From the IMG/VR virus record IMGVR_UViG_2548876947_000004: DNA of 64,000 nt. One strand, 5' to 3'. Within the stretch, counting starts at the first letter, position 1. Each line of letters begins with the position of its first letter. Shown in pieces: positions 1 through 64,000 of the stretch. The position numbers were made by a program, and so were the translations under genes. The notes beneath the pieces were generated by a model. That model made no database searches. It saw only the letters and a program-made list of their open reading frames with translations, and had not been told where the DNA came from. The stretch comes from a virus. Its lineage: Duplodnaviria; Heunggongvirae; Uroviricota; Caudoviricetes.

Positions 1-1413
1 CGTGCTCAACAGGGGGATCTTTTCACCGCTTGTGCCAAGTTCTCTTAAACCAAGGTATTGGATAACGGCCAGTGTGCTTGTTTTAGCCAGAATATCGCGA
101 CCGACTGACGTTAAATCAGTCTGAGCTACCGTATCCTTACCAGTGAAATAAGGCAGTTTGTTTGCACCAGTCGCAAGGGCAGCGAGAGCGGTTAAAGTTG
201 CATCCAGAGGCTGTTTGCCTGCCAGCGCATTTGTCATTGTTGTCGCAAAGTTCGGGTCATTGCCAAGTGCTGCGGCAAGCTCATTCAGGGTATCAAGAGC
301 TTCTGGTGATGAACCAACCAATGCGGATATGGCAGCTCTTACATAAGCGGTCGTAGCAATCTGCGTGTTATTCGTACCCTGTTCAGCGGTAGGCGCAGTA
401 GGTATTCCCGTTAATGCAGGACTTGCTAAAGGAGCTTTAAGAGCCAGAGCATTGTTGATAGTTGTGCTGAAATTCGGGTCGTTATTGATCGCAGCAGCTA
501 TTTCTTTAAGCGTATCCAGTGTGCCAGGTGCACCGTTGATAAGTGCCGTTATAGCTGCCTTAACAAAGGCTGTATTTGCGATCTGCGTGCTATTTGTACC
601 TTGCGCTGCCGTCGGCGCGGTTGGCGTTCCTGTCAGACTCGGGCTTTCTATTGGCGCTTTGGTATCAGCAAGATCTTTTACAGACTTAACGGCTTTAGGG
701 GTAGCCGCCATTGTTTCGCTGTCGCTGTTAGTTTCGCTACTGAGCTGAACTAATCCCTTTTGCGTTGTGCTTGCATCCTGCGCCGTATACTTGCTTTTCG
801 CCAGATCGTAGGCTTTTTTAACTGCCAGCGAACTTGCAGCAACATCACTTCTGCTACTGGTTACAGAGTCTGAAATATCAATGCCGATCGTGCGGTTAAT
901 ACGCTCGGATGTATCAATCATCTCCTGGGTAATGGCTGATACTCCAGCAGGGATATTCACCGTACAAACAAGCAGCTCCCCATCTCCTAACTGATATGAA
1001 TCGGTATAGGTTCTGGTAACAAATTCAGCCGCATGAATATGTGACGCGGTATTAACCTGATAGGTATCCTCTCCAAGGAGGTATCTTCCCTTCAGCACAA
1101 TTGCATATTTCTTACCTGCGCTAAGTGCAAGAGAAATATCCTTACGATGCTGAATAGTTACCTGGTAGAATTCACCAATATCCACTGACGCTGCGCCAGC
1201 AGTTTTATCACCATCCACAGAGGTGATTAACAGGTTCATCCCACCGCCAGGCTTAGGTAAGAAACCGGCATAAAATCCCGGGTCAACAATCCCCCTGAAT
1301 TTTCGGTTTAGCGCGGCTGACAGATATGGTTCGTGGTATTGCACATCAGCAACCAGAGCCAACGACTCGGGTGATGGGTAAGTAACCGATGTAACAACTG
1401 TAACGTCATTCAT
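1..1413 (-). CDS. S: Tail fibre protein, N-terminal (constant) part; partial, 3' end lies beyond window start
   Basis: Minus-strand ORF from ATG at 1413-1411 reads without stop to position 1 (MNDVTVVTSVTYPSPESLALVADVQYHEPYL...); contains tandem ~30-aa repeats PxLTGxPTAPTAxQGTNxTQIAxTA(F/Y)VxAAIxAL typical of myovirus side tail fibre shafts. Not in the ORF track because it has no stop in the window. Confidence 0.75.
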   Translation of the reverse strand, partial: MNDVTVVTSVTYPSPESLALVADVQYHEPYLSAALNRKFRGIVDPGFYAGFLPKPGGGMNLLITSVDGDKTAGAASVDIGEFYQVTIQHRKDISLALSAGKKYAIVLKGRYLLGEDTYQVNTASHIHAAEFVTRTYTDSYQLGDGELLVCTVNIPAGVSAITQEMIDTSERINRTIGIDISDSVTSSRSDVAASSLAVKKAYDLAKSKYTAQDASTTQKGLVQLSSETNSDSETMAATPKAVKSVKDLADTKAPIESPSLTGTPTAPTAAQGTNSTQIANTAFVKAAITALINGAPGTLDTLKEIAAAINNDPNFSTTINNALALKAPLASPALTGIPTAPTAEQGTNNTQIATTAYVRAAISALVGSSPEALDTLNELAAALGNDPNFATTMTNALAGKQPLDATLTALAALATGANKLPYFTGKDTVAQTDLTSVGRDILAKTSTLAVIQYLGLRELGTSGEKIPLLST

Positions 1414-1424
1414 CAAGCATATCC

Positions 1425-1859
1425 TTATGCTGTAGTCGTGTTTATGGCCATAACTGCGGTATATGTTTTGCCCACATACAGCGAGTCCTCCTGGACACAA
1501 ATAATGGCGATTGGCTTGTTCTCGTTATCCAGAACAACCAGAGTGTTGAATGGGTAGTTTTTCCCTTCCTGCAACTGGCTTTGATCAAGGTCCATTCGGA
1601 CAGTAATTATCCCACCTGAGTAGGTTGGCACGAGGTTGATGGTACAAAATTGGCTGGTCAGTTCTGCCAGATCGAAAGCCTTTGGCAGTTCTCCAATCTC
1701 ATAAGTGCCATCTCCTTTCTTAGTAACCAGAGAACTGGTACCGAAAACGGCCTTGCTGATTAAAAATCGAGAGCCTTTGTTAATGGACGATTCAGCGCGC
1801 CGCTGATAGTAATAGTCCAACAACTGACTCTTATAGAGGTTTGTTGAGACGTCAGACAT
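1425..1859 (-). CDS. Tail-fibre-associated structural protein (144 aa), position of P1 gene R
   Basis: Complete ORF immediately upstream of the fibre gene on the same strand; assignment by position only. Confidence 0.4.
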   Translation of the reverse strand: MSDVSTNLYKSQLLDYYYQRRAESSINKGSRFLISKAVFGTSSLVTKKGDGTYEIGELPKAFDLAELTSQFCTINLVPTYSGGIITVRMDLDQSQLQEGKNYPFNTLVVLDNENKPIAIICVQEDSLYVGKTYTAVMAINTTTA

Positions 1860-1937
1860 GATTTTCCCTAATCAATGTTGTGAAGCCTCATTGTAAGAGA
1901 AGTAACTTGTCACCCCGCCCTGCGGACGGGGTGATTG

Positions 1938-2777
1938 TCAGGCGTCGCTATCCAGCAACAAATCATCTGCGCGGGTGCGATCAAACGTAGGTGTCGCTTT
2001 CACAATAGTGCCACCAGGCGTTGCGGTGATCGGGGCGCTAATCGACGTAACTCCAGTAAGCGAAGTTGTATCCGAAGTTTCAAACCAGCAGAATGCTTTT
2101 TCGGTATCAGAAATCTCGTTCAAAGTGATCATGTCGGCCTGTTCATTTACAACAACCGACAAATAGAGCGTAAGCCCATCAAACACTATATGCAGTGGCA
2201 GTAGAGGCTTTACGAACTGATTAAACTTTCTGAGAATTTCTTCTGTAATTGCGGACTGATCTATCGTGCCAGTAATACCCATTGTCCGGGCCAGGTCGTT
2301 TATGGGAATACTGATCATCCCTCTGGAAGTCAGAAACATCTCGCCGAATGTGCCGCCGGTAGTCTCCAATGTGCTTTCTGGTATTAGAACTGTGCCATAG
2401 GGATGACGCTCAAGGTCCACCGGTGCATATATCGGATCCCATAAAACAGAAATACCGTTAAATTCGCGGTAAATTGTCTGGTTTATAGGACGTTCAGTTC
2501 CCTTAAAGTGGATCTCATCAAGCCGCTGTTGTAACAACATCGGAACGGAAGATGAGTTCGAGGTTCTGATAGTAAAGAACTGGCCAAGTTCATTTGTCCT
2601 GGTCTCCAGATCCTCCTTGCTCATGGAGAAAATAGACTTCCGGTTGGTAATTCGCTCCAACCATGGGTCAACAAAGGTGTCCATCATTGACTGAATCAAA
2701 TCAGCCAATGATTTATAGAGCAATGACTTTTGCTTAGCTGATGTAAGCCGGTTATTAAACCAGGAACGCTGCATCAC
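1938..2777 (-). CDS. Baseplate/tail structural protein (279 aa)
   Basis: ORF in co-oriented structural block; stop overlaps start of upstream gene (translational coupling). Confidence 0.4.
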   Translation of the reverse strand: MMQRSWFNNRLTSAKQKSLLYKSLADLIQSMMDTFVDPWLERITNRKSIFSMSKEDLETRTNELGQFFTIRTSNSSSVPMLLQQRLDEIHFKGTERPINQTIYREFNGISVLWDPIYAPVDLERHPYGTVLIPESTLETTGGTFGEMFLTSRGMISIPINDLARTMGITGTIDQSAITEEILRKFNQFVKPLLPLHIVFDGLTLYLSVVVNEQADMITLNEISDTEKAFCWFETSDTTSLTGVTSISAPITATPGGTIVKATPTFDRTRADDLLLDSDA

Positions 2778-4207
2778 TCCTCCTCATACGAAATATTAAA
2801 GGTGGAGTTTTCTGTATCCAGATAAACGAAATCGTAAAAGCCGTTGGACTCATTCCACTCGACAAATTCCAGATAAAAGTCGCGGAAATAACCCAGCGTT
2901 TCGATAAACGCCCAAACGTCTTTTTTCTTAATCAGGATGTACTTCCCGACGCGGTTCGGATCAAAGAAAGTTGAGTCGCGCCCAAATTTTGTTTCCAGCG
3001 CCGACTTCAGCTCATCGGTCACATTCTCAATGGTCAGGCTTGCCGATATCCGTCCGGTGATGGTTATCTTAAATGGTAGTTTTCTGACCTCTTTATACGA
3101 GAATTTCTTGTTCAACTCATTCGGCACCTTCTTAAAGGCAGCCAGGATCATTTCTTCAAGCTCTGACTGGCTTTTATTTGGATGCCACCCTGAAATAAAT
3201 ATCTTATTGATATTCCGAACATTATAAGCACCATCTAATTTCTCTTGCCGGCCTTCGCCCCATGCCTTTACCCAGGACAGTCCCGGGATGTTACGCACCA
3301 GAAAATACGTATAGTCCCCGCCCCATACGACCTGATCATCATAGGCAAGGTAATATTGTGCACGGTTACGTGTGATCTCCGTTGTTTCGGCATCGGTACC
3401 TGCGGTTATAGGTGTCGTTGTCTTAACTGAAATCATATTAGCTAAATTAGCCGCAGAATCGACAGGCGTCAGGTTTTGGCCAGCAACCAGGGTTATATCG
3501 CCGTTGGTGCACCATACCTTAAGCGTAATGGTCGAGCCTTCTGGCGGTATTTGCCCAATTAGCCCATCACCGAATCGAACCCCCAACTGCTCGGATGGTT
3601 TATAAAACTCAACGTAGACCTGGCTTTTACTACCGGCTAACCGGAACATAGTGCTGGAAGACCACTGCGTGGTCTTACCATCGGTCGTCACGAATACTTC
3701 CAGCTTATAGCAGACAGCAGTGAGAGCCTTTGATAACACGACTTCCAGAAATTCTTTGGCTGCCGTAACGGTATATGTCACCTCCTGGATTTCCAACTGT
3801 GCCACTTCTACCGTACCGGTGCCGTCAACCAACCTGCATACATCCATAGTCATGTAAGGATACTGGTCGTCAGATATTAAAGGCATGTTTTTGGGGATTA
3901 CCGCTGGGGCATCTTCACTTGTGGCGGTGATCTCAATCATCCCCGATGACGGTGTTGGCTTGGTACCAACGTAACTATTCGTTTCTGCCGCTGCCAGGAT
4001 AGAAGAACGCCGCGTCGCGGTCGATATAAAGCCTTCAGCCAGCGCCGCATCGGCATACTGAAAGCACCTGTAGACAATCTGGGTAATAAACAATGTCAGC
4101 ATCGAGACAAATTGAGAGCCGACAAACTTCGACCAGAATGAATCTTTCTCGACAAGCTCTTCAAACTCTGCACGAATACTGTCTTTAGTAGGTGTTGTTT
4201 TACTCAT
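2774..4207 (-). CDS. Baseplate structural protein (477 aa)
   Basis: Long ORF, 4-nt overlaps with both neighbours; position between small baseplate protein and fibre genes. Confidence 0.4.
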   Translation of the reverse strand: MSKTTPTKDSIRAEFEELVEKDSFWSKFVGSQFVSMLTLFITQIVYRCFQYADAALAEGFISTATRRSSILAAAETNSYVGTKPTPSSGMIEITATSEDAPAVIPKNMPLISDDQYPYMTMDVCRLVDGTGTVEVAQLEIQEVTYTVTAAKEFLEVVLSKALTAVCYKLEVFVTTDGKTTQWSSSTMFRLAGSKSQVYVEFYKPSEQLGVRFGDGLIGQIPPEGSTITLKVWCTNGDITLVAGQNLTPVDSAANLANMISVKTTTPITAGTDAETTEITRNRAQYYLAYDDQVVWGGDYTYFLVRNIPGLSWVKAWGEGRQEKLDGAYNVRNINKIFISGWHPNKSQSELEEMILAAFKKVPNELNKKFSYKEVRKLPFKITITGRISASLTIENVTDELKSALETKFGRDSTFFDPNRVGKYILIKKKDVWAFIETLGYFRDFYLEFVEWNESNGFYDFVYLDTENSTFNISYEEE

Positions 4208-4563
4208 AGCACCACGTCCTGTGTGATAGTTATATCCCTGATACGAATGGATATTTTCAACTTATCAAAAGCATCTCCCTCGGCTACTGACAAGCCAGAA
4301 ATCGGTATGTCGGGTAAATCTACCGTCAGTTTTTGCAAAAGCATTGCTTCAACCGCAATTTGAACATGCGACAAGTTGGTCGGTTCGTGTTTAAACTGCG
4401 GTAAAACATTGCCCCATGACGGATCTCCGTATACCTCACCCTGATAAGTGTTTAGCCACTCATATAAACGAGCGCCCCAGGCCTCCTCCTGGGACTCATA
4501 CGTTTTTACGCCGGATAACTCCAGCGTCAGCAAAGGATCAATTTCGTTATTGTTGGCCATCAA
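4204..4563 (-). CDS. Small baseplate protein (119 aa), possibly gp25/GPW-like
   Basis: Size and position immediately downstream of tape-measure gene; weak resemblance to baseplate wedge proteins. Confidence 0.35.
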   Translation of the reverse strand: MMANNNEIDPLLTLELSGVKTYESQEEAWGARLYEWLNTYQGEVYGDPSWGNVLPQFKHEPTNLSHVQIAVEAMLLQKLTVDLPDIPISGLSVAEGDAFDKLKISIRIRDITITQDVVL

Positions 4564-7500
4564 TCAACTCTCGCGTAGTCATTCATCAACGGATCATCAA
4601 TTGACAGTGGTACCGTGCGCATAACGCCCGGCTGAGGCGTGCTGACCTTTACGACAGTTCCCTGGCCTTTCGCCGAGTCTTTAGTGTGCACTTCAATCCT
4701 GGCAAGCAATGAGGTCATCTGCGCAAACAGCCGCTTCGTTTCACCATCAAGTGAAACGGTATTATCAGCCAACTGCATTGTCGGCTTGGCACCGGAGCCG
4801 CCAAGGTCACTAATAACCTGTCCGTCTATCTGCATACGACCGGTTGGTTGCTGCAAATCGTTGGCGGCAGTCGTCACCTGGAACGTGGAGGCTGGTTGAG
4901 GAGAATTATTTGAGCGCATTCCCCGGGCATTAATGAGTTTGTCATACAGTCCATCAATCCCCATTTGTGCGCCGAGCTGGTCAAAGTAACTTGAGTTGCT
5001 GGCCACCGGACGCGCCTCTTCAACTGGCATCGGAGTATCAACATACACATTGCCAGCTGCTGTTGCGGTCCCATTTCCTCGTGCACGTTCTTCGAGGGTT
5101 CCCTGGACGACTTCTCGACGCATCCCCCGACCATTCATGAATTTGTTGACCAGATCGTTAACGCCAACAGCATTACCGATTTTGTCTACCAGACCGCCCT
5201 TCTCAAACGGGCTATCACCAGGGGTAAACGCCAGGCCAGTAGACTGATCGATAACGGCGTTATCAGGCAGTGGTCCCCTCACTCCATATTGCGCCCCCCC
5301 CTGTGCTCCTGCCCCTGGTGTATAGATTTCACCACCTAAATAGCGAGCACGATGAGTATTGACCTTGATCGCGTACTCACGGTTTTCTTTCGATAAGTCA
5401 CCTGTGCCTTTTTTCCACCTATTAATAGTGCCAAACCCAGCGTTATATGCAGTGATGGCCTCGTTTAAGTCTCCATTGGCTTGCTTCAGATACTTGCTCA
5501 TGAGAAGAGCCGCAGCTTCTGCCGATTTCACAGGATCAAATGCATCCGGTTCCGATATCCCTGTCTCTTTACGAGCAATACTCGTGAACTGGAACATCCC
5601 GAGTGCGCCACCACTTAACTTTCCATCTGGTGATCTTGTAAGCGGAGACTTTGCGTTAGGATCCCCTCCTGATTCAGTTGCAGCAATCGCGTAAAGAGTG
5701 CCTTCAGGAAGACCATATTTATTCTCTAGTTCAGCAAAATACGGAGCTAACTTATCGAGATTTGCCTTACCTTCAGCGCCAAGGCTTCCGACTTTTACAT
5801 CTAAGTTGCCATTATTGTAGGTATCAGCAGCTTTCTGAATGTCATTCCCAGTGCCGGTGGTATTACGCGACGATGATGACGAGCTATTTTGTCCAATAGC
5901 TGAATCAATTTTCCGCACCGCGCTATTGCCCGTTTCTACGGCATTTGCATTGATAATCTGATTGGCAGTTTCTTTAACTGTTTTATTGCTATCTTTCGCC
6001 GTGTCCAGTGCCGCATTTATCACGCGGGTAGCAATATTAGTCTGTTTAGCATCGGATTCAGTTTTAGAATCAGATGTCTCCTGGTGGCTATTAACCGGAG
6101 CTTTTAACTCTGGAGTGATTTCTTTTGCATTAGCCTCGCCGATCGGATTGGGTATTTTTGATACAATCATTGCCGCAGGGGTATTTTTAACGGCATCAAC
6201 CGCTGCATCTAATGCTTTACCGGGTAAATTTTTAACCCCATCCCAAATATTACCAGCCGCCTCTTTAATGTGTTTCCCTGGGTTCTTAATGAAGTCAATT
6301 GCACTATCAATTGCATCACTGAAAACCTGTTTCAGGTTATCGACAGTAAAGAAGTCTTTGATGGCATCCAGCTTTTCAAGCAACTTATTAGATGTATCGC
6401 TAAACCATGCTGAAACAGCATCACCAATCTTTGCTGTGTAATCATCGAACTTGGTAGAAATGGTGTCGCCAAGGTTAGAAATATATGTTTCTAAGTTGGT
6501 AACCCCGCTATCAATGGCCTGGGCAATACTTTCCGTCGAAAATGATTGCAACATATTGCCGATATCCTCAAATCCAAGTGATTTGAGAACATCACCAATA
6601 GCACTGCTAATACCAGATACCAGTCCCCCCAAATCAAGAACATTGGCTAACGTATAAGCGGCTTTTTGCTGGAATGATGGATCTTGTCCTGATTTAAGCC
6701 CAAACGCCCGACGTTGCGCTTCTGTATCATTCCAACCGGTTACCGCATCATAAATACCTCCAGCCACTGTGCCGACCAGGGGAATTGCGCGTAACGCCCC
6801 TTTACCAACTGCCTTTAATCCAAGTTTACCTGCTGCCCGGGCAGCCAAATCTCCGCCTTCATGGGCGAGAGTCTTCTTGCCCCCACCGCGTAGCATTCCT
6901 ACGAGTCTCTTTGCCCCCAGAGCGCCAAAAGCGAGTGCTCCAGCTTTTTTCAGCATGCCACGCCCCATTAACAACGACGCGACGCCACCGGCCCCCTTCC
7001 CTAACAGGCTAAATAGTTTAGACAGCAAGCCGCCCTTCTTTTTCCCGGTGTTTTTGGCTATCTGATCAAGGGCGCTGAGAATCTTGTCATTGCCCTCTTT
7101 AATTTCGCTGGTCTGCTCCTGAAGATCCTGAACCGTCCGTTTTTGGGTGTTAACCTGAACGACATCGGCACTATTTTGCGATTTACGCCTAAAAAAACCT
7201 TTTCTACGGCTGTTATCGTCATTGCCACGAATCACATCGGCAATAGACTTTCTGGCACCATTAAGCGATCCACCAACTTCTTTTGATATCCCGCCAAGCT
7301 CCTTCCCTGCTGCCCACAATGGACCAGCAACGGCATAACCTAACGCATCGACGGCACGAGTCTCTGAAGGGTTACCTATGCCTTCAGCTACTTTTGACAG
7401 TTTTTTTAATAAACCTGATTCAGCATTTAGACGCTCATCATCCTCTTTGCGCCTGGCCTTTTCTGCTCGTTCAGCACGGGCATCTTCCGCTGCGGCCTTA

Positions 7501-7982
7501 CTCCCTGACTTTCCAATAAAACGACCACGCGCATCGCGTTGGTTTTGGCTTTTTTGCGCACCGCCTTTTTGACCGAACATTTCGCGAGCGTGTTCGGCTG
7601 CTTCGGTCCGTTGCACCTTTACATCTTCTGTTATAGCCTTCTTGCGTCGTTTTTTACCCTTTCGCGTAGTTGATTTGGCCTGCGGTTCCTGTAGAGCAAC
7701 ATCCTCCTGAACTACACGAGAAACGTCCCCTAAATTAAGCCGTTTCATTGCGTCAACAATAGGGTCTACGGATGGCGCTTTGGCCACAAAGTCAGGCCGG
7801 GAATTTTCGATTATGCGATTTAATGCCGACACGCTGCGAGAGACAGGATCAACAGTTGCAACGCGTCCCCCTTTCAAATCTTCAACAGCTTCCCGGATAC
7901 CTGCAAGCTCTTCCAGCTCTTTTGCGCTGGCGGTTTCAACTATCCTTATAACATCGTCAATGTTGGCGTTTTTTCTTTCCAT
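4560..7982 (-). CDS. sit: Tape-measure-like injection protein with soluble lytic transglycosylase domain (1140 aa)
   Basis: Long ORF with Gly/Lys-rich coiled segments and an SLT-type motif region (...AIAATESGGDPNAK...GALGMFQFTSIARKETG...AITAYNAGFG...); size and context match P1 Sit as I recall it. Confidence 0.85.
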   Translation of the reverse strand: MERKNANIDDVIRIVETASAKELEELAGIREAVEDLKGGRVATVDPVSRSVSALNRIIENSRPDFVAKAPSVDPIVDAMKRLNLGDVSRVVQEDVALQEPQAKSTTRKGKKRRKKAITEDVKVQRTEAAEHAREMFGQKGGAQKSQNQRDARGRFIGKSGSKAAAEDARAERAEKARRKEDDERLNAESGLLKKLSKVAEGIGNPSETRAVDALGYAVAGPLWAAGKELGGISKEVGGSLNGARKSIADVIRGNDDNSRRKGFFRRKSQNSADVVQVNTQKRTVQDLQEQTSEIKEGNDKILSALDQIAKNTGKKKGGLLSKLFSLLGKGAGGVASLLMGRGMLKKAGALAFGALGAKRLVGMLRGGGKKTLAHEGGDLAARAAGKLGLKAVGKGALRAIPLVGTVAGGIYDAVTGWNDTEAQRRAFGLKSGQDPSFQQKAAYTLANVLDLGGLVSGISSAIGDVLKSLGFEDIGNMLQSFSTESIAQAIDSGVTNLETYISNLGDTISTKFDDYTAKIGDAVSAWFSDTSNKLLEKLDAIKDFFTVDNLKQVFSDAIDSAIDFIKNPGKHIKEAAGNIWDGVKNLPGKALDAAVDAVKNTPAAMIVSKIPNPIGEANAKEITPELKAPVNSHQETSDSKTESDAKQTNIATRVINAALDTAKDSNKTVKETANQIINANAVETGNSAVRKIDSAIGQNSSSSSSRNTTGTGNDIQKAADTYNNGNLDVKVGSLGAEGKANLDKLAPYFAELENKYGLPEGTLYAIAATESGGDPNAKSPLTRSPDGKLSGGALGMFQFTSIARKETGISEPDAFDPVKSAEAAALLMSKYLKQANGDLNEAITAYNAGFGTINRWKKGTGDLSKENREYAIKVNTHRARYLGGEIYTPGAGAQGGAQYGVRGPLPDNAVIDQSTGLAFTPGDSPFEKGGLVDKIGNAVGVNDLVNKFMNGRGMRREVVQGTLEERARGNGTATAAGNVYVDTPMPVEEARPVASNSSYFDQLGAQMGIDGLYDKLINARGMRSNNSPQPASTFQVTTAANDLQQPTGRMQIDGQVISDLGGSGAKPTMQLADNTVSLDGETKRLFAQMTSLLARIEVHTKDSAKGQGTVVKVSTPQPGVMRTVPLSIDDPLMNDYARVD

Positions 7983-8063
7983 GATCTTATCGCCTACCGT
8001 TTCGGTTTAAGTTTTTCTTCCAGTTTCTCCAACAGGAAAAACGCATAGGATTCAGTAAGCCTT

Positions 8064-8945
8064 TCAGCGTCCTGAATCGGTATACCCCCATACAAAACCA
8101 GGTTGGACACTAAGGTCTGATAGCTTTTCAATCCCCACCTGTGGAATGAAGTCGGTAGCCCGAAAGGGCACCCACAGACGGGTATACGCACCCTCTGTGG
8201 ACTCCTTTTTATCCTGATTTGGGCATTTATGCGGCGGGAGACGAAGACGCATTTCACCTTTATCGATGTAGCACGGTAAACCATGTTCGAGCTTTTCATG
8301 AGCCAGTCGGATGTGTGCCGCCAGCTTCATAAATTCAGTATTAATGGCCATCCGTTTAATCGTTTCATAACGACGCTCAGCCTGATCTTCACGAGTACCG
8401 CTAACATCGTTATAAAGCTCACACTGATAAGCGAATTCCCAAAAACGCAAATCAACGATCGCTTCTTTGAATTCCGCGTCGTCTTCAGGTGGCAATGCTG
8501 CACGGCGCATCTCCAGCATTTCCATTGCCCAACCATCAAGCGGCACGATACGCCATTGATAAGGCACGCCCTCTACAGACACCTCAATATCGTCAATGAA
8601 CGGTTCCACTTCCAGGACCTGGATATCTTCAGCCAGAGCATTCATATCGCAATCGTAATAATGCTCTTTACCGCAATGTTTACAGGTGTAGGTGAATGTC
8701 TCGACCGGTGTTTCACGGGAGCCGGTAAATATCCACCATAACGCGGTAATCCGGTCCTGTGCCGTCCATTTCAGTGGATCATGTTTCGCAGGTTCAGCCA
8801 GCAAGGCTTTTAAATACGCCGTTGTCTGCTGTTCTTGTTCCTCCGGTGTTATCGAGTTGAAACGCATCGCATCAGCAATATTTGGCTGACGGAACTGGAT
8901 TAATTCAGTTGGCCGCGATGGTAGCGGGAAAAGGGGTAAAAGCAT
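8064..8945 (-). CDS. Hypothetical virion-associated protein with CxxC-x-CxC motif (293 aa)
   Basis: ORF in tail block; contains YTCKHCGKEHYYDCD zinc-ribbon-like motif. True start uncertain. Confidence 0.4.
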   Translation of the reverse strand: MLLPLFPLPSRPTELIQFRQPNIADAMRFNSITPEEQEQQTTAYLKALLAEPAKHDPLKWTAQDRITALWWIFTGSRETPVETFTYTCKHCGKEHYYDCDMNALAEDIQVLEVEPFIDDIEVSVEGVPYQWRIVPLDGWAMEMLEMRRAALPPEDDAEFKEAIVDLRFWEFAYQCELYNDVSGTREDQAERRYETIKRMAINTEFMKLAAHIRLAHEKLEHGLPCYIDKGEMRLRLPPHKCPNQDKKESTEGAYTRLWVPFRATDFIPQVGIEKLSDLSVQPGFVWGYTDSGR

Positions 8946-8959
8946 CCTTGCTCCTTAAT

Positions 8960-9571
8960 TTAAAGCGAAAAACTAAAGCCCAGAAGGGAAGCTAAAGAAC
9001 TTGAGGATTGGTTAAACGTGCTGTGCAATGCGAAGGTCATTGGGAATGACTTAAATTCCGTAACCTGATCCCGCGCATAGGTGACATCGCCGGTAGTGAC
9101 CGGGAATACCGTCATCTCATTTTCCAGTTTGGTTAAACCGGAGGACAGCAACCGATAAATACGCACATTGAGCAAATATTTAGACGGTATATTCCCGGTA
9201 CCGTCCGGATTGATCACCCGACTTTTTGCCGTCTTAAACCAGTCCAAAACGAGGCCATCAACGGTATCCCTGACCATCATTGTTATCTGCCCAGGCGAAC
9301 GCTCAGTTGGCTGAAGGATATTCCCTCCGCCGATTTTAATCGTTTCATATTCGATGCTGTAATCGTGGTAGGTAATGTCTTTAGCAAAGAAGTCTGCCCC
9401 CTCCAGACCATCAACTTCGACAGAGAACTGCCATCCTTGCGCGAACAGCATTTTGTTCATGATGATTGACGTCAGCTTACCAACTTCCCGCTCACCAACG
9501 CCGGAGCCAAATAATGTCGTCGTTAATGCCGAAGATACATAAGACTTTACTGAAGCAACATTAAGCCCCAT
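8960..9571 (-). CDS. Hypothetical structural protein (203 aa)
   Basis: ORF, co-oriented, compact spacing. Confidence 0.4.
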   Translation of the reverse strand: MGLNVASVKSYVSSALTTTLFGSGVGEREVGKLTSIIMNKMLFAQGWQFSVEVDGLEGADFFAKDITYHDYSIEYETIKIGGGNILQPTERSPGQITMMVRDTVDGLVLDWFKTAKSRVINPDGTGNIPSKYLLNVRIYRLLSSGLTKLENEMTVFPVTTGDVTYARDQVTEFKSFPMTFALHSTFNQSSSSLASLLGFSFSL

Positions 9572-9581
9572 ATCAGCTCCC

Positions 9582-10172
<591 letters not shown>

Positions 10173-10302
10173 TTAACCGATTCTACGAGTTGTCATTTGT
10201 TACCGGTCAGTCTACACATTTCAGATACTACGTTAAAACAACTCAAGTGCTTCAAGTAGCACATCGTCATCAACATCCAGCCCCAAGGTACGGAGATAAA
10301 AT

Positions 10303-11487
10303 TCAAGCCTTAAGAGGCTTTGTGTATGTTCGTGTAATCCATCCAGTAATAAACTCGTCCCCTGATTTAACCTGCACGAAAAGCCATTGGCGATCTTTTT
10401 TATCTAAAATAGCAACAATTGTGTTTTTGCCAATGCATTCAATCACTTCACTGTTTAAAGAAGGACTGACATGTAATCTTACGTTATCACCAGTTATAAA
10501 CCTAAAACCATTGAGATCTTCCCACTTAATTTCTGTGTTTTCTTTAATTAATTTTTGTTTTGATATTGGTGTATCCTCATATAGGGATACAGAATATGAT
10601 TCTGTCTTGTGTATTTGCGATAAGATTTGTTCTTTTGCATAATCAGCAATGGCACCAAGCACCACTTCTGTTAAAAACCACATAATAATAAACTGAAGCG
10701 GGTGAGGGAGCGCCTTAAATGAGTCAATAAACGTCGAACTGGATTTATTTAATCCTTTGTTTTGAACATCACTTTCGTTGTGAGATGTTTCAATAGCACC
10801 TTCAACATAATCCTGAGCAATTGTTGATAGACCTTGCTCCATTATTTGATGAAATGAAGCATTTTGTTCTTGAATATGTTTATTTAATAATTCTTTTATT
10901 TCATTGTTTGAATCTATCTTGTGAGTTACATTTTGCCGCAGGTACTTTAGTATCTCCTGCACGTTATTTAAACCAGCTTGCTTATTAAGCATATCGGACT
11001 GGTTTCGTAACGACATAGAAACTCTTACCTGCCTCCTTAGCATTTTGTATATATTTGCATCATGAGGGGGGTAAGCCTTGTTCAGTTTCTGTAAAATTTC
11101 AATATGGTTGCGATACTCATTGCCTACTTCTGCCAAAATCGACCTACTCGAAAACTGTTTTCGAATGTAATCACGAATTAAGGCCGGTGTATTCAACCTT
11201 GCAATTTGCTCTTGAGCATAGCGTCCTATTCCTAACTGTTTTTGCAATATTTCTACATGCTCTTTATACGATGGAATCTTGCCTACGTTTTTTTGCAGTT
11301 TCGCTAACTGTTTAGCCAAATTATTAGAAGCATATTCTGATTTTAATAAATCACTTACCGATTTGTATTCTGGTGTTTTTATTTTATTTAAATAATCACG
11401 CAAAATAATATTTGCATCTTTATTATAAAGCTCGCTTACTGAGCCAAGAGCAAGTTTTTTAATGTCCTTCACTTTATTCACCGTCAT
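10303..11487 (-). CDS. Lys/Asn-rich protein with one hydrophobic segment and C-terminal SH3-like domain (394 aa); cassette gene 3
   Basis: ORF in markedly AT-rich DNA (a hand-counted 60-nt sample is ~32% GC); hydrophobic stretch LQFIIMWFLTEVVLGAIA; C-terminal ...GFRFITGDNVRLHVSPS...WLFVQVKSGDEFITGWITRTY resembles bacterial SH3 domains. Start overlaps upstream gene by 14 nt. Confidence 0.5.
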   Translation of the reverse strand: MTVNKVKDIKKLALGSVSELYNKDANIILRDYLNKIKTPEYKSVSDLLKSEYASNNLAKQLAKLQKNVGKIPSYKEHVEILQKQLGIGRYAQEQIARLNTPALIRDYIRKQFSSRSILAEVGNEYRNHIEILQKLNKAYPPHDANIYKMLRRQVRVSMSLRNQSDMLNKQAGLNNVQEILKYLRQNVTHKIDSNNEIKELLNKHIQEQNASFHQIMEQGLSTIAQDYVEGAIETSHNESDVQNKGLNKSSSTFIDSFKALPHPLQFIIMWFLTEVVLGAIADYAKEQILSQIHKTESYSVSLYEDTPISKQKLIKENTEIKWEDLNGFRFITGDNVRLHVSPSLNSEVIECIGKNTIVAILDKKDRQWLFVQVKSGDEFITGWITRTYTKPLKA

Positions 11488-11980
11488 CTTGCTTTAAGCA
11501 CCCATCATTTTTAGCTTCCTTGTAAATACTTGAAATGCCATCAAGAGAGAATGATGTAATTCGACGCGCTCCGATGTATACATCCATGTTTTTTTCTTTT
11601 GTGTCTGATGCTGACTTCCAAAAAGAATACCATTCCCGACGATTAGGAGCAGTGTTTTGCGTGCCAATATTAAAGCCATCCTGACCAACAATTAAGGTAA
11701 TTACATTAGCTTTACGAGAAATTGTGTCGCGTGTAGAAAAATCAGCATTCTCTTTCCCTCCGCTTACATACAAATGTCTTCCAGCGATATGATCTTCGGA
11801 ACCTTCCCTTGCTCCAGCATCACAAGAAAAGTTAATTGTATAACCATCGTCATTGGTTGCAGAGATTTCTCTCCACCCTTGCTCACCTCCTACCGTCCAA
11901 ACGGTAGAACCTGCCATTGCTGATAATGGCAGAAAAGAGGACATTAATAAAAAGCTATACAATGACTTATACAATTTCAT
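11474..11980 (-). CDS. Secreted protein with Sec-type signal peptide (168 aa); cassette gene 2
   Basis: N-terminus MKLYKSLYSFLLMSSFLPLSAMA|GSTV is a classical signal peptide; AT-rich codon usage. Confidence 0.5.
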   Translation of the reverse strand: MKLYKSLYSFLLMSSFLPLSAMAGSTVWTVGGEQGWREISATNDDGYTINFSCDAGAREGSEDHIAGRHLYVSGGKENADFSTRDTISRKANVITLIVGQDGFNIGTQNTAPNRREWYSFWKSASDTKEKNMDVYIGARRITSFSLDGISSIYKEAKNDGCLKQDDGE

Positions 11981-12068
11981 ATTTTTATCCTTTTGGTTTC
12001 AGATATTATAGGCATAGTCCATATTGTTAGGTCCACTATGCCCAGAGAATTTAATATTATTCATTAAA

Positions 12069-12560
12069 TTATGGAGCTACACCCGGCCCCCTGGCTCGTT
12101 CTTCAAGCGTACCCTGCACGCTTTGATGGCGCATTCCCGGGGCATTTCTGATTGAGTCAATGCCATTTCTTCCAACATCTTCTTTATTCACGGCATTGCT
12201 CGCCACCAGCACACCCCAGCTAGGGATAGCAAAATCAGGAGCGGTTTCGCATGCCTTTACCATATAATCAAAAGTGCTTCGATTGATCTCGTTCGCGTCC
12301 GGATTTAACAGGCGAGAATATTGATATTTAGCATTTTCGTTGGTTGCGACTTTATACAGTTCTTGCTGCACCATCGCTTCAGAAAGTTTAAGGCGTTTCA
12401 TGTCTGAAAGTAACTTCTTGCGCATGGATTCGTCTTGGCTGACAGCAAAGCCGTAAACGTGCCCAAGGTATTTCGTGTAGTCGGTACAAATATCCTTTAC
12501 GCTTGATGCTGCATTAACAGTCCCAGCCATAAATAATAACGGTAGTAATAGTTTTCTCAT
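12069..12560 (-). CDS. Secreted protein with signal peptide (163 aa from the Met with an SD); cassette gene 1
   Basis: Start chosen at internal Met preceded by AGGTGAGG; MRKLLLPLLFMAGTVNA|ASS signal peptide. C-terminal 22 aa (GMRHQSVQGTLEERARGPG) resemble an internal motif of Sit. Confidence 0.5.
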   Translation of the reverse strand: MRKLLLPLLFMAGTVNAASSVKDICTDYTKYLGHVYGFAVSQDESMRKKLLSDMKRLKLSEAMVQQELYKVATNENAKYQYSRLLNPDANEINRSTFDYMVKACETAPDFAIPSWGVLVASNAVNKEDVGRNGIDSIRNAPGMRHQSVQGTLEERARGPGVAP

Positions 12561-12646
12561 TATAACCTCACCTGCCTTATAACTCATTTAGGGTACATAT
12601 TTTCGCCTTTAAAAAAAAGAGGTTATTAGATCCAACTGTGTATTTA

Positions 12647-12663
12647 TTAAACAAATAATGCTC
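12647..12663 (+). promoter_or_regulatory. C1 repressor operator (Op51-like) upstream of c4-icd-ant
   Basis: AATGCTCTAATAAATTT, 16/17 match to the P1 C1 operator consensus ATTGCTCTAATAAATTT. Confidence 0.7.
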
Positions 12664-12857
12664 TAATAAATTTGTCTTTTTAAGTCACGAATGCTATCTT
12701 TTCGCATCATATTGACCTTTTAATCGTTCAGGCTTATAGTTCCGCCGTCGTAGCAAATTCTGCGACCGGGTTTAGCAGCCTGAATACTTACGCGGACAAC
12801 CGCAGATTTCCGATATTGCGGTATTTTTGTGTCCGTAAACCACGTTACGCCCGAATT

Positions 12858-12940
12858 ATGGTGGGGCGTGATGGGGAGGCTTCGGCCTGCTGGTTTCGTA
12901 AGTGCCAGTCTGCTAACCCCGTCACGTCCTGCCACCTGTT
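12858..12940 (+). ncRNA. c4: c4-like antisense RNA (immI regulator), copy 1
   Basis: Between operator and icd: 10-bp closing stem (cgtgatgggg / ccccgtcacg, one G-U) around two hairpins (aggc-ttcg-gcct; ctgg-tttcgtaagtg-ccag). Loop tttcgtaagt is complementary to acttacgagg covering the icd SD at 12967-12976. Boundaries approximate. Confidence 0.45.
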
Positions 12941-12985
12941 TAGCAGCGGGTCGCAGGTTGTTTATCAACTTACGAGGCCGTAACT

Positions 12986-13207
12986 ATGGTTAATGCCAAT
13001 CCTTGCGCACGCCAAGAATTCATCTGGCGTTTCTATTCCTGTAAAAAACACCACTATCACTTCGTTATCGCAGCAACAGAAGACGAAGCACGCTCTCAAT
13101 TGCCTGATGGCCCCTGCATTTTTACTGCCCGTTTTTCAACTAACTCGCGCAATTCACTTAGTTACTGGAGCCTCCCCTTCTCTGCCGACGTTCAGGGGGG
13201 TTTATGA
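12986..13207 (+). CDS. icd: Icd-like small protein (73 aa)
   Basis: 73-aa ORF directly upstream of and overlapping (ATGA) the antirepressor gene; a second divergent copy is at 61200..61421. Confidence 0.6.
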   Translation: MVNANPCARQEFIWRFYSCKKHHYHFVIAATEDEARSQLPDGPCIFTARFSTNSRNSLSYWSLPFSADVQGGL

Positions 13208-14238
13208 AAACACCTCTCGTCACCCGTAATGAAATAGCCGAAGCGATCGCCTTGCATACTGCCTGTATGCCGACACGGGAGATCCCCGGCGCAATTGCTA
13301 ACTATTTCATGATAACCAGACGTTTTTATACCCGAACAGATAAGGCTGTGATCAACAGGCTACTGATAGCCGAGATCAGGGATTATTTGATTGAACAAGG
13401 ACGTCTACGTTACGCAACAGTGGCAGCAGAAATGAGAAAGGAGGCACATAGAATGACCGGTAATAATTTAAATGTTGAAAAACCAGCACCTGTTGCTTCA
13501 GCTACGCCAGCACCAGCCCTGAATGTCATCCCCAACACCGGAGACACAATCGACAGCCAAACATTGTTGAAGATGGTCAATGAGGCACGGAAATTATGTA
13601 GCGAAAAACCAGTTCGCAACAATGATTTCATTGCCAGAGTTAAGGATGAGCTTGAAGGAGAAACCTACGAAATTTTCGTAGGTCAAAAAAACGGCGCAGA
13701 AATAGATATTATAACCATGACCTACAAACAAGCCCTGCGAGTTGCCGCGCGCGAGTCAAAAGCGGTCCGCCGTTCGCTGATCGACAAACTGGAAGAATTA
13801 CAGCAGGCAAACTCCCCTACCCCATCGATCCCCAAGACATTACCAGAAGCCCTACGCCTGGCTGCCGAGTTAGCAGAACAGAAAATGCAGTTGGAACAAC
13901 AGCTGGTGGCCGCAGCCCCTAAAGTCGATTTTGCCGACCGGGTATCAGTGGCCAATGGAATCCTGATCGGGAACTTTGCAAAGGTCGTTGGACTTAAGCA
14001 AAACGCCCTTTTCTCATGGTTGCGCCAGAACGGCATTCTCATGGCTTTTGGTGCGCGCAAAAACGTACCGCGCCAACAGTACATCAACGCCGGGTATTTC
14101 ACGGTGAAAGAAGTTGTGCTGGATGATGAAAATGGCTACCAGATACGGCTGACGCCCCAATTAACGGGTAAAGGCCAGCAGTGGTTAACTCGCAAGCTAC
14201 TTGATGCTGGTTTGTTAAAACCAGTAGCAATAGGTTAA
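13204..14238 (+). CDS. ant: Antirepressor Ant (344 aa)
   Basis: C-terminal ~140 aa (...LPEALRLAAELAEQK...PKVDFADRVSVA...GKGQQWLTRKLLDAGLL) is the conserved phage antirepressor C-terminal domain; immI context. Confidence 0.7.
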   Translation: MKTPLVTRNEIAEAIALHTACMPTREIPGAIANYFMITRRFYTRTDKAVINRLLIAEIRDYLIEQGRLRYATVAAEMRKEAHRMTGNNLNVEKPAPVASATPAPALNVIPNTGDTIDSQTLLKMVNEARKLCSEKPVRNNDFIARVKDELEGETYEIFVGQKNGAEIDIITMTYKQALRVAARESKAVRRSLIDKLEELQQANSPTPSIPKTLPEALRLAAELAEQKMQLEQQLVAAAPKVDFADRVSVANGILIGNFAKVVGLKQNALFSWLRQNGILMAFGARKNVPRQQYINAGYFTVKEVVLDDENGYQIRLTPQLTGKGQQWLTRKLLDAGLLKPVAIG

Positions 14239-14250
14239 CAAAAGAAAAAA

Positions 14251-14277
14251 ACCTGCCAGCAAACTGGCAGGTTTCTG
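14251..14277 (+). terminator. Intrinsic terminator after ant
   Basis: acctgccag-caaa-ctggcaggt hairpin followed by T-rich tract. Confidence 0.5.
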
Positions 14278-14316
14278 AGCAGATCGTCCAACCCGATCTG
14301 GATCGAGTCAGAAAAA

Positions 14317-14333
14317 TTTGCTCTAATAAATTT
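14317..14333 (+). promoter_or_regulatory. C1 operator (Op53-like) upstream of kilA-repL
   Basis: TTTGCTCTAATAAATTT, 16/17 consensus match, ~70 bp upstream of kilA start. Confidence 0.7.
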
Positions 14334-14402
14334 CGTTTTCTAAGTGCAAAGAATCACCATTTCGAGCTGGTGATTGAAGGTTGATGCAAATTTGGAGAAA
14401 AA

Positions 14403-15203
14403 ATGCAACAAACATTCAATGCGGATATGAATATATCAAACCTTCATCAAAATGTCGATCCTTCAACCACTCTGCCCGTTATTTGTGGTGTTGAAATTAC
14501 GACCGACCGCGCTGGCCGTTACAACCTTAATGCTCTACACAGAGCGAGCGGACTCGGTGCCCATAAAGCGCCAGCTCAATGGCTAAGAACGCTGTCAGCT
14601 AAACAGCTCATCGAAGAGCTTGAAAAAGAAACTATGCAGAATTGCATAGTTTCGTTCGAAGGCCGTGGCGGCGGCACTTTTGCCCATGAATTGCTCGCAG
14701 TGGAGTACGCTGGTTGGATTTCTCCCGCGTTTCGGCTGAAGGTAAACCAGACATTTATCGACTATCGAGCTGGAAGATTACAACCTGCTATTCCGAAGAG
14801 CCTCCCAGAAGCTCTCCGTTTGGCTGCCGACCTGGCAGAGCAAAAGCAACGGCTGGAGCAAAAAATGCTGATGGATGCACCTAAAGTCGAATTCGCCGAA
14901 CGCGTTGCTACCGCCAGCGGGGTTCTAATCGGCAACTATGCCAAAGTGCTCGGCCTGGGCCAAAACTATCTCTTCACCTGGTTGCGTGATAACGGAATTC
15001 TGATCGCAACCGGTGAACGCAGGAACGTCCCCAAACAAGAATACATATCCCGTGGGTATTTCACCCTTAAAGAAACCGTGATCGATACAAGCAATGGAAG
15101 CAGGATTTCTTTCACGACTCGTATAACCGGCAAAGGTCAGCAGTGGCTGATGAAGCGATTGCTTGATGCTGGTGTGCTGGTACCTGTCGCGGCAACGCGC
15201 TAA
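14403..15203 (+). CDS. kilA: KilA (KilA-N-like N-terminus fused to antirepressor C-terminal domain, 266 aa)
   Basis: C-terminal domain paralogous to Ant (...IPKSLPEALRLAADLAEQK...GKGQQWLMKRLLDAGVL); position upstream of repL. Confidence 0.6.
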   Translation: MQQTFNADMNISNLHQNVDPSTTLPVICGVEITTDRAGRYNLNALHRASGLGAHKAPAQWLRTLSAKQLIEELEKETMQNCIVSFEGRGGGTFAHELLAVEYAGWISPAFRLKVNQTFIDYRAGRLQPAIPKSLPEALRLAADLAEQKQRLEQKMLMDAPKVEFAERVATASGVLIGNYAKVLGLGQNYLFTWLRDNGILIATGERRNVPKQEYISRGYFTLKETVIDTSNGSRISFTTRITGKGQQWLMKRLLDAGVLVPVAATR

Positions 15204-15232
15204 CAGACGTAGTAAGAACCACCAGCATTGTA

Positions 15233-16078
15233 ATGCTGGCTAAAGTCACTTTCCTGAGCTGTATAACGATGAGCGATTTTACTTTTTCTGGCTATGAATT
15301 GGCCTGCTTTGTAACACACTCCGGTCTATCCCGTAGCGCCGGGCATATCCTGTCGCAATGTGCAAATCTCGCGGCAACAACCAGTGAATACTTCATTCAC
15401 AAGCCTCACCGCCTGATCGCGGCAGAAACTGGTTATAGCCAATCAACCGTCGTTCGTGCATTCCGTGAAGCTGTAAACAAAGGAATCCTGTCAGTAGAGA
15501 TTGTTATCGGCGATCACCGTGAACGTCGCGCTAACCTGTACCGGTTTACACCATCCTTTTTGGCCTTCGCACAACAAGCAAAAAATGCGCTGATTGAAAG
15601 CAAATTAAAGATCTCTTCAGCGGCAACCAAGGTTAAAGCTGTTCTCGCTAATACATTGGCTTTATTTGATTTTTTATCCACCCCCCCATGTCAAAATGAT
15701 ACCCCCTCCCCCTGTCAGGATGACGTGGCAATAAAGAATAAGAAGTCACAAATTAAAAAAACAAAAAGATCAGTTTCCGGCGGTGCCGGAACGACCAGGC
15801 TCAAAAATTTGACTTCCTGGATCGCTGAGGCAAAAGCAAAGGCTGACAATCTGCGGTTATCCAAAAAACGCGCTCAAAAACATGAGTTCAAGCAGAAAGT
15901 AGAGGCGGCAGCGCGGAAATATGCTTACCTGAAGGACAAGCGTTCTCCTGATATTGGCGGGATATCAAACTTCGATAATCTGCCGCATTGCATGACGGTA
16001 AACGAAGCTCTTAATGCGGTTTTAGCCAAAAATAAAGATAACGAACAATGGGGTATACCGGCAGGATTCAGAGGGTGA
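15233..16078 (+). CDS. repL: Lytic replicon initiator RepL (281 aa)
   Basis: 281-aa ORF downstream of kilA under a C1 operator, matching the P1 L-replicon arrangement; a lytic origin inside the gene is expected from P1 biology but not verified here. Confidence 0.65.
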   Translation: MLAKVTFLSCITMSDFTFSGYELACFVTHSGLSRSAGHILSQCANLAATTSEYFIHKPHRLIAAETGYSQSTVVRAFREAVNKGILSVEIVIGDHRERRANLYRFTPSFLAFAQQAKNALIESKLKISSAATKVKAVLANTLALFDFLSTPPCQNDTPSPCQDDVAIKNKKSQIKKTKRSVSGGAGTTRLKNLTSWIAEAKAKADNLRLSKKRAQKHEFKQKVEAAARKYAYLKDKRSPDIGGISNFDNLPHCMTVNEALNAVLAKNKDNEQWGIPAGFRG

Positions 16079-16128
16079 TAGATTGCTCTAATCTGGAGTC
16101 ACCTGGCGTTTTCAGTTTGAGGTCGGAG

Positions 16129-16374
16129 ATGCAATCTGATTTTTTACAGTTAGCGATCGCTTTTGCAGGATATGTTTGTATTGGCTTCTGTGTATACATG
16201 ATCAGCCGAAAAATGCTTGTCGATATCGACCGCAAAGAACGAACAGAGGAGATCTTAGTATGGATTTTCTTTGGCGCGGTCTGGCCATTAGGGATCATGT
16301 TTGCTGCAACATTTCTTCTGATGTGGATATTCACCCTTCCAGGTGATTTCTATAGAAAAAAAGCCAGACATTGA
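16129..16374 (+). CDS. Small membrane protein (81 aa from Met with SD)
   Basis: Start at ATG preceded by GAGGTCGGAG; two hydrophobic segments. Confidence 0.35.
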   Translation: MQSDFLQLAIAFAGYVCIGFCVYMISRKMLVDIDRKERTEEILVWIFFGAVWPLGIMFAATFLLMWIFTLPGDFYRKKARH

Positions 16375-16497
16375 TACAATCGTTGCGGGTGCTTGAGGCT
16401 ATCTGCTTCAGGCATTACCCGAAAAGCAGATAGAAGAAAGCCCCAGATAACATTACGCGTCCTGCAAGACGCTTAACATTAATCTGAGGCCATATCT

Positions 16498-16704
16498 ATG
16501 CTTAGCATACGTAGATTAGCCTCTTACCGACCAAAAGGTCAAGGAGAAGCAGGCTATGAAGCAGCAAAAAGCGATGTTAATCGCTCTGATCGTCATCTGT
16601 TTAACCGTCATTGTGACGGCACTGGTAACGAGGAAAGACCTCTGCGAGGTACGAATCCGAACCGGCCAGACGGAGGTCACTGTCTTCACAGCCTACGAAT
16701 CTGA
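16498..16704 (+). CDS. mok-like overlapping reading frame of the hok locus
   Basis: 68-aa ORF overlapping the hok-like gene in another frame, as in hok/mok/sok loci. Confidence 0.3.
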   Translation: MLSIRRLASYRPKGQGEAGYEAAKSDVNRSDRHLFNRHCDGTGNEERPLRGTNPNRPDGGHCLHSLRI

Positions 16705-16711
16705 AAGGTAA
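16556..16711 (+). CDS. hok: Hok/Gef-family type I toxin (51 aa)
   Basis: MKQQKAMLIALIVICLTVIVTALVTRKDLCEVRIRTGQTEVTVFTAYESER is near-identical in pattern to the Hok/Gef (HokC) family; SD AAGGAG upstream; GC hairpin ggcgggga-gaga-tccccgcc at 16719-16738 typical of the hok mRNA 3' fold. Confidence 0.75.
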   Translation: MKQQKAMLIALIVICLTVIVTALVTRKDLCEVRIRTGQTEVTVFTAYESER

Positions 16712-16785
16712 GAGACCTGGCGGGGAGAGATCCCCGCCACTCTTCGTGTGTCAGGTATCCTCAATGCACCCTTTCCTCTCCAAAT

Positions 16786-16812
16786 AAAAAAGCTCCCGAA
16801 GGAGCTTTAAAA
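16786..16812. terminator. Bidirectional intrinsic terminator
   Basis: agctcc-cgaa-ggagct hairpin flanked by A-run upstream and T-run downstream, between convergent hok and structural genes. Confidence 0.55.
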
Positions 16813-16827
16813 TACAAGGGATGACTC

Positions 16828-17337
16828 TTAATCCCAATCAATCCAGTTGTAGACGATACGAAGTGACGGGCGCACAGCGGCAGTCACATCTTCGGTACTA
16901 AAGTCGATTGCATCACTGTAGATTTTGCAGTCCAACATTTCAATTGTTGTAGCAGCTTTTGTCACAGCGTTAACCCCGGAAGATTTGGATTCAGGGGTAG
17001 CAGCCATCGTGATATCAACATAGTCCTTCGCCGCAATGCGATCCTTGATGAACTGAAGAATATCGCCTTCGATAGTCTCCACGCACTGGACCTGGATTTC
17101 CCCAGAGTTTCGAATTGGACCGTGCTGGTTGAACTTCACACCATTCGGACCATAGTCCTCCACATCCTCGCGGGTCATTTCAGGAATTTGCGACGTGCGA
17201 ACCAGTACGCTGATATCTTCATGGCCTGCAAAAGTGAGCTGGAATTCAGAAGATACCAGTCGTTCGCCTTTGGCCGCGTTGGCAGTATAGCGGCCCTTAA
17301 TAAATTTACGGTTTCCCTTAGTGTTATTGTGCCCCAT
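16828..17337 (-). CDS. Virion structural protein (169 aa)
   Basis: ORF in co-oriented block downstream of the putative sheath gene; exact role not determinable. Confidence 0.4.
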   Translation of the reverse strand: MGHNNTKGNRKFIKGRYTANAAKGERLVSSEFQLTFAGHEDISVLVRTSQIPEMTREDVEDYGPNGVKFNQHGPIRNSGEIQVQCVETIEGDILQFIKDRIAAKDYVDITMAATPESKSSGVNAVTKAATTIEMLDCKIYSDAIDFSTEDVTAAVRPSLRIVYNWIDWD

Positions 17338-17348
17338 ATAAAATCCTT

Positions 17349-17930
17349 TTACTGGAACGCCCGAACAATATCGGAGCTGTTATATATCGAAGAACCGGTC
17401 AACTGGAGGTTGACGGTGTTTTTCAGGAAATGCCCATTGCTGTCCCTGGGCGCATCGAGATCGAAACTTATGTCCTGGATAGCGACATCAATGATGTTGA
17501 TCCGGCGACCAATGTTTAGCGTCACACGCTCCGGGATTCGACCACCAATACTGGCATCTTTAAGTTCCGGGCTAATCATCGCTGACAATGCGGCGATAGC
17601 TCCTGAAACCTCCGTGAATGGGTCAAACAAAGCGATGAAAGTTACTGGCAGCGTGAAAGTCGGCGGTGTTCCCCCCTCCCAAACCATTAAGCTGTTCCAA
17701 CGGGCCACCGACGTTGTTTCAGTACCAACCTGCGCAAAACCACTGAAAGCACCAGCAACAGACCCCATGGACATACCGGTAAACGGCGCTTCCCAATTCT
17801 GGGCCATGTTCATTGCTGCCCCCTGGCTGATATATCCGGTAACCTGGTACTGAGAGTTCGTTAAAGTAACTTTCAGAAATGGCGATACACCGTCAGCCTG
17901 GCTGTAAACCCCATAAGGTATAGGTGCCAT
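17349..17930 (-). CDS. Virion structural protein (193 aa), possibly tail tube
   Basis: ORF, tight spacing in sheath-proximal block. Confidence 0.4.
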   Translation of the reverse strand: MAPIPYGVYSQADGVSPFLKVTLTNSQYQVTGYISQGAAMNMAQNWEAPFTGMSMGSVAGAFSGFAQVGTETTSVARWNSLMVWEGGTPPTFTLPVTFIALFDPFTEVSGAIAALSAMISPELKDASIGGRIPERVTLNIGRRINIIDVAIQDISFDLDAPRDSNGHFLKNTVNLQLTGSSIYNSSDIVRAFQ

Positions 17931-17937
17931 TCAAGTT

Positions 17938-17962
17938 AAAGGCCGGAGTTCTCCGGCCTCCT
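17938..17962 (-). terminator. Hairpin downstream of the 271-aa gene
   Basis: ggccggag-ttct-ccggcc hairpin followed by T-rich tract on minus strand. Confidence 0.4.
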
Positions 17963-17965
17963 CCT

Positions 17966-18781
17966 TTAGCCGAGGCGCTTACGGCGCAGTTTCATTGACT
18001 TTTTGCGGGCCAGTTTTGCCGCGCCGGTCTGGGCTTTACGGCGTGCTTTTTTCAGCGCCGATTTTTGAGCCGCAGTCAGACGTTTTTTACGCAGGCGTTT
18101 ACGGATGAGTTTGATCTCACCATTACGAACAACCTTCTTAAATGCTTCAGTCAGCATTTCATCAGAAGTGCCAGCAACAACAAACGCCGCTTCCAGTTCG
18201 TCGCGGTCGTCGCTATCTAAACCAGCGATAGAGGCACCAACATCAGCAGCTGCGTCGTCGTCTTCATCGTCAGCCAGTGCTTCGATCAGGTCATCATCTA
18301 CACCGCATGCTGCGAGGAAGTCAGCAACATTTGCCCATGCTTCGTTATATGCATCGTCCTGTTCTTCTGTAACTTCGGAGTCGTCGTCATCAGAGATACC
18401 AGCGATAGCCTGAACGAAACCATCAAGGGAGTCGAAAGTCAGATCACCGCTATCAGCCCAGGCGAAAACGGCGTCGGCCGCATCACTCAACGCATTCTGC
18501 ATAGCACTTCGATTTGCAGCTTCCAGAATCATCTGGTGCGCCTGTTCGACGGTCCATTCTTTACCGTCTTTCCCTTCCAGGATTTGCTCAGGAGCCGGGG
18601 CAGATGGAACGTTATCGTTAGTCTGTGCCGCCGGTTCCGGATTATTATTAATAACCGGATCTGTTGGCGGTTCGGCGCTTGCTCGGGCAGACTCCATCAG
18701 CTGCACAGGATCAGAGTTCAAAGCGAAACGAGACAGTCCATTCCCCAAAAATGCCCCGGATTGAAAAAAGTTTTTGCTCAT
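17966..18781 (-). CDS. Acidic protein with Lys/Arg-rich C-terminal tail (271 aa)
   Basis: Asp/Glu-rich centre and RKRLRKKRL...RRKRLG tail; position between putative sheath and smaller structural genes. Confidence 0.4.
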   Translation of the reverse strand: MSKNFFQSGAFLGNGLSRFALNSDPVQLMESARASAEPPTDPVINNNPEPAAQTNDNVPSAPAPEQILEGKDGKEWTVEQAHQMILEAANRSAMQNALSDAADAVFAWADSGDLTFDSLDGFVQAIAGISDDDDSEVTEEQDDAYNEAWANVADFLAACGVDDDLIEALADDEDDDAAADVGASIAGLDSDDRDELEAAFVVAGTSDEMLTEAFKKVVRNGEIKLIRKRLRKKRLTAAQKSALKKARRKAQTGAAKLARKKSMKLRRKRLG

Positions 18782-18790
18782 TGTATTCCC

Positions 18791-20380
18791 TTACTTAATA
18801 AGCAGCGGTACGCCCTGGATACGACGGGCTACGCCAGTCGGGCAGCAGGCCCAGACTACTTCCCATTTATCGAATTCCACCTGCGTAACTTTCAGCACAT
18901 ACGGTTCTGTACCGTCAGCATCAGGATCACGAGGAGCCACCAGAGCGCCGGAGGCGACAAAGCGATCTAAAAGTTTGGTCATCCCTTTAGTCAGGCCAGC
19001 CGCAGTAATACCGTCCGGGCTATGCTTCATCTGTCGGGCTAACTGGACAAAGAAACGGCTGATTGCATTCATCAGGGATGGGACGTGCTGGAAGTGCAGA
19101 TAGTTATCCTGCGTGCAGCAAGTTAAAGCATCGTCGATGATCATCTGGCCAGAGGTGCCAACAGATACTTTATTGAGACGGCCCTTAACCATTGCTTCTT
19201 CGTCCGGGGTATCTTCCGGATACAGCGGTTGAATTGATGCACGAGCAATGACGGCACGTTCTTCACCAGCCGGTGAGTAATGCCAACCGCCGACATCAGA
19301 GTTTTTCTTGACGCCACGAGCTTTCGCCGCATACGCCACGCCAGACAGACCAAAGACCACACGGGATTGGGTCCATTTGTCTTTGCAGGAGAACGGGTAG
19401 TGATAGACAGAACAGCTTACATAATCGGTACCAAGTAAACCGGTATCCTCAACAGCTGGTAGTGCTTCTGCGTACGTTAATGTCGGTTTGACATCAAAGA
19501 AGCCATCAATCAGGCGATCTGCACAGATTTTACCTAATGCGGTGATAGCCGCATTGTCATAGCAGCCCAGGCCAAGAACAGCGGTGTACATGTACGGCGC
19601 ATTGTTCAGCACCTTAACCGCACGCAGGTAGGCTTCGGTGGAGATTTTCGACTGATCGCCGTTGGTACCGCCAGTGAACGCCAGTGATTTTTTATTTGTT
19701 ACTTTCGCGGTCGAAATCAGCTCTTCATTAACAACCGCGCGCAGATATTTAGAACGGGCTTCCAGAGCCGTAGGCAGATAACACAAGCGGCCCATGTCAT
19801 CTTTCGCTTCTTCCGCCAAAGACACAGTGTGTATCTCCAGGGTCGTTACCACGCCGAGCGAAGTCGTCTGGGTCAGTTTTAAGAGGAAGCGTTCATTACC
19901 CGCGCTGTCCGCTGTTGCCGTTTCGATGGTTAACTCACGGGTAGGTGAAATACACGGATCACCATCATCAACGTAGATAGCAAAGGCTTCGCCACTATCA
20001 AGTTCAATTTCAGAACCGTATGGCAACGCACTGTAAGCCGGTTCGCCTGATTCATCGAACATAATAATCGGGAACTTCGCATCACCCGGAACAGCACGGA
20101 CAACATAACCAGACGTTTGCTGAATAGCTTCGTACACATGGCGAATTGGTTCGAACTGTGAGCCGGAAGACGGCTTCAGCGGTTCGCCGAGAACATCTTC
20201 GTAATTGGACTCAGTAACCGCAAGAACAGTAAACGGCTTGCCACGCGCAAATACGCCAATACCAGCCCACAAGCTGCTATTTAATGCAACACCGGTAGAT
20301 AACGTCGCATCGGCATTGATCGGGCTAACCGCGACGCCGGATGCATTACCTAATGACTGTTGAATTGAATATTGAGACAT
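18791..20380 (-). CDS. Putative contractile tail sheath protein (529 aa; P1 gene 22 position)
   Basis: Size and position; internal region resembles sheath-family sequence. The sheath versus capsid assignment is from remembered P1 gene order and is uncertain. Confidence 0.45.
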   Translation of the reverse strand: MSQYSIQQSLGNASGVAVSPINADATLSTGVALNSSLWAGIGVFARGKPFTVLAVTESNYEDVLGEPLKPSSGSQFEPIRHVYEAIQQTSGYVVRAVPGDAKFPIIMFDESGEPAYSALPYGSEIELDSGEAFAIYVDDGDPCISPTRELTIETATADSAGNERFLLKLTQTTSLGVVTTLEIHTVSLAEEAKDDMGRLCYLPTALEARSKYLRAVVNEELISTAKVTNKKSLAFTGGTNGDQSKISTEAYLRAVKVLNNAPYMYTAVLGLGCYDNAAITALGKICADRLIDGFFDVKPTLTYAEALPAVEDTGLLGTDYVSCSVYHYPFSCKDKWTQSRVVFGLSGVAYAAKARGVKKNSDVGGWHYSPAGEERAVIARASIQPLYPEDTPDEEAMVKGRLNKVSVGTSGQMIIDDALTCCTQDNYLHFQHVPSLMNAISRFFVQLARQMKHSPDGITAAGLTKGMTKLLDRFVASGALVAPRDPDADGTEPYVLKVTQVEFDKWEVVWACCPTGVARRIQGVPLLIK

Positions 20381-20440
20381 AACTTTCCCTGTTATGCGCC
20401 CCGCACGGGGGCGCTATGTTAAACGGAGAACTTCCCCTGA

Positions 20441-22168
20441 TTACTCAGAGTCACCGGCATCAATCGTGTCGCCGCTTATGAAGTTAAGCCCGCCTTTTTT
20501 GGCCATTGTCAGCGTTACACGAGTGAAGTAATCAGCGCCGTTGCGTGGGTGCATATCGTTGATAGCCGAACCCCACAGTGTGGTACGGTTGACCAGCGCC
20601 GGAGTGGTCGGATGCTGGAACGGGATAGCCGGGACAGCATCACCAGTCACGAAGCCTGCTTTACCCGGATTTTCATCACGGACGTAGCACAGCACATCCA
20701 TCGAGCTGAACTGAATGTTCTCTGTCGTTAAGTTCTTACAAATACCAGCAGGTACTTCGTACACTTTCACGTTACCGAACAGGGTACCGATGTAGTGAAC
20801 ATACGGAGTCTGGATATAGTCTTCGGCTGGCTGGAAGAAATCCTTCGGCAACTGTTTGAAGAAAGATGCTGCATCAGCACCAGCAAACATCCCCATCGCA
20901 CCAGAAGATTTAACGCGCTCAATAATGTCGCGATATACAGTCTGGAATTTGCCACGAATGATGGTTGCCCATACATCAAAGGACTGGTTAACCGGCAGAG
21001 CGATGTCAAAGGTGTCGGTCGCAAGAGTGCGCCAGATCATGATGCGAAGACGCAGCATATCCTGTTCATGAGACAGGTATTCCTTCAGGGTGCGGAACTG
21101 TAGGGAACCCAGGTCCAGACCAAATTCACGCTGTGCTTCATACGCCGCCTGTACCGTGTGCTCAGCCGCGATAACGAACTGACTTGGGAACAGGGTGTAT
21201 TTCTTCATTTCGTGGTTGATCAGCGGGATCAGCTCAGGAGCGGCTTCAATATTGATTTCCGTCTCAATTGCGATCTCAGTGCCTTTATCCGGCGCTTTGG
21301 AGAACGACAGGGCAATCTGACCAATGTTGTAGTTCAGAGAGCAAGTAACAGTGATTTGCTCACCAGCAGCATTAGTAAACGAGTGAAGTAGGCTGCCGGA
21401 ACCGTTATCAACAACAGACTTAATACGGTTAACGTAGATGTTAGTGCGACCTTTTCGGATTGGTACATTCTGGCCTTCGAAGTCTTCCATCTTGAAGGTT
21501 GCGGTTTTGCTGGTGCCATCGGAGCTTGCCACCAGCACATAGCGGCGGCGTAACTGGCTGTACACACCGACGGATTGCATGTCCAGAACATCACCAGCAG
21601 CATAAGAACCAAAAGAGGAACCTGCCACGTTAAAGACTTCATAGATGTCGGACTGGTCACGCGTAACCGGAATGAAGGTACACGCATCAGCGGTAGCTGC
21701 CCCCAACTGAACAGGCAGGATCATCGCGAGGAATAAAGGCAGACGCATAACACCGTCAGAAACGCTCATCATCTCTGCTGCGACGGATTCCAGCATCGCT
21801 TTATTAGTGGCATCCATGCTATTGCGGGTGGACTCAATCAGGCAGTTTTCCAGCGTCTGGTGGCAGGAGGCCAGAATTTCCGGACGCGGCATAGATTTAT
21901 GTGCTGCGGCGTAGTCAGCCAGTGCACTTGCCCACGCTGTAGCGATTTGAGCGGTGGCATTATCAGAGATACCCGCAAAAACCGGGTCTTTACGTGCAGC
22001 TTCAAGGATAGATGCGGCACGCGCGGCATCATCTTTAATGAATTGGTTATCAGTACCGAACTGCGCAGTGCTTGCCCAGCCAAGCACAGCTTTAGAGCGT
22101 TTTGCGATATCTGCAATACGATTCTGGTATTCGCGTAAGTTACTCAAGTTACTCTTCCTTAAACACAA
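20441..22168 (-). CDS. Putative major head protein (575 aa; P1 gene 23 position)
   Basis: Largest structural ORF adjacent to the par locus; assignment by size and remembered P1 order. Confidence 0.45.
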   Translation of the reverse strand: MCLRKSNLSNLREYQNRIADIAKRSKAVLGWASTAQFGTDNQFIKDDAARAASILEAARKDPVFAGISDNATAQIATAWASALADYAAAHKSMPRPEILASCHQTLENCLIESTRNSMDATNKAMLESVAAEMMSVSDGVMRLPLFLAMILPVQLGAATADACTFIPVTRDQSDIYEVFNVAGSSFGSYAAGDVLDMQSVGVYSQLRRRYVLVASSDGTSKTATFKMEDFEGQNVPIRKGRTNIYVNRIKSVVDNGSGSLLHSFTNAAGEQITVTCSLNYNIGQIALSFSKAPDKGTEIAIETEINIEAAPELIPLINHEMKKYTLFPSQFVIAAEHTVQAAYEAQREFGLDLGSLQFRTLKEYLSHEQDMLRLRIMIWRTLATDTFDIALPVNQSFDVWATIIRGKFQTVYRDIIERVKSSGAMGMFAGADAASFFKQLPKDFFQPAEDYIQTPYVHYIGTLFGNVKVYEVPAGICKNLTTENIQFSSMDVLCYVRDENPGKAGFVTGDAVPAIPFQHPTTPALVNRTTLWGSAINDMHPRNGADYFTRVTLTMAKKGGLNFISGDTIDAGDSE

Positions 22169-22189
22169 GGCACTTGTGTGAATCCCTTT

Positions 22190-22400
22190 TCGGAAGAGAT
22201 TTTATTGAAAGTCACTTGTTGACTTTCTCGCGAAAAGTAATTTTTTAAATTTTTTGTGCGGGGAAGTGGACGGTGAATGCAGGCGTTAAATCGTGGGAAT
22301 TTCAGTCTGAAATTCTCCTAAAAAACACATGCAAATCATAAGGTTAGTAATGAAATTGGTGCGGGACATTTTAGGAAGGGGAGGGGCTAACACCACCTCC
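22190..22400 (-). promoter_or_regulatory. Candidate partition site (parS-like centromere) downstream of parB
   Basis: Non-coding AT-rich region directly downstream of parB with an 8-bp-arm palindrome gaaagtca-cttgt-tgactttc (22206-22226) and several GAAAT/ATTTC heptamer-like motifs; canonical P1 box sequences not clearly matched. Confidence 0.3.
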
Positions 22401-22411
22401 CACCAGCGGGA

Positions 22412-23377
22412 TTATTCCCCAGCAGACATTTTCCCAATGATTTTTTTTATTGCTTCGTCAATTTCAGTTTGCACTCCAGACGGGAGTCTGGAGAACTCGT
22501 AGGCGACAACCCGTTTTTTCGGATCGGACTTCTTTCGAGCATATTGGCGACGGTCAGAGAAGTCTCGCAGCTTCTCAACCACCACAGATTTAACCGGCGC
22601 GGGCTTCAGGCTTTTGCTTTCCGCTTTGAAGATAGCCAGTATCTTCGCTTTATCCTCTTTCGCGCCCTCAGTCTCTGCAATTCGTTCGCGCACCGTATCA
22701 ACCAGCTCTTCAATAGGCACGCTTTTAGCGTTGGCATCCTCGGAGATCTGGAGCAGTAACTGGTAATCTGGCAGGGCGAGATCGCTGGCAACAGGGAAGA
22801 CAGCAATCATCTCATCCGGCACCGCTGCCGCCTGGAACGCGCGCGTAACTTTAGCCTTTGAAATGTTCTCAGCGCGGGCGATCTCTTCTTTGGTCATGCT
22901 CTTACCATACATAACCTCGAAGCGTTTACCCAGTTCGCGCAGGGTGTGTTCGCGGGCTGTCTGGATATCAATGGCCAGCTGGCGTGCATCCGCCAGGCTG
23001 ATCTCATCTTTCGTCACCAGAATCTCAAATTTCGTTTCATTGAAGATACACGCAGCGCGGCGACGTGATCCGTCCAATACCTCAATGCGCTCCCCAACCA
23101 TACGACCGATAGCCGGGAAGAACTGTTGCAATTTAATGGTGCGGGAAATATCGCTTACCGACTCAGGGGTGAGCAGAGACTGATCGCGGCCGTTAACTGC
23201 CGGGTCAACGAACGTGCGCGACTCAATCTCACCACTCAGCACAACGGTAAGCAAAAATTTAGCCTGGCGGCCAGATTTTAGGGTAAAGGTTTTGGTGCCT
23301 TCACTGCCTTCAAGCATGCGAGCAAACTCGGAGCTATTCTTGCCCAGCACTCGTCCACGGGAAACTATTTTTTTCAT
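22412..23377 (-). CDS. parB: Partition protein ParB (321 aa)
   Basis: ParB-family motifs (...ILDGSRRRAA...) and position downstream of parA. Confidence 0.85.
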   Translation of the reverse strand: MKKIVSRGRVLGKNSSEFARMLEGSEGTKTFTLKSGRQAKFLLTVVLSGEIESRTFVDPAVNGRDQSLLTPESVSDISRTIKLQQFFPAIGRMVGERIEVLDGSRRRAACIFNETKFEILVTKDEISLADARQLAIDIQTAREHTLRELGKRFEVMYGKSMTKEEIARAENISKAKVTRAFQAAAVPDEMIAVFPVASDLALPDYQLLLQISEDANAKSVPIEELVDTVRERIAETEGAKEDKAKILAIFKAESKSLKPAPVKSVVVEKLRDFSDRRQYARKKSDPKKRVVAYEFSRLPSGVQTEIDEAIKKIIGKMSAGE

Positions 23378-24585
23378 GCCGCCTCACCCCTAACAAACTC
23401 AATTCGATCAAACACAGCCTTAGTGAAACGCTCGGCCTCGGTTCGTGCCTTCTTCAGCGCCTCTGCACTGCCTGGATACGATTGCGGGTTGGCACTGATT
23501 ACGGTGTCGAAAGACTCGCCGCATCGCTCAAATCCATCCAGACGAGGCAGAGAAGAGTCCAGAATGTTGCTGGCGTAAACCTCACGCGCAAGGCTGTGTG
23601 ATGTCTCGTGATCGCGCTTGCCGGTCATCTTCGACATAAAACCAATGCTGGCGCTTAAACGCGGTTCTACGCCTTCCTCCTCCAGTTGCTCCAGCATTTC
23701 TGGCAGACGGGTGAGATATTTCAGTGTTGAGTGGAAGTCAACCTGGGCTGGTGGGGTAGGGGTAAGCAGCAAATCGCTGGCCGCCAGACCGTTGAGCAGG
23801 AACGGATCCAGGTGTGGACCGGTATCAATAAAGATAAAGTCATAATCATCCGCAACACGATCAATGATATTGCGTCGAAGGATTTCGTACTGATTTTGTC
23901 CGGGAAGATGCTCTTCAACCAGCTCTTTCCATTGGCTGGCAACAAAGCCATCGTCGATAGAGGCTGGAATCACGTCTACGCCAGGAACGATGGTCGGACG
24001 AATCACCTCTTTGCGTAGCGTCTCCGCGTCCAGGTCGTTCAGCATCGCCTGCGCGGCGGTTTCCAGGATGGAACCAATACTGTGAGTATGGTCGAGGAAC
24101 ATTGTGCTGGATGCCTGAGGGTCAAGGTCAATTACCAGAATGCGCAGATCGTGACGCAGTAAATCCTGATGCACACGCAGAGCGTGCGCCAACGTGACTG
24201 TGGAAACCGTTTTGGATACTCCACCCTTCAGGTTTACGACAAAAATAACGTAAGGCGATTTGTGAATGTCGCGATATTTTGGGATCTTACGGTGGGCATA
24301 GATATCAATGACGTTCTGGATGGTCAGCGCGTACTGTTCAACGTTACCGACCTGTTTCTTGTTGAACTGGTACCCATCATCTTCCATCTCTTTGATGGCC
24401 TGCTCCACAATGCGGCGGCTCAGCTTCGGCAACTTTGCCACAGCGTTACGAGTGAACGTCTGATAATACTCGGTCTGATTGAACTCTTTGCGCTGATCTT
24501 CAATATCCTGACTCATGGCCTTAAGTAATGCGCTTGCACGAAGAGCTATGGTGCCGACACCGCCGTAATCGCGTTTCATCATCAT
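23374..24585 (-). CDS. parA: Partition ATPase ParA, type Ia (403 aa)
   Basis: Deviant Walker A KGGVSKT, long N-terminal DNA-binding extension, LVIDLDPQ motif; overlaps parB start by 4 nt. Confidence 0.9.
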   Translation of the reverse strand: MMMKRDYGGVGTIALRASALLKAMSQDIEDQRKEFNQTEYYQTFTRNAVAKLPKLSRRIVEQAIKEMEDDGYQFNKKQVGNVEQYALTIQNVIDIYAHRKIPKYRDIHKSPYVIFVVNLKGGVSKTVSTVTLAHALRVHQDLLRHDLRILVIDLDPQASSTMFLDHTHSIGSILETAAQAMLNDLDAETLRKEVIRPTIVPGVDVIPASIDDGFVASQWKELVEEHLPGQNQYEILRRNIIDRVADDYDFIFIDTGPHLDPFLLNGLAASDLLLTPTPPAQVDFHSTLKYLTRLPEMLEQLEEEGVEPRLSASIGFMSKMTGKRDHETSHSLAREVYASNILDSSLPRLDGFERCGESFDTVISANPQSYPGSAEALKKARTEAERFTKAVFDRIEFVRGEAA

Positions 24586-24637
24586 CTCCTTATCATTTCG
24601 TATGAGTGAATTGTACGTTTGATTCTGCTACGTGCAA

Positions 24638-24685
24638 CTTATTTTGATTCGTGCGTAAATTATTGCACGTAAAGAAATGGCGATG
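24638..24685. promoter_or_regulatory. Candidate par operator/promoter (imperfect inverted repeat)
   Basis: acgtgcaa ... ttgcacgt inverted repeat 55-95 bp upstream of the parA start. Confidence 0.4.
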
Positions 24686-24689
24686 AGGC

Positions 24690-24980
24690 TATTAGATGTG
24701 TGCTGGAGGGATGATGCAGGACCAGAATGTGCGATAGAGGGAAGTCGCATTGAATTATGTGTTGTGGAGGGATCGCTGGTATCAAATATGTGCGCTGAAG
24801 GGAAAGATAGAAGATTAGATGTGCGCTGGAGGGAAACTTGGATGGTTAGATGTGTGCTGGAGGGAATGTCTGGGCAAACTGCGTGGCGCAACCCTCCAGC
24901 GCACACCAAAAACAGGAAAATGGGCAGGCATTCCCGGCAGCGCACATTTTTCAAATGCAGCAGCCCTCCAGCACACACTT
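24690..24980. repeat. incA-type iteron array (nine ~19-bp RepA-binding repeats, six in one orientation and three in the other)
   Basis: Repeats of TGTG(T/C)GCTGGAGGGA(A/T) and variants at ~24700, 24730, 24762, 24790, 24820, 24850 and three reverse-complement copies at ~24894, 24935, 24965; immediately downstream of the repA stop. Confidence 0.8.
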
Positions 24981-25839
24981 ATTCGGGAAGTTTCAGCTTT
25001 GGATTGCGAGAATGGACGATTACAAAACTTTCCCGGCCTTTCTTCTCAATTGAACAGTCGAGATAGCCGATTGTTTTAAGCTGTTCTATCGCTTTCTTAA
25101 TGATACGGTTTTGCTCGCCAACAGCTGACTGCAAAGCCAGGCGCTCACGGATTCGCGCGAACGATAGCGGCAACGGGTTCTGCGGAAGGCTTTCGATGAA
25201 AGTGTAAATGGCTTGTGCAGCTTCTTTCTTCGGAAGGGCACGCAAGGCGTGGTGTTGCAACAGAACGCGATAATCAAGCTGGAACAGCTCCCACAGCTTC
25301 GAATCAGCCTCCAGCTCTATCAGATCAAGGTCAGCATCAAAACGCCCGACCTTCAGCAGACCAGTCTGATAGCCGCCTTTAGCATCTTTTCCGCGCTTAA
25401 AAGCGATACCCTTGTTACGCAAGCGTCCAAGTGATTCATGAATGGTTAAACGCAGTTTCGCATCCAGACGTTTTGAGGGGAAACCACAGGCTTTAGCGAA
25501 TTCCTGAAACGATAACTGGATGGTGTTTGAGGACAAGCCGTATTTGCTGAACGCGTAGATGACACCGATCCACGTTTTGAAATCAGTATCCATATCGAGT
25601 CGAGGACCGGTGATTTTAATATCATCGTAACCCTCGGCTTTAGCTATCTCCAGCTGGGAAAACGCTTTGGTGGCATCAATCTCTTTACTTTCTCCTTTGC
25701 TCTTTGATGGCTTCGGAACGAATACCCCCAAGCGCATCAACGCTACAGGCTGCACAGTGTTGTTTGAATTAACTGTTAGTTCTTTTGCCTTACTTTCAAT
25801 GTCTGCGTAAAGAATATCGGAGATAAATGATTGATTCAT
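24979..25839 (-). CDS. repA: Plasmid replication initiator RepA (286 aa)
   Basis: 286-aa ORF flanked by iteron arrays on both sides; sequence matches my recollection of P1 RepA. Confidence 0.9.
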   Translation of the reverse strand: MNQSFISDILYADIESKAKELTVNSNNTVQPVALMRLGVFVPKPSKSKGESKEIDATKAFSQLEIAKAEGYDDIKITGPRLDMDTDFKTWIGVIYAFSKYGLSSNTIQLSFQEFAKACGFPSKRLDAKLRLTIHESLGRLRNKGIAFKRGKDAKGGYQTGLLKVGRFDADLDLIELEADSKLWELFQLDYRVLLQHHALRALPKKEAAQAIYTFIESLPQNPLPLSFARIRERLALQSAVGEQNRIIKKAIEQLKTIGYLDCSIEKKGRESFVIVHSRNPKLKLPE

Positions 25840-25894
25840 ATTACTTTTTCCGAATTATGTGGATAGTTTTTATAAGTGGTGATAACTACCCAGG

Positions 25895-26000
25895 CTTTCC
25901 CGTCAGCACACATCCTATATCCCGCCAGCACACATTAGCAACCCGTCAGCACACATTTTTATCCCGCCAGCACACATCGTTTTCCCTCCAGCACACATCG
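25895..26000. repeat. incC-type iteron array (five direct repeats) within the plasmid origin
   Basis: Five copies of (a/t)tccc(g/t)(c/t)cagcacacat spaced ~21 bp apart immediately upstream of repA. Confidence 0.8.
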
Positions 26001-26034
26001 CGATACACTTCTAGGCCAGACGTGGCGCGGCCTG

Positions 26035-26120
26035 CAACGATCAGGGATCTATATGGATCTAATTGGGATCTGTATGGACCTAATTATTGGATCTACTCAG
26101 TGGATAATGTGGATAAGTGA
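26035..26120. promoter_or_regulatory. Plasmid origin core: GATC-containing heptamer repeats plus tandem DnaA boxes
   Basis: Five spaced repeats of (g)gatct (one degenerate ggacct) at 26039-26095, followed by AGTGGATAA and TGTGGATAA (DnaA box consensus) at 26099-26116. Confidence 0.75.
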
Positions 26121-26157
26121 AAAACCGGCCAACAAAGCCGGTTGGAAGGAAACCGTA

Positions 26158-26550
26158 TTATTCTACGCTTTCGATAAGAAGACCATGTTCATAACATTTA
26201 AGCTCATCGCCTTCGTACAGGAATTGGTATCCAACACCACCATCTTCATGGACATTAGGGAATAACTCATAACTCACTGAAGAGCAAATCACACCAATGC
26301 AGCGATCAACTCCCTCTCGTTCTTCAGTGCTGAAAAAATCCTCTTCGGTTAGAACATGAGTACATTGCTCATCAGCATAGGTCGGAAATACATGCTCAAT
26401 GCAATCCGGGTGTTTTAAACCAAGCTGATCGGCAAGCTCGAAAGCACGACGGTATTGTTCAGATCCTGGCTTGCCAACAGTGATTTGCTCAATTTTGTAG
26501 ATTGAAGTCGCTTTGTTGATAGTTTGCTTTACTGTTACTTTATCAGACAT
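26158..26550 (-). CDS. Hypothetical acidic protein (130 aa)
   Basis: ORF with plausible spacing; no family recognised. Confidence 0.4.
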   Translation of the reverse strand: MSDKVTVKQTINKATSIYKIEQITVGKPGSEQYRRAFELADQLGLKHPDCIEHVFPTYADEQCTHVLTEEDFFSTEEREGVDRCIGVICSSVSYELFPNVHEDGGVGYQFLYEGDELKCYEHGLLIESVE

Positions 26551-26561
26551 AAAAATCCCTT

Positions 26562-26894
26562 TTAGTTACCGCTGATAGCGCGGTTGTAATCATTAACGTT
26601 GCGATTCTTCCTGTTAATCCCCATCAGCATCGTTTCTGTATCGAGGATATACGCTGGCAGATCATCAAAATATTCACTGCTAAACTCCGGCATCCTGCAC
26701 ATAAATGCACTTTTGGGGGCAGGGTGGTTAACCTCTGTCGGCGTCGGCGTTAAATTCGCTGATCGACTCCCGGAGCAACCGCTGAGTGTCAACAGGAATG
26801 CGCTGGCGAACACTACCCGATGCAACCAGTTGTTTCTGAACTTCAGCTTTTCGTTCCATTTGTCTGTCTGCATACTTCGCTTGTTCTGATTCAT
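26562..26894 (-). CDS. Lipoprotein, candidate outer-membrane spanin (start possibly at internal Met)
   Basis: Lipobox LLTLSGC followed by Pro/Thr-rich TPTPTEVNHPAP; 5' part overlaps the 3' end of the upstream TM/coiled-coil gene in another frame. Confidence 0.4.
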   Translation of the reverse strand: MNQNKRSMQTDKWNEKLKFRNNWLHRVVFASAFLLTLSGCSGSRSANLTPTPTEVNHPAPKSAFMCRMPEFSSEYFDDLPAYILDTETMLMGINRKNRNVNDYNRAISGN

Positions 26895-27150
26895 TTTTCA
26901 CTTCCTGGCTGTGAAAATGTTGATCCGCTTTATTTATCGTCTCAATGGTCTGGTTAAGATCAATGATTGACTTATCGCGCTCCTTAACAGCCTGATCAAG
27001 GCTGCCAATTTTTTCCAAGGCTTGCTTTAACTGATAACGTTCCCATGCAAACCCAGCACCAACAAGTGCGCAAATCAGGACAAGAACACCAGTAACAGCA
27101 AGTTTCTCCTTCAAAGACAAAGCTGTTTTTAACGTTGAAAAAAACGACAT
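26728..27150 (-). CDS. Membrane-anchored coiled-coil protein, candidate inner-membrane spanin (140 aa)
   Basis: N-terminal TM segment (LAVTGVLVLICALVGAGFAW) followed by charged, helical periplasmic region. Confidence 0.45.
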   Translation of the reverse strand: MSFFSTLKTALSLKEKLAVTGVLVLICALVGAGFAWERYQLKQALEKIGSLDQAVKERDKSIIDLNQTIETINKADQHFHSQEVKNESEQAKYADRQMERKAEVQKQLVASGSVRQRIPVDTQRLLRESISEFNADADRG

Positions 27151-27189
27151 TTCTTCCTCCTGAAGAAAAATTATCTGTGAAGTCCTTTG

Positions 27190-28035
27190 TTAAAGTGTCG
27201 CCTTGTTTAATTCATCAAGAACAGAATCAGGAACCAAAGCTGCGACTGCGCTGGCTGTGCTGGCCTTATTTGCTGATGCTTCCGCAAGCGCGGTACCGAT
27301 AGCATGGTTATAAGCAGTTATGGCTACGTTGGCGCTTTCATTCGCTCGTTCATACTGCTGTTGTAACGCAGTTGTGGGCGCTGTTGTCTGGTTGAAAACA
27401 ACCCCAAACTGTTCAGTTGCTACTTTCAGAGATTCAATTTGCTCTTCTGTTAGTGCTGGTGGGGGAGTGGCTGTGCCGCCGCCTGAACCAGAGCCTGACG
27501 AGCTTCCTGAGCCAGTGTTAAGGGTCTGGTTAATCTCCCCCATAGCAGCGACTAAACTTGATGTATTAAGCGCGTTAACAGCGTCCTCAAGCGATTTAGT
27601 AATATTCACATCACCAATGGCAATAGAGATCGGCAGTTCTGAAACTTCTCGCTCATTAGCACGGCAGTAAACATCCCAACCAATATCGAGTTGAAGCAGC
27701 ATTGACAGATCTGCATAACCAGCCAACAGGTCCGCGTGCTTAGTTGCCAGTTCTCCAATGTTCGTTAAGCCGGTTGTGGTTGTTCTGATCGTTGAAACAT
27801 AGCTGGTAATAGTGTCGGGATAGACAATTGTATCCAGAATTAATCCGGTCAATTCTTCTGCAAGCAGTTTTGCTGTGTTAGCACTGTTTCGTGCCGATGT
27901 TATGGCACCAGGTGTTTTCATCCCACCGGCGGCGGCCAATTTTTTATATGCGGATAACTGGTAGTCTTTTTCCAGCATGATATCTCCTAACTTACCTGAA
28001 CCAGGCCGTCTCCGGACGCTACGGTAGAGCCGCAT
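27190..28035 (-). CDS. Hypothetical protein with Gly/Ser-rich linker (281 aa)
   Basis: ORF; central SGSSSGSGSGGG linker between two helical halves. Confidence 0.45.
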   Translation of the reverse strand: MRLYRSVRRRPGSGKLGDIMLEKDYQLSAYKKLAAAGGMKTPGAITSARNSANTAKLLAEELTGLILDTIVYPDTITSYVSTIRTTTTGLTNIGELATKHADLLAGYADLSMLLQLDIGWDVYCRANEREVSELPISIAIGDVNITKSLEDAVNALNTSSLVAAMGEINQTLNTGSGSSSGSGSGGGTATPPPALTEEQIESLKVATEQFGVVFNQTTAPTTALQQQYERANESANVAITAYNHAIGTALAEASANKASTASAVAALVPDSVLDELNKATL

Positions 28036-28271
28036 GAAACAGGGTCACCAACGCATACGACCCCTTTACCATTGACGGTAAACCATGCCCTGGTTGATAT
28101 AGCTTGCCCACCGTGCGTACTGTTTCCATCGGTATGCTGTGCATATTGCTTACCATCAACTAACACTTCGACTCCGTTGACTTTAAGTAGTGGTTCACTC
28201 TCTACAGGAGGCCTATATGGGAATCCTCCGTGCCCCGAACAAATGCTGTCTTTTGTTGCAATACTTGCCAC
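27987..28271 (-). CDS. PAAR-like protein (94 aa)
   Basis: Pattern ...CSGHGG...VNGVEVLVDG...HTDGNSTHGG...VNGKGVVCVGDPVSCG resembles PAAR-repeat spike-tip proteins. Confidence 0.4.
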   Translation of the reverse strand: MASIATKDSICSGHGGFPYRPPVESEPLLKVNGVEVLVDGKQYAQHTDGNSTHGGQAISTRAWFTVNGKGVVCVGDPVSCGSTVASGDGLVQVS

Positions 28272-28352
28272 GTCATCACCAATGATTTGCTCTGATTTTC
28301 GTTATTTTAACTCAGGTTGTTTGTGGTCTACATGACGTTTACCTATTGCAAA

Positions 28353-28369
28353 ATTGCTCTAATGAATAT
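28353..28369 (+). promoter_or_regulatory. C1 operator-like site upstream of the rdgC-like/methyltransferase operon
   Basis: ATTGCTCTAATGAATAT, 14/17 consensus match. Confidence 0.5.
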
Positions 28370-28440
28370 TGTTTTTTATGTCGTATTTTCGGTACCATTC
28401 AGCCATCGCCCTTCAATGGGCATTTGTTTGGAGTCGTCAG

Positions 28441-28725
28441 ATGCAGATGGAGCTAATAAGCCGCAAGGAGTTCGATAGCCGTGTAACCAGCGGTGAACTC
28501 GACAACTTGCAGGCTATCAAGGTGAAAGAAGGCTTTTGCCTCATTGGGAATCAGAGCGGAACAAATCGCGTTTTTATGCTTCGCCGTACGGATTTGAAGC
28601 CATTTGTCTGGAAGAACGAAATTGGTCCCAGCTCATACGCTCAAACGAGGGGGTGCCACAACCTGGCCTTTTTCTACAAAGACGAGCTTTCTGTGGTTGA
28701 TATTCAAGGGTTACAACATGTTTAA
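28441..28725 (+). CDS. Hypothetical protein (94 aa from Met with GGAG SD)
   Basis: Start chosen at MQMELISRK preceded by GGAG; overlaps the rdgC-like start. Confidence 0.4.
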
Positions 28726-29623
28726 GCACTGGAAAAACATTACTATTTATAAACTTTCTCGTGAGGCGGATCTGACCGACTTAGAAGATAAAAAGAAAAT
28801 GATCCTTTTCACGCCATGCGGTAGTCAGGATATGGCCAAGTTCGGTTTTGTATCGCCATTTGGTGATAATTCCGAAGTTATCGCTATGCATGGAAATGGT
28901 TTTATCCTTGTTGAAGCAAAGCGCGAAACAAAAATTCTTCCCCCGCCGGTTATCCAGCGAGCTATTCAAGAAAAAATTGAAAAACTTGAGCAAGAACAAG
29001 CGCGTAAACTGAAGAAAACAGAGAAGGACTCCCTGAAAGACGAAGTTCTGCATTCTCTTCTGCCACGGGCTTTTTCAAAGTTTTCTGTTATCCAGGCGAT
29101 CTACGACGGTTCAACTAAACGTATCTATATCAATGCCAGCGCGCGGCAGGCAGAGGATATGCTCGCGCTTATGCGTAAGTCTCTGGGTTCTCTTCCTGTT
29201 GTTCCCCTGAGTGTTGAAAATCCCATTGAATTAACGCTGACCGACTGGGTACGTGATGGTAGTGCTCCACAGGGATTTCAAATGGGGGATGCGGCAGAAC
29301 TTAAGGCAGTGCTTGAGGATGGCGGTATTGCCCGAGTGAAAAAGCAGGATTTGGGAAGCGATGAAATTTCCACACACCTGGAAGCTGGCAAGCTCGTCAC
29401 TAAGTTGGCACTCGACTGGCAGAACCGCATTAAATTTACACTGGACCATAACTTCAGCCTTACCAGCGTCAAATTTGCGGATGAATTGCTTGAGCAGAAC
29501 TCTGATATTGATAGTGAAGATGTAGCGCAGCGACTGGACGCAGATTTCTTCCTGTTGACCAGTGAAATTTCGTGCCTGGTTGATGCTCTGGTAAATGCCC
29601 TTGGTGGAGAGGCTAAGCAGTGA
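28718..29623 (+). CDS. hrdC: RdgC-like recombination-associated protein (301 aa)
   Basis: N-terminus [19 protein letters not shown]...[17 protein letters not shown] matches the RdgC family signature; start at internal ATG 28718 rather than the ORF-track start. Confidence 0.8.
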
Positions 29624-32600
29624 AAGAGCTGTGCTATGGATCTGTTTGCAGTGGAATTGAAGCTGCGAGTATTGCTTGGGAACCTTTGGGTATGCGTCCG
29701 GCCTGGTTTGCTGAAATTGAGCCTTTTCCATCTGCCGTTCTTGCGCACCGTTGGCCTCATGTCGCCAATCTTGGCGACATGACAAAACTTGCCAAAAAAG
29801 TCCTGGCAGGGGAAATCGAATCCCCTGATGTGCTGGTGGGAGGGACACCATGTTTTGCCGCGGGCCATATGGTTCTTTGTAAAAATGGTTATAAACCAAT
29901 AGAAGATGTTTGCCCAGGCGATTACGTAGTCAGTCATCTCGGGCGGTTACAACAAGTAAAAAGAGTTGGTTCAAAAATAGCTAATACGGGGTTACTTAAT
30001 GCCGTTGGGCAGCCTTTAGGTATAAGAACAACCAATGACCATCCCTTCCTGGCGGTTCGGTGGAAAGCCCAAAACACCCGGAAAAATGGCACATATTTTA
30101 AGAGAGAGTTGTTGTCTGAACCGGAATGGCGAGCAGCATGTGATATGCCGGGATATCAATGGTGTGCTCTAACTAATTTCAATATTGCATCTCCAGATAT
30201 TTGTTCTCGGTTCTTGTCTGAAGAACAGGCTATGTATCTTGCGGGCGCTTATGTTGGCGATGGATATATTAGGAGATGGAGAGGTAAATCTAAGAAGGCG
30301 GTTGTTTTTGGCATAAATTGCCAGAAATTGAGAAAGTTTCATTGCCGCATACCAGAAAACATATTTTCCGTGGCAAGCGAAATCCGAGGGAGCATCAAAG
30401 TAACCTTGAATGATACGTGTTATGCCAATTGGCTTAATGAACATTTTGGCGAGTTAAGCCATGCTAAGCGTATCCCTGCATGGGTGATGTCGCATCCATT
30501 GCGTCATGTGTTTTTACAAGGCTATCTTGATACTGATGGGACACCAAGTGGTAAAGCGGGATTTAGAATTAATAGTGTTAGTCCTGCGCTTGCTTGGGGC
30601 GTTGCGGAGTTGTCACAGACTTGTGGTTATGTTTCTTCGGTCAGCTTTATTGAAGTTGAGCCCAAAAAAGTGATTGAGGATCGCGTGGTAAATCAACGGA
30701 ATTATTATCAGGTAACAATCTGCCCGCAGAAATTGTCACGTAAATCAAGATTGGCTCATGGAATGCTTTTACGAACAGTCAAAGAGTTTAAATCGGTAGG
30801 CCTAGATACTGTATACAACATAGAAGTCGAAGGTGATCATTCCTATATCCTCAATGGTGCGGTGGTCCATAACTGTCAGGCATTCAGTATCGCTGGATTA
30901 CGTGGTGGGCTTGATGATGAGCGTGGCGCGCTAACTTTAAAGTATGTGGAGCTTGCAAATGCAATTGACGACAAACGGGCTGAGTCATTTCTCAAACCAG
31001 CCGTTATCGTCTGGGAAAATGTCCCAGGAGTCTTGTCATCGGCAGATAACGCCTTCGGATGTTTCCTTGCCGGATTGGCTGGAGAAGATGCGCCATTCGA
31101 ACCAGGTGATCGACCTGAATCAGGAAAAAGTAACGCGTTCTGGCGGTGGGATGTCAAAACCGGTTGCCATGCTCCAAAGTGGCCGCAGTGTGGTTGTATT
31201 TATGGACCGCAGCGAAAAGTGGCCTGGAGAATCCTTGATGCCCAATACTTCGGAGTGGCACAACGACGCCGACGCGTGTTTGTTGTCGCAAGTGCTCGAA
31301 CAGACCTCGATCCCGCAACGGTACTTTTTGAGTTCGAAGGCGTGCGCCGGAATATTGCGCCGAGCCGAAAAAAGAAGGAAATCGCTTCCGCCATTATTGC
31401 AAATGGCGCTGCAATCAGTGGCGAAAGCCTAAATCCATGCCTACACGCTGACATGCCACCCGGTATGAAATCGACGAAAGCCGTAAACGCTTTCAGGATG
31501 GCAGCATTTGGGGAATATATTGACGATGAAACCGCATCGACAGTAAAGGCAAGAGATTTTAAAAATGCCACTGATCTTGCCGTTTTTAGCAGCACAGGAG
31601 CAGGTTTTTGGTCAGAAGGGCATGGTACATTGCGGGCACGTGAGCAAGAAAGCCATGAGCATCTTGTTACATTGGCTTTTCCTGAGCGTATAAGCGGTAC
31701 ACAACATGCTGCAACTAAGAATACTTCACCATCTCTAATGGCTAAAAATCCAACAGCTGTTTGCTATGAAGTAAGAAACGCAGAAGTAGCTGTCCGCCGT
31801 CTTACCCCTGTCGAATGTGAAAGGCTGCAAGGTTTTCCTGATGGGCATACGTTGATCCCTACGGAAAAGCGTAAAAAAGTTAATTCAGATGAACTGGCAT
31901 ATCTTCGCAATCACTATCCAGATTTAAGCGAAGAAGAGGCCGCGATGCTTGCAGCTGACGGACCGCGTTACAAAGCGATCGGCAATAGTATGGCGATACC
32001 AGTAATGTGCTGGATTGGCGATCGGATTACTAAGGCCGTATGCCGGCAGAAAGAAGGAAGTGAAACAAAAGAGCGAAAAGTTAAACCAGCGGCAGAATTC
32101 GAACGGTCCATATTCAAATGGGCTGGTGGAAAATTTGGTGTTCTGGAACAAATCTTTCGCTATTTGCCAGAAGGGAAGCGCCTGATTGAACCTTTCGTTG
32201 GTGGCGGAGCTGTCTTCATGAATGCCGGATACCAGGAAAATCTGCTAAATGATGTGAATGCTGACCTGATTAACTTTTACAAGACTCTGCAACGCGAGGC
32301 GCATTCACTTATCACTCTGGCACATCGTTTCTTCCTGGACTACAACACCCAGGAGGGATTCCTGGCAGTACGGAATGCGTTTAACAAACAAGTCTATGAT
32401 GATTTACATCGCGCAGCGGCGTTTTTGTTCCTGAACCGACATTGTTTTAATGGATTGACGCGCTACAACCAGGCCGGTGAGTTCAATGTCGGTTATGGGA
32501 AGTATAAAACTCCGTATTTCCCATTACAGGAGATGGAAGCCTTCCTCGGTGCGGAAGGGCGGTCTGAGTTTGTATGCGGTGATTTTGCAGCAGTGATTGA

Positions 32601-32907
32601 AGCTGCCGGAGAAGGAGATGTCATCTTTTGCGATCCGCCGTATGAACCGCTCCCCAATACAGAGGGGTTCACGAACTATTCCGGTCATGACTTTAAGTTT
32701 GAAGAGCAAAAACGCCTGGTGTCTCTGTTGACGGATGCTCATCGCCGAGGTGCAAAGGTACTCATTACTAACAGTGGCGCGCCAAACATCAGAGAGCTTT
32801 ATCAGGACAGTGGCTTCAGAGTGGAACCTCTCTTTGCCAGACGTTCTGTGTCTTGTAAGGGAGACACTCGTGGTGTTGCTCATGACGTTATGGCAATATT
32901 GCTCTAA
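29620..32907 (+). CDS. dmt: Bifunctional DNA methyltransferase (C5-cytosine domain followed by Dam-like N6-adenine domain), interrupted by an intein; 1095 codons
   Basis: C5-MTase motifs GGTP|CQAFS (IV, split by the intein), [20 protein letters not shown]; then Dam-like KWAGGKF...[10 protein letters not shown] and DPPY. GTG start overlaps the rdgC-like stop. Confidence 0.85.
29851..30873 (+). mobile_element. Intein with LAGLIDADG homing-endonuclease domain (341 codons) inside the methyltransferase gene
   Basis: Begins with Cys (CFAAGHMV...), has block-B-like TTNDHPF, two LAGLIDADG-type motifs ([21 protein letters not shown]), ends ...[20 protein letters not shown] followed by Cys+1; removal restores GGTP-CQAFS. 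Confidence 0.8.
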
Positions 32908-32924
32908 TAAATTTATTAGTGTAA
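32898..32924. promoter_or_regulatory. Bipartite C1 operator (two overlapping sites in opposite orientation)
   Basis: ATTGCTCTAATAAATTT (perfect 17/17) overlapping the reverse complement of ATTACACTAATAAATTT; immediately after the methyltransferase stop. Confidence 0.7.
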
Positions 32925-33582
32925 TATCGCCTCAATGAATCGTGATTTATAGAGCGATTTAGCTGTTAGCCGCGACAGGCGCGGCGGCAAGTATGGCGGG
33001 GTAGTGACTCCTTCCCCCTCATGACGCCGAGTTGCCAGGTTGACCATACGCCTAAGTGGCAACACCGAAGTGCGTTACGAGCTTCCAGTTTGCCCATCTT
33101 CGGGTGGGCGTTTTTTTCAGGGTTTTCGTCATGGTTAGCGACTTTGCGGCGGTTTAGAAACTGACCATTAAAGTAAATGCAAACGATGATCTGATGATGG
33201 TAGCGGCCTAAGAAGCCAGATGCCACGGGGTATGAGTCGTCACCCGTCAAAAAATCGACCGCAGAGTGTCCCCGTCTGTGTATTAGGGAACGGGGAGGCA
33301 CAACAGGTAAGGGCGCTGGTGTGATTAACCAGATGAACGAGAAGGGGCCATCTGTTGGTCAGCGTCCTTTCCTGTTGCGTCTTCTTTTCAGCGTAACAGC
33401 GGTGCTTAACAGCACTTTGGGTACAGTTCCACGAATTTACGGGTATATCCCGTCATGCTGAAGGCGCTAATCACGCTGGAAGCCAGGGTTATGCATCCCC
33501 TGTTACCGAATTGCAGTCAGGGCGCGGTGCGCCGAAAAGCATACGGAGGTGGAAGCCCTCGCCGGAGACGTACCCGGCAAGT

Positions 33583-33658
33583 GATGGTGTAGCTCAGTGG
33601 TTAGAGCGGTTGACTGTTAATCAACGGGTCGATGGTTCAAATCCATCCACCATCGCCA
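33583..33658 (+). tRNA. tRNA-Asn (anticodon GTT)
   Basis: Cloverleaf folds by hand: acceptor GATGGTG/CACCATC, D-arm GCTC-AGTGGTTA-GAGC, anticodon loop CTGTTAA, T-arm GATGG-TTCAAAT-CCATC, discriminator G, CCA encoded. Confidence 0.85.
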
Positions 33659-33660
33659 AT

Positions 33661-33736
33661 GCCGGTTTAGCTCAGTTGGTAGAGCGCCTGCCTTGTAAGC
33701 AGGATGTCAGCGGTTCGAGTCCGTTAACCGGCACCA
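33661..33736 (+). tRNA. tRNA-Thr (anticodon TGT)
   Basis: Acceptor GCCGGTT/AACCGGC, D-arm GCTC-AGTTGGTA-GAGC, anticodon stem CCTGC/GCAGG with loop CTTGTAA, T-loop TTCGAGT, CCA encoded; 2 nt after tRNA-Asn. Confidence 0.85.
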
Positions 33737-34471
33737 ACACAACAGGTAAGGGTATTTTGCGACGTCGGAGATCGCCGTGCTTGGCAGAGGGTTCGAATCC
33801 CTACGAAGTACCCTTACCGTTGTGATGAAGTGCAGCTCTTTGAAGCAACCAGAAGATAAGCATCTGGCTTCACAACATAAACCGCAGGAACGACCAATAA
33901 ACGGTAGTCCGTATGGAGAACACCCCGTTGAGGAAGAGGCCTGGCCGGAACCGTAACCGGCACTACAACGTTGAGAACACTGGCGTAACGGGGTCATATC
34001 CCAATCTACGAATAAATGTTGCGTTGCAGCGTGACAACCAGTGTTCTCAACATTGTGGTGAATGCACAGGCTGATGTGCCGCAACTACAGTAGCGCGCGC
34101 TTTGTGGGGCTTGCTACAACCCTGTGTCGGAGTTCAGCACCGACCATCACAGTTTGATTCTCTGGCATGAGCATAACGCTGAAATAAGTCCAGTCTGGTG
34201 CGGTCTGATCACCTGCCGTTAGCTCCACGAAACGGAGCACGTAACAGGTAAGAGCATTCTCCTGTAACGGGGTCATATCCCAATCTACAGGTCCACCAAG
34301 AATGCTCTTTCCGTTGCGGTGAATGCGGCTAAGCGCATGCGGGGAAATGGTTATATCTGTCCATTATTTCTCCTTGTTTCCCCGCCCACGGTGGATAACC
34401 AGCCAAAGGACACTGGGAGGCACCCGGCACCGCAATCTAATAAATATGTCACTTTTATTGAGGGATAACCA

Positions 34472-34906
34472 ATGTTCGGTAAATTGTTCGGCAAGAAAGT
34501 TGCTTCTGCAAAAGTAGAGCTGAAAAAAGTTGAGAATCGCGATCTGATGGAGGCCATTATCGGTGGCTGTTTGTTGGTGTCTGCCGCTGATGGTGAAATC
34601 GAAAAAGAAGAAACAGCGAAACTTGATCAGCTTGTCCGCTCTAATCCGCGTCTTAGTCATTTTGGTAACGAAATTACTGCAACAATTACCCGCTTTACCG
34701 AGCAACTGGAAGCTGGCTTCCGTGTTGGTCGCATGAATATCCTTCGCGAAATTGAAGATATCAAAAACGATCCAAAAGAAGCGGAAGAAGTATTCGTTAA
34801 CATGCTGACAATTGCAGAAGCGGACGGTGAAATCGAGCCAGCAGAACACAAAGTACTGGAAGAAGTAGGCCGTCGTTTAGGTCTTCGTGTGGAAGATTAT
34901 CTGTAA
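34472..34906 (+). CDS. tciA: TerB-like protein (144 aa)
   Basis: Two AADGEIEKEE / EADGEIEPAEHK repeats characteristic of TerB-family proteins. Confidence 0.65.
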   Translation: MFGKLFGKKVASAKVELKKVENRDLMEAIIGGCLLVSAADGEIEKEETAKLDQLVRSNPRLSHFGNEITATITRFTEQLEAGFRVGRMNILREIEDIKNDPKEAEEVFVNMLTIAEADGEIEPAEHKVLEEVGRRLGLRVEDYL

Positions 34907-35070
34907 TGGCAAGCAAGGCACGTATCGCAATCGCCATTGGTTTTCTCTTGCTGTCCGTGCTGGTGGATTTCACCAGCACAATCCTGTCAGTTTTATCGGA
35001 CGGGGCGTTGGTGGCAGTAGCTGTAACATTGGTATGGCCGATATTTAAAACAGCTTCGAAGGATCAGTGA
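34906..35070 (+). CDS. Small membrane protein (54 aa)
   Basis: ATG overlaps upstream stop (TAATG); two hydrophobic segments; not in the ORF track (<60 aa). Confidence 0.4.
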   Translation: MASKARIAIAIGFLLLSVLVDFTSTILSVLSDGALVAVAVTLVWPIFKTASKDQ

Positions 35071-35177
35071 TGGGCTTCTGGGATTTTGCTGACAAGTATC
35101 CAATTGTTCTCATTATTATTGTTGCCATAGTTGTAGGCGGCATTGTTAGCGCCATTGAAGCACTTAGTAAACAGTAA
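35070..35177 (+). CDS. Small membrane protein (35 aa)
   Basis: ATG overlaps upstream stop (TGATG); single hydrophobic helix. Confidence 0.35.
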   Translation: MGFWDFADKYPIVLIIIVAIVVGGIVSAIEALSKQ

Positions 35178-35180
35178 TCC

Positions 35181-35256
35181 GGCCCCTTAGCTCAGTGGTT
35201 AGAGCTGGCGACTCATAATCGCACGGTCACCGGTTCAAGTCCGGTAGGGGCCACCA
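35181..35256 (+). tRNA. tRNA-Ile2-like (anticodon CAT, lysidine type; could alternatively be read as Met)
   Basis: GGCCCCTTAGCTCAGTGGTTAGAGC...CTCATAA...GGTTCAAGTCC...AGGGGCCACCA closely resembles bacterial tRNA-Ile(CAU) as I recall it; one mismatch at the top of the anticodon stem. Confidence 0.75.
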
Positions 35257-35536
35257 TATTTGGTTGTAACACGGCGTCTGGCACATGCGTCGTTAGCGGT
35301 CTGGTGACGTTAAAGGGGTAACCTTTCCCCTAGCTCAGGCAACAAACCAGGTAGCCGGAATGTGCAAGCCCCGTTCATAGCGTCGGACTGCGGATTCACC
35401 ATCTTGGCGATTCGGTGTGACAGCCGGGAAGAGTCCGGCGAATTAATCCTGATTTTCTGGTGATGACTCATATCGTTAGGAGTGATTTGAGTATGCCGAT
35501 TATATCTGACATTCAGCACGCCTGGGTGGAGTGCTA

Positions 35537-36901
35537 ATGTCTGCATCCCCTCTTGAATCCATGCCAAATTCCCTTAGTGCAGAACAAGCTGTACTTGGTG
35601 GCTTAATGCTTGATAACTGCCGCTGGGATGAAGTGGCAGATCGTATAGTTGCTGATGATTTTTATACCAGTGCTCATCGTGAAATTTTCAGTGAGATGGA
35701 GAGGTTATTAAGTCATGGCAAACCGATTGATTTGATAACACTTGCTGAAGCACTTGAACAGAACGGTAAATTAGAACGCGCTGGTGGTTTTGCGTACCTT
35801 GCGGAGATGTCAAAGAACACGCCCAGCGCGGCAAATATCTGTGCTTATGCGGATATCGTTCGTGAACGCGCGGTTGTTCGTGAAATGATTTCCGTCGCAA
35901 ATGAAATAGCTGAAGCTGGATATGCGCAGGATGGCCGGGGCAGCAATGAATTGATGGATATGGCCGAGCGCCGCGTTTTTGAAATAGCTGAAAAACGACA
36001 AAAGAGCGGTAGTGGTCCAAAAGATATCGCCAGCATTCTCGATGCAACGGTATCTCGCATAGAAGAGTTGTTTCAGCGACCGCATGATGGTGTAACGGGG
36101 CTTGATACCGGATTTACCGATCTCAATAAGAAGACGGCAGGACTTCAGCCGTCCGATCTCATTATTGTCGCCGCCCGCCCATCGATGGGGAAGACCACGT
36201 TTGCGATGAATCTCGTCGAAAATGCCGCAGTTCGTAACGATAAGCCCGTATTGGTTTTTAGCCTTGAGATGCCGAGCCACCAGCTGATGATGCGCTCACT
36301 GGCTTCTCTTGCACGCGTTGATCAGACTCGTATTCGAACAGGGCAACTTAACGACGAGGATTGGGCGCGGGTTTCTGGCGCAATGGGGATTCTGTTGGAC
36401 AAGCAGAATATTTTTATTGATGACTCAAGCGCCCTGACACCTACAGAGCTTCGTTCCCGCGCTCGTCGTGTTTATAAAGAAAATGGTGGTTTGAGCATGA
36501 TTATGATCGACTACCTGCAACTTATGCGCGTCCCCGAGCTGCAAGATAACCGAACGCTGGAAATTGCCGAGATTTCTCGCTCACTGAAGGCGTTGGCGAA
36601 GGAATTACAAGTACCGGTGGTGGCATTGTCACAACTTAATCGATCGCTTGAACAGCGTGCGGACAAACGACCGGTAAATTCAGATTTACGTGAATCAGGA
36701 GCTATTGAGCAGGACGCAGACCTGATCATGTTTCTGTATCGCGACGAAGTTTATCACCCGGATAGCGAAATGAAGGGCATTGCCGAGGTAATTATCGGAA
36801 AGCAACGAAATGGCCCAATTGGCACGGTGAGATTGGCTTTTAACGGCCAATACTCACGGTTTGATAACTATGCCGGTGCTGACTGGCAAGAGGATTATTA
36901 A
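35537..36901 (+). CDS. ban: DnaB-family replicative helicase (454 aa from ATG 35537)
   Basis: DnaB N-terminal domain, Walker A ARPSMGKT, Walker B LIMIDYLQLM, RecA-like fold motifs throughout. Confidence 0.9.
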   Translation: MSASPLESMPNSLSAEQAVLGGLMLDNCRWDEVADRIVADDFYTSAHREIFSEMERLLSHGKPIDLITLAEALEQNGKLERAGGFAYLAEMSKNTPSAANICAYADIVRERAVVREMISVANEIAEAGYAQDGRGSNELMDMAERRVFEIAEKRQKSGSGPKDIASILDATVSRIEELFQRPHDGVTGLDTGFTDLNKKTAGLQPSDLIIVAARPSMGKTTFAMNLVENAAVRNDKPVLVFSLEMPSHQLMMRSLASLARVDQTRIRTGQLNDEDWARVSGAMGILLDKQNIFIDDSSALTPTELRSRARRVYKENGGLSMIMIDYLQLMRVPELQDNRTLEIAEISRSLKALAKELQVPVVALSQLNRSLEQRADKRPVNSDLRESGAIEQDADLIMFLYRDEVYHPDSEMKGIAEVIIGKQRNGPIGTVRLAFNGQYSRFDNYAGADWQEDY

Positions 36902-37899
36902 TGCAATGGAATGAGGAAAAGCCGATGAACATCCTGATCATTGGGCGAAAATTTGAAGCCATCAGTGATGTGAAAACATATACGGAAATGTGGGCTTATA
37001 ACCTGGCCTGCGCCTTTAGTGAGGCAGGGGTAACATTGCAATACCATCGTCCATATTCCCCCGGCGTCGAAAGCCCGGAGGATTATGTTGAAGCTGTGTT
37101 GACCGCTGCGACCTCGTGTTCTGCGAAAGCCATTTTAGCGCCAGGATTGCGGTATTTTACTACGGTGCCCAGGGAAATAGGCGTGCAACTGCGTCGTCGA
37201 TTCACTGGATGGGTAGCCCAGGTATACGACGGTTCTATGCTGGATTCGGCACCAGTCGATATTACTTTTACTGTCCGCGATGATACCTGGCGGTACCTGG
37301 ATAATCCAGGCAGGTTAGAGCGTCATAATCGCTTTAACAAACATGTTGGATGGGCAGCGAATCAGGATCTGTTCCATCTGGAAACCAAAACAGACGATGT
37401 TCTGCGTATTTTTGTAGACCACGCTGCATTTGATGTTAGTGGGTTTGATCACTCCTTAAGTATCCTTATGAACCTTCAGCGTCTGACCGTTCCGTATGAG
37501 GCCAGAACGTTGACCGATGACGGATTGATTACCATTGATCCGGGGAATATATCGGTAACCCCATACAGACGGACGCCGGTACCAGCAACCGAATTTGCAG
37601 CTGAATTGCGTAAGAGTGACGTGTTTATCGTTACGCATCCCGAAAGCCTTGGATTAACTGTACTTGAGGCGGCAATGTGCGGGGCGTTGGTATTAACGCC
37701 TCCCGATTGCCTTCCGCCAGATCGCCTGGCTTTGGTGAACCATATGGTTATCAAGTCGCGGATTGATTGGGATGAGGTTATTGCTCGCGTTGATCGCGTG
37801 AAAAATGCTGAAAAGGTCCAGTGTCACACCTGGTCGGCAATTGCGGAAAAGATGCTTGAGACGTTTATCACGCAGAAACCGTCGCGCGGTAACGGATAA
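36901..37899 (+). CDS. Hypothetical protein with glycosyltransferase-like C-terminal motif (332 aa; alternative start 36925)
   Basis: C-terminal ...THPESLGLTVLEAAMCGALVLTP... resembles the GT-B family-1 sugar-donor motif; tentative. Confidence 0.4.
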   Translation: MQWNEEKPMNILIIGRKFEAISDVKTYTEMWAYNLACAFSEAGVTLQYHRPYSPGVESPEDYVEAVLTAATSCSAKAILAPGLRYFTTVPREIGVQLRRRFTGWVAQVYDGSMLDSAPVDITFTVRDDTWRYLDNPGRLERHNRFNKHVGWAANQDLFHLETKTDDVLRIFVDHAAFDVSGFDHSLSILMNLQRLTVPYEARTLTDDGLITIDPGNISVTPYRRTPVPATEFAAELRKSDVFIVTHPESLGLTVLEAAMCGALVLTPPDCLPPDRLALVNHMVIKSRIDWDEVIARVDRVKNAEKVQCHTWSAIAEKMLETFITQKPSRGNG

Positions 37900-37921
37900 A
37901 AAATTGAACCCGTCATAACAG

Positions 37922-37945
37922 AAAAGCCCGAACGCCGGGCTTTTC
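37922..37945 (+). terminator. Intrinsic terminator
   Basis: aaagcccg-aacg-ccgggcttt hairpin followed by TTTT. Confidence 0.55.
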
Positions 37946-41092
<3,147 letters not shown>

Positions 41093-51392: not shown

Positions 51393-52687
51393 TCACTATT
51401 ACCAAAGAGCGACTACTGACAATCAAGCAGTGGCGCGAAACATACGGACCTGGTAGCAACGTTGTACTGCCAGCAGAAGAAGCGGAAGAACTGGCACGAA
51501 TTGCTCTGGCATCGCTGGAAGCAGAACCAGTTGCTTATATTTTCAAACATCCGGCCGGGAAATTATTCTGGGCTTTAACGGATGAAAGCAATAAAGAGCA
51601 ACCGGACGTTATTCCTGTTTATGCTGACTCACCTGCGCCGGTTGTGCCGGATGAAATAGACGTAAACGATGTACCAAGGGCGGTGACATATTTCAAGACA
51701 CACAGAGATTGTTACGCAGATGGCTGGAACGCCTGCCGCGCCGCCATGCTTCAGTCCGGAAACTTTCGGGAAAACAAGAATTCGTCAACCAATAATTTTC
51801 GGGAAATCGCGGAAACGTCAACCAACTATCCGGTAATTCCTAGTGAGGTGTTGTCCGCAATCCTGAAGGTTGCCAAGATTCGTGCCGATTTCGATGATTT
51901 TGACGGTGACAGGCGAGGTATCGGTGATTGTCTGGATGAGGCTGAGCAAGAGCTTATCGTTACCATTAACAAATATGCCAGTCAGTTGGCAGCAGAACCG
52001 ATAGCGACTAATGACGTTCGAGAGCAAACAGCCGTTCCGCCAGTTCCTGTAATACAGGCTGATGTCGCGCAGGCAATTGAAAAACTCAAACGGAAATTAG
52101 TGGAATGCAATCGCTATAACTACTGCGCAGATGCAGTTAAGGGCGTTGAGTATGCCTGCCACGCTGCCATGCTTCAGGGTAGCCAACCTGTAAGCCAAAG
52201 TAAGACTTACAGGTTGGATTTTGGGCAATGGCTGGAACAGCAACGCGGGAAAATCGATGTGGACTGTGGTTGTGTGTCCACTGAAACATTCATGCACTGG
52301 CTGCGGGTAGCTTACGAGGCTGGCAACTATCCGGATATTCCGGATAGTTCGGTGCCAGCGCCAGGAAAGGGCGTCACCGGTGAACGTATCCGCATTAAGC
52401 CGCATGTTTATCGCGAACTGGTTAACCGTCTCCACGATACAGCGATCAAGTGTGCTGGCACCCAGCAATTACGAGAAAGAATTAGCCGTGTTTTGGGCGA
52501 CGTTATTACGCCATATCATCATAAACAAGCCGAGAAAAGCGGTCTGGAAAGGTGTCATCTTGAGGCAGCATTAAACATTAAGCCGGGGCATACGCTTGGC
52601 ATTATTGATGCACTGTTGGTTCATAAGATGGCCAGGGCTTTATTGTCGTTGGTGGACGCTGGTGATACAAGCGAGGGTGAAGTATGA
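51389..52687 (+). CDS. Hypothetical protein with internal duplicated motif (432 aa)
   Basis: CYADGWNACRAAMLQSG and NYCADAVKGVEYACHAAMLQGS are repeated motifs within one ORF. Confidence 0.45.
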   Translation: MITITKERLLTIKQWRETYGPGSNVVLPAEEAEELARIALASLEAEPVAYIFKHPAGKLFWALTDESNKEQPDVIPVYADSPAPVVPDEIDVNDVPRAVTYFKTHRDCYADGWNACRAAMLQSGNFRENKNSSTNNFREIAETSTNYPVIPSEVLSAILKVAKIRADFDDFDGDRRGIGDCLDEAEQELIVTINKYASQLAAEPIATNDVREQTAVPPVPVIQADVAQAIEKLKRKLVECNRYNYCADAVKGVEYACHAAMLQGSQPVSQSKTYRLDFGQWLEQQRGKIDVDCGCVSTETFMHWLRVAYEAGNYPDIPDSSVPAPGKGVTGERIRIKPHVYRELVNRLHDTAIKCAGTQQLRERISRVLGDVITPYHHKQAEKSGLERCHLEAALNIKPGHTLGIIDALLVHKMARALLSLVDAGDTSEGEV

Positions 52688-53046
52688 GAGTTGCAGATCA
52701 CATCAAACACCTTGAAAGAATTATCGAAAACGGTGAACTCTTAAGAGATCAGATGAGACGCACGGCAGAAGCCAGGGAGGCGATAATCCGCAGTCAGGCT
52801 GGTAAATTAAAGCAATTGTCAGAGATTAACACGCTATACAAGAACAGATGTAACCGGGCGGTGATGCGGCTTCAGAAAGCACGTAATGAAATTAAATTGG
52901 TGGAGGCAAAACTGAAAAAACAGATCCAGCGTTACGATCAGCAAGATGCTTTTTATGCCGCCATCAAGGCGGCTGCTAATGAAATAGGCATCTGGAAGTT
53001 GCTGGTGGAGAAAGCAAAGACGAAGTTAAATGCCAACGAAAGCTGA
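52684..53046 (+). CDS. Coiled-coil protein (120 aa), last gene of the plus-strand operon
   Basis: ORF overlapping the upstream stop; highly charged heptad pattern. Confidence 0.45.
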   Translation: MRVADHIKHLERIIENGELLRDQMRRTAEAREAIIRSQAGKLKQLSEINTLYKNRCNRAVMRLQKARNEIKLVEAKLKKQIQRYDQQDAFYAAIKAAANEIGIWKLLVEKAKTKLNANES

Positions 53047-53121
53047 ACTACAGGTGCCCACCAGCACATACAGAAAATGATTGTTTCCACATCAAGGAGA
53101 TTTTAATGTTTCACTGAAACA

Positions 53122-53259
53122 TTAAGTAAGCCAGTGCATAATTCCATTTTTTACTGACCTTAAAAGCAAAATCAAAACGATGATGAGGATAATAGCCAGA
53201 ATCTGGCTAATAATAGGCGCATCTAAAAATGCACTCAGGAACTGAAAAAAAGCGTTCAT
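53122..53259 (-). CDS. Small hydrophobic peptide (45 aa)
   Basis: MNAFFQFLSAFLDAPIISQILAIILIIVLILLLRSVKNGIMHWLT preceded by AAGGAA; not in the ORF track (<60 aa). Confidence 0.3.
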   Translation of the reverse strand: MNAFFQFLSAFLDAPIISQILAIILIIVLILLLRSVKNGIMHWLT

Positions 53260-54247
53260 TCAGGTGGTTCCTTGTCAAATGTAAAGGTGCACTTGCTCAC
53301 GTTGACGTAGAAACCCAACCCCTATATAGTTGGATTCGGTGAATGAAAGTCGTTAACGTGAGCTTACGGCACATGTTTTCGGAAAAACATCAGGGAACGG
53401 CTAATTCCTTGATGCGGGTGGGGTCTGTAATGCAGACCCTATCTATTAACGTCATGATTGCATCTCAAATTTTCTCCTTATCTTCAATTAATCTACATTC
53501 ATTTCATCTGTTAGCCACCACAATATGTAGAAAATGGCCCTCTTGCAAGTGCATAACTTTGTGGATAACTCAGGAAGGAAAAAGTGGCTTTCGCGCACCT
53601 TCGGTCAGACAAGGTGTCCGGGAAAGTCAACGCAAAGAAAAAAATTGTTAAAAATAACGTTTGTTGGAATTGTATATTTTTACCCCCTTCAATGGTTAGC
53701 ATTCTATTAACATCTTTTTTTAGAGACAGAAAAACATATCGTAACAACATATATACAGTATTAAGAGGCGAGTATTATCCTGCGGTGGGAATTCTGGGCG
53801 CTGTTAGATTCGACTTTCTCAGCAGGATTACATCGTCAACTTGCGACGTTGCCGTATGACTTTCGTGTAATAGGTGACAATGATGCGGCTAGTGAGTTAC
53901 TTGTGAAGTTTTTCGGAAAAGGTTTTGTGGCCTCGGATCTTGATGAGCTACAGCAACATGAAGTGTCTAATTTGATTTTTAGCCATAGCCAATAAGCCTC
54001 CCTCCTCCATCAAGGCCACAATTTGTGACCTTAAACAATTTTTTTTCTGCTTTTTCTTATTTGAGGAAATAACGTTGTTGACAGCTAATAGGCTCGTTGT
54101 TGTTATACATGCCTGTATAGATTATGACCGTAAATTATTAGCGGATTTTAAGCCATATTCACCGTTGTAGAAATTACTCATGTTCCATTCATTAGGAAGT
54201 TCTTTTCTGTCCAATGTATAGTGGCGCACGATATAACGATCTTCATC

Positions 54248-54478
54248 TTATTCGATGGACAGGCGGACATAGCCAATGTGAATCACCGATACGGGCGGTG
54301 TTCGTATTGCATAGATGTCGCGGAGATATACCGGCAGCTCGACAAATGCATCAGGTGCATCTGTGATGCTCGTTTTTTCACAGTATTCATATAACGCATC
54401 GTTGATATCGTTAAGAGATTCATGATCGTATATTTCCAGGTAATTACCGCGATCGCGATGGTACTCGATTTTAGCCAT
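54248..54478 (-). CDS. Hypothetical small protein (76 aa)
   Basis: ORF immediately downstream of and contiguous with the 194-aa gene. Confidence 0.4.
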   Translation of the reverse strand: MAKIEYHRDRGNYLEIYDHESLNDINDALYEYCEKTSITDAPDAFVELPVYLRDIYAIRTPPVSVIHIGYVRLSIE

Positions 54479-55063
54479 TCAAAATCCCCTGTTATCGTTT
54501 TGCATTTCTCTAATCCGGTTCAGAACTACTTCGTGCTGGACTTGGATAGCGGCTTTTTCGTTTTCAAGCCGGGCAATAGACATCTCTAATTCTTTGCTGT
54601 ACCAGGCGAGCTGGGCTAGGTTCATCCGGTTGTGGTCGAGAGTTGGAGACACTTCGACGCGATCCCTTTCTTCCTGCTTTAATGAGAAGAGATTCATCTC
54701 ATCCATTGAGGAAAATTCAGCAACAATTTCTTGTTGATGATCCGGTCGCTGCGGCATCCTCGCCAGTATAAATGGCGGTTCTTTTGAAAACATGAATGTC
54801 GGTTCAGACCGTGTTTTTACCCAGCTTGCCTGCTGTCTTTCGGCAAGTTCACAGGCTTCATCATAGTTATCTGCCAAACAAAGCACGGATGGACGGTCCC
54901 ACGCCCCACCATTCAGACAATAAACTACAATTTTCCCGTCAGGTTGTGTAACCCCATATGGATGGTCCCACCAGGCGTCCAGCTGAGCTTTAGAGCGTTT
55001 CTCGTTAGGAGTGCAGTCAAAATTTTTGGGCAATACAGGATCGAGAGGAATGCGATTAGGCAT
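54479..55063 (-). CDS. Hypothetical protein with C-terminal coiled coil (194 aa)
   Basis: ORF divergent from the umuD-like gene. Confidence 0.45.
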   Translation of the reverse strand: MPNRIPLDPVLPKNFDCTPNEKRSKAQLDAWWDHPYGVTQPDGKIVVYCLNGGAWDRPSVLCLADNYDEACELAERQQASWVKTRSEPTFMFSKEPPFILARMPQRPDHQQEIVAEFSSMDEMNLFSLKQEERDRVEVSPTLDHNRMNLAQLAWYSKELEMSIARLENEKAAIQVQHEVVLNRIREMQNDNRGF

Positions 55064-55237
55064 AGCTAATTCCTTATTAACTGATTGGCAACGAGGTTAC
55101 GCTGATCCCGCGGTGATGAATAGTAGCAAAGAGCACAAAATCATCAGCGGTGGTTGATGTACGTAACGCGTTTGCACCAAAGGTGTCTCTTTAATGTATA
55201 CTGTATAAATGAACAGTATTATTGAGGTAAAAACGCT

Positions 55238-55627
55238 ATGGGCTTCCCTTCTCCTGCGGCGGATTATGTTGAAAGCCGAATTTCTCTTGATCAGCAACTA
55301 ATCAGGCATCCATCAGCAACCTACTTCATGCGGGCAGCTGATAGCCATCACCGTGAGGGAATATTGCAGGGTGCTTTGCTGGTGGTTGATTCCTCGCTTA
55401 CTCCGGTTGATGGTTCTCTGCTTGTGTGCGCTATGGAGGGTGAATATCGCATAAAGAGATACCGAAAGTATCCGCGCCAGCACCTGGAGGATTTAAGCAC
55501 CGGGAAGAAAGAGGCGTTACCAGTAGATGACGATGGTTACACGGGTAGTAATGCTGTTTTTGGTGTGATCACTCATGTCATCAATGATGCCCGGAGTGGG
55601 GAGTTTGATGATTGTCCGGTCATTTAA
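55238..55627 (+). CDS. humD: UmuD-like S24 peptidase-fold protein (129 aa)
   Basis: MGFPSPAADYVE...GALLVVDSS...VCAMEGEYRIKRY matches the UmuD/MucA family. Confidence 0.8.
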   Translation: MGFPSPAADYVESRISLDQQLIRHPSATYFMRAADSHHREGILQGALLVVDSSLTPVDGSLLVCAMEGEYRIKRYRKYPRQHLEDLSTGKKEALPVDDDGYTGSNAVFGVITHVINDARSGEFDDCPVI

Positions 55628-55699
55628 GCTGCAAAGTGCTGGTGCTTTATGCCTGTGAAGTTTATAATTGTGTACACATAACGAGTACACGAGGTGTTT

Positions 55700-55921
55700 A
55701 TGCAATCCATTAACTTCCGTACCGCGCGCGGCAACCTTTCTGAAGTGCTCAACAATGTTGAAGCCGGGGAAGAGGTTGAAATCACCCGCAGAGGCCGTGA
55801 GCCAGCAGTAATTGTCAGCAAGGCTACTTTCGAAGCCTACAAAAAAGCGGCGCTGGATGCTGAATTTGCATCCCTGTTTGACACCCTGGACTCCACCAAC
55901 AAGGAACTGGTTGACCGATAA
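55700..55921 (+). CDS. phd: Antitoxin Phd (73 aa)
   Basis: [73 protein letters not shown] matches my recollection of P1 Phd; SD GAGG upstream. Confidence 0.9.
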
Positions 55922-56301
55922 TGAGGCATATATCACCGGAAGAACTTATTGCGCTTCATGATGCGAATATAAACCGCTACGGCGGCCTGCCGGGAATGTC
56001 AGATCCGGGTAGGGCAGAGGCCATTATCGGGAGAGTTCAGGCCAGAGTTGCCTACGAAGAGATCACCGACCTTTTCGAAGTCTCCGCCACCTACCTGGTG
56101 GCTACAGCGAGAGGGCATATATTCAATGATGCCAATAAGCGTACCGCGCTAAACAGTGCGCTGTTATTTCTACGCCGTAACGGGGTGCAGGTATTTGATT
56201 CACCTGAACTGGCAGACCTTACTGTAGGCGCTGCGACTGGCGAGATATCTGTATCTTCTGTCGCCGACACGTTACGTAGATTGTATGGTTCTGCGGAGTA
56301 G
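55921..56301 (+). CDS. doc: Toxin Doc (Fic-fold kinase, 126 aa)
   Basis: ATG overlaps the phd stop; Fic-type motif region [11 protein letters not shown]; 126 aa. Confidence 0.9.
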
Positions 56302-56305
56302 ATTA

Positions 56306-56485
56306 ATGGCACGCAAATACAACAAATTGTCCCGTGAAGCGTTAAAGATGCTTCTTGATGGCGTGAGTCGCCGCGAGGTAAAGCAATACCTGGTTGGTAA
56401 GCAAATTGGAGCCAGGACTGCTATTGCTGTGTTATGCCGTCAGGAAATGGTTGTGCTTAAACAGAGAATGCCGGGCAGCAGATAA
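56306..56485 (+). CDS. Small basic protein downstream of doc (59 aa)
   Basis: Start at ATG five nt after the doc stop. Confidence 0.4.
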   Translation: MARKYNKLSREALKMLLDGVSRREVKQYLVGKQIGARTAIAVLCRQEMVVLKQRMPGSR

Positions 56486-56512
56486 AGCCCAATCAGTGAT
56501 GAAAGGTGTGAT

Positions 56513-57556
56513 GTGAAAGCCGTAATTACTCCCTTTGTACAAAAAGAGCTTGGCGTCGCCACATTCAAAGTGGATCAGGAAGTCAGAAAGCTGGTGGAGG
56601 CTGGCCGTAAATTTATTATGGAGCCGGTGCCGCGTGAGTTAATCGAGCACATGGACGACGGCCTCGTTGTTTCCGAGCAAACCATGGCAACAAATGAGGC
56701 GTTGCAGCCGTTTTTTAACAGCGATGAGCTGTTTCGTCGTATTGGTGGAATTGACGCGCTGGTGGCGTGGTTGCGCAGGAAAGAGGGGCGATGCCAGGCC
56801 GCAGATCGTAGCTGGTGTGACAACCATATTGTCCACGCTGAACGAGACAATAGCGCGGTGTTGTTGTGCTGGCATCACGATAACCATTACCGGATGCGTG
56901 GTTTTAATGAGCTGAAAGAAACGCTGCATAATAATCGCGTTAACTGGATACTGGATGTCGCCCGTCAGGAAATGGGGCTTTCAGATGGCCATGATTTAAG
57001 TATTCAGGAACTGTGCTGGTGGGCTTTCATGCGCAACATGATGCACCTGATGCCGGAAGAAGTTTGCCGTATATCAATAAATAAGATGAAAGCCGCAACG
57101 CAGGATAGCGGACCTCTGAAAGAGGCGGATATTCGCCCGTATGACGATCGCGCTACAGCATATGTTCAGATGATGGAAGAACGCGCCGCGCCGATGCGTG
57201 CAAAAGTATGCCCTGTGGATGTTGACTCCGACCCTGGCATGGCGCATTTCAAAATACCAAAACTGCAATCGCTAAAATTACCTGAGTACATGGACTTTGT
57301 TGCTTCCCGTCCATGCTGTGGGTGTGGAGCGGCGGGAGCTGGCGCTCACATTACGCCTTATATCGTTCGTCATAGTCGATTATGCGCGCATGACATTTAC
57401 GCAATTCCTCTGTGCCAGTCATGCCAGCGTGATATTGAGCGTGACCGCGATAATTGGGAGAAGACGCACGGTAGGCTGGCGATGCATCAACGATTGTTCT
57501 TTGATTACGCGCTTGGAGTCGGCGCTATCACAAGTCACTCGTCGAGCGTTAGATAA
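56513..57556 (+). CDS. Cys-rich hypothetical protein (347 aa)
   Basis: ORF with CCGCGAAG...CAH...CQSCQ cluster near the C-terminus. Confidence 0.5.
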
Positions 57557-57573
57557 AGTTGCTCTAATGTATT
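57557..57573 (+). promoter_or_regulatory. Weak C1 operator-like site upstream of the 150-aa gene
   Basis: AGTTGCTCTAATGTATT, about 13/17 match; low confidence. Confidence 0.3.
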
Positions 57574-57644
57574 GCTATTTCTTTAATCGAGGGTATTATA
57601 TTCCACGTTGATTAGTTGACATGGGCTAATCAGTAGGTGACAGG

Positions 57645-58097
57645 ATGTTACTTAACTGGCAGGGACGCCACTTCATGGAAATAAATCACTCACGAATAAC
57701 ATCGTACGAGATTGCGGATTACATGATCCGCACTAAATCTCTTCTATCCGCGAAAGAACTCGCAGCAATTCTTGAAAAGGAATACCCGCATCTGGATATC
57801 GATAAGCGCGATGTTTATCTGCGCTTAAAGGCTATCGCTGTGTCTAAGTATTCGTCTGTTTTGATTGATGACAGTACACGCCCACGTAGATTTCAGATCC
57901 ACTCTCTGAATCCTGAATTCTTTCGCCGTAGCCGCGCTCCGCGCCGGTTTGATGAAAAACTCCAGAACGAACTCTATATGACGCAGGACGAAAAGGAACG
58001 CCGGGAGCACCAGCCTTGGGTAATGGCGCGTCAACTTTTCAATAAGGTGGCCCGTCAGCACCGTCATTACGGTAATGCCACATCCGCACGTATCTGA
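57645..58097 (+). CDS. Candidate late-promoter activator-like protein (150 aa; start could be Met11)
   Basis: Position immediately upstream of pacA, as for lpa in P1; basic C-terminus. Assignment by position only. Confidence 0.35.
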   Translation: MLLNWQGRHFMEINHSRITSYEIADYMIRTKSLLSAKELAAILEKEYPHLDIDKRDVYLRLKAIAVSKYSSVLIDDSTRPRRFQIHSLNPEFFRRSRAPRRFDEKLQNELYMTQDEKERREHQPWVMARQLFNKVARQHRHYGNATSARI

Positions 58098-58182
58098 TTG
58101 ATTGCTTGCCCGTTCCGGGCCTTTTGACATGTGACTTTCGTTACCCTCGCGTCAAAAAGAGTTTTTACGAAAGGAAGCATAA

Positions 58183-59376
58183 GTGACCTGGGACGATCAC
58201 AAGAAGAATTTTGCTCGCCTGGCGCGAGATGGTGGTTACACCATCGCACAGTATGCCGCCGAGTTTAATCTTAACCCTAATACTGCACGTCGTTATCTCC
58301 GTGCCTTCAAAGAAGACACCAGGACAGCGGACAGCCGCAAGCCAAATAAGCCAGTCAGGAAGCCACTAAAAAGCATGATCATTGATCACTCTAATGATCA
58401 ACATGCAGGTAATCACATTGCGGCTGAAATAGCGGAAAAACAAAGGGTTAATGCCGTTGTCAGTGCCGCAGTCGAGAATGCGAAGCGCCAAAATAAGCGC
58501 ATAAATGATCGTTCTGATGATCATGACGTGATCACCCGCGCCCACCGGACCTTACGAGATCGCCTGGAACGCGACACCTTGGATGATGATGGTGAACGCT
58601 TTGAATTCGAAGCTGGCGATTACCTGATAGATAACGTTGAAGCGCGGAAGGCCGCGCGCGCTATGTTGCGTCGGTCCGGGGCCGATGTTCTGGAAACCAC
58701 TCTTCTGGAAAAGTCTCTTTCTCATCTCCTTATGCTGGAGAACGCCAGGGATACGTGTATTCGCCTGGTGCAGGAAATGCGCGATCAGCAAAAAGACGAT
58801 GATGAAGGTACTCCGCCTGAATACCGTATCGCGAGCATGCTAAACAGCTGTTCCGCGCAGATAAGCAGTCTGATCAACACCATTTACAGCATCCGGAATA
58901 ACTATCGAAAAGAAAGCCGGGAGGCGGAAAAGCACGCTTTATCTATGGGGCAAGCTGGCATTGTTAAGCTGGCATACGAACGAAAGCGTGAAAATAACTG
59001 GTCAGTGCTGGAAGCAGCTGAATTCATCGAGGCGCATGGCGGGAAAGTGCCGCCCCTGATGCTGGAGCAAATCAAAGCCGATCTGCGTGCTCCTAAGACC
59101 AATACCGATGATGAGGAAAGGCAAACAGCCGTCGGTGGCCCTTCTCTTGAAGATCTGGACAAAGTTGCGCGAGAACGGGCCGCCAACCGCCGCGCCGATG
59201 CCGCATTGTGGATTGAGCAGCGTAGGGAAGAAATCGCCGATATCGTTGATACAGGCGGTTATGGAGATGTTGATACTGAAGGTGTATCAAACGACCCATG
59301 GCTGGAACAAGACCTGGACGAAGACGAGGAGGAAGACGAAGAAGTTACCCGCAAGCTATACGGGGATGATGATTAA
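58183..59376 (+). CDS. pacA: Terminase small (pac-recognition) subunit (397 aa)
   Basis: Contains the pac-type hexamer clusters internally; acidic C-terminus; followed by overlapping large subunit. Confidence 0.75.
58377..58534 (+). promoter_or_regulatory. pac packaging site: two clusters of TGATC(A/G) hexamers
   Basis: TGATCA x3 at 58377-58400 and TGATCG/TGATCA/TGATCA at 58506-58534, each containing a Dam GATC site, about 105 bp apart inside pacA. Confidence 0.6.
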
Positions 59377-60860
59377 TGGCCAGAAGTTGCGTAACGGATC
59401 CTCGTTGGCGCGAGCTGGTGGCGCTATATCGTTATGACTGGATTGCTGCCGCTGATGTTTTGTTCGGCAAAACACCTACCTGGCAGCAGGATCTGATTAT
59501 TGAGTCTGTGCAGGAACAGGGTAGCAAGACATCTGTTTCGTCTGGTCACGGTACCGGGAAATCAGACATGACTTCTATCATGATCATGTTGTTCATAATC
59601 ATGTATCCCGGTGCCCGCGCCATTATCGTTGCGAACAAAATTCAGCAGGTAATGACCGGTATATTCAAGTACATCAAGATAAACTGGGCTACTGCCACCA
59701 GCCGTTTTCCATGGCTTGCTGATTATTTTGTTCTGACAGAAACCGCTTTCTATGAGGTTACTGGTAAAGGTGTATGGACTGTAGTACCGAAGGGCTTTCG
59801 TCTGGGAAGTGAAGAAGCTCTCGCCGGTGAACACGCAGATCATCTTCTGTATATTATCGATGAAGCCTCCGGTGTCAGTGATAGAGCTTTCGGTATCATC
59901 ACCGGTGCTCTTACCGGACAGGATAACCGCATCTTATTGCTGTCACAGCCTACACGCCCAAGCGGCTATTTCTACGATACTCACCATAAACTGGCCAAGC
60001 GTCCTGGTAACCCTGATGGCGTTTATACGGCGATCACGCTTAACAGTGAGGAATCACCGCTGGTAACGCCAGCATTTATCAAAATGAAGCTGGCGGAGTA
60101 CGGCGGGCGCGATAACCCTATGTACATGATTAAGGTACGCGGCCTATTCCCTAAATCACAGGATGGCTTCCTTCTTGGACGTGATGAGGTTGAACGTGCA
60201 ACGCGGCGGAAAGTCAAGATTGCCAAAGGATGGGGCTGGCTTGCATGTGTGGACGTTGCTGGTGGTACGGGAAGGGATAAGTCCGTTATCAATATCATGA
60301 TGGTGTCCGGCCAGCGAAACAAACGCCGTGTAATCAACTATCGAATGCTGGAATACACAGACGTTACAGAAACGCAGCTTGCCGCCAAAATTTTCGCAGA
60401 ATGTAATCCTGAGCGATTCCCCAATATCACCATAGCGATAGATGGCGATGGCCTGGGTAAAGCAACAGCGGATCTGATGTACGAGTATTATGGTATTACC
60501 GTACAGCGTATACGCTGGGGTAAAAAGATGCATAGCCGTGAAGATAAGAGCCTGTACTTTGATAAACGTGCTTATGCCAACGTTAAAGCCGCAGAGGCCG
60601 TAAAATCTGGTCGTATGAGACTGGATAAGGGTAATGAAACTATTGAGGAAGCGTCGAAAATCCCTGTAGGGATTAACTCCGCAGGTCAATGGAAGGTGAT
60701 GAGTAAGGAGGATATGAAGAAAAAACTCAACCTGCACTCACCAGACCATTGGGATACATATTGTTTCGCTATACTGGCGGATTATGTTCCCCAGGATGAA
60801 GTGCTTAGCGTCGAAGACGAAGCGCAGGTTGATGAAGCTCTGGCATGGCTTAATGAATGA
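59376..60860 (+). CDS. pacB: Terminase large subunit (494 aa)
   Basis: ATG overlaps the pacA stop; Walker-A-like SGHGTGKS; terminase-like acidic motifs. Confidence 0.8.
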
Positions 60861-60865
60861 ATATT

Positions 60866-60882
60866 TGCTCTAATAAATTGTG
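60866..60882 (+). promoter_or_regulatory. C1 operator upstream of the second c4-icd-ant-like module
   Basis: TTTGCTCTAATAAATTG, 15/17 match, 5 bp after the pacB stop. Confidence 0.65.
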
Positions 60883-61059
60883 TTTTTTAGCTGCCGATGT
60901 TACATTGAACCTGACCTCTTGCGCCTTGAGGCATTTTCGGTTTATGCTTATCAGGCACCTCATTAAAACGGGTGCCGGGATTGGCCTCCCGCTTAAGTCT
61001 AAGGCGATACAGACGCCGCTCGCGTCTTTTTTTTGTATCGGCGTACACGCACACCTCTA

Positions 61060-61140
61060 CAATGGTGGGCTGTATGGGGCTACCTTCGGGTAGGCTGGTT
61101 ACCTTGGACGCCAGTAAGGCCAACTCCGTACAGTCCACCG
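61060..61140 (+). ncRNA. c4-like antisense RNA, copy 2 (divergent sequence, same architecture)
   Basis: Closing stem ctgtatgg/ccgtacag around hairpins ctacc-ttcg-ggtag and ctgg-ttaccttggacg-ccag; loop ccttggacg is complementary (9 bp, one G-U) to cgtctaagg covering the SD of the downstream icd-like gene (61180-61188). Confidence 0.4.
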
Positions 61141-61199
61141 CCAGCAAGATTGGTCTCTTCTGCGGTGGTTACATACCAACGTCTAAGGAGGCTGCCAAT

Positions 61200-61421
61200 A
61201 TGGCTACTATCCCTACCCCAACTCATCCTGAATTTATCTGGCGCTTTTACTCCTGCCAAAAACGTCACTATCACTTCGTTATTGCACCAACAGAAGATGA
61301 GGCCCGCTCTCAGCTTCCTGACGCCCCATGTATTTTCTCTGCCCGTTTTTCCACTGATTCACGCAATTCTCTCAGTTACTGGTGCCTCCCTGTTAACGCT
61401 TCTGCTCAGGAGGGACTATGA
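61200..61421 (+). CDS. Icd-like small protein, copy 2 (73 aa)
   Basis: MATIPTPTHPEFIWRFYSCQKRHYHFVIAPTEDEARSQLPD... is paralogous to the 12986..13207 product; SD AAGGAGG. Confidence 0.55.
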   Translation: MATIPTPTHPEFIWRFYSCQKRHYHFVIAPTEDEARSQLPDAPCIFSARFSTDSRNSLSYWCLPVNASAQEGL

Positions 61422-62536
61422 GAACGTCATTAGTCACCCGTGAAGAGATGATCGAGGCAATTGAACAGCACACTGCCTGTATCAGTACCAGGGATATACC
61501 AGGCGTTATTGCCAACTACTTCATGATCACCAAACAACTTTACCGGAGAAAGGACAAGAACGCGGTTCACCGTATCCTGTTGTCTGATATCCGCGAATAC
61601 CTGCTCGAACAGGGTCATCTGAATTACGCAACCGTCGCAGCCGAAGCACGCAAGGAGGCACACAGAATGAAAGCAACTAACGTTAAATCAGAAAAAATTC
61701 ATGCACCTTCAGTTCAGGAATCGGAGCTGGTGGTTGTTCAGAATCAGTCTGATGAAATTCCCGTTCTGGAATGGCAGGGAGTGCGTGTAGTGACAACCGA
61801 GACTCTTGCTAGAGGGTATGGGACAGAAACAATCCGTATTCGCCAAAATCATCATGAGAACAAAGTACGCTTTGTTGAAGGGAAGCACTTTTTCAAAGTT
61901 GAAGGAGAATCATTGCGCGAGTTGAAGCACAGAGTAGCTTTAAACTACTCTGTAAAAATTGCTCGCAATGTTCGCTCACTCACCCTCTGGACAGAACGCG
62001 GCGCAGCCCGCCACGCTAAAATGCTCGAAACCGATCAGGCATGGGCATTCTTTGAAAAACTGGAAGACAGCTACTTCCGACAAAAAGAACAGCAACCGAT
62101 CGCAATCCCCCAGACGCTTCCTGAAGCCCTACGCCTGGCTGCCGAACTGGCTGAACAAAAGCAACTTCTGGAACAGAAAGCCCACCAGCTAAATCAGCAG
62201 CTGGTGGCCGCCGCTCCTAAAGTCGATTTTGCCGACCGGGTATCAGTAGCTAAAGGGATCCTGATTGGGAATTTTGCAAAGGTTGTTGGACTTAAGCAAA
62301 ACGCGCTGTTTGTCTGGTTACGGGAGAACGGCATCCTGATAGCGTCCGGTGGACGTAAAAATGTGCCGTTCCAGCAGTACATCAACGCGGGGTATTTCAC
62401 GGTGAAAGAAGTGGTGCTGGATGATGAAGATGGCTACCAGATACGGTTGACGCCTCAATTAACGGGTAAAGGCCAGCAGTGGTTGACGCGTAAACTGCTC
62501 GATGCTGGCTTGTTAAAACCGGTGGCAGCTGAATAA
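61418..62536 (+). CDS. Antirepressor paralogue (372 aa) with Rha/ORF6N-like middle domain
   Basis: N-terminal ~85 aa and C-terminal ~140 aa paralogous to Ant at 13204..14238; the central region differs. Confidence 0.65.
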   Translation: MRTSLVTREEMIEAIEQHTACISTRDIPGVIANYFMITKQLYRRKDKNAVHRILLSDIREYLLEQGHLNYATVAAEARKEAHRMKATNVKSEKIHAPSVQESELVVVQNQSDEIPVLEWQGVRVVTTETLARGYGTETIRIRQNHHENKVRFVEGKHFFKVEGESLRELKHRVALNYSVKIARNVRSLTLWTERGAARHAKMLETDQAWAFFEKLEDSYFRQKEQQPIAIPQTLPEALRLAAELAEQKQLLEQKAHQLNQQLVAAAPKVDFADRVSVAKGILIGNFAKVVGLKQNALFVWLRENGILIASGGRKNVPFQQYINAGYFTVKEVVLDDEDGYQIRLTPQLTGKGQQWLTRKLLDAGLLKPVAAE

Positions 62537-62549
62537 TGGAAGAATGCCC

Positions 62550-62580
62550 GGTTGATGCCGGGCATAATTTATTGCGCGCT
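62550..62580. terminator. Bidirectional terminator between convergent antirepressor and c1
   Basis: atgcccgg-ttgatg-ccgggcat hairpin with A/T-rich flanks. Confidence 0.5.
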
Positions 62581-63420
62581 TTCGGGGTTGTCGTTTACTG
62601 GCTGCCCCTTCTTGGTTTTACGGCTGCGCGTAACTGATGCGGCTGACTTAACCTTTTTCTCTTCGCGAGTGATGGCAATTTGTTTTTTTACATTTTCAAT
62701 ATCTGCCAGGCGATATATTTTTGCTTGCGGCCAGCGGTCGCAGATGATCGGTTCTATGGAGTCATAAAGGCTAAATTTTGCTTTTTCGAATTCACCGTTG
62801 ATGATAATTCCATCACGGAGAGTTTCATCGCAGATAAACACGCCACACAGTGGCACATGGTAACTAACTGATTTACCATCATTGTAGTTAGGGCTACTGG
62901 AAATGTAGTGGACGCGCAGCATTGTTTCGCTAAAGCCGTGTACGCGCATACGGAATTTTTCATCCTCCGGGTACTGCCTCATTAGCTCTTTTGTTGCTTC
63001 CAGGTTCTCTATGTATTTCGCACTGTGCTCATTGATCCCCGCGCTTTTTTGGATGCGAATGTCCTTATCAATCAGATGAATAATGCGGCCAGCGGTCATG
63101 TTGACGCTGTTCACAGCTTCTGTCTGATAAGTTGTAACCTTGCGCACACCGCGAAGGATGTTAGGCACTGGATATAAAATAGTCTTTGGGATATTGAGGT
63201 CTGGGTACTGTTCCAGTTCCCGCGCCATTAAAGTCCATTTATCAATTTCAGCCTGAATGCTGTCAGTTTCTTTGAACGGTAGAACGACAACCGGGCGTAC
63301 AGGACGACCGTCGCTGGCTGTATCAACGTGTTGGGCGCGTGCAACAGCTTTTTTTAGAAAGAGATCCCTGAAGCTGACGAACTCCTGGTACAGTTGTTCG
63401 CCGTAGACATAATTTATCAT
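62569..63420 (-). CDS. c1: Primary immunity repressor C1 (283 aa)
   Basis: MINYVYGEQLYQEFVSFRDLFLKKAVARAQHVD... matches my recollection of P1 C1; cognate operators are abundant in the window. Confidence 0.9.
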   Translation of the reverse strand: MINYVYGEQLYQEFVSFRDLFLKKAVARAQHVDTASDGRPVRPVVVLPFKETDSIQAEIDKWTLMARELEQYPDLNIPKTILYPVPNILRGVRKVTTYQTEAVNSVNMTAGRIIHLIDKDIRIQKSAGINEHSAKYIENLEATKELMRQYPEDEKFRMRVHGFSETMLRVHYISSSPNYNDGKSVSYHVPLCGVFICDETLRDGIIINGEFEKAKFSLYDSIEPIICDRWPQAKIYRLADIENVKKQIAITREEKKVKSAASVTRSRKTKKGQPVNDNPESAQ

Positions 63421-63514
63421 TGATCCTCCTCCAGAATTGACATGGTCAATAACGCCCGGCTGAGAAAACCGGTCATTACTGACCTATATTATAGAGGGAT
63501 CAAACAAAAATAAT

Positions 63515-63531
63515 AGATTTATTAGTGCATT
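63515..63531 (-). promoter_or_regulatory. C1 operator-like site upstream of c1 (Op99-type)
   Basis: Reverse complement AATGCACTAATAAATCT, 14/17. Confidence 0.5.
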
Positions 63532-63740
63532 TATTGTGAGTCTAACTGGTTAGTTGCCATGAGATATTCGATTGTGTCAGTGAGGTCATCCAGGTCGTCT
63601 TGGGTGATGCGGTACTCCTGATTGGATATCTTTGAGTAGTGTTCAGCAATGGCGCGGGCAGCGTCGGTTTCGGCAGGGTCTACAGATAAAGCGTTAGAGC
63701 AATGTCTAACGTCGTCGATGGTTGGTTGAATGAAAGCCAT
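63531..63740 (-). CDS. coi: C1 inactivator Coi (69 aa)
   Basis: 69-aa acidic ORF immediately upstream of c1 on the same strand. Confidence 0.75.
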   Translation of the reverse strand: MAFIQPTIDDVRHCSNALSVDPAETDAARAIAEHYSKISNQEYRITQDDLDDLTDTIEYLMATNQLDSQ

Positions 63741-63978
63741 AATTATGCCTCACTGTATTGACAACACAGAGCCTGAAGCTCTGACCTACTGTTTCACCCA
63801 TGATCCATGCTGGGGTAATCTAACAACATTGCGCTGTGTGTAAGATGAGCAATGCATAGCTGTAATGCCGTTGTATAAGGTTTCCCTGTTTGCTCATTTC
63901 CTTCTGAGCCGCTCTACAACGCTGAAGACACATTAAATAGTGAATCCAAAGTCGTATTACGTAACGACGGCAAAACTA

Positions 63979-63995
63979 TAATTTATTAGAGCAAT
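63979..63995 (-). promoter_or_regulatory. C1 operator upstream of coi-c1
   Basis: Reverse complement ATTGCTCTAATAAATTA, 16/17. Confidence 0.65.
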
Positions 63996-64000
63996 TGTCA

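What the first reader, a model, noticed from the sequence alone, without database searches (positions are those of the whole stretch)
10303..12587. AT-rich three-gene cassette of secreted and membrane proteins at the position where P1 carries sim
Three co-oriented genes between the tail block and the immI operator are conspicuously AT-rich relative to the rest of the window (a hand-counted 60-nt sample is about 32% GC). Two products have classical Sec signal peptides (MRKLLLPLLFMAGTVNA|A; MKLYKSLYSFLLMSSFLPLSAMA|G) and the third is a Lys/Asn-rich protein with one hydrophobic segment and an SH3-like C-terminal domain. In P1 this position holds the sim superinfection-exclusion locus, whose product is a processed periplasmic protein. 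Composition and gene content suggest a horizontally acquired envelope-acting module, possibly a different exclusion or defence system occupying the sim slot. None of the three proteins matched a family I could name.
Basis: partly seen in the sequence, partly recalled or inferred. Interest (0 to 1): 0.6.

Follow-up and report, generated by a model that had tools for sequence, protein, structure and literature searches.

The report
Envelope-protein cargo in P1 sim hotspot
In a P1-like phage, the slot that holds the sim exclusion genes in P1 contains a leftover resident gene plus an inserted AT-rich pair of genes for a periplasmic protein and a membrane-anchored SH3 protein; this is a recurrent, uncharacterised variant of a known variable region and probably acts at the cell envelope, perhaps against incoming phages.

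Summary
The three minus-strand genes are real and sit between pmgC/LPsit and the C1 operator/C4 RNA of a P1-like genome, where P1 has simC-simB-simA.

They are not one cassette:
- **ORF3 (12069-12587)** has ordinary composition (45% GC). It is the resident SimA-family gene: P1 SimA equals its first 50 residues, and phage Ro157c2YLVW has a full-length 215-aa version. Its C-terminus carries a 25-40-residue motif also found just after the transglycosylase domain of the phage's own Sit tape-measure protein.
- **The insert (10210-12080)** is the only AT-rich, foreign part, at 36% GC, the lowest window of that size in the 64 kb. It encodes ORF2, a secreted YfjT/YkfB-family (PF27224) protein, and ORF1, which probably has a cytoplasmic, hypervariable, repeat-rich N-terminal region, one membrane helix and a nearly invariant periplasmic SH3 domain.

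About 70 of ~342 P1-like replicons in complete E. coli genomes carry the SH3 gene. Relatives also sit in cargo positions of P2-like and lambdoid prophages. No known defence family matches and no function has been published.

An envelope-level exclusion or defence role is plausible but untested. This is a new variant of a known kind, of moderate interest.

The parts
10210..12080 (-). AT-rich insert: the only part not shared with P1, P7 or Ro157c2YLVW. It contains ORF2 and ORF1.
   Evidence: blastn breakpoints at about 10201-10209 (left) and 12081 (right, against Ro157c2YLVW). GC is 36.0%, the lowest 1871-bp window in the 64 kb, z = -4.4. GC3 is 0.30-0.31 against 0.42-0.53 in neighbouring genes.
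10303..11487 (-). ORF1, 394 aa: a variable helical, repeat-like N-terminal region (1-258), one transmembrane helix, and a C-terminal SH3 domain. Its start overlaps the end of ORF2 by 14 nt.
   Evidence: SH3_3 E 1.1e-5; phrog_7086 E 2e-173
10645..10701 (-). ORF1 transmembrane segment (residues 263-281, PLQFIIMWFLTEVVLGAIA)
   Evidence: Kyte-Doolittle 19-residue maximum of 1.78; it is the only segment above 1.6. It lies within a long predicted helix at 262-297 (low-confidence model).
10306..10524 (-). ORF1 SH3 domain (residues 322-394), nearly invariant across the family
   Evidence: Alignment A1: 30 invariant columns, all in residues 289-390. dN/dS is 0.05-0.15. Pfam SH3_3 matches residues 334-388.
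10305..10320 (-). Weak terminator-like hairpin that starts inside the ORF1 stop codon and runs into the last ORF1 codons
   Evidence: 6-bp stem followed by GAATTTTATC. This is a consensus match only.
11474..11980 (-). ORF2, 168 aa: a secreted YfjT/YkfB-family (PF27224) protein with a beta-rich fold and two invariant cysteines (C53, C161)
   Evidence: phrog_3429; pLDDT 82; Pfam name YfjT
12069..12587 (-). ORF3, a SimA-family exported protein. It probably starts at the ATG at 12560, which follows a GGTGAGG Shine-Dalgarno. Relative to the 215-aa full-length form its 3' end has been replaced.
   Evidence: 97% identity to Ro157 gp35 residues 1-161; P1 SimA 92% over 50 aa
12075..12197 (-). Sit-like motif at the C-terminus of ORF3 (residues 131-171; core GMRHQSVQGTLEERARGPG)
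   Evidence: BLASTP against the window's Sit: 51% over 41 aa, E 8e-8. It is the only cross-hit among 159 window ORFs. phrog_2533 hit, and phrog_2533 is the Sit family. hhalign E 9e-5 over 25 columns. The motif is kept in SimA-family members down to 41% identity.
5064..5174 (-). Matching segment in Sit (residues 937-973 of the 1140-aa tape-measure/transglycosylase protein encoded at 4560-7982), just after the SLT domain (748-867)
   Evidence: The segment is conserved between the window's Sit and JK004 Sit, which are only ~45% identical overall.
12657..12673 (+). C1 operator (the Oc4 position of P1), about 70-85 bp upstream of the ORF3 start. It marks the right boundary of the slot.
   Evidence: (1 mismatch to the consensus; 9 sites in the window against 0.04 expected) and the P1 annotation
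10180..10198 (-). Position homologous to the P1 late promoter LPsit, just downstream of the insert. It marks the left boundary of the slot.
   Evidence: P1 annotation mapped through the 98% identical alignment

Best explanation
The region is a composite allele of the known hypervariable sim slot of P1-like phage-plasmids. It has two parts.

**(a) ORF3** is the resident SimA-family gene. It encodes an exported protein whose conserved C-terminal motif copies a short segment of the phage's own Sit injection/tape-measure protein.

**(b) A 1.87-kb AT-rich insert** has replaced the 3' end of ORF3 and whatever followed it. The insert brings a translationally coupled pair. ORF2 is a periplasmic YfjT/YkfB-family protein with a probable disulfide. 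ORF1 is a bitopic inner-membrane protein. Its N-terminal repeat region is probably cytoplasmic and hypervariable, and its invariant SH3 domain is probably periplasmic and likely binds peptidoglycan or another invariant envelope ligand.

**Most likely function (inferred, not shown):** prophage-expressed cargo that acts at the periplasm or inner membrane to interfere with entry of superinfecting phages. ORF1/ORF2 would act as an envelope-tethered blocker or sensor, and ORF3 as a possible competitor for a Sit interaction.

**What is shown:** the anatomy, homologies, boundaries, selection pattern and distribution.

**What is inferred:** topology, SH3 ligand, expression in lysogens and any anti-phage activity.
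For: **Composite origin**
- Breakpoints and composition.
- ORF3 matches P1 SimA and Ro157c2YLVW gp35.
- The SimA-family + YfjT-family pair without an SH3 gene occurs in Ro157c2YLVW and in the distant phage JK004. This suggests the pair is ancestral to the slot.

**Pairing**
- In every P1-like locus whose upstream flank was recovered, a YfjT-family gene directly precedes the SH3 gene. ORF3 is optional.

**Selection**
- dN/dS is 0.05-0.15 for the SH3 part and 0.13-0.27 for ORF2.
- dN/dS is about 0.5 for the ORF1 N-terminal region, whose dS is 3-8 times that of the flanking genes. This points to imported divergent alleles under relaxed or diversifying constraint.
- ORF1 is 52-80% identical across loci where PmgC and Tub are 97-100% identical.

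**Cargo behaviour**
- The SH3 gene is present in about 70 of ~342 P1-like replicons in complete E. coli genomes.
- Relatives sit beside ogr and gpD-like genes of a P2-like prophage and on the opposite strand between P and Q of a lambdoid prophage.
- The sim genes of P1 are non-essential (PMC10695390).

**Envelope theme**
- Every slot variant compared encodes exported, lipoprotein or membrane proteins.

**Sit motif:**
Against: - There is no experimental evidence of any phenotype, and nothing on function in the literature searched.
- No match to any PADLOC defence model, NCBIfam model or solved structure.
- The ORF1 model is poor (pLDDT 40), so its topology and SH3 fold rest on sequence only.
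- The SH3_3 score is 1 bit under Pfam's cut-off.
- dN/dS of about 0.5 is not proof of positive selection. It could be relaxed constraint on a low-complexity linker.
- The C1 operator abuts the predicted promoter region upstream of ORF3, so expression in lysogens is uncertain.
- From my own knowledge, the P1 Sim phenotype maps to SimC, which is absent here, and is seen only from multicopy clones.
- The distant ORF1 relatives examined (L029, L032, L039) lack a detectable YfjT partner, so the two proteins need not work together.
Confidence: 0.5

Rival explanations
1. Lysogenic-conversion cargo that benefits the host envelope rather than blocking phages. Possible roles include envelope stress tolerance, serum or bile resistance, adhesion, or cell-wall remodelling. 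ORF1 would tether the inner membrane to peptidoglycan and ORF2 would be a periplasmic accessory.
For: - The YfjT/YkfB family is widespread in chromosomal CP4-57/CP4-6-type islands of Enterobacteriaceae, next to lipoprotein genes.
- P7's slot lipoprotein weakly resembles TraT.
- There is no defence-model hit.
Against: - The slot holds a proven exclusion gene in P1.
- The hypervariable ORF1 domain and rapid allele turnover between near-identical backbones are more typical of conflict genes.
- The Sit-like motif in ORF3 points to a phage target.
Confidence: 0.22
2. The genes serve the phage's own cycle. They might modulate the Sit transglycosylase, protect the lytically infected cell from lysis-from-without, or tune lysis or assembly timing. 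This would be analogous to T4 Sp inhibiting the gp5 lysozyme, but for the phage's own benefit during lytic growth.
For: - The genes are co-oriented with, and immediately upstream of, the late tail operon (pmgC-tub-pmgB-sit).
- The ORF3 motif lies in Sit next to the SLT domain, within the span matched by a 'transglycosylase' profile, phrog_13449.
- The C1 operator nearby suggests derepression on induction.
Against: - The slot content is freely replaceable among otherwise 97-100% identical phages.
- P1's slot genes are non-essential.
- ORF1 relatives occur in unrelated phage backbones at cargo sites and on the opposite strand.
Confidence: 0.15
3. Decaying or functionless hitch-hiking DNA. The slot would simply tolerate junk, and the ORFs are remnants.
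For: - ORF3 is truncated relative to the 215-aa form, and P1 simA is a 52-aa stub.
- Truncated ORF1 and ORF2 variants exist.
Against: - There is strong purifying selection on the SH3 part and on ORF2 (dN/dS 0.05-0.27).
- Intact ORFs are found in about 70 replicons.
- The start/stop overlap is conserved.
- Cysteines and the motif are conserved across 21-50% identical homologues.
Confidence: 0.08

Closest known systems
P1 sim locus (simC-simB-simA; SimC is a processed periplasmic superinfection-exclusion protein)
   Same: - Identical genomic slot between LPsit/pmgC and the C1 operator Oc4.
- Same orientation, and all products are exported.
- ORF3 shares its first 50 residues, its upstream region and its promoter region with simA.
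   Different: - There is no homologue of SimC or SimB.
- SimA appears to be only the N-terminal stub of the ORF3-type protein.
- The exclusion phenotype, known for SimC from my own knowledge of Devlin 1982 and Maillou & Dreiseikelmann 1990, cannot be transferred.
E. coli K-12 YfjT / YkfB (CP4-57 and CP4-6 cryptic prophage proteins; Pfam PF27224 'YfjT')
   Same: ORF2 belongs to this family. The evidence is a signal peptide, similar length, two invariant cysteines, and profile and pairwise matches.
   Different: - Only 21-26% identical to the chromosomal members.
- It is followed by an SH3 membrane-protein gene rather than preceded by a lipoprotein gene.
- The family has no known function.
Ro157c2YLVW gp35/gp34 and Cronobacter phage JK004 gene_14/gene_13
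   Same: These are at the same slot, with a SimA-family gene followed by a YfjT-family gene.
   Different: - They have no SH3 gene.
- gp35 is full length (215 aa).
- Their YfjT alleles are only 27-36% identical to ORF2.
Envelope-level exclusion proteins that target the injection machinery: T4 Sp (inhibits the gp5 lysozyme), HK97 gp15 and TP-J34 Ltp (act on the tape-measure protein), P22 SieA, SNIPE
   Same: - The logic is the same: prophage-encoded membrane or periplasmic proteins positioned where the tape-measure or lysozyme protein of an incoming phage acts.
- ORF3 carries a copy of a Sit segment next to its transglycosylase domain.
- Literature context: PMC10883804, PMC3952083, PMC13190303.
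   Different: - No sequence or fold relationship was detected.
- No nuclease or other enzymatic domain is present.
- A decoy mechanism based on a copied tape-measure motif has not, to my knowledge, been described.

Membership tests
P1 Sim superinfection-exclusion system | Homologue of SimC (the 264-aa processed periplasmic effector) | tested here: not met
   All-against-all BLASTP of the slot proteins at E<0.01 finds no SimC match. The DNA homology to P1 stops at 10201 and resumes only at 12421.
P1 Sim superinfection-exclusion system | Homologues of the accessory genes simB and simA | tested here: inconclusive
   simB is absent. SimA (52 aa) is 92% identical to ORF3 residues 1-50, so only simA is represented, as part of a longer gene.
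P1 Sim superinfection-exclusion system | Location between pmgC/LPsit and the immI operator Oc4 | tested here: met
P1 Sim superinfection-exclusion system | Blocks P1 infection after adsorption | not testable with these tools
   Needs plating and DNA-entry assays.
YfjT/YkfB family (Pfam PF27224) | Significant sequence or profile match over the full length | tested here: met
   - The 96%-identical cluster representative P0044 carries PF27224.
- Against K-12 YfjT: E 4e-6.
- Against Ro157 gp34: E 2e-26.
- The local Pfam copy lacks this model, so the name comes from the precomputed tags.
YfjT/YkfB family (Pfam PF27224) | Signal peptide and conserved cysteine pair | tested here: met
   A23, W28, G35, C53, W117, F120, F144 and C161 are invariant in 33 sequences. 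An AXA cleavage site is present.
Bacterial SH3 domain (Pfam SH3_3, PF08239) | Profile match at or above the gathering score | tested here: inconclusive
   The score is 26.0 bits against a cut-off of 27, E 1.1e-5, covering profile positions 1-52 of 54. Most homologues carry precomputed PF08239 tags, some marked weak. The AF2 model shows five strands but at low confidence.
Known anti-phage defence systems (PADLOC-DB 2.0) | Match to any component model | tested here: not met
   Only noise-level hits for ORF1 (E 0.005-0.007) and none for ORF2 or ORF3.
SimA-domain family (phrog_3933; Ro157 gp35 type) | Full-length match including the C-terminal ~50 residues | tested here: not met
   ORF3 matches profile positions 1-162 of 213 and gp35 residues 1-161 of 215. 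The 3' end has been replaced at the insert junction at 12081. ORF3 is a truncated member that keeps the Sit-like motif.

The most novel reading that the evidence does not exclude
The slot holds two previously unrecognised envelope-level anti-phage devices.

1. SimA-family proteins would be periplasmic decoys. They display a conserved peptide copied from the transglycosylase-proximal part of the Sit tape-measure protein, and so could jam an interaction that incoming P1-type phages need for genome entry.
2. The YfjT + TM-SH3 pair would be a peptidoglycan-tethered inner-membrane sentinel. Its fast-evolving cytoplasmic repeat domain would engage injected phage components. This module would be shared by P1-like, P2-like and lambdoid prophages.
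Probability: 0.15. Interest if true: 0.7.

Novelty: new variant of a known kind. Interest (0 to 1): 0.4.

Why it matters
P1-like phage-plasmids are common in clinical and livestock Enterobacteriaceae, and they exchange cargo at a few hotspots. Knowing what the sim-slot alleles do would explain which P1-like elements can coexist or exclude each other and other phages. That matters for P1 transduction, the spread of resistance-carrying phage-plasmids, and phage therapy host range.

It would also give a first function to the YfjT/YkfB 'y-gene' family of E. coli K-12. The finding that P1 simA is a stub of a longer gene, and that this gene family copies a Sit motif, gives a concrete and cheap hypothesis to test about how exclusion at this locus might work.

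Tried and rejected
- **Homology to SimC/SimB or to the P7 slot genes** (DUF5384, TraT-like lipoprotein): none found.
- **NCBIfam, PADLOC and Pfam scans** gave only noise beyond SH3_3. A sub-threshold PTPlike_phytase hit for ORF3 (26.7 against 27 bits) lacks any catalytic motif, so I did not take it further.
- **ORF1 structure:** the AF2 model was too poor to search (pLDDT 40). A profile search against PDB sequences returned only designed helical bundles and Vipp1 at noise level. The SH3 segment alone had no PDB sequence relative.
- **Tandem repeats:** none in the DNA of the window's ORF1, although a relative has a 51-bp x 5.8 array.
- **Wider homology between the SimA family and Sit:** hhalign restricts it to 25 columns. 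Recent duplication is rejected because the motif DNA is only 62% identical, with many synonymous differences.
- **Species-representative genome scan:** only 2 loci.
- **tblastn of ORF1 against 50,697 phage records:** nothing.
- **Literature:** searches for YfjT/YkfB function and for P1-like hotspot cargo found no functional data.
Full report
**1. What is in the sequence**

The window is a P1-like (Punavirus) genome. Positions 9500-10201 and 12421-13300 are 94-98% identical to P1, and the flanking genes are pmgB, tub, pmgC and icd/ant.

On the minus strand there are three ORFs:
- ORF1, 10303-11487, 394 aa.
- ORF2, 11474-11980, 168 aa.
- ORF3, 12069-12587, 172 aa.

They lie between the position of the P1 late promoter LPsit/pmgC and the C1 operator (12657-12673, one mismatch), followed by the C4 target sites and C4 RNA (Rfam RF03163 and RF01695, 12734-12939). 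P1 has simC, simB and simA in exactly this interval.

**2. Composition**

The GC dip is real but narrower than stated.
- ORF1 is 34.5% GC, ORF2 is 39.6% and ORF3 is 45.3%. The window mean is 47.6%.
- The segment 10210-12080 is 36.0% GC. It is the lowest of all 1871-bp windows in the 64 kb (minimum at 10211, z = -4.4).
- GC3 is 0.30-0.31 for ORF1 and ORF2, against 0.43 for ORF3 and 0.42-0.53 for pmgC, tub and sit.

**3. The three genes are not one cassette**

blastn breakpoints show a fixed left junction at about 10201-10209 for P1, P7 and Ro157c2YLVW. The right junctions are nested:
- P7 resumes at 12659.
- P1 resumes at 12421, inside ORF3.
- Ro157c2YLVW resumes at 12081, at the 3' end of ORF3.

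ORF3 is 97% identical to residues 1-161 of the 215-aa gp35 of Ro157c2YLVW and then diverges for its last few residues.

P1 SimA (52 aa) is 92% identical to the first 50 residues of ORF3. P1's simA therefore looks like the stub left when simB-simC replaced the rest of this gene.

A good Shine-Dalgarno (GGTGAGG) precedes the second ATG at 12560, so the protein probably starts MRKLLLPLLFMAGTVNA|A.

The exhaustive HMMER search finds only 12 representative clusters of this family among 1.8 billion proteins.

The distant Cronobacter phage JK004 has a SimA-family gene (79% identity) followed by a YfjT-family gene upstream of its pmgC/tub/sit block, as does Ro157c2YLVW. I infer that 'SimA-family + YfjT-family' is the older content of the slot. 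P1 (simB-simC), P7 (DUF5384 protein + lipoprotein) and this window would then be later replacements.

**4. The insert: ORF2**

- ORF2 has a signal-peptide-like N-terminus (AMA|G).
- It matches phrog_3429. It is 29% identical to Ro157 gp34 (E 2e-26) and 26% identical to E. coli K-12 YfjT (E 4e-6).
- A profile search finds 230 clusters, almost all tagged PF27224, which the context tool names 'YfjT'. They come from chromosomal CP4-type islands and from ~90-kb P1-like contigs.
- Two cysteines (C53, C161) and several aromatic residues are invariant. This fits a periplasmic disulfide.
- No paper assigns a function to YfjT or YkfB.

**5. The insert: ORF1**

The ORF1 start codon overlaps the end of ORF2 by 14 nt.

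- It has one hydrophobic segment (263-281, KD 1.78), with slightly more positive charge before it than after it.
- It has a C-terminal SH3_3 match (26.0 bits against a cut-off of 27, E 1.1e-5).
- The AlphaFold model is poor (pLDDT 40). I use it only for secondary structure: helices through 1-258, a long helix at 262-297, and five strands at 328-385.
- There is no signal peptide and the N-terminal region is 260 residues long. I therefore infer an N-in/C-out topology with the SH3 domain in the periplasm. This is inference, not shown.

The family has 43 clusters in 5.8 billion proteins and a striking conservation pattern. All 30 invariant columns lie in residues 289-390. The N-terminal ~250 residues are hypervariable and built from degenerate 'h-x-x-K-Q-x-x-x-h-Q-K-x-x-G' units. 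One relative has a perfect 51-bp x 5.8 tandem array, whereas the window has none at DNA level.

| Loci with ORF1 homologues | Protein identity to the window |
|---|---|
| ORF1 (P1-like loci) | 52-80% |
| ORF2, main allele class | 92-96% |
| ORF3, where present | 97-99% |
| PmgC / Tub | 97-100% |

| Segment (Nei-Gojobori) | dN/dS | dS |
|---|---|---|
| ORF1 N-terminal region | ~0.5 | 0.29-0.74 |
| ORF1 SH3 part | 0.05-0.15 | 0.12-0.32 |
| ORF2 | 0.13-0.27 | 0.08-0.27 |
| PmgC / Tub | ≤0.2 | 0.02-0.11 |

So divergent ORF1 alleles are being swapped between nearly identical backbones. The N-terminal region is under relaxed or diversifying constraint, while the SH3 end is strongly conserved.

**6. 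Distribution and context**

- The full region recurs at 91-95% identity in about 25 P1-like plasmids. There it is annotated 'SH3 domain-containing protein', 'YfjT/YkfB family phage-associated protein' and 'simA domain protein'.
- The conserved SH3-coding end is found in 70 of ~342 P1-like replicons in complete E. coli genomes.
- No record among 50,697 deposited phage genomes has an ORF1 homologue.
- In every P1-like locus whose upstream flank was recovered, a YfjT-family gene directly precedes the SH3 gene, as one of two allele classes that are about 29% identical to each other.
- ORF3 is missing from several of these loci. There a 116-aa polytopic membrane protein takes its place.
- More distant ORF1 relatives lack a detectable YfjT partner. 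They sit beside an Ogr-like zinc-finger gene and gpD/gpU/tape-measure genes of a P2-like prophage, and on the opposite strand between replication gene P and antiterminator Q of a lambdoid prophage. These are typical cargo (moron) positions. That P2's ogr-proximal region carries exclusion genes is from my own knowledge.

**7. An unexpected link to Sit**

- ORF3 residues 131-171 match residues 937-973 of the window's own Sit protein (1140 aa, 4560-7982). That is just after its SLT transglycosylase domain at 748-867. Identity is 51%, E 8e-8, with the core GMRxxxVQGTLEERARGxG.
- The same stretch of ORF3 hit phrog_2533 independently, and phrog_2533 is the Sit family.
- It is the only cross-hit between any slot protein and any of 159 window ORFs.
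- The segment is a conserved island in Sit proteins that are only ~45% identical overall. Ro157 gp35 matches JK004 Sit over 38 residues at 55% identity (E 8e-10).
- The motif is kept in SimA-family members down to 41% identity, although JK004's own copy keeps only its first half.
- Profile-profile comparison limits the relationship to about 25 columns (E 9e-5).
- The DNA is only 62% identical, with many synonymous differences. It is therefore an old, protein-level conserved short motif, not a recent duplication.
- The window's ORF3 is truncated immediately after this motif.

**8. Interpretation**

What is shown:
- A composite allele of a known low-GC hypervariable region of P1-like phage-plasmids (variable region 4, simC-simB-simA, in PMC9603915).
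- All products are envelope-directed.
- Two of the three genes are under purifying selection.

What is inferred: the function. The best-supported reading is prophage cargo acting at the periplasm or inner membrane, most plausibly against superinfecting phages. The reasons are:
- the slot's precedent (Sim);
- the cargo behaviour across three phage backbones;
- the allele turnover and the variable domain in ORF1;
- the Sit-derived motif in ORF3.

A possible mechanism for ORF3 is competition for whatever the Sit segment contacts during entry. A possible mechanism for ORF1/ORF2 is a peptidoglycan- or envelope-tethered inner-membrane protein with a periplasmic partner.

Points against, or still open:
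- There are no defence-model hits and no phenotype data.
- Expression is uncertain because the C1 operator lies next to the upstream promoter region.
- dN/dS of 0.5 is compatible with a merely unconstrained linker.
- The P1 sim genes are dispensable for lytic growth (PMC10695390). This fits an accessory role but does not say which one.

**9. Novelty and score**

The slot's variability and low GC content are published, and the gene families are catalogued though uncharacterised. So this is a new variant of a known kind, not a new kind of system.

To my knowledge three observations are new:
- P1 simA is a fragment of a longer gene.
- That gene family carries a Sit motif.
- The TM-SH3 protein has an invariant periplasmic end and a hypervariable N-terminal end, and is shared by P1-like, P2-like and lambdoid prophages.

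Interest is moderate (0.4). It would rise substantially if an exclusion phenotype or the decoy mechanism were demonstrated.

Noticed in passing
window 12429-12587; L001 (P1) 3485-3643: P1's annotated simA (52 aa) is just the first ~50 codons of the longer SimA-family gene (215 aa in Ro157c2YLVW, 189 aa in JK004). It therefore looks like a vestige left when simB-simC were inserted.
   Followed up: yes
window 5064-5174 (Sit residues 937-973); L034 (JK004 Sit residues ~926-963): A short segment after the SLT domain of Sit (FMNxRGMRxEVVQGTLxxRAxGxGT..GNV) stays conserved between Sit proteins that are only ~45% identical overall. Its role in Sit is unknown.
   Followed up: partly
L039 4160-5317; L032 1633-3210: ORF1-type TM-SH3 proteins with unrelated N-terminal regions occur in a lambdoid prophage (opposite strand, between P and Q, followed by an unannotated 380-aa gene) and in a P2-like prophage next to ogr/gpD-like genes. 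No YfjT partner was detected in either.
   Followed up: partly
L030 1-298: The N-terminal region of one ORF1 relative is a near-perfect 51-bp x 5.8 tandem repeat (17-aa units, KKYGIGSQLLKQSEDLQ). This suggests repeat expansion and contraction as a source of variation in this family.
   Followed up: partly
L007 (DXHF01000172.1): A 2.8-kb contig labelled as a 'Candidatus Paenibacillus intestinavium' MAG carries this P1-like region, with PmgC 98% identical to the window. This is almost certainly a mis-binned Enterobacteriaceae phage-plasmid fragment.
   Followed up: no
L035-L038 6077-6427: Another slot variant replaces the SimA-family gene with a 116-aa polytopic membrane protein of unknown family, upstream of YfjT + SH3.
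   Followed up: partly
window 28781-29053 (- strand ORF): There is a marginal BLASTP hit of K-12 YfjT to this window ORF (35% over 46 aa, E 0.003). It is probably chance.
   Followed up: no
window 12657, 14317, 28353, 32898, 32909, 42770, 48535, 60864, 63979: Nine C1-operator-like sites (2 or fewer mismatches to ATTGCTCTAATAAATTT) are spread over the window, against 0.04 expected by chance. This is consistent with the P1 immunity network.
   Followed up: no
window 10303-11487: The exact ORF1 allele of this window is rare. The best complete plasmid (NZ_CP009051.1) is 94.6% identical over the region. The 100% protein match (P0001) was seen only in Logan read-set assemblies.
   Followed up: no

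Follow-up and report, generated by a model that had tools for sequence, protein, structure and literature searches.

We propose that the P1-like phage-plasmid DNA analysed here, a window of 64 kb, quite probably holds two immI-type anti-immunity cassettes, both functional and each with an RNA specificity of its own. The two-cassette arrangement itself is real, and it is probably functional. P1 immunity is taught as a tripartite system (immC, immI and immT) in which one c4 specificity sets P1 apart from P7; in these phages, a complex of Ant1 and Ant2 binds and inactivates C1, and the specificity of c4 sets heteroimmunity. Our case is built on what is observed in the window and in its relatives, namely the architecture of the modules, the folds of their RNAs, the complementarity of these RNAs to their targets, the covariation of the paired sites and the purifying selection on the protein genes of the second module. 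The original prediction had placed c4-icd-ant modules at 12647-14238 (module 1) and 60866-62536 (module 2), and both are borne out by Rfam C4 matches, ORFs and operator cores; its immI-type reading of the two loci is likewise supported by the features of a c4-icd-ant cassette that can be checked in the DNA, the promoters aside.

Layout of the two modules

Module 1 lies between the sim region and kilA-repL, as immI does in P1 and P7, and consists of a C1 operator, a promoter, an a1/b1 leader, a c4 RNA, icd and ant; it is the same operon as P1/P7 immI, in the same position and with 94-95% identity. Features are on the plus strand unless stated otherwise. The C1 operator (12657..12673), a homolog of P1 Oc4/Op51, occupies the same position as the annotated P1 operator, and the exact operator core TGCTCTAATAAATT is found at 12659 in module 1 and at 60866 (60866-60879) in module 2; the 64-kb window holds 15 C1-operator sites with at most two mismatches, against 0.83 expected by chance. 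In P1 and P7, immI has a constitutive promoter, P51b, and a C1-controlled promoter, P51a. The sigma-70 promoter predicted for module 1, TTGACC-17-TATAGT (12712..12740; 10/12 in the promoter scan), aligns with the annotated P1 promoter P1c4/P51b. The leader (12734..12793), delimited by Rfam, the P1 alignment and its fold, matches the c4-a1b1 family (RF03163) at 12734-12786 with 56.2 bits (gathering threshold 46.7), and contains a1 TTAGCAG (12772-12778) in a hairpin loop and b1 ACTTACGC (12786-12793), both of which align with the annotated P1 sites. It is followed by a 77-nt c4 antisense RNA (12860..12936), identified by Rfam C4 and by homology to the annotated P1 and P7 c4, and by the targets a2 TTAGCAG (12940-12946) and b2 ACTTACGAGG (12968-12977), placed by alignment to the annotated P1 sites and by duplex energies. 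Site b2 overlaps the Shine-Dalgarno sequence of icd (12986..13207, 73 aa, from the ORF list and a homolog of annotated P1 icd). The last gene, ant1 (13204..14238, 344 aa), was assigned from the ORF list, KilAC, PHROG 63 and the P1 annotation; it has an in-frame ant2 start (ATG) at 13453 with AGGAGG just before, and the terminator scan placed a G+C-rich terminator-like hairpin, strand unassigned, at 14247..14276 after it.

Module 2 is not in the sim/kilA-repL position, being located between pacB (59376..60860) and the c1 repressor gene (62569..63420, minus strand), both flanks being taken from the ORF list and the annotation of relatives. Its C1 operator (60864..60880) begins 4 nt past the pacB stop codon, has the exact core, aligns with P1/P7 Op51 and is conserved in RCS47 and JL22. 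The scan of module 2 returned no promoter at threshold, and the positional homologs of P51a and P51b are weak, with only about 7-8 of the 12 consensus positions. The leader is an IsrK-like RNA (60955..61035), as judged by Rfam isrK (RF01394; 60955-61032, 60.8 bits, gathering 50), the terminator scan, its fold and duplex energies. It folds into three hairpins, the last of which is an intrinsic terminator (61011-61035; hairpin 61011-61027, then a T run), and it carries a1 TTGGCCT (60981-60987) in the loop of hairpin 2 and b1 GTCTAAGG (60997-61004, from duplex energies); it gives no c4-a1b1 (RF03163) match at the gathering threshold, though both sites are present. Next come a 79-nt c4-like antisense RNA (61064..61142; Rfam C4 and fold) and the targets a2 TTGGTCT (61150-61156) and b2 CGTCTAAGGAGG (61180-61191), the latter overlapping the icd Shine-Dalgarno sequence; both targets were defined by duplex energies and by three-way covariation among alleles. 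An icd paralog of 73 aa (61200..61421; ORF list, PHROG 1426) and a 372-aa antirepressor with ORF6N and KilAC domains (61418..62536; ORF list, Pfam) complete the module. The antirepressor gene has an internal in-frame ATG at 61667 with AGGAGG just before, and the terminator scan found a terminator-like hairpin (62544..62565) between it and the convergent c1.

In both modules the icd-ant junction is an ATGA overlap (13204-13207 and 61418-61421). Over 63 aligned residues (positions 11-73) the Icd proteins of the two modules share 81% identity; that of module 2, a putative cell division inhibitor, aligns with P1 Icd and belongs to PHROG 1426. The KilAC domain scores 106.3 and 107.9 bits in the two Ants (cut-off 25.3; PF03374, E 1.3e-30 for module 1), and both proteins match the anti-repressor Ant family PHROG 63 (E 2e-102 and 1e-131). 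Identity between the second Ant and Ant1 is 56% and is distributed as a mosaic: the two share the N-terminal 85 aa, which are Ant1-specific, the internal Ant2-type start and a highly similar KilAC, while the second Ant has in its centre an ORF6N domain, unrelated to the central domain of Ant1. Compared with RCS47 and JL22, dN/dS is 0.02-0.06 for icd2 and about 0.35 for the second ant; the two genes are intact and under purifying selection.

The c4 RNAs and their targets

The c4 of P1 and P7 is a stable RNA of about 77 nt that RNase P releases from the operon transcript. In the window, the Rfam C4 model (RF01695, gathering 45) matches at 12854-12939 with 70.8 bits and at 61058-61145 with 75.9 bits, and the mature ends were set by homology to the annotated 77-nt P1 c4 RNA. 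In MFE and centroid folds alike, both RNAs take the Y shape of P1/P7 c4, with a long closing stem and two hairpins, b' lying in the loop of the second hairpin and a' in the unpaired stretch on its 3' side. Module 1 c4 has an MFE of -45.7 kcal/mol (z -5.2) and module 2 c4 one of -41.8 kcal/mol (z -4.1), and in neither case did any of 200 shuffles fold as well. Elements a' and b' are exposed in the MFE fold, as in P1/P7 c4, and within the ensemble either can be opened in both RNAs for only 0.0-0.7 kcal/mol. Between module 2 c4 and the RCS47 allele, 9 of the 27 stem pairs are compensatory and none is broken; these pairs were counted directly on equal-length sequences, because an alignment of ten c4 sequences made with MAFFT was one column out of register in hairpin 2 (77- versus 79-nt scaffolds) and was therefore not used for this purpose.

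None of the sites a1, b1, a', b', a2 and b2 is missing from either module; a1/b1 lie upstream of c4 and a2/b2 downstream, b2 over the ribosome-binding site of icd. The c4 folds place b' UUCGUAAGU at 12895-12903 and a' CUGCUAA at 12910-12916 in module 1, and b' UACCUUGGACG at 61100-61110 and a' AAGGCCAA at 61116-61123 in module 2. The original prediction had recognized the b'/b2 pairing of both modules and had missed a'/a2, the a1/b1 copies and the IsrK-type leader. It was right on the loops uuucguaagu (12894-12903) and ccuuggacg (61102-61110) and on the module 2 target cgucuaagg (61180-61188); for module 1 it gave the correct target sequence, acuuacgagg, one position too early (12967-12976 instead of 12968-12977).

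Its further statement, that neither loop matches the target of the other module, agrees with our computed loop-only duplex energies, by which we measured specificity: b' with its own target gives -10.1 (module 1) and -11.3 kcal/mol (module 2), versus -3.9 and -7.6 kcal/mol with the target of the other module. P1 and P7 are an experimentally heteroimmune pair, and their cross pairs give -4.7 and -5.0 kcal/mol. Computed from these loop-target energies, the orthogonality of the two c4 RNAs is supported; the two differ in both a' and b', and thus each should silence its own cassette alone. One-way cross-talk may occur, since module 2 a' and the GAGGCC Shine-Dalgarno region of a P1-type icd can pair over 4 bp (GGCC). 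Three other energy measures were considered. Whole-RNA duplexes (RNAduplex, entire c4 with each leader) came out between -30 and -66 kcal/mol whatever the pair and ignore intramolecular structure; being uninformative, they were replaced by the loop-only energies. Dimer MFE folding, which cannot represent loop-to-strand (pseudoknot-like) contacts, gave about 0 for all pairs, the experimentally established P1 pair included, and was discarded. In accessibility-corrected energies, opening the target costs 2-11 kcal/mol on arbitrary 80-nt excerpts, so that the net pairing is small and model-dependent and discriminates weakly.

Alleles, relatives and related systems

Among 96 c4 copies sampled from phages, plasmids and IMG/VR contigs we found 16 a'/b' alleles. 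Each has matching a1, b1, a2 and b2, and all four sites co-vary with a' and b'. In the allele sample, energies run from -10.0 to -11.5 kcal/mol where b' meets its own b2 and average -4.7 kcal/mol (n=228) where it meets targets of a different b allele. The P1-type scaffold carries at least five b' and at least two a' alleles in the sample, and the IsrK-type scaffold at least six and at least four. The two loci, that of module 1 and that of module 2, are both highly allelic, and in the genomes and contigs sampled alleles reassort freely among co-resident modules (the IMG/VR working sample comprises 80 of 247 matches, and the co-residence table is a sample, not a census). Module 1 combines a P7-type a' with the b' CGUAAGU, which is found in neither P1 nor P7, and therefore represents a third specificity beside those two. 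Chromosomal primase islands have the scaffold and a' of module 2 with other b' alleles. A scan of genome contigs for Icd relatives returned six loci.

The search of P1-like genomes for a module between pacB and c1, which the original prediction had called for, was successful. RCS47, JL22, vB_EcoM-673R5 and pTZ20_1P have the same pacB-c1 insertion with 91-99% identity; at this locus RCS47 and JL22 have c4 alleles other than that of module 2, and the c4-like and IsrK-like RNAs at the pacB-c1 locus are unannotated in the records of these two. An extra ant gene and two small ORFs between pacB and c1 were noted by Venturini et al. 2019 (PMC6906374). P1, P7 and SJ46 are without module 2, their pacB-c1 gap being only 24 nt. 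This second c4-controlled antirepressor cassette is present on about half of the pacB-bearing P1-like PLSDB plasmids, many of them with resistance genes. The dual arrangement was counted in 270 PLSDB plasmids and 249 of 5426 complete E. coli genomes; RCS47, JL22, vB_EcoM-673R5 and D6 have it as well. One a1b1-type and one IsrK-type module are combined in RCS47, JL22, D6 and 8 further genomes or contigs, of 15 sampled with at least two modules. The pair of seemingly orthogonal c4 circuits, presented in the original prediction as unfamiliar from P1, is new with respect to P1 and P7 themselves and not to the group, where RCS47, JL22, vB_EcoM-673R5, D6 and hundreds of plasmids have the dual arrangement. 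Since the arrangement is common in natural P1 relatives and partly annotated, we regard it as a variant of a known system and not as a new kind; in the literature it is mentioned in passing only.

Module 2 resembles P1/P7 immI in the order of its parts, RNA fold, a/b recognition logic, ATGA coupling and nested ant1/ant2 starts, and differs from it in position, in its IsrK-type leader with a strong terminator, in its different 79-nt c4 scaffold and in the ORF6N central domain of its Ant. Module 2 is of another lineage than module 1 and more than a diverged version of it: it is a cassette of the IsrK-leader type, related to those of lambdoid prophages. Stx-converting and other lambdoid phages typically have such a front end of IsrK and C4, which 168 phage records match at about 78% identity. 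Transfer of the whole module from an Stx-phage cassette was considered and rejected: the RNA front ends agree at about 78% identity, whereas the protein encoded downstream is unrelated.

The immI region of P22 offers a more distant comparison: ant is there under Mnt, Arc and the sar antisense RNA, in a secondary immunity region where the antisense RNA limits antirepressor synthesis. Unlike c4, sar is an unrelated cis-antisense transcript and not a co-transcribed, trans-acting hairpin RNA, and the protein regulators are others. Phage-plasmid D6, like the window, has one c4-a1b1-type and one IsrK-type c4-icd-ant module, located elsewhere (beside repL and beside ref/pmgF), with shorter antirepressors of the Roi/Rha type and with the alleles P1-type a' plus CGUAAGU and GUCUCAA plus CCUUUUGC. 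A second c4/icd region was noted in the D6-like plasmid pYU39_89 (PMC6799933).

The module 2 leader is in the same IsrK family as that of the Gifsy-1 isrK-orf45(STnc1160)-anrP locus. At this locus isrK and its terminator are followed by a C4 RNA (Rfam 69 bits) and the antirepressor gene, whose Shine-Dalgarno sequence is covered by b2; an Rfam c4-a1b1 motif overlaps isrK. The locus lacks icd, having instead a 45-codon ORF that overlaps the c4 region and is coupled to anrP, and its antirepressor is unrelated; the a'/b' alleles also differ. The published model for Gifsy-1 is a switch in mRNA structure triggered by IsrK, not titration of c4 (Hershko-Shalev et al. 2016, PMC4825925). In that work, IsrK supplied in trans raised translation of the downstream antirepressor 139-fold, and AnrP derepresses prophage genes; such a role of IsrK, as an Hfq-binding trans activator of antirepressor translation, is known for Gifsy-1 only (PMC4825925).

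Function of the second module

We infer that in each module transcription would start past the C1 operator and would yield first the leader RNA with its a1/b1 sites, then the Y-shaped c4 RNA, and then icd, coupled through the ATGA overlap to an antirepressor of the Ant1/Ant2 type. Processed c4 would pair through the b' loop with b2, which covers the icd Shine-Dalgarno sequence, and through the single-stranded a' with a2. Such pairing would block icd translation and hence Ant synthesis, so that C1 would stay active and lysogeny would be kept. The a1/b1 leader would act as a competing decoy for c4, and in module 2 this decoy would be an IsrK-family RNA ending at its own terminator; the 139-fold effect of IsrK in Gifsy-1, and the C4 and c4-a1b1 matches at that locus, speak for such a role. 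Module 2 is most likely a second, sequence-orthogonal immI anti-immunity circuit, the Ant of which may bind C1.

Chance matches between two unrelated hairpins and ribosome-binding sites would account for single sites, which are short (7-10 nt): for b'/b2 alone 3 of 5000 shuffles reach the observed energy in module 1 and 120 of 5000 (2.4%) in module 2, where 25% of shuffles also reach that of a'/a2. This explanation is already refuted, as the four sites taken jointly were reached in 0 of 5000 shuffles in each module, the Rfam covariance-model scores are 25-30 bits over threshold, and covariation is perfect over the 16 alleles. We consider it very unlikely that module 2 was acquired as an insertion and is now inert or decaying, with no present regulatory role, its complementarity being inherited from the source. 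In favour of this, P1, P7 and SJ46 lack the module, the promoter scan gave no strong candidate for it, and RefSeq labels part of the region as a pseudogene ('ash family'). That label, however, covers the RNA genes and most likely reflects an error of annotation, both protein genes are intact with dN/dS below 1, and the module is kept in about half of the pacB-bearing plasmids. The pacB-c1 locus moreover has several alleles, in each of which three or four separate sites have changed in concert, and this requires continued selection on pairing.

A more serious, though still unlikely, alternative is that module 2 is controlled by c4 but that its Ant acts on a target other than C1; a lambdoid prophage or satellite in the same cell might supply that target in its repressor, and the second circuit would then mediate cross-talk between mobile elements instead of a second P1 immI specificity. 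The ORF6N central domain, unrelated to that of Ant1, means that the second Ant might not target C1; the IsrK and C4 front end is typical of Stx and other lambdoid phages and is also found in Gifsy-1, where AnrP derepresses prophage genes (PMC4825925), and the primase islands share scaffold and a' with other b' alleles. Against it, the second Ant has the Ant1-specific N-terminal 85 aa, the Ant2-type start and KilAC, an exact C1 operator precedes the module, and the protein downstream in the Stx-phage cassette is unrelated to the second Ant, the RNA front end alone being shared.

If both immI-type circuits work, they would decide which phage-plasmids superinfect, displace or induce one another, and such rules of superinfection and displacement bear on the spread and stability of P1-like elements. 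A resident plasmid would silence the ant of incoming relatives of either specificity, and an incoming phage with both modules would escape lysogens without one of its two c4 types. It is quite possible, though we hold this only tentatively, that P1-like phage-plasmids use a multi-locus combinatorial RNA immunity code, with at least two co-resident c4/ant circuits in which a' and b' alleles reassort independently. Heteroimmunity would then be a matter of the whole c4 RNA set of the resident versus the set of ant cassettes of the invader. As a corollary, sRNAs of the IsrK family would be decoys (sponges) that carry a1/b1, end at a terminator and titrate the co-transcribed c4, which would reinterpret the published mechanism of IsrK in Gifsy-1. 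The C4 and IsrK families, treated separately in the literature that we searched, are linked here, and the decoy model for IsrK is testable.

Two immI-type cassettes in a P1-like backbone

The window is a P1-like phage-plasmid whose nearest record at both loci is the E. coli plasmid NZ_CP103764 (99.3–99.5% identity). The original prediction that it carries two c4-icd-ant modules of different sequence was borne out, and their interpretation as immI-type modules holds at the sequence level. With Rfam at gathering thresholds, C4 antisense RNAs were found at 12854-12939 in module 1 (12647-14238; 70.8 bits) and at 61058-61145 in module 2 (60866-62536; 75.9 bits), preceded by a c4-a1b1 motif (12734-12786) and by an IsrK sRNA (60955-61032), respectively. 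Judged from the c4 RNAs annotated in P1 and P7, to which they are homologous, the mature molecules lie at 12860-12936 (77 nt) and 61064-61142 (79 nt). In both modules a 73-codon icd ORF lies downstream of the C4 RNA, its stop codon sharing an overlapping ATGA with the start codon of the next gene, which encodes a KilAC-domain antirepressor, and exact C1-operator cores stand ahead of the cassettes at 12659 and 60866 (15 operator-like sites in the window, against 0.83 expected by chance). Module 1 sits upstream of kilA-repL, where immI is canonically found, and is 94–98% identical to P1, P7 and RCS47. Module 2 fills the 1.7 kb from the pacB stop codon to the convergent c1 gene, an interval that in P1 measures only 24 nt. 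By homology, module 2 belongs to the IsrK/C4 lineage and gives the P1 backbone a second cassette of immI type.

KilA (14403-15203, plus strand; KilA-N and KilAC) shares its C-terminal KilAC domain, with the motif PEALRLAA(E/D)LAEQK, with both Ant proteins, so that the element encodes three KilAC proteins.

Recognition sites and specificity of the two c4 RNAs

Both c4 RNAs adopt the Y shape of P1 and P7 c4 (z-scores −5.2 for module 1 and −4.1 for module 2), and none of 200 shuffles of either folded equally well. The loops originally quoted for both RNAs were correct, as was the sequence of the copy-1 target, although its coordinates were one base off (true position 12968-12977). The pairing of each loop with its ribosome-binding region also stood, but it is only the b'/b2 part of the full P1 recognition set, which is present in both modules: a' and b' in the RNA, a1 and b1 in the leader, and a2 and b2 before icd, with b2 covering the icd Shine-Dalgarno sequence. 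In module 1, a1 is TTAGCAG, b1 ACTTACGC, a' CUGCUAA, b' UUCGUAAGU, a2 TTAGCAG and b2 ACTTACGAGG; the corresponding elements of module 2 are TTGGCCT, GTCTAAGG, AAGGCCAA (61116-61123), CCUUGGAC(G), TTGGTCT and CGTCTAAGGAGG. Against dinucleotide shuffles, the chance likelihood of the sites taken singly is only moderately low, but all four jointly were matched in 0 of 5000 shuffles for each module.

The modules differ from each other in both the a and the b elements. Alignment with P1 and P7 shows that module 1 combines a P7-type a element with a b element absent from both phages, which makes module 1 a third immI specificity in its own right; D6 combines this b element with a P1-type a. In loop-only duplex energies, own b'/b2 pairs of P1, P7 and modules 1 and 2 range from −10.0 to −11.3 kcal/mol, against −3.9 for module 1 c4 on the module 2 target and −7.6 for the reverse; the experimentally heteroimmune P1 and P7 give −4.7 and −5.0. 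One caveat is that a' of module 2 holds the palindrome GGCC, through which it can pair with GAGGCC at the Shine-Dalgarno site of P1-type icd. The same palindrome lies in GAGGCCGU, around the Shine-Dalgarno sequence of icd in module 1 (12974-12981), P1 and P7, and the predicted hybrid energy is −8.8 kcal/mol. Weak one-way cross-talk from module 2 c4 to P1-type icd is thus possible.

The IsrK-type leader and the second antirepressor

The Gifsy-1 isrK locus has the same layout as module 2: in NC_010392 (34131-34329, minus strand), the Rfam matches follow one another as isrK, with a c4-a1b1 motif overlapping it, and then a C4 RNA (69 bits). This C4 RNA has a b' complementary to AATCACCGGAGG, which lies at the Shine-Dalgarno sequence of the anrP antirepressor gene, and its match coincides in position with 'orf45'/STnc1160, a region described by Hershko-Shalev et al. 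(PMC4825925). In their report, a processed RNA of ~80 nt is complementary to IsrK, and IsrK supplied in trans raises anrP translation 139-fold. In the proposal of Citron and Schuster, as quoted in the supplement of Weinberg 2010, a1/b1 and a2/b2 compete for c4. Given these Rfam matches and the b' complementarity at anrP, Gifsy-1 IsrK resembles an a1/b1 leader that serves as decoy in a c4 module, a link not made in the searchable papers.

In the module 2 leader, which has a terminator at 61011-61035, the fold places a1 in a hairpin loop and b1 in a linker. The simplest reading is that this leader would end at its terminator and act as a decoy for its own c4, and that read-through transcripts would provide c4, icd and ant; c4 would then occlude the icd Shine-Dalgarno sequence, preventing the coupled translation of ant. 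In P1, c4 is processed by RNase P, polarity within icd is Rho-dependent, and Ant1/Ant2 forms a complex with C1. The P1-type leader also has a terminator-like hairpin between b1 and c4 (12810-12830; CCGCAGAUUUCCGAUAUUGCGG then UAUUUUUGU), in a position equivalent to the IsrK terminator, which the terminator scan missed because of its 12-nt loop. The P1-type and IsrK-type leaders appear to share a homologous architecture.

The second Ant is a mosaic relative of Ant1: by manual count, its N-terminal 85 aa are ~64% identical to Ant1 and its KilAC C-terminus ~92%, and its central domain is an ORF6N unrelated to that of Ant1. The main rival to C1 as its target is that this protein acts elsewhere; the Ant1-like N-terminus together with KilAC makes C1 the most likely target. 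The two-cassette finding opens two subjects to direct testing: heteroimmunity between P1-like phage-plasmids in nature, and the idea of IsrK as a decoy.

Spread, alleles and annotation

A dual c4/ant arrangement had been thought unfamiliar from P1. Module 2 is indeed absent between pacB and c1 in the phage records of P1, P7, SJ46 and phiW39, but the search of relatives found pacB-module 2-c1, with query coverage of 80% or more, in 270 PLSDB plasmids (pacB in 558, module 1 in 438), in 249 of 5426 complete E. coli genomes and in the phage records RCS47, JL22 and vB_EcoM-673R5. D6, too, carries one module of each type, but at other positions. One a1b1-type and one IsrK-type module occur in 11 of the 15 sampled elements or genomes with at least two modules, in which alleles are freely reassorted and some of which have three or more. 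Modules appear to accumulate. IMG/VR genome 2698536372 has four c4 copies on one 42-kb viral contig (L022, L088 and L094; in L022, two identical IsrK-type RNAs lie 1.6 kb apart) and a fifth on a second contig (L080), and IMG 651053023 (L082/L089) has two back-to-back P1-type modules with different b' and identical a'.

A set of 96 c4 copies, drawn from named phages, GTDB genomes and, among the matches listed, IMG/VR contigs, comprises 19 distinct sequences and 16 a'/b' alleles (five b' and two a' on the P1-type scaffold, and four of each on the IsrK-type), and target sites co-vary with them, matching a1, b1, a2 and b2 being found for every allele (16 of 16). Own b'/b2 energies across the set are −10.0 to −11.5 kcal/mol, against an average of −4.7 for different-b pairs (n=228). 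At the pacB-c1 locus, the alleles of the window, RCS47 and JL22 all differ, each in a co-ordinated way at three sites; between window and RCS47 the c4 stems show nine compensatory pairs and none broken. With dN/dS of 0.02–0.06 for icd and ~0.35 for ant, the module 2 coding genes are under purifying selection. Taken together, these results speak against both chance matching and a decaying insertion.

Two further IsrK-type b' alleles come from chromosomal islands with primase or DUF5906 genes, in E. coli W284 (L099, 1925-2003) and O157:H7 E32511 (L100, 1902-1980). These IsrK-c4-icd cassettes have the c4 scaffold and a' (AAGGCCAA) of module 2 but different b' (CCUUGAUU and CCUCUAAC), each matched by b1 and b2, so that plasmid and chromosomal elements could share half a specificity.

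Module 2 is widespread and already partly annotated, and does not represent a novel type of system. A second c4/icd region was recorded in the D6-like plasmid paper (PMC6799933), and the extra ant gene of the pacB-c1 locus is mentioned, together with two small ORFs, by Venturini et al. 2019 (PMC6906374); no analysis of the specificity of the second c4 and no experiments on it were found in the searchable literature. In RefSeq/PGAP, the leader and c4 (window 60857-61175) are covered by an incomplete 'ash family protein' pseudogene (358-675 of L009, from NZ_CP048917), with no ncRNA feature there in that annotation. Homologous chromosomal cassettes carry the same label, which probably reflects an RNA locus that is systematically mis-annotated.

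Elsewhere in the window, a strong Rfam match to sok antitoxin RNA directly downstream of repL (16387-16561, plus strand; 114.9 bits, gathering score 59) suggests a putative hok/sok-type addiction module; P1 is not known to carry one at this place. Three tRNA genes (33583-33655, 33661-33733 and 35181-35253, plus strand; Rfam 66–76 bits) are ordinary for P1-like phages.

Follow-up and report, generated by a model that had tools for sequence, protein, structure and literature searches.

A complete hok/sok cassette is carried as cargo in the variable repL-bplB slot of a P1-like phage-plasmid, where it would probably (we put this at roughly 80%) act as a PSK module that stabilizes the plasmid prophage alongside phd-doc. 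The window, meaning the whole stretch of 64,000 nucleotides that we analyzed, is a P1-like (Punavirus) phage-plasmid: most of it follows the same order as lab P1, it has the backbone genes kilA-repL, bplB-pmgG-21-22, and phd-doc in collinear arrangement, and both flanks of the slot are 96 to 99% identical to P1, P7, and P1-like records. At the level of sequence, every part of a type I toxin-antitoxin locus of the hok/sok kind can be recognized in it, and the window's copy is uninterrupted. We counted it in favor of the PSK reading that the element is a plasmid prophage already equipped with phd-doc and that the cassette has been retained in hundreds of plasmids. Counted against it were a poor hok -35 box, a cassette that lacks a terminator, a shortfall against the NCBIfam model NF007279, and relatives split by insertion sequences. 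The relevant parts of the backbone are the following.

14403-15203: kilA
15233-16078: repL
16093-16785: cargo segment of 693 bp, made up of a small membrane ORF and the hok/sok cassette (blastn breakpoints against NC_005856)
16129-16374: small membrane ORF, 81 aa
16828-17337, minus strand: bplB, followed by pmgG and gene 21
55694-56301, plus strand: phd-doc type II addiction operon (phd, 55694-55921; doc, 55921-56301)

Homology to the reference P1 genome (NC_005856) ends at 16092 and restarts at 16786, and the 693-bp cargo segment replaces 1826 bp of that genome, namely rlfA-rlfB-pmgF and the rest of the operator Orlf. The left breakpoint lies within this C1 operator, which reads ATTGCTCTAATTATAAC in P1; the window retains only ATTGCTCTAAT, 11 bp at positions 16082-16092. 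The hok gene follows repL at a distance of ~300 bp on the same strand, with a weak terminator-like hairpin (16331-16346) between them. Neither RepL nor the 81-aa membrane ORF was assigned to a family by NCBIfam, and a B12D identity for a 108-aa reading of that ORF was disregarded, its Pfam score being below threshold.

The preliminary description had taken P1 to be a phage without hok, and this is true of the reference type. The repL-bplB slot of NC_005856, which we examined, holds rlfA-rlfB-pmgF. A hok gene elsewhere in reference-type P1 was sought in OP279344.1, a complete rlfA-type P1 genome, and rejected: tblastn for hok found none (best E = 0.79), nor was there an nhmmer match at an E of ≤10 to a profile built from 26 hok loci, with the window itself as the positive control for these searches (1.6e-114). 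The phd-doc operon, previously placed at 55700-56301, is present at 55694-56301, where phd matches TIGR01552 (5.8e-13) and doc matches TIGR01550 (5.6e-39). The suggestion that this element combines type I and type II addiction modules thus stands, since both the hok/sok locus and phd-doc are there. The elements of the cassette and its right-hand border are as follows.

16353-16380, plus strand: predicted hok promoter (-35 TAGAAA, 16353-16358; 16-nt spacer; extended -10 TGaTACAAT, 16372-16380)
16387-16398, plus strand: tac element, hok mRNA 5' end, GGGTGCTTGAGG (start of the RF01794 match; pairs with fbi)
16399-16433, plus strand: leader hairpin (MFE helix of 16399-16408 with 16424-16433 in the full-length RNA)
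16486-16489, plus strand: mok Shine-Dalgarno GAGG, 8 nt ahead of the mok ATG and within the Sok target
16498-16704, plus strand: mok frame, 68 codons, overlapping hok out of frame (from the ORF list)
~16506 to 16436, minus strand: predicted gene for the antisense RNA Sok, ~71 nt (sokW/sokC annotation transfer)
16542 to 16513, minus strand: Sok promoter (-35 TTGACC, 16542-16537; 18-nt spacer; -10 TAATCT, 16518-16513)
16541-16546, plus strand: hok Shine-Dalgarno AAGGAG (read from the sequence; conserved in the 26-locus alignment)
16556-16711, plus strand: hok, 51 aa, with an N-terminal transmembrane helix followed by the conserved RKDLCEV motif
16718-16739, plus strand: GC-rich 3'-UTR hairpin, 9-bp stem 16718-16726/16731-16739 with a GAGA loop (MFE)
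16759-16771, plus strand: fbi element CCTCAATGCACCC, complementary to tac; hok-locus homology ends at ~16771
16787-16810: backbone hairpin AAAGCTCC-cgaa-GGAGCTTT, found in identical form at the right junction in P1

The 51-aa peptide that had been quoted as a Hok/Gef toxin is encoded exactly at 16556-16711 on the plus strand. It matches Pfam HOK_GEF (PF01848) with an E value of 2.4e-22 and 78.7 bits (gathering cutoff, 22) over the whole model (profile positions 1-42 of 42), and PHROG 251, "MokW-like host killing," at 4.9e-32. The peptide consists of a hydrophobic transmembrane segment, MLIALIVICLTVIVTALV, and then a Cys-containing periplasmic segment, TRKDLCEVRIRTGQTEV; TRKDLCEV is invariant among 26 aligned Hok homologues. 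Over residues 1-50 it is ~96% identical to E. coli chromosomal HokD-type proteins (L010, L011, L013, and L016). The strong Shine-Dalgarno sequence claimed for hok is AAGGAG, 9 nt ahead of the ATG. Two narrower models fall short, the NCBIfam Hok-subfamily model NF007279 (49.5 bits, below its curated cutoff of 73) and the NCBIfam HokA equivalog (38.1 against a cutoff of 89). As Hok scores below the NF007279 cutoff, the name "HokD" that PGAP gives in related records must stem from another rule; the shortfall leaves Pfam-level membership in Hok/Gef untouched. The Hok family matches and the z-score of the mRNA fold given below are far beyond chance, and a chance small ORF is ruled out by the Pfam, PHROG, and Rfam matches together with the family-wide covariation.

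Upstream, the overlapping mok-like frame of the preliminary description was recovered at 16498-16704, in a frame different from that of hok. Its start lines up with the annotated mokW and mokC starts, and GAGGC at its Shine-Dalgarno is kept in 26 of 26 aligned loci. In all 26 the mok frame extends at least as far as the hok start codon, an arrangement that suggests translational coupling. The frame itself varies: mok is in frame with hok in 17 loci, out of frame as a long ORF in 4 (the window's among them), and in 5 just 19 codons long, stopping at the hok ATG.

A sok-like antisense gene, which the preliminary description had proposed looking for, can be placed on the minus strand as a putative promoter (TTGACC-18-TAATCT) and a predicted RNA from 16506 to 16436, with a predicted fold of -32.9 kcal/mol (z = -5.7). 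This RNA would begin with a single-stranded 5' tail complementary to the mok ATG and Shine-Dalgarno and continue into a long terminator hairpin with a U-rich tail, the U-rich stretch 3' of the hairpin being GGGGCUUUCUUC. Curated annotations point to the same place: sokW of 933W maps to 16436-16506 and sokC of K-12 to 16430-16506 (minus strand), and transfer of sokW/mokW/hokW and sokC/mokC/hokC puts the Sok 5' end at 16506, mok at 16498, and hok at 16556-16711. A simple consensus promoter scan did not report the Sok promoter, whose -10 TAATCT has only 3 of 6 matches. We accept it despite this miss because of the mapped curated annotation and because it is conserved among the 26 loci, as TTGCC(T)/TTGACC and TAATCT/TAACCT.

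The predicted hok promoter reached 9 of 12 matches plus the TG in the consensus scan, and its -10 is followed 7 nt later by the conserved 5' end of the mRNA (~16387). Its -35 (TAGAAA) is poor and lies outside the conserved cassette; since homology to other hok loci begins only at ~16375-16385, this box comes from the neighboring ORF. From 16387 to 16561 the plus strand matches Rfam RF01794 at 114.9 bits (gathering, 59; E = 6e-27). The family is named "sok," and the match is to the strand of the hok mRNA leader (the antisense strand gives 21 bits, at another position); it is thus evidence for the leader and not, in itself, for an antisense transcript.

Folding the full-length hok mRNA gave a predicted structure of -168.7 kcal/mol (z = -10.9 versus shuffled controls) with its 5' and 3' ends paired. 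In this MFE fold the pairing would be made by a 12-bp tac-fbi helix, 16387-16398 with 16759-16771. The leader hairpin carries ucb/dcb-like boxes, CTATCTGCTT and AAGCAGATAG, named by analogy rather than from an R1 alignment, and its helix is paired in 89.6% of cells across the aligned loci. When the RNA is truncated at its 3' side, the MFE fold has nt 1-34 at the 5' end form a hairpin of their own, which leaves the downstream box free. This in silico refolding is a thermodynamic prediction only, and it agrees with the activation switch known from R1.

The GC hairpin was taken in the preliminary description for the kind found at the 3' end of hok mRNAs. The hairpin is present as quoted (ggcgggga-gaga-tccccgcc, 16719-16738), and across the 26 loci 86% of the cells in its helix are paired, while 4 of its pairs show changes on both sides. 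A role as mRNA 3' end or terminator was rejected, since the RNA continues past it to fbi, 20 nt downstream, which is the partner of the 5' end; the hairpin is a conserved internal 3'-UTR element between the hok stop codon and fbi. In R1 the GC hairpin serves as an exonuclease stop, and here too it is the probable 3'-exonuclease stop that would set the end of the processed, active hok mRNA. The cassette itself has no terminator, as the right breakpoint falls immediately before the backbone hairpin that terminates bplB. That hairpin is a strong bplB terminator on the minus strand, the only strand on which the terminator scan reports it, and would be a weak candidate for a plus-strand hok mRNA terminator. 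The 3' end of the hok mRNA in this context is therefore uncertain.

Comparison across the family supports this architecture. A scan of one genome per species found 47 hok loci, whose homology to the window consistently covers ~16385-16771, beginning with the mRNA and ending with fbi. An alignment of 26 non-redundant loci, taken from Escherichia, Shigella, Kluyvera, Citrobacter, Photorhabdus, Erwinia, Kalamiella, and others, was used to count pairs for the window's own predicted MFE structure, with slid structures as controls. Cells were paired in 84.5% of cases for the whole structure (38 to 44% when slid) and in 87.5% for the tac-fbi helix (31 to 56% when slid), values that are inflated by taking the structure from the window's own fold. 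Compensatory changes are independent of that choice, and pairs changed on both sides numbered 43 for the whole structure (12 to 25 when slid) and 4 for the tac-fbi helix (0 to 3 when slid), in which one pair goes from U-A to C-G in 9 sequences. The fold of the hok mRNA is thus supported by covariation among 26 diverse loci, across which the mok Shine-Dalgarno and ATG, the hok Shine-Dalgarno, and the Sok promoter are all conserved as well.

The hok/sok system of R1 stabilizes plasmids (PMC7438911). Beyond the presence of the elements and the covariation of the structure, we infer the steps that follow from R1, as we infer transcription, RNA half-lives, processing, toxicity, and a stabilization phenotype for the window's copy. 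The weak constitutive promoter at 16353-16380 would give a stable full-length hok mRNA from ~16387, locked by pairing of fbi (16759-16771) with tac (16387-16398) such that it could be neither translated nor bound by Sok. Slow 3' trimming to the GC hairpin at 16718-16739 would remove fbi, whereupon the 5' end would refold and expose the mok start (Shine-Dalgarno, 16486-16489; ATG, 16498) and the Sok target. As long as a cell carries the plasmid, abundant but unstable Sok (~16506 to 16436, minus strand) would pair with the mok start region, block mok and hence coupled hok translation, and trigger RNase III cleavage. Once the plasmid is gone, Sok would decay first, the pool of processed hok mRNA would be translated, and the 51-aa Hok would depolarize the inner membrane, leaving the cell killed or arrested.

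The same chain of events could have been selected for another reason, and we regard it as possible, although decidedly less likely than retention, that the cassette's selected role is defense of the lysogen against other phages by abortive infection or exclusion. An incoming phage that shuts off host transcription would let Sok decay, and Hok would damage the cell before the invader's cycle is complete. R1 hok/sok lowered the plating efficiency, burst size, and plaque size of T4, according to the account of Pecota and Wood (1996) in PMC7438911, although the effect described there was an incomplete one, obtained under induction and at multicopy. Integrated lambdoid, Stx, and Rac prophages, for which loss of a plasmid plays no part, have cassettes 86 to 91% identical to this one; the PHROGs category of the family is "moron, auxiliary metabolic gene and host takeover"; and defense or accessory cargo is common in P1-like variable slots (PMC9603915). 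Against this, the element is a low-copy plasmid, for which the benefit of PSK is obvious, and the mechanism is the same in both cases, which makes defense an added role and not an exclusive rival. Phage exclusion may possibly be part of what the cassette does, next to its proposed part in retention.

Counting PLSDB plasmid records at ≥80% coverage, we found the P1 backbone marker (bplB-pmgG) in 674, the hok cassette in 449, the repL-hok-bplB junction in at least 262, and the rlfA-rlfB-pmgF segment of P1 in 99. The junction also occurs in 234 of 5,426 complete E. coli genomes and, at 99% identity, in the phage records MH422554, MH445380/1, phi456, and Ro157c2YLVW. Its hok CDS is labeled "MokW" in MH422554, and the PGAP label is "type I toxin-antitoxin system toxin HokD." P1-like elements with "antibacterial toxin" ORFs in place of rlfA-rlfB-pmgF have been described (Venturini et al., PMC6906374), and rlfA-rlfB-pmgF is one of eight hypervariable regions, variable region 5 (Zhang et al. 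2022, PMC9603915). Our search of the literature for hok/sok on P1-like elements found no functional study of the locus. The novelty implied by the preliminary description does not survive these counts: the feature is already known at the annotation level, as HokD or MokW, the hok layout is commoner than rlfAB among sequenced P1-like phage-plasmids, and it is lab P1 that is the outlier at this slot.

Many relatives of the cassette are damaged. Among the 378 PLSDB records that carry either form, the hok 3' region is intact in 217, and a hok::IS junction, at which an IS186-family insertion parts hok from fbi, is found in 161. In RCS47 and 673R5 the toxin gene is gone and only the first ~145 bp of the cassette are kept. 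Taken together, the split copies and these losses indicate that intact function is not strongly maintained in the lineage.

Several observations concern the insertion site itself. The GC hairpin contains GGGG-N6-CCCC, an IS186 target, which is intact in the window. In pMCR-1-P3 a 1337-bp IS186/IS421-family element lies in the GC hairpin, flanked by a 10-bp duplication, GGAGAGATCC, that corresponds to 16724-16733; the direct repeat reported for IS186B in pSvP1 (PMC6906374) matches this duplication. IS186A abuts K-12 hokC at the same point of the GC hairpin. The breakpoint shared by RCS47 and 673R5, at 16518-16521, lies at the Sok -10.

It is on this damage that a less favorable view of the cassette could be built, in which it is a selfish or decaying passenger of little or no benefit that recombined into a hypervariable slot and persists by hitchhiking or through its own addiction effect. 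Besides the separation of hok from fbi in 161 of 378 records and the remnants in RCS47 and 673R5, IS186 likewise disrupts chromosomal hok loci of K-12 (PMC3562002), and the cargo of the slot is unrelated from one P1-like element to the next, being rlfAB-pmgF, an IS605-family transposase, or other ORFs (PMC9603915, PMC6906374). The window's copy, however, is complete in every element, and the cassette is ≥99% identical across hundreds of ~90- to 100-kb non-mobilizable plasmids from Escherichia, Salmonella, and Klebsiella, in a layout commoner than that of the reference. We therefore consider a mere passenger unlikely.

A functional meaning of the site beside the lytic replicon, whereby read-through from the induced, C1-repressed kilA-repL unit would yield 5'-extended hok transcripts or swamp Sok and Hok would aid host shutdown or lysis timing, is speculative and strikes us as very improbable: hok does lie ~300 bp 3' of repL on the same strand behind only the weak hairpin at 16331-16346, and the left breakpoint inside Orlf does keep the first 11 bp of that C1 operator (16082-16092), but the cassette comes with a promoter and recurs between conserved boundaries (16385-16771) in many unrelated contexts, a transcript extended at its 5' end should upset the switch that depends on tac rather than make use of it, and unrelated cargo in the same slot elsewhere makes a recombination hotspot the better explanation of the location.

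The P1-like element carries two independent addiction modules, as many large plasmids do, and the prophage should resist curing. With reference P1 atypical at this slot, conclusions on stability drawn from lab P1 may understate that of natural P1-like phage-plasmids, including carriers of mcr-1 or ESBL genes. A bolder proposal, which we think doubtful, is that hok/sok, and not phd-doc alone, is a major determinant of P1-like prophage retention or phage exclusion, with the GC hairpin acting as an IS186 landing pad that uncouples hok from the fbi lock. Were it true, the landing pad would give the lineage a means, often used, of turning the killer module on or off or of rewiring it, and classic lab P1, with its rlfAB layout, would be unrepresentative of P1-family stability and defense biology. 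The locus itself implies no new biology, and the main value of the present analysis lies in its correct annotation.

Among the closest known systems is hokW/mokW/sokW of Stx phage 933W, with 86.8% nucleotide identity over the whole cassette (16375-16771); hok of a Rac prophage reaches 91%. The order of elements is the same in 933W, whose sokW, mokW, and hokW map base for base to 16436-16506, 16498, and 16556-16711, and both loci have a ~20-nt extension of the Sok hairpin. The 933W copy lies on an integrated lambdoid prophage, whereas the window's lies on a plasmid prophage. The window also has an extra base in the hok Shine-Dalgarno region, which gives a better Sok -35 (TTGACC, compared to TTGCCT in 933W) and puts mok out of frame as a 68-codon ORF ending 7 nt before the hok stop, while mok of 933W is an in-frame N-terminal extension of Hok. 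The C termini of the toxins differ as well (TVFTAYESER in the window, AVFVDYESEK in 933W).

With R1 hok/sok (parB) the locus shares predicted tac/fbi end pairing, probable mok-hok translational coupling, a putative Sok over the mok start, and a GC hairpin after hok. The plasmid-maintenance context is common to both, and the window's leader fits the Rfam family built around such loci. The R1 DNA is too diverged from the window for blastn, and the R1 toxin, in the sequence that we take to be its own, has ~42% protein identity to the window's Hok (tblastn E = 5e-12). Processing, RNase III cleavage, and killing were shown experimentally for R1, whereas the window's copy is known from sequence alone.

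K-12 hokD (relF), from which PGAP takes its gene name here, encodes a toxin ~96% identical to the window's over residues 1-50. Homology of the L016 locus to the window starts only at 16542, just upstream of the CDS. We take L016, from its position and sequence, to be a relBEF-type hokD and thus a locus without the tac/mok/Sok leader, unlike the full regulatory apparatus in the window. "HokD" is, given this difference, a label of protein similarity that says nothing about locus organization. K-12 hokC/mokC/sokC (gef) is 75% identical over 16373-16734, and its curated coordinates transfer exactly; there IS186A abuts at the equivalent of 16734 and fbi is removed (PMC3562002), whereas the window's copy is uninterrupted. 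Reference P1 (NC_005856), finally, matches the flanks at 96 to 98% identity, through kilA-repL to 16092 and from 16786 through bplB-pmgG-gene 21, and carries phd-doc just as the window does.

Relative to P1, the left recombination breakpoint of the window falls within the C1 repressor operator Orlf (Op55; window 16082-16098), in which the first 11 bp (ATTGCTCTAAT) are retained and the last 6 are exchanged, reading CTGGAG versus TATAAC in P1. The cargo found in place of rlfA-rlfB-pmgF consists of hok and, as its other half, an accompanying ORF.

16129-16374, + strand: ORF of 81 aa, predicted to contain two hydrophobic segments and annotated by PGAP as "hypothetical protein"

This ORF matches PHROG 3772, a family of unknown function (E=1.2e-53), and its 3' end provides the hok -35 region. 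An alternative start at 16048 would give a 108-aa reading that overlaps the end of repL.

The arrangement of mok (window 16498-16704) relative to hok varied among the 26 non-redundant hok loci that we aligned (alignment columns 193 and 152-200). In 17 of the 26 loci mok is an in-frame N-terminal extension of hok, while four, the window among them, carry it as a long out-of-frame ORF and five as a 19-codon ORF with its stop at the hok ATG. The window differs from its closest relatives with in-frame mok by a single-base indel in the hok SD/Sok -35 region, and the Sok -35 reads TTGACC in loci with the extra base and TTGCCT in the others. The Sok terminator/target hairpin is extended by an insertion of ∼20 nt, ATTACGCGTCCTGCAAGACGC (window 16450-16472; alignment columns 104-123). 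This insertion was present in 9/26 loci, forming a clade of E. coli phage loci and HokD-like loci, and it was not found in the Photorhabdus loci, the Erwinia loci, or the Rfam consensus.

In two other P1-like phages, RCS47 and vB_EcoM-673R5, all that is left of the hok/sok cassette is its initial ∼145 bp, a remnant comprising the hok promoter, leader, and Sok-coding region.

16375-16521: remnant as aligned in the window
3348-3506: remnant in RCS47
2158-2319: remnant in vB_EcoM-673R5

Beyond a breakpoint at 16518-16521, at the Sok -10, both phages carry other cargo. Retention of this segment followed by other cargo suggests that their layouts derived from a hok-bearing ancestor, the toxin gene having since been lost.

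The cassette was also matched by short contigs from two non-enterobacterial assemblies.

L017, 275-bp contig: Acinetobacter idrijaensis
L029, 431-bp contig: Xanthomonas pisi

Both share 88-99.6% DNA identity with the cassette and are 100% identical to it over the Hok residues that they encode, and L017 also crosses the P1 backbone junction (window 16568-16815). They look like E. coli or P1-like DNA contaminating the two assemblies.

Elsewhere, megablast of the window against complete lab P1 (OP279344.1) returned no match of at least 400 bp in 10201-12445, 31365-31795, 48785-55477, or 60858-62570, and for this reason we read these four stretches as further variable or cargo regions.

The hok 3'-UTR hairpin (window 16718-16739), itself a conserved element, reads GGCGGGGA-GAGA-TCCCCGCC.

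IS186-family elements insert repeatedly in this hairpin, which is intact in the window. In pMCR-1-P3 (3345-4715) a 1337-bp IS lies inside it, flanked by a 10-bp duplication, GGAGAGATCC (TSD site at window 16724-16733), and the direct repeat reported for IS186B in pSvP1 is the same. Such insertion cuts hok off from its own fbi element. Among PLSDB records, 161 contained the hok::IS junction versus 217 with the intact form. Likewise, at hokC of K-12, IS186A abuts the locus at the position equivalent to the insertion site in the window hairpin.

What the first reader, a model, noticed from the sequence alone, without database searches (positions are those of the whole stretch)
29851..30873. LAGLIDADG intein inserted exactly at the catalytic Pro-Cys-Gln motif of the C5-cytosine methyltransferase domain
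The 1095-codon ORF carries C5-MTase motifs ([27 protein letters not shown]) followed by a Dam-like N6-adenine domain (KWAGGKF, DPPY). Motif IV is split: ...LVGGTP | CFAAGHMV...(341 codons)...ILNGAVVHN | CQAFS.... The inserted block has intein hallmarks: N-terminal Cys, a TxxH-type block B (TTNDHPF), two LAGLIDADG motifs ([21 protein letters not shown]), terminal HN, and a Cys at +1 that is also the catalytic nucleophile of the methyltransferase. Deleting it gives a canonical GGTPCQAFS. I do not recall an intein in the P1 methyltransferase gene; I cannot check here whether this has been described. Cytosine methylation would depend on protein splicing, while the downstream Dam-like domain might work in precursor and product alike.
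Basis: partly seen in the sequence, partly recalled or inferred. Interest (0 to 1): 0.72.

Follow-up and report, generated by a model that had tools for sequence, protein, structure and literature searches.

The report
Intein in P1-type Dmt methyltransferase
A self-splicing protein element (an intein carrying a homing endonuclease) sits exactly in front of the catalytic cysteine of the cytosine-methyltransferase half of the phage P1-type Dmt enzyme; it is a genuine but textbook-type intein, present in about a quarter of P1-like plasmids and apparently never pointed out.

Summary
Window 29851-30873 (341 codons) is an in-frame insert in the 1095-codon dmt gene. Reference phage P1 Dmt (754 aa) is colinear and lacks exactly these 1023 nt; removing them restores GTP|CQAFS.

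The insert has every sequence hallmark of a class-1 intein with a LAGLIDADG endonuclease, and its model matches PI-SceI-type inteins best.

It is a presence/absence polymorphism: about 127-133 of 498 dmt-carrying PLSDB plasmids, 152 of 5426 complete E. coli genomes, and phages RCS47, Ro157c2YLVW and OP279344 carry it. All 36 copies examined are intact.

Homologous inteins (26-55% identity) occupy the same P|C-Q site in C5 methyltransferases of other bacteria, many phages and giant-virus MAGs. Splicing and nuclease residues are near-invariant among them.

Flanking haplotypes show graded tracts linked to the intein, as homing would leave.

Splicing, cleavage and homing are inferred, not shown. 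Ten full-text searches found no description of it; sources call the protein "Dam family methyltransferase".

Verdict: real, new member of a known kind, moderate interest.

The parts
28353..28369 (+). C1-repressor operator (Odmt) in the promoter region of the uhr-hrdC-dmt operon. It is context only: it places dmt, and so the intein, under lytic-cycle control.
   Evidence: Operator consensus match with 2 mismatches. The region aligns with the annotated Odmt/Pdmt of NC_005856.
29620..29850 (+). N-extein (Dmt residues 1-77): C5-methyltransferase motif I ([11 protein letters not shown]) through the Pro of motif IV (LVGGTP).
   Evidence: In intein-free P1 Dmt, PF00145 matches as one continuous stretch, residues 8-135.
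29851..30873 (+). Intein, 341 codons, 38.3 kDa: Hint splicing domain with an inserted LAGLIDADG endonuclease domain.
   Evidence: Exact gap against P1 Dmt. Profile matches. AF2 model pLDDT 89.6; Foldseek hits PI-SceI 2.6e-17, TliVMA 2.4e-16, PI-PfuI and PI-PkoII. GC is 42.9% against 48.9% in the exteins.
29851..29853 (+). Cys1, the intein's N-terminal nucleophile (block A).
   Evidence: Invariant in 41/41 same-site inteins and 36/36 P1-type copies.
30028..30045 (+). Block B, TTNDHP (Thr61 and His64 form the TxxH motif).
   Evidence: T61 and H64 are invariant in 41/41.
30208..30735 (+). LAGLIDADG endonuclease domain, approximately intein residues 120-295. The boundaries are taken from the model's secondary structure.
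   Evidence: Alpha/beta elements at model residues 134-302. Foldseek matches to I-DmoI, I-SceI and I-OnuI. PF14528 E=6e-9.
30238..30264 (+). LAGLIDADG motif 1, LAGAYVGDG (catalytic Asp137).
   Evidence: D137 in 38/41 and G138 in 41/41.
30514..30540 (+). LAGLIDADG motif 2, LQGYLDTDG (catalytic Asp229).
   Evidence: D229 and G230 in 41/41.
30811..30846 (+). Block [13 protein letters not shown].
   Evidence: V321 in 41/41 and D329 in 38/41. Aligns with blocks F/G of the Spl DnaX mini-intein 7cfv.
30862..30873 (+). Block G, VVHN (penultimate His340 and terminal Asn341).
   Evidence: H340 in 39/41 and N341 in 41/41. TIGR01443 is above its cut-off.
30874..30876 (+). Cys+1. It is the first C-extein residue and also the Cys of C5-methyltransferase motif IV (P-C-Q).
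   Evidence: Invariant in 41/41. Its role as the methyltransferase's catalytic nucleophile rests on established knowledge of C5 methyltransferases.
30874..32100 (+). C-extein, C5-methyltransferase part: motifs IV (CQAFS), VI (WENVPGV), VIII (QRRRRVF), a variable target-recognition region at about 31366-31791, and motifs IX/X (GNSMAIPV).
   Evidence: The variable region is defined by the alignment with OP279344.
32101..32898 (+). C-extein, Dam-type N6-adenine methyltransferase domain (KWAGGKF ... DPPY).
   Evidence: PF02086 1.6e-56. TIGR00571 scores 248 bits against a cut-off of 114.85.

Best explanation
Window 29851-30873 encodes a class-1 intein: a Hint splicing domain with a LAGLIDADG homing-endonuclease domain inserted in it. 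It lies in the dmt gene of a P1-like phage-plasmid, between the Pro and the catalytic Cys of C5-methyltransferase motif IV. dmt is translated as a 121.6-kDa precursor in which the motif IV loop is interrupted. Cys1 attacks the preceding peptide bond. The thioester is passed to Cys+1, Asn341 cyclises, and an S-to-N shift ligates the exteins. The products are the 83.3-kDa, 754-aa Dmt with an intact GGTPCQAFS and a free 38.3-kDa intein. C5 methylation should therefore require splicing, whereas the distal Dam domain is structurally independent. The released endonuclease, or the precursor, most likely cuts intein-less dmt alleles at the P|CQ-coding sequence when two P1-like genomes share a cell, and repair copies the intein plus a short flanking tract. 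Because the operon is controlled by the C1 repressor, this would happen during lytic growth. Shown here: the precise insertion, the fold and motifs, the polymorphism, conservation at the same site, and the flank mosaicism. Inferred: splicing, cleavage, homing and timing. The confidence of 0.8 refers to 'a genuine, splicing-competent intein'. Within that, I put current endonuclease and homing activity at about 0.55-0.6.
For: Precise insertion: there is an exact 1023-nt gap against P1 Dmt, and motif IV is restored on removal. PF00145 matches across the site as one continuous stretch in the intein-free protein.

Profiles and fold: LAGLIDADG_3 1.2e-7, intein_Cterm 28.8 bits against a 15.6 cut-off, Hint_2 28.0 against 28.4. 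The AF2 model has pLDDT 89.6 and pTM 0.87. The top 16 PDB matches are all intein endonucleases (PI-SceI 2.6e-17, TliVMA, PhoVMA, PI-PfuI, PI-PkoII), followed by free LAGLIDADG enzymes.

Conservation: 41 same-site inteins of 26-55% identity keep C1, T61, H64, K206, D229, N341 and C+1 in 41/41, H340 in 39/41, and D137 and D329 in 38/41. The window copy has all of them.

Intact copies: 36 of 36 P1-type copies have no stop codons and keep C1, HN and C+1. Polymorphic codons are 15 synonymous-only against 14 amino-acid-changing, roughly dN/dS 0.3.

Sporadic distribution: about 127-133 of 498 dmt-carrying plasmids and 152 of 5426 E. coli genomes, one copy each, all copies inspected lying in dmt. It occurs with two different target-recognition modules.

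Flanks: an intein-linked haplotype runs from -4 to about +159, with recombinant break points before +23, at +65/+105 and at +116/+125. No empty site equals the excision junction.

Same site elsewhere: homologous inteins occupy it in Metarhizobium, Lachnospira and Mannheimia, in about 48 of 50 IMG/VR loci, and in giant-virus MAGs.

Composition: intein GC is 42.9% against 48.9% in the exteins.
Against: No experiment was done, so splicing and cleavage are unproven. Hint_2 and Intein_splicing fall just below Pfam's gathering scores. The P1 clade has Asp or Glu at residue 277, where 40/41 relatives have Gly in a conserved I-x-G-R-x-V-N-Q hairpin, which could weaken the nuclease. dN/dS of about 0.3 rests on few substitutions and is only moderate constraint. 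General recombination among P1-like plasmids could also produce the flank mosaicism. The invariant A at -1 in all intein-bearing copies fits a single insertion event followed by recombination as well as it fits repeated homing.
Confidence: 0.8

Rival explanations
1. It is a splicing-competent intein whose endonuclease is inactive or decaying. It entered P1-type dmt once and has since spread only by vertical descent and ordinary homologous recombination between P1-like plasmids. This is a sub-variant of the best explanation; it differs only on whether the nuclease is active.
For: A at -1 and -4 is fixed in all 36 intein-bearing copies, and one dominant flank haplotype accounts for 24/36. All P1-type copies are at least 95% identical. 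Gly277 is replaced by Asp or Glu in a hairpin conserved in 40/41 relatives. About half of the polymorphic codons change the amino acid. P1-like plasmids are visibly mosaic, for example in their swapped target-recognition modules.
Against: Both catalytic Asp residues, Lys206 and the R278/N281/Q282 hairpin residues are intact in all 36 copies. There are no frameshifts or stops in any of the 36. The graded, insertion-anchored downstream tracts are what co-conversion produces. An intermediate frequency of about 26% is typical of an element that is still cycling.
Confidence: 0.25
2. It is a non-splicing, intein-derived insertion that permanently disrupts the C5 active site. These Dmt proteins then act only as Dam methylases, which is the function P1 needs for packaging.
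For: C5 activity of P1 Dmt is only annotated as 'perhaps'. The documented requirement for Dmt is GATC methylation (PMC12707154). Some relatives, such as Mannheimia P0008, keep the intein although the methyltransferase is truncated just after it.
Against: All splicing residues are retained in 36/36 copies and in 41 distant relatives. The C5 motifs downstream of the intein (VI, VIII, IX, X) stay intact and in frame. A dead insert would be expected to accumulate indels, and none was seen.
Confidence: 0.07
3. It is not an intein at all: an assembly artefact, an in-frame free-standing homing-endonuclease gene, or a group I intron with an ORF.
For: In-frame LAGLIDADG domains outside inteins have been reported in actinophage methylases (PMC9957025).
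Against: The same 1023 nt recur at the same position in more than 130 independently assembled plasmids and 152 genomes. The endonuclease domain is flanked on both sides by Hint blocks A/B and F/G, and the whole unit folds like PI-SceI. The reading frame is continuous, with Cys1 and HN|C boundaries.
Confidence: 0.01

Closest known systems
PI-SceI (yeast VMA1 intein) and the archaeal TliVMA, PhoVMA, PI-PfuI and PI-PkoII inteins
   Same: Same two-part architecture: a Hint splicing domain interrupted by a two-motif LAGLIDADG endonuclease. Cys1, TxxH, HN and a Cys+1 nucleophile are all present. These are the best structural matches (E 2.6e-17 to 1.9e-9).
   Different: Only 12-17% identity. This intein is shorter (341 aa, against about 360-540). 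The host protein and organism differ. No biochemical data exist for this one.
Inteins of actinobacteriophage DNA methylases (Kelley et al. 2016, PMC5050341; Gosselin et al. 2023, PMC9957025)
   Same: LAGLIDADG-type inteins that sporadically invade orphan phage DNA methyltransferases, with evidence of transfer between divergent host genes.
   Different: Those hosts are N6/N4-type methylases (N6_N4_Mtase) of actinophages. This host is a C5-cytosine methyltransferase domain of an enterobacterial phage-plasmid, and the insertion is directly before the catalytic Cys.
Uncharacterised same-site inteins in other C5 methyltransferases (Mannheimia haemolytica 'Hint domain-containing protein / DOD-type homing endonuclease', Metarhizobium album, Lachnospira hominis, IMG/VR phages, giant-virus MAGs)
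   Same: Homologous (26-55% identity), with an identical insertion point xP|C-Q and the same conserved residues. Together with the window's element they form one intein allele family.
   Different: The host methyltransferases are different and not fused to Dam. Some are mini-inteins without an endonuclease (P0019, P0022), and some sit in truncated genes. None is described in the papers I could search.
Reference phage P1 Dmt (NC_005856, YP_006537)
   Same: The exteins are the same protein: 754 aa, a C5-methyltransferase plus Dam fusion, in the same operon under C1 control. The flanking DNA is about 97% identical at nucleotide level.
   Different: It lacks the intein. Its motif IV reads VWGTPCQ, with Trp in place of Gly.

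Membership tests
Intein (class 1, Hint superfamily) | In-frame insertion that is absent from orthologues and whose removal restores a conserved host motif. | tested here: met
   P1 Dmt lacks exactly 1023 nt, and GTP|CQAFS is restored on removal.
Intein (class 1, Hint superfamily) | N-terminal Cys or Ser nucleophile (block A) and a TxxH motif (block B). | tested here: met
   Cys1, Thr61 and His64 are present, and each is invariant in 41/41 same-site relatives.
Intein (class 1, Hint superfamily) | C-terminal blocks F and G ending in His-Asn, followed by a Cys, Ser or Thr at +1. | tested here: met
   [12 protein letters not shown]...VVHN|C is present. TIGR01443 scores 28.8 bits against a cut-off of 15.6.
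Intein (class 1, Hint superfamily) | Hint fold. | tested here: met
   The AF2 model has pLDDT 89.6. The top Foldseek hits are PI-SceI and VMA inteins at E<=1e-10. The Pfam Hint_2 score is marginal, 28.0 against 28.4.
Intein (class 1, Hint superfamily) | Autocatalytic protein splicing that gives ligated exteins and a free intein. | not testable with these tools
   This needs expression followed by SDS-PAGE or mass spectrometry. The predicted masses are 121.6 kDa for the precursor, giving 83.3 and 38.3 kDa products.
LAGLIDADG homing endonuclease (two-motif, monomeric) | Two LAGLIDADG motifs, each with a catalytic acidic residue, in an alpha-beta-beta-alpha-beta-beta-alpha fold. | tested here: met
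   LAGAYVGD137G and LQGYLDTD229G are present. PF14528 scores 6e-9. There are structural matches to I-DmoI and I-SceI.
LAGLIDADG homing endonuclease (two-motif, monomeric) | Site-specific cleavage of the intein-less allele, and homing. | not testable with these tools
   Only indirect support exists: about 26% presence, same-site alleles in divergent hosts, and graded flank tracts. The Gly277 to Asp/Glu change is a caveat.
C5-cytosine DNA methyltransferase (PF00145) - the exteins | Conserved motifs I, IV (PCQ), VI (ENV), VIII (QxRxR) and IX/X in order. | tested here: met
   PF00145 scores 2.3e-29 with the intein present and 1.6e-35 in intein-free P1 Dmt. The motifs were located. TIGR00675 scores 97.0 bits, slightly below its 100.65 cut-off, in the interrupted protein.
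C5-cytosine DNA methyltransferase (PF00145) - the exteins | Demonstrated 5-methylcytosine formation. | not testable with these tools
   The P1 annotation says only 'perhaps at C5 cytosine'.
Dam-family N6-adenine methyltransferase - C-terminal domain | D12-class domain with a DPPY catalytic motif. | tested here: met
   PF02086 scores 1.6e-56. TIGR00571 scores 248 bits against a cut-off of 114.85. DPPY lies at residues 1005-1008.

The most novel reading that the evidence does not exclude
The intein may be more than a passenger. Because the methyltransferase's catalytic Cys is also the splice-junction nucleophile, splicing rate could gate C5 methylation. Splicing could be sensitive to redox state, for instance through a Cys1-Cys+1 disulfide, or to temperature. 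Dam methylation by the same polypeptide would start at once, so the phage would get a post-translational timer or switch for anti-restriction methylation. In addition, the endonuclease could act as a weapon between competing P1-like phage-plasmids by cutting intein-less rivals during co-infection (marker exclusion).
Probability: 0.1. Interest if true: 0.7.

Novelty: new member of a known kind. Interest (0 to 1): 0.4.

Why it matters
P1 is a classic model phage and transduction tool, and P1-like phage-plasmids are common carriers of resistance genes in Enterobacteriaceae. An apparently intact intein with a homing endonuclease occurs naturally in about 3% of complete E. coli genomes and about a quarter of P1-like plasmids. 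That would give a genetically tractable system in E. coli itself for studying natural protein splicing and intein homing. Hundreds of sequenced intein-bearing and intein-less alleles are available for following the homing cycle in a population. It also matters for annotation. These proteins are uniformly labelled "Dam family methyltransferase", which hides both the C5 domain and the intein. At least one laboratory "P1" genome (OP279344) carries the intein while the reference does not. Finally, the P|C-Q site of C5 methyltransferases emerges as a widely used intein insertion point in phages and giant viruses. I found no description of this site in the literature I could search.

Tried and rejected
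- The search for related loci with the 15-sequence alignment A1 failed because it had no conserved stretch. A closer 5-sequence alignment, A2, worked.
- All ten full-text paper searches returned nothing on an intein in P1 Dmt or in any C5 methyltransferase. Most 'intein' hits were purification tags or reference-list entries.
- The RCS47 genome paper is not held.
- No supplementary files are held for Novikova et al. 2016, and its main text does not mention methyltransferases. I therefore cannot exclude a listing in InBase, in supplements or in subscription journals.
- The partial intein matches H62/H63 and H122/H123 looked like possible decayed or alternative inteins. They are dmt genes truncated by IS elements or rearrangements.
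- I considered and rejected an assembly artefact, a group I intron and a free-standing endonuclease ORF (see the rival explanations).
- Intein and flank divergence were compared as a test for recent spread. Intein divergence (0-1.4%) is not clearly lower than flank divergence (0.2-4.5%), so the test was uninformative.
Full report
**1. The observation**

The ORF listing gives a single ORF, 29620..32907 (+), 1095 aa. In its translation CFAAGHMV begins at residue 78 and VVHN ends at residue 418. The next codon, 30874-30876, is the Cys of CQAFS. Pfam finds four things on the ORF:
- a D12/Dam domain at residues 834-1067 (1.6e-56);
- a C5 DNA_methylase domain split into three stretches (2.3e-29);
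- LAGLIDADG_3 at residues 298-361 (1.2e-7, above the gathering score);
- Hint_2 at residues 77-126 (28.0 bits against a gathering score of 28.4).

NCBIfam adds intein_Cterm (TIGR01443) at 28.8 bits against a cut-off of 15.6, and Dam (TIGR00571) at 248 bits.

**2. It is a precise insertion in P1 dmt**

The gene is 98% identical at nucleotide level to dmt of phage RCS47 and about 97% identical to dmt of reference P1. It lies in the P1 operon uhr-hrdC-dmt, followed by tRNA-Asn and tRNA-Thr. Reference P1 Dmt is 754 aa and aligns end to end with the window protein. The only gap coincides exactly with residues 78-418...DVLVWGTP|[10 protein letters not shown].... In the intein-free protein, PF00145 matches across the site as one continuous stretch, residues 8-135.

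**3. It has the anatomy of an intein**

The sequence hallmarks are:
- Cys1;
- TTNDH at residues 60-64 (TxxH);
- LAGAYVGDG at residues 130-138;
- LQGYLDTDG at residues 222-230;
- [12 protein letters not shown] at residues 321-332;
- VVHN at residues 338-341, followed by Cys+1.

An AlphaFold2 model of Dmt residues 68-428, built on a 15-sequence alignment, has mean pLDDT 89.6 and pTM 0.87. Foldseek against the PDB returns intein endonucleases as the first 16 hits: PI-SceI 2.6e-17, TliVMA 2.4e-16, PhoVMA, PI-PfuI and PI-PkoII. Free LAGLIDADG enzymes (I-DmoI, I-SceI, I-OnuI) and mini-inteins follow. A sequence search of the PDB aligns blocks F/G with the Spl DnaX mini-intein and aligns the endonuclease core with PI-PkoII.

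**4. Distribution**

The 1023-nt element is present at 95% identity or more in:
- phages RCS47, vB_EcoM-Ro157c2YLVW and OP279344, the last being a 'P1 del res del mod' laboratory isolate;
- 133 PLSDB plasmids of E. coli, E. albertii, E. fergusonii, Salmonella and Shigella;
- 152 of 5426 complete E. coli genomes, one copy each (two in one genome), 148 on plasmids.

Of 498 plasmids carrying dmt, 127 cover at least 80% of the query and so carry the intein. The rest are intein-less. The intein occurs with two different target-recognition modules, giving Dmt of 1095 and 1013 aa. Intein-less genes come in at least four lengths. Every source names these proteins 'Dam family site-specific DNA-(adenine-N6)-methyltransferase'.

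**5. The copies are maintained**

I extracted 36 intein-bearing copies: the window, plasmids, genomes and IMG/VR contigs. None has a stop codon. All have Cys1, T61, H64, D137, K206, D229, D329, H340, N341 and a TGT codon at +1. Nine of these copies were compared codon by codon. Fifteen polymorphic codons are synonymous-only and 14 change the amino acid. That gives a dN/dS of roughly 0.3, a rough figure based on few changes. Intein GC is 42.9% against 48.9% for the exteins.

**6. The same site is used far beyond P1**

A protein search with the intein found C5 methyltransferases with a homologous insert at xP|CF...HN|CQ:
- a metagenomic protein at 51% identity;
- a Mannheimia haemolytica protein at 47%, named 'Hint domain-containing protein / DOD-type homing endonuclease' by its sources;
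- GC-rich proteins at about 32%;
- two mini-inteins that lack the endonuclease (P0019, P0022).

The genome scan added Metarhizobium album (48%), Lachnospira hominis (40%) and an uncultured Clostridia MAG at the same site. More distant relatives sit in unrelated host proteins. The IMG/VR scan found 181 relatives. Of 50 loci outside the P1 group that I inspected, about 48 have the intein at G-x-x-P|C...HN|C-Q-x-x-S, and these include giant-virus MAGs. I aligned 41 same-site inteins of 26-55% identity to the window copy. Conservation is as follows:
- 41/41: P-1, C1, T61, H64, K206, D229, G230, R278, N341 and C+1;
- 40/41: N281 and Q282;
- 39/41: H340;
- 38/41: D137 and D329.

These are the residues needed for splicing and for LAGLIDADG catalysis, plus a conserved I-x-G-R-x-V-N-Q hairpin. 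I infer that this hairpin contacts the conserved target DNA. The window copy matches the consensus at all but three highly conserved positions. The notable exception is Asp277, or Glu in 2 of the 36 P1-type copies, where 40/41 relatives have Gly.

**7. Traces of mobility**

I compared 7 intein-bearing and 8 intein-less alleles over 600 nt upstream of dmt and 700 nt past the insertion site.
- The base immediately 5' of the insertion differs without exception: Pro codon CCA with the intein, CCT without it.
- A block of variants from -4 to about +159 is linked to the intein.
- Polymorphisms further out are shared between the two classes.

In the larger set of 36 intein-bearing copies, A at -1 and -4 is invariant, and 32 carry the linked downstream haplotype. 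The four exceptions switch to the intein-less haplotype before +23, between +65 and +105, or between +116 and +125. Graded tracts anchored at the insertion point are what co-conversion during homing would leave. Ordinary recombination could also produce them. A 40-nt query representing the precise-excision junction of the commonest intein-bearing haplotype matched 362 empty sites in PLSDB. None matched exactly, and the best had one mismatch. I therefore saw no sign of recent precise loss. Two intein-less plasmids (L034, L035) carry the intein-linked haplotype from -4 to +116. I cannot say whether they represent the ancestral recipient allele.

**8. Mechanism**

The best-supported reading is a canonical class-1 intein. 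The steps are:
1. The 121.6-kDa precursor undergoes an N-S acyl shift at Cys1.
2. The acyl group is transferred to Cys+1 (trans-thioesterification).
3. Asn341 cyclises, assisted by His340.
4. An S-N shift ligates the exteins.

The products are the 83.3-kDa Dmt and a 38.3-kDa intein (masses; the chemistry is established knowledge of class-1 inteins).

In C5 methyltransferases the motif IV Cys is the catalytic nucleophile and sits in a loop next to the Pro. This too is established knowledge. A 341-residue insert between Pro and Cys should therefore abolish C5 activity until splicing occurs. That step is inference. The Dam domain is more than 400 residues away and is an independent Pfam domain, so activity in the precursor is plausible but untested.

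The operon keeps the C1 operator Odmt (window 28353-28369). Precursor and endonuclease would therefore be made on derepression, which is also when two P1-type genomes can meet. This is inference.

**9. Comparison with what is known**

The architecture and chemistry are those of PI-SceI-type inteins. Inteins in phage DNA methylases have been reported, but in N6/N4-type enzymes of actinophages (PMC5050341; PMC9957025). I found no paper describing an intein in P1 Dmt, in P1-like plasmids, or at the P-C-Q motif of any C5 methyltransferase. The search covers open-access full text only. InBase, supplements and subscription journals could not be checked. Automated annotation has already flagged Hint/DOD domains on at least one same-site relative.

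**10. Verdict**

The element is a new member of a known kind, and possibly the first noted representative of a widespread C5-methyltransferase motif IV intein allele. An intein at a catalytic motif of a phage DNA enzyme is not surprising to a specialist. Its value is practical: it offers a natural intein and homing-endonuclease system in E. coli and P1 with rich population data, and it corrects the annotation. Interest 0.4.

Noticed in passing
L001 (NC_005856) about nt 1720; equivalent to window 29839: Reference P1 Dmt reads LVWGTPCQAFS. A Trp replaces the conserved Gly of C5-methyltransferase motif IV. Only this one of the 8 intein-less alleles sampled has it. It might impair C5 methylation in the reference laboratory strain, whose C5 activity is annotated only as 'perhaps'.
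   Followed up: partly
window about 31366-31791: The region between motifs VIII and IX of the C5 domain (the target-recognition region) is modular among P1-like plasmids. Gene lengths are 2019, 2265, 2424 and 2589 nt without the intein, and 3042 and 3288 nt with it. This implies swapped cytosine-methylation specificities.
   Followed up: partly
L002 (OP279344.1) 1501-4542: A laboratory phage deposited as 'P1 del res del mod' (host MG1655 Z1) carries the intein and a different target-recognition module from reference P1. Over the intein and its flanks it is identical to an Escherichia sp. MOD1-EC7003 contig (L005). Laboratory 'P1' stocks are therefore not uniform at dmt.
   Followed up: partly
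P0008; L079 and L080 3001-4020: Mannheimia haemolytica has a same-site intein (47% identity) that is intact, but its C5 methyltransferase ends about 20 residues after the intein (...VVHN|CQSDKGGTVKASGGGFEWRE). The cluster is seen on 578 contigs. It appears to be an intact intein in a truncated host gene.
   Followed up: no
L108, L110, L112, L113, L116, L117, L119, L120 (IMG/VR GVMAG and other contigs), match at about 3001-4100: Giant-virus metagenome-assembled genomes encode C5 methyltransferases with homologous inteins (28-31% identity) at the same P|C-Q/N site.
   Followed up: partly
window 30679-30681 (intein residue 277): P1-type inteins have Asp (34/36) or Glu (2/36) where 40 of 41 same-site relatives have Gly, in the conserved I-x-G-R-x-V-N-Q hairpin of the endonuclease domain. 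The endonuclease may be weakened or retargeted.
   Followed up: partly
L034 (NZ_CP100548.1) and L035 (NZ_MG288678.1), dmt nt 227-347: Two intein-less plasmids carry the otherwise intein-linked haplotype from -4 to +116 around the empty site, but have T rather than A at -1. They could be the ancestral recipient allele or a product of intein loss. This is unresolved.
   Followed up: partly
window 12657, 14317, 28353, 32898, 32909, 42770, 48535, 60864, 63979: There are nine matches to the P1 C1-repressor operator consensus with 2 or fewer mismatches, against 0.04 expected by chance. They include Odmt (28353) and the divalent Oban operator overlapping the 3' end of dmt (32898-32925).
   Followed up: partly
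window 33583-33658, 33661-33736, 35181-35256: tRNA-Asn(gtt), tRNA-Thr(tgt) and tRNA-Met(cat) genes lie downstream of dmt. The Asn-Thr pair directly downstream of dmt matches phage P1.
   Followed up: no
E. coli ST2747 chromosomes NZ_CP007392-CP007394, about 2.17-2.21 Mb: Five of the 153 places where the intein occurs in complete E. coli genomes are on chromosomes rather than plasmids, and three of the five are in ST2747 assemblies. This suggests chromosomally integrated P1-like elements.
   Followed up: no
L041 (NZ_CP070875.1) 3001-3306; H64 (NZ_CP057105.1): Some dmt copies are disrupted by insertion sequences. In one, IS1 lies just after nt 307 of the gene, leaving only the first 76 nt of the intein. 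In another, an IS91-family element lies inside an intein-bearing dmt.
   Followed up: yes
P0021, P0023: More distant relatives of this intein (about 24% identity) sit in HNH-domain proteins at ...C|CF...VHN|CQ[YF]CG. The +1 Cys there appears to belong to the HNH zinc-binding motif.
   Followed up: no

Follow-up and report, generated by a model that had tools for sequence, protein, structure and literature searches.

Four long hairpins (E1 to E4) in the leader of the ban operon of a P1-like phage belong to a conserved, phage-borne RNA hairpin family: the hairpins exist, covary, act on the + strand, abut tRNA 3' ends and span many phage lineages. Each is no more than the helical portion of a larger unit, the four units being paralogous, and E1 lies in a widespread, so far unannotated phage RNA that has at its 5' side a leader antisense to tmRNA, the ribosome-rescue RNA of the host, and a 10-codon degradation-tag template. 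An earlier note on this DNA, made from its letters alone, had proposed a real family of structured elements, which is borne out here, and had missed both the larger units and the tmRNA-directed leader and tag template, which lie just upstream of where it began (33296). P1 is among the best-studied phages, and the annotation of this ~1.5-kb stretch in P1 still consists of two doubtful ORFs (plp and upl). Read as a modular non-coding RNA operon, the stretch would correct the annotation of P1-like phage-plasmids, and the same re-annotation would extend to many lytic phages used in therapy; through the hairpin family, tRNA clusters, STnc100/PasD-type sRNAs and a tmRNA-related RNA would become parts of a single mobile module of non-coding RNA that phage families share. 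A full-text literature search turned up no account of these hairpins, nor of a phage RNA that targets tmRNA.

The 64,000-nt stretch analysed (the window, whose coordinates are used throughout) is from a P1-like phage, and the P1 annotation (NC_005856) was mapped onto it (position 1501 of locus L001 being window 32900, at 97% identity). The C1-controlled ban operon leader runs in the order Pban, dicF-like region, tRNA-Asn/Thr, tciABC, tRNA-Ile and ban. Pban is its single promoter region, and a terminator scan found a single intrinsic terminator in it; no sigma-70 promoter was predicted upstream of tciA, and ~1.5 kb of untranslated RNA precedes tciA and ban. The features of the leader are as follows.

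32882..32927, + strand: Pban promoters and C1 operator Op72ab, mapped from the P1 NC_005856 annotation, from which the whole leader is driven
33022..33123, + strand: dicF-like region (P1 annotation), its 3' end being the intrinsic terminator at 33091-33116
33119..33178, + strand: leader antisense to host tmRNA, complementary to ssrA nt ~68-107, its 3' end being the resume-codon context UAAAU
33179..33211, + strand: tmRNA-type tag template, GCA AAC GAT GAT CTG ATG ATG GTA GCG GCC TAA (ANDDLMMVAA*)
33198..33224, + strand: helix-5-like hairpin, its loop holding the stop codon (from the fold)
33288..33389, + strand: E1 long hairpin, arms 33296-33318 / 33360-33382, 83% complementary; 34 pairs in its extended form
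33561..33578, + strand: unit 1 terminal hairpin, GCCGG-AGACGUAC-CCGGC, read from the sequence, just 5' of tRNA-Asn
33583-33658, + strand: tRNA-Asn(GUU), by ARAGORN and Rfam
33661-33736, + strand: tRNA-Thr(UGU), by ARAGORN and Rfam
33735..33827, + strand: E2 long hairpin, a 16-bp stem with one bulged A and an outer extension, and a T-arm-like relic inside
33943..33969, + strand: unit 2 terminal hairpin, GGCCGG-AACCGUAA-CCGGC plus ACUACAAC, read from the sequence (repeat D11)
33961..34060, + strand: E3 long hairpin, 22-23 bp, 23-nt arms 91% complementary
34054..34152, + strand: unit 3 tail domain, UGUGGUG paired with CAUCACA in the fold
34240..34318, + strand: E4 long hairpin, its interior holding T-arm-like GGGGUCAUAUCCC and CAGGUCCACCA
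34314..34436, + strand: unit 4 STnc100-like tail, UUGCGGUG (34314-34321) paired with CACCGCAA (34428-34435)

All four stem-bounded segments of the earlier note are present at or near the positions it gave, its span for E4 (34240-34315) being essentially correct. Folded as + strand RNA, E1 to E4 reach -48.1, -40.8, -48.1 and -37.3 kcal/mol, with z-scores against dinucleotide shuffles of -5.25, -5.36, -7.99 and -6.52 (0/200 shuffles as good), and every one folds 6-15 kcal/mol more weakly on the - strand. A uniform scan of the whole 64-kb + strand returned only 10 hairpins scoring >=30, and E1, E2 and E3 were three of the top four. In E1 the core CACAAC (33299) pairs with GUUGCG (33379), and the 5' end of E2 falls inside the CCA end of tRNA-Thr. 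The shared internal motifs noticed before were likewise recovered: a 25-nt exact repeat, GTAACGGGGTCATATCCCAATCTAC, at 33985-34009 and 34264-34288; GGGTATATCCC at 33441; GGTGAATGC 3' of the stem at 34057 and 34318; and CACAACAGGTAAGGG in three places. The final 7 nt of CAGGUCCACCA are identical to the tmRNA 3' end.

The family to which these elements belong includes members in P1-like, SSU5-like, lambdoid, N4-like, T1-like and Ackermannviridae phages, and 85 phage records, of widely differing families, hold the hairpin-plus-tail module at ~90% identity. Among complete E. coli genomes, ~11-12% carry the element (599 and 670 of 5,426). What is conserved in sequence is the lower stem, 5'-CACAAC(A)GKURAG … CUYAMC-GUUGYG-3', while the loop and the upper stem vary freely, the latter with full covariation. 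Members often begin at a tRNA's CCA end: hairpin starts lie 0-3 nt from the 3' end of the tRNA in the window (tRNA-Thr ends at 33736, E2 begins at 33735), SSU5-like phages, N4 and P7/D6. Compensatory stem changes, which the earlier note had suggested looking for, were found: in the family arm alignment 96.5% of cells are paired, a figure that is high partly by construction because the alignment was built from a hairpin scan, and 13/20 pairs are altered on both sides; this pairing was reached by 0/500 shuffles, and slid controls gave 35-54%. E1 orthologs show C-G to U-A and, at several positions, G.U to G-C changes. Covariation within orthologs is modest (two pairs with double changes; 23/500 shuffles pair as well as the real alignment). 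The E2 interior is replaced in P7, the E4 core is deleted in Ro157c2YLVW, and in SJ46-type variants E3/E4 is recombinant with non-complementary arms; the unpaired arms of the SJ46-type recombinant and the loss of the E4 core in Ro157c2YLVW together indicate that individual elements are dispensable. Further, GUUGUGGUG has an alternative partner in the downstream CACCACAAC; for four lytic phages RNAalifold favours this pairing, in which the base of the hairpin stays open.

The earlier note had remarked that the segments do not fold as cloverleaves, and this holds: across the window ARAGORN and Rfam call only tRNA-Asn, tRNA-Thr and tRNA-Ile (33583-33658, 33661-33736 and 35181-35256), and E1-E4 drew no tRNA model hit (RF00005) even at E-value 10. 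For known RNA families on the hairpins, ARAGORN and Rfam (gathering threshold and E-value 10) gave microRNA-precursor noise only. Its suggestion of degenerate tRNA genes does not fit these data, and we regard decaying tRNA genes as a highly unlikely account of the hairpins. Such an account would draw on the T-arm-like motifs of E2 (GGGUUCGAAUCCC) and E3/E4 (GGGGUCAUAUCCC; GGGUUCAUAUCCC in P1), the acceptor-like CAGGUCCACCA in E4, a 7-bp acceptor-like UAUUUUG/CGAAGUA in E2, and the gain and loss of real tRNAs (Tyr, Ser and Arg) among relatives at this mosaic locus. However, the tRNA-like pieces are the non-conserved interiors, which are dispensable in relatives for E2, E3 and E4 and unrelated in family members of other phages, and no T-arm (GTTCRANYC) is kept in orthologues; the T-loop-like AGGGTTCGAATCCCT reported for E2 is present in the window and has no counterpart in the orthologous E2 of P7 and Ro157c2YLVW nor in SSU5-like relatives. 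The conserved, covarying part is the 20-bp stem, which is absent from any tRNA. The T-arm-like interiors may derive from tRNA or tmRNA-like 3' ends that became trapped in the hairpins and persist as relics.

The suspicion that the overlapping ORFs are spurious also stands, and we give almost no credence to the region coding for Plp and Upl on the - strand as the P1 annotation has it. ORFs of 125 and 63 aa are present and annotated in NC_005856, but among P1-like variants the plp-like ORF is anything between 68 and 139 aa long, it overlaps tRNA-Thr in antisense, and its sequence is Cys/Ser/Gly-rich and of low complexity; the ORFs are unannotated in P7, D6 and most RefSeq P1-like plasmids, and conservation tracks the RNA stems instead.

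Action on the + strand is favoured because the G.U pairs become C.A mismatches on the opposite strand or in a cruciform. The same observation weighs against the third suggestion of the earlier note, protein-binding DNA sites, which is disfavoured by the many G.U pairs of the + strand only, and against recombination or mobility sites at the DNA level (attC-like sites, MITE-like palindromes or cassette boundaries) that would shuffle tRNA/sRNA cassettes between phages, an explanation we judge improbable. The base of the hairpins does resemble attC cores, with AAC and GTT present and a bulged A in some members, and CACAAC/GTTGTG fits RYYYAAC/GTTRRRY incompletely; the region is mosaic, with tRNA turnover, swapped E2 interiors and recombining E3/E4, and homologous exchange would find an obvious substrate in the conserved arms. 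Nevertheless, the + strand is consistently the more stable, all elements are oriented one way, with the operon, their neighbours are tRNAs and non-coding RNA rather than cassette ORFs, and plain homology between repeats, e.g., the 25-nt repeat, explains the recombination. Given the strand-specific G.U pairs, and having seen no integron-type integrase context, we set the attC reading aside.

The reading that we prefer, with a confidence that falls somewhat short of evens, is that E1-E4 are helices that punctuate a polycistronic non-coding precursor at the RNA level, lying between its modules and probably serving for processing by RNase III or for stabilisation. In E. coli, stems of about two helical turns are substrates of RNase III, an enzyme that processes rRNA operons and the transcripts of T7 and lambda and that also cleaves a stable RNA ('species 1') of the T4 tRNA cluster. 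The stems of E1-E4 are of ~20 bp or more, with 34 pairs in all in E1, 22-23 bp in E3, 16 + 6 pairs in E2 and 6 + 2 + 11 pairs with bulges in E4. A ~1.5-kb untranslated polycistronic precursor would be made from Pban, with the hairpins setting apart a tmRNA-directed RNA, made up of leader, tag template and E1, from the tRNAs, from two or three partial duplicates of its 3' domain with their tails (E2, E3 and E4, the last one STnc100-like) and from the downstream tciABC / tRNA-Ile / ban message. Each hairpin would fold during transcription, its stem of 20 bp or more would probably be cut by host RNase III, the cut would free neighbouring RNA and notably provide an entry point beside the tRNA CCA end, and the remaining half-stem would protect the fragment. 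We infer both RNase III cleavage and the stabilising role. Of the three guesses made previously, that of processed small RNAs comes closest, its processing being predicted. The sequence specificity of RNase III is weak, which leaves the sequence conservation of the lower stem unaccounted for.

Another account is that the hairpins preserve a long untranslated transcript, either by hiding Rho-loading sites or through UGCUCUUU 3' arms that act as boxA-like antitermination signals. The ~1.5 kb of untranslated RNA must indeed be read through to tciA and ban, and several 3' arms carry UGCUCUUU, which we take to be identical to the rrn boxA core. However, E1, E2 and E3 lack it, the motif would be sequestered in a stem, and the boxA-like bases covary with the 5' arm (e.g., GGGUA stands opposite GCCCUUU in Klebsiella phage P01), therefore it is pairing that is kept and not a boxA sequence. 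We hold this account to be decidedly improbable.

Beyond the stems, E2-E4 with their tails are two or three partial duplicates of the 3' domain of the E1-containing RNA. The unit 1 terminal hairpin is homologous to GCCGGAGAUCAGCACCGGC in phage loci L117-L120. The unit 3 tail encloses a small hairpin, GCACAGGCUGAUGUGC, and a terminal hairpin, GUCGG..CCGAC (34126-34144), and its 45-nt core is ~90% identical in the 85 phage records. Aligned to positions 31-147 of the 206-position Rfam model RF02076 (STnc100), the unit 4 tail (34315-34434) reached 30.6 bits, short of the gathering score (47), and a true STnc100 sits in a similar non-coding island of Klebsiella phage P01. Separately, a 12-nt complementary pair (33212-33223 / 33860-33871) is marginal, with ~0.08 expected by chance. 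These tails bear on the rival view that the hairpins are integral domains of mature trans-acting RNAs and not cleavage sites, in which E1 would be the scaffold of a tmRNA-directed RNA, replacing the tmRNA pseudoknots, and E2-E4 would be 5' domains of base-pairing sRNAs akin to STnc100 and PasD. Both of these are Hfq-type sRNAs of prophages (bioRxiv 10.64898/2026.05.13.724894), the tails resemble STnc100, a long hairpin ~110 nt past the resume codon recurs as part of a conserved RNA in relatives from many lineages, and the conservation of the lower-stem sequence would fit a specific recognition partner. On the other hand, conservation does not extend to loops and upper stems, hairpins are found directly 3' of ordinary tRNAs too, with no sRNA tail, the unit 2 and 3 tails are poorly conserved, and unit 4 alone scores against STnc100, below threshold. 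We consider this view rather unlikely and retain punctuation by processing helices as our preferred reading.

Upstream of E1, the leader shows an extended, conserved complementarity to host tmRNA, which was checked against the ssrA sequences of E. coli, Salmonella, and Klebsiella. Its blocks GUUUUCGUC (33122-33130), GCGAC (33138-33142) and UUUGCGGC (33143-33150) are complementary to ssrA 96-104, 87-91 (spanning the resume codon) and 74-81, respectively. Block lengths are 9+5+8 nt in the window, 14+10+5 nt in locus L118 and 11+5+13 nt in locus L248, collinear with ssrA 68-107, and the blocks conserved across 34 distinct leaders are the tmRNA-complementary ones. The leader-tmRNA duplexes have predicted energies of -42 to -49 kcal/mol (z -4.9 to -7.3), and the window leader is the best tmRNA-pairing site (-49.3 kcal/mol) among 15,986 window segments; because other segments reach -46 to -48 kcal/mol, duplex energy alone does not discriminate, and the case for the putative pairing is carried by the collinear exact blocks and their conservation rather than by energy. 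Matches of 8 and 9 nt complementary to tmRNA elsewhere, one of them in E2, are at chance level.

The tag template that follows has neither a start codon nor a Shine-Dalgarno sequence, and it shows the marks of a tmRNA tag frame: a resume codon, an upstream UA, ~10 codons, a hydrophobic-Ala-Ala end and a stop in helix 5. The 31 distinct sequences of this ORF encode 16 peptides, every one of 10 codons (those of other phages include ANDDVVLMAA, ANEEMYLAVA and ANDEQFLAVA, among others), and their substitutions follow a coding-type pattern, the third codon position being the most variable. The homologous helix-5-like hairpin covaries in the RNAalifold of four lytic phages. Rfam tmRNA models matched below threshold and in the tag stretch only, tmRNA_permuted giving 24.1 bits in the window and 29.4 bits in L118 against a threshold of 47, and tmRNA and beta_tmRNA giving 7.7 and 13.4 bits. 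At 53028, AAATGCCAACGA offered another candidate tag, which reads ANES* and matches by chance. A complete tmRNA was considered and rejected: ARAGORN in tmRNA mode called nothing in the window or in any phage locus with the element, no acceptor strand complementary to the CAGGUCC-ACCA of E4 was found, and we found neither a permuted arrangement nor, in compact relatives, a tRNA-like domain (acceptor stem G3.U70, T-arm and 3' CCA). In ZCKP8 the RNA is flanked by a sigma-70 promoter and two ordinary tRNAs, leaving no room for such a domain. A 2014 census of RefSeq phages recorded ssrA only in mycobacteriophages, phage G and DS6A (PMC4131195).

We tentatively propose, as an idea more apt to prove wrong than right, that the RNA with E1 (about 33119-33580 in the window) is a phage-made 'coding piece' that hijacks host tmRNA. 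By annealing to tmRNA nt ~68-107, a stretch that takes in pseudoknot 1 on its 3' side, the resume codon and the first six tag codons, the leader would mask the host template, and a phage resume codon and 10-codon template would be offered ~12-28 nt past the duplex end, such that rescued ribosomes in infected or induced cells would append a phage-specified tag. The long hairpins and tails would then serve as scaffold and processing signals of the tmRNA-directed RNA, and the co-transcribed rare-codon tRNAs as part of the same anti-stalling module. In a weaker form, the RNA may be a plain antisense inhibitor of trans-translation. If true, phages would re-program or block ribosome rescue by RNA alone, and a tag template supplied in trans would have a natural case.

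Among the closest known systems, E1-E4 can be set beside the RNase III hairpins of rRNA operons, T7 early RNA and the lambda N leader and sib, having likewise stems of about two turns with occasional internal mismatches and lying between functional RNAs of one long transcript; like the stable RNAs of the T4 tRNA cluster (species 1), they sit beside phage tRNA genes, and their strand-specific G.U pairs fit. They differ in that their cleavage is a prediction, in sharing the lower stem CACAAC/GUUGUG across unrelated phages and in occurring as tandem copies with homologous tails. Like integron attC sites they are imperfect palindromes of 60-120 nt with …AAC / GTT… ends, which fit the attC core consensus in part, and with an extrahelical base in some members, whereas their G.U pairs and stability asymmetry point to RNA, the copies are co-oriented with transcription and the interiors are not gene cassettes. 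The E4 tail matches STnc100 in its closing helix UGGUG/CACCA and its CCGGGAGGCACCCGG hairpin; however, the model excludes the long hairpins, and units 1-3 have no match. GOLLD and ROOL are likewise structured non-coding RNA islands beside phage tRNA genes, but have other hosts and no sequence or model similarity (no Rfam hit), and the present island is modular and repetitive in contrast to one ornate fold. Finally, the E1 RNA resembles tmRNA, especially the coding piece of two-piece tmRNAs, in its UA at -5/-4 before a GCA resume codon, its 10-codon tag of the form AN(D/E)…(A/V)A, its stops in a helix-5-like loop and its further helices downstream, and, in the manner of a coding piece, it would depend on pairing with a separate RNA that bears the acceptor end. 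It differs from tmRNA in that no tRNA-like domain, pseudoknot 1 or CCA acceptor stem was found in it, and in a 5' leader that is antisense to the host tmRNA itself.

The window is from a P1-like phage and matches P1 (NC_005856, 68669-70200) at 97-98% identity. With the P1 annotation mapped onto it, the four long hairpins E1 to E4, which the earlier note had described as tRNA-sized, stem-bounded elements, fall in the untranslated leader of the C1-controlled ban operon, arranged in the following order.

About 32882-32927: promoters P1ban and P2ban with operator Op72
Between Op72 and tRNA-Asn/tRNA-Thr: "dicF-like region"
After the dicF-like region: tRNA-Asn and tRNA-Thr
Listed after tRNA-Thr and ahead of tciA, - strand: plp and upl, doubtful ORFs
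34472: tciA, followed by tciB, tciC, tRNA-Ile(CAU) and ban

When the + strand from Pban to tciA was scanned for consensus signals, the only intrinsic terminator lay at 33091-33116 and no additional sigma-70 promoter turned up. Elsewhere in the window, Rfam calls above gathering score (12734-12939, 16387-16561, and 60955-61145) comprise two C4 antisense RNAs, one c4 a1/b1 target element, a sok antitoxin RNA, and an isrK-like RNA adjoining the second C4. The dmt methyltransferase ORF (29620-32907) has 1095 aa vs roughly 754 aa in P1; its extra segment, inserted between GGTP and CQAFS of the cytosine-methylase motif, starts with CFAAGH, ends with VVHN, contains LAGLIDADG-like motifs, and has the appearance of an intein carrying a homing endonuclease. 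The dmt ORF of Ro157c2YLVW is equally long, and a strong 28-pair hairpin within the dmt coding sequence (32416-32515) also occurs in P1, P7, and SJ46.

The four stem-bounded segments proposed earlier are real: a repeat finder recovered their arm pairs and shared motifs, and their + strand RNA folds were matched by none of 200 shuffles.

33288-33389, + strand: E1, -48.1 kcal/mol, z -5.25 (- strand, -33.6)
33735-33827, + strand: E2, -40.8 kcal/mol, z -5.36 (- strand, -35.0)
33961-34060, + strand: E3, -48.1 kcal/mol, z -7.99 (- strand, -42.1)
34240-34318, + strand: E4, -37.3 kcal/mol, z -6.52 (- strand, -31.7)

Only ten hairpins on the 64-kb + strand exceeded the score threshold of a uniform scan, and E1, E2, and E3 were three of the best four. 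Separately, a perfect 12-nt complement (33212-33223 / 33860-33871; GAAGCCAGATGC / GCATCTGGCTTC), with about 0.08 such pairs expected by chance in that stretch, brackets E1, both tRNAs, and E2, and might make a long-range stem of the sort that surrounds rRNAs.

Further hairpins of this kind were found in relatives, both at the ban-leader locus and at tRNA clusters of unrelated phages, the carriers being P7, D6, SJ46, Ro157c2YLVW, the SSU5-like phage-plasmids CMS-2020a, Cyrano, and pJN2-26, N4, and lambdoid prophages. Common to all is the lower stem 5'-CACAAC(A)GKTRAG … CTYAMC-GTTGYG-3'; loops and upper stems differ completely between members. In an arm alignment of 26 distinct members, which were gathered via a hairpin scan so that high pairing is partly built in, 96.5% of cells were paired (reached by 0/500 shuffles; slid registers, 35-54%) and both sides had changed in 13 of 20 pairs, with one position reading A-U, C-G, or G-C in different members. 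This covariation is meaningful because base and flanks are homologous. E1 orthologues, an independent set collected by BLAST, vary little, and their few changes (e.g., C-G to U-A, and several G.U to G-C) keep the pairing (equalled by 23/500 shuffles). The compensatory stem changes the earlier note had proposed as a check are found in both sets. The strand co-oriented with the tRNAs scores uniformly better across the family, which, with the G.U pairs, indicates that selection acts on the + strand RNA of the hairpins rather than on DNA. The 3' arms of E4 (34303-34312) and of relatives (P7, L023, L117, and L120) carry UGCUCUUU(A/C)C, identical to the boxA antitermination core of rRNA operons; this match is probably coincidental, because these bases covary with the opposite arm.

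Degenerate tRNA genes, processed small RNAs, and protein-binding sites had been suggested as identities for these elements. The first is not supported, relic fragments in the hairpin interiors aside: ARAGORN and Rfam call the three known tRNAs alone, and at an Rfam E-value of 10, E1-E4 match microRNA-precursor models alone, owing to their long stems. The processed small RNA comes nearest. Within E4, UCCACCA (34293-34299) reproduces the final 7 nt of E. coli tmRNA, with CAGG directly before it and a U at the U70-equivalent position; a 5' acceptor strand matching CAGG-UCCACCA was looked for and none was found, and the motif may have been left over from the 3' end of a tmRNA or tRNA. The overlapping ORFs are as poor as previously judged: the plp-like ORF differs in length between P1-like variants (68 to 139 aa), runs through tRNA-Thr in antisense, and is unannotated in P7, D6, and most RefSeq P1-like plasmids.

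Several settings show a family hairpin beginning 0-3 nt from the 3' end of a tRNA, among them the window, where the E2 stem starts at 33735 and tRNA-Thr ends at 33736. Hairpins follow tRNA-Thr, -Asn, and -Ser in SSU5-like phages, tRNA-Thr and -Pro in N4, and tRNA-Ser in P7 and D6, and other copies stand before or after non-tRNA modules. The locus is mosaic, with tRNA-Tyr, -Ser, and -Arg gained or lost and E2 interiors exchanged. A SJ46-type hybrid (L006 1714-1811; L018) joins the 5' half of E3 to the 3' half of E4 through recombination at a 25-nt repeat that deleted about 280 bp, leaving arms that no longer pair and a destroyed stem, and E4 of Ro157c2YLVW lacks the T-arm-like core; single elements are therefore dispensable, and the class is maintained. 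Among P1-like and related phages (L002, L004, L005, L007, L245, L014, L017), the tRNA set is not constant: Tyr(GUA), Ser(UGA), or Arg(UCU) may accompany Asn and Thr.

The hairpins each stand at the head of a larger unit, the 3' arm being followed by a tail that starts with GGUGAAUGC(G/A)CAGGCUGAUG(C/U)GC, folded into a small hairpin, continues through a variable stretch, and ends in a terminal hairpin (GCCGG-N9-CCGGC) and CACCACAAC or a variant. This last sequence can pair with GUUGUGGUG, a closing helix that is kept in units 3 and 4 with a G.U pair and a compensatory change (UGUGGUG/CAUCACA, UUGCGGUG/CACCGCAA) and is preferred by RNAalifold in four lytic phages. The 45-nt core of 3' arm and tail start is about 90% identical across 85 phage records (lambdoid, Drexler-like, Jersey-like, Ackermannviridae, and Schitoviridae phages), mostly in tRNA-bearing gene-free islands. 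The unit 4 tail also matches part of STnc100 at 30.6 bits, under the Rfam threshold, and an island of this kind in Klebsiella phage P01 (L119) holds a true STnc100 (2524-2738). Like PasD, STnc100 is a prophage sRNA (bioRxiv 10.64898/2026.05.13.724894). The P01 island (300-3046) extends for at least 2.7 kb with no annotated gene and is built from window-type modules, including several tRNA-like 3' ends uncalled as tRNAs, a tmRNA-related RNA, family hairpins, and the STnc100. A non-coding segment (…GGTCTGG.GACGTTAAAGGGG…CCAGGTAGCCGGAATGTGCAAG…) of the tRNA-Ile-to-ban stretch of P1-like phages (P7, L005 3105-3219, downstream of tRNA-Ile) is shared with the lambdoid phage mEp460 (L116 1301-1400), where it sits just ahead of the family hairpin.

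The RNA to which E1 contributes the long helix is tmRNA-related, and E2-E4 head partial duplicates of its 3' domain. In lytic relatives, a near-consensus sigma-70 promoter precedes an RNA of about 370 nt, ordered as conserved leader, UAAAU|GCA AAC GAU…, stop-codon hairpin, small hairpins, long hairpin, tail, terminal hairpin, and tRNAs. This order recurs in the window, where the leader occupies 33119-33178 and is followed by a tag ORF at 33179-33211 (GCA AAC GAT GAT CTG ATG ATG GTA GCG GCC TAA) encoding ANDDLMMVAA*, compared with ANDENYALAA* in E. coli tmRNA. Across viral contigs, all 31 distinct ORF sequences (16 peptides) have ten codons and then a stop, and the peptides fit AN(D/E)(D/E/N)…(A/V)A except for one single-copy variant ending in AP. 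Variants include synonymous ones, with 14 extra alleles at codon position 3 vs 10 at position 1 and 5 at position 2, and by this pattern the frame is behaving as coding sequence. The ORF has neither start codon nor Shine-Dalgarno; U and A stand at -5/-4, matching the two positions important in tmRNA frame choice. Sub-threshold matches to Rfam tmRNA models coincide exactly with the tag stretch, no accompanying tRNA-like domain was detected (ARAGORN tmRNA mode negative; Rfam under gathering score), and compact relatives have insufficient room for one. The element occurs, unannotated, in 670 of 5,426 complete E. coli genomes (568 places on plasmids, 151 on chromosomes), and the antisense leader with tag ORF (33119-33211) is conserved across many enterobacterial phages.

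Comparison with ssrA of E. coli, Salmonella, and Klebsiella revealed that the leader is complementary to nt ~68-107 of all three host tmRNAs, in blocks collinear with their targets.

tmRNA nt 96/97-106, tag codons 3-6: leader block UAGUUUUCGU(C)
tmRNA nt 87-91, spanning the resume codon: leader block GCGAC
tmRNA nt 68-81, pseudoknot 1 3' strand and A-run: leader block UUUGCGGCUUUUUA

The blocks measure 14+10+5 nt in a Salmonella phage, as against 11+5+13 nt in a prophage and 9+5+8 nt in the window. What stays invariant across 34 distinct leaders is the set of tmRNA-complementary blocks, and spacers differ in length and sequence; comparable pairing with the RNA's own tag region is absent, the corresponding bases having diverged there. 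The leader-tmRNA duplex reaches -42 to -49 kcal/mol (z -4.9 to -7.3), and the leader is the top tmRNA-pairing site among 15,986 window segments, by a margin that is not wide.

Taken as a whole, E1-E4 form on the + strand RNA and belong to a phage-borne hairpin family that is conserved and covaries. They would serve as RNase III-type processing and stabilising sites, at which a long untranslated precursor would be cut into tRNAs and small RNAs, a role supported by how long they are, by their placement between modules and at tRNA CCA ends, and by the precedents known from rRNA operons, T7, lambda, and the T4 tRNA cluster. Such processing leaves the conserved base sequence unexplained; a second partner, the alternative closing helix, or a slow rate of change at paired positions may account for it. 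More speculatively, the E1-containing RNA might anneal to host tmRNA and then either block it or supply a replacement tag template, the latter being favored because a coding signature lies in an ORF that lacks ordinary means of initiation. Scarcity of tRNAs such as Arg(UCU) and Ile-read CAU causes stalling and tmRNA tagging. The tRNAs co-transcribed with the tmRNA-related RNA often include Arg(UCU) and the Ile-read CAU tRNA, which in lytic relatives usually lie 3' of it, and would therefore fit, speculatively, an anti-stalling module.

We found no published description of a tmRNA-directed tag-template RNA of this type. A 2014 census placed ssrA among RefSeq phages in mycobacteriophages only, naming phage G and DS6A from outside its dataset (PMC4131195). 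The hairpins represent a familiar type of element in a new and so far unannotated form, and the adjacent tmRNA-directed RNA, which includes E1, is the unexpected part of the finding.
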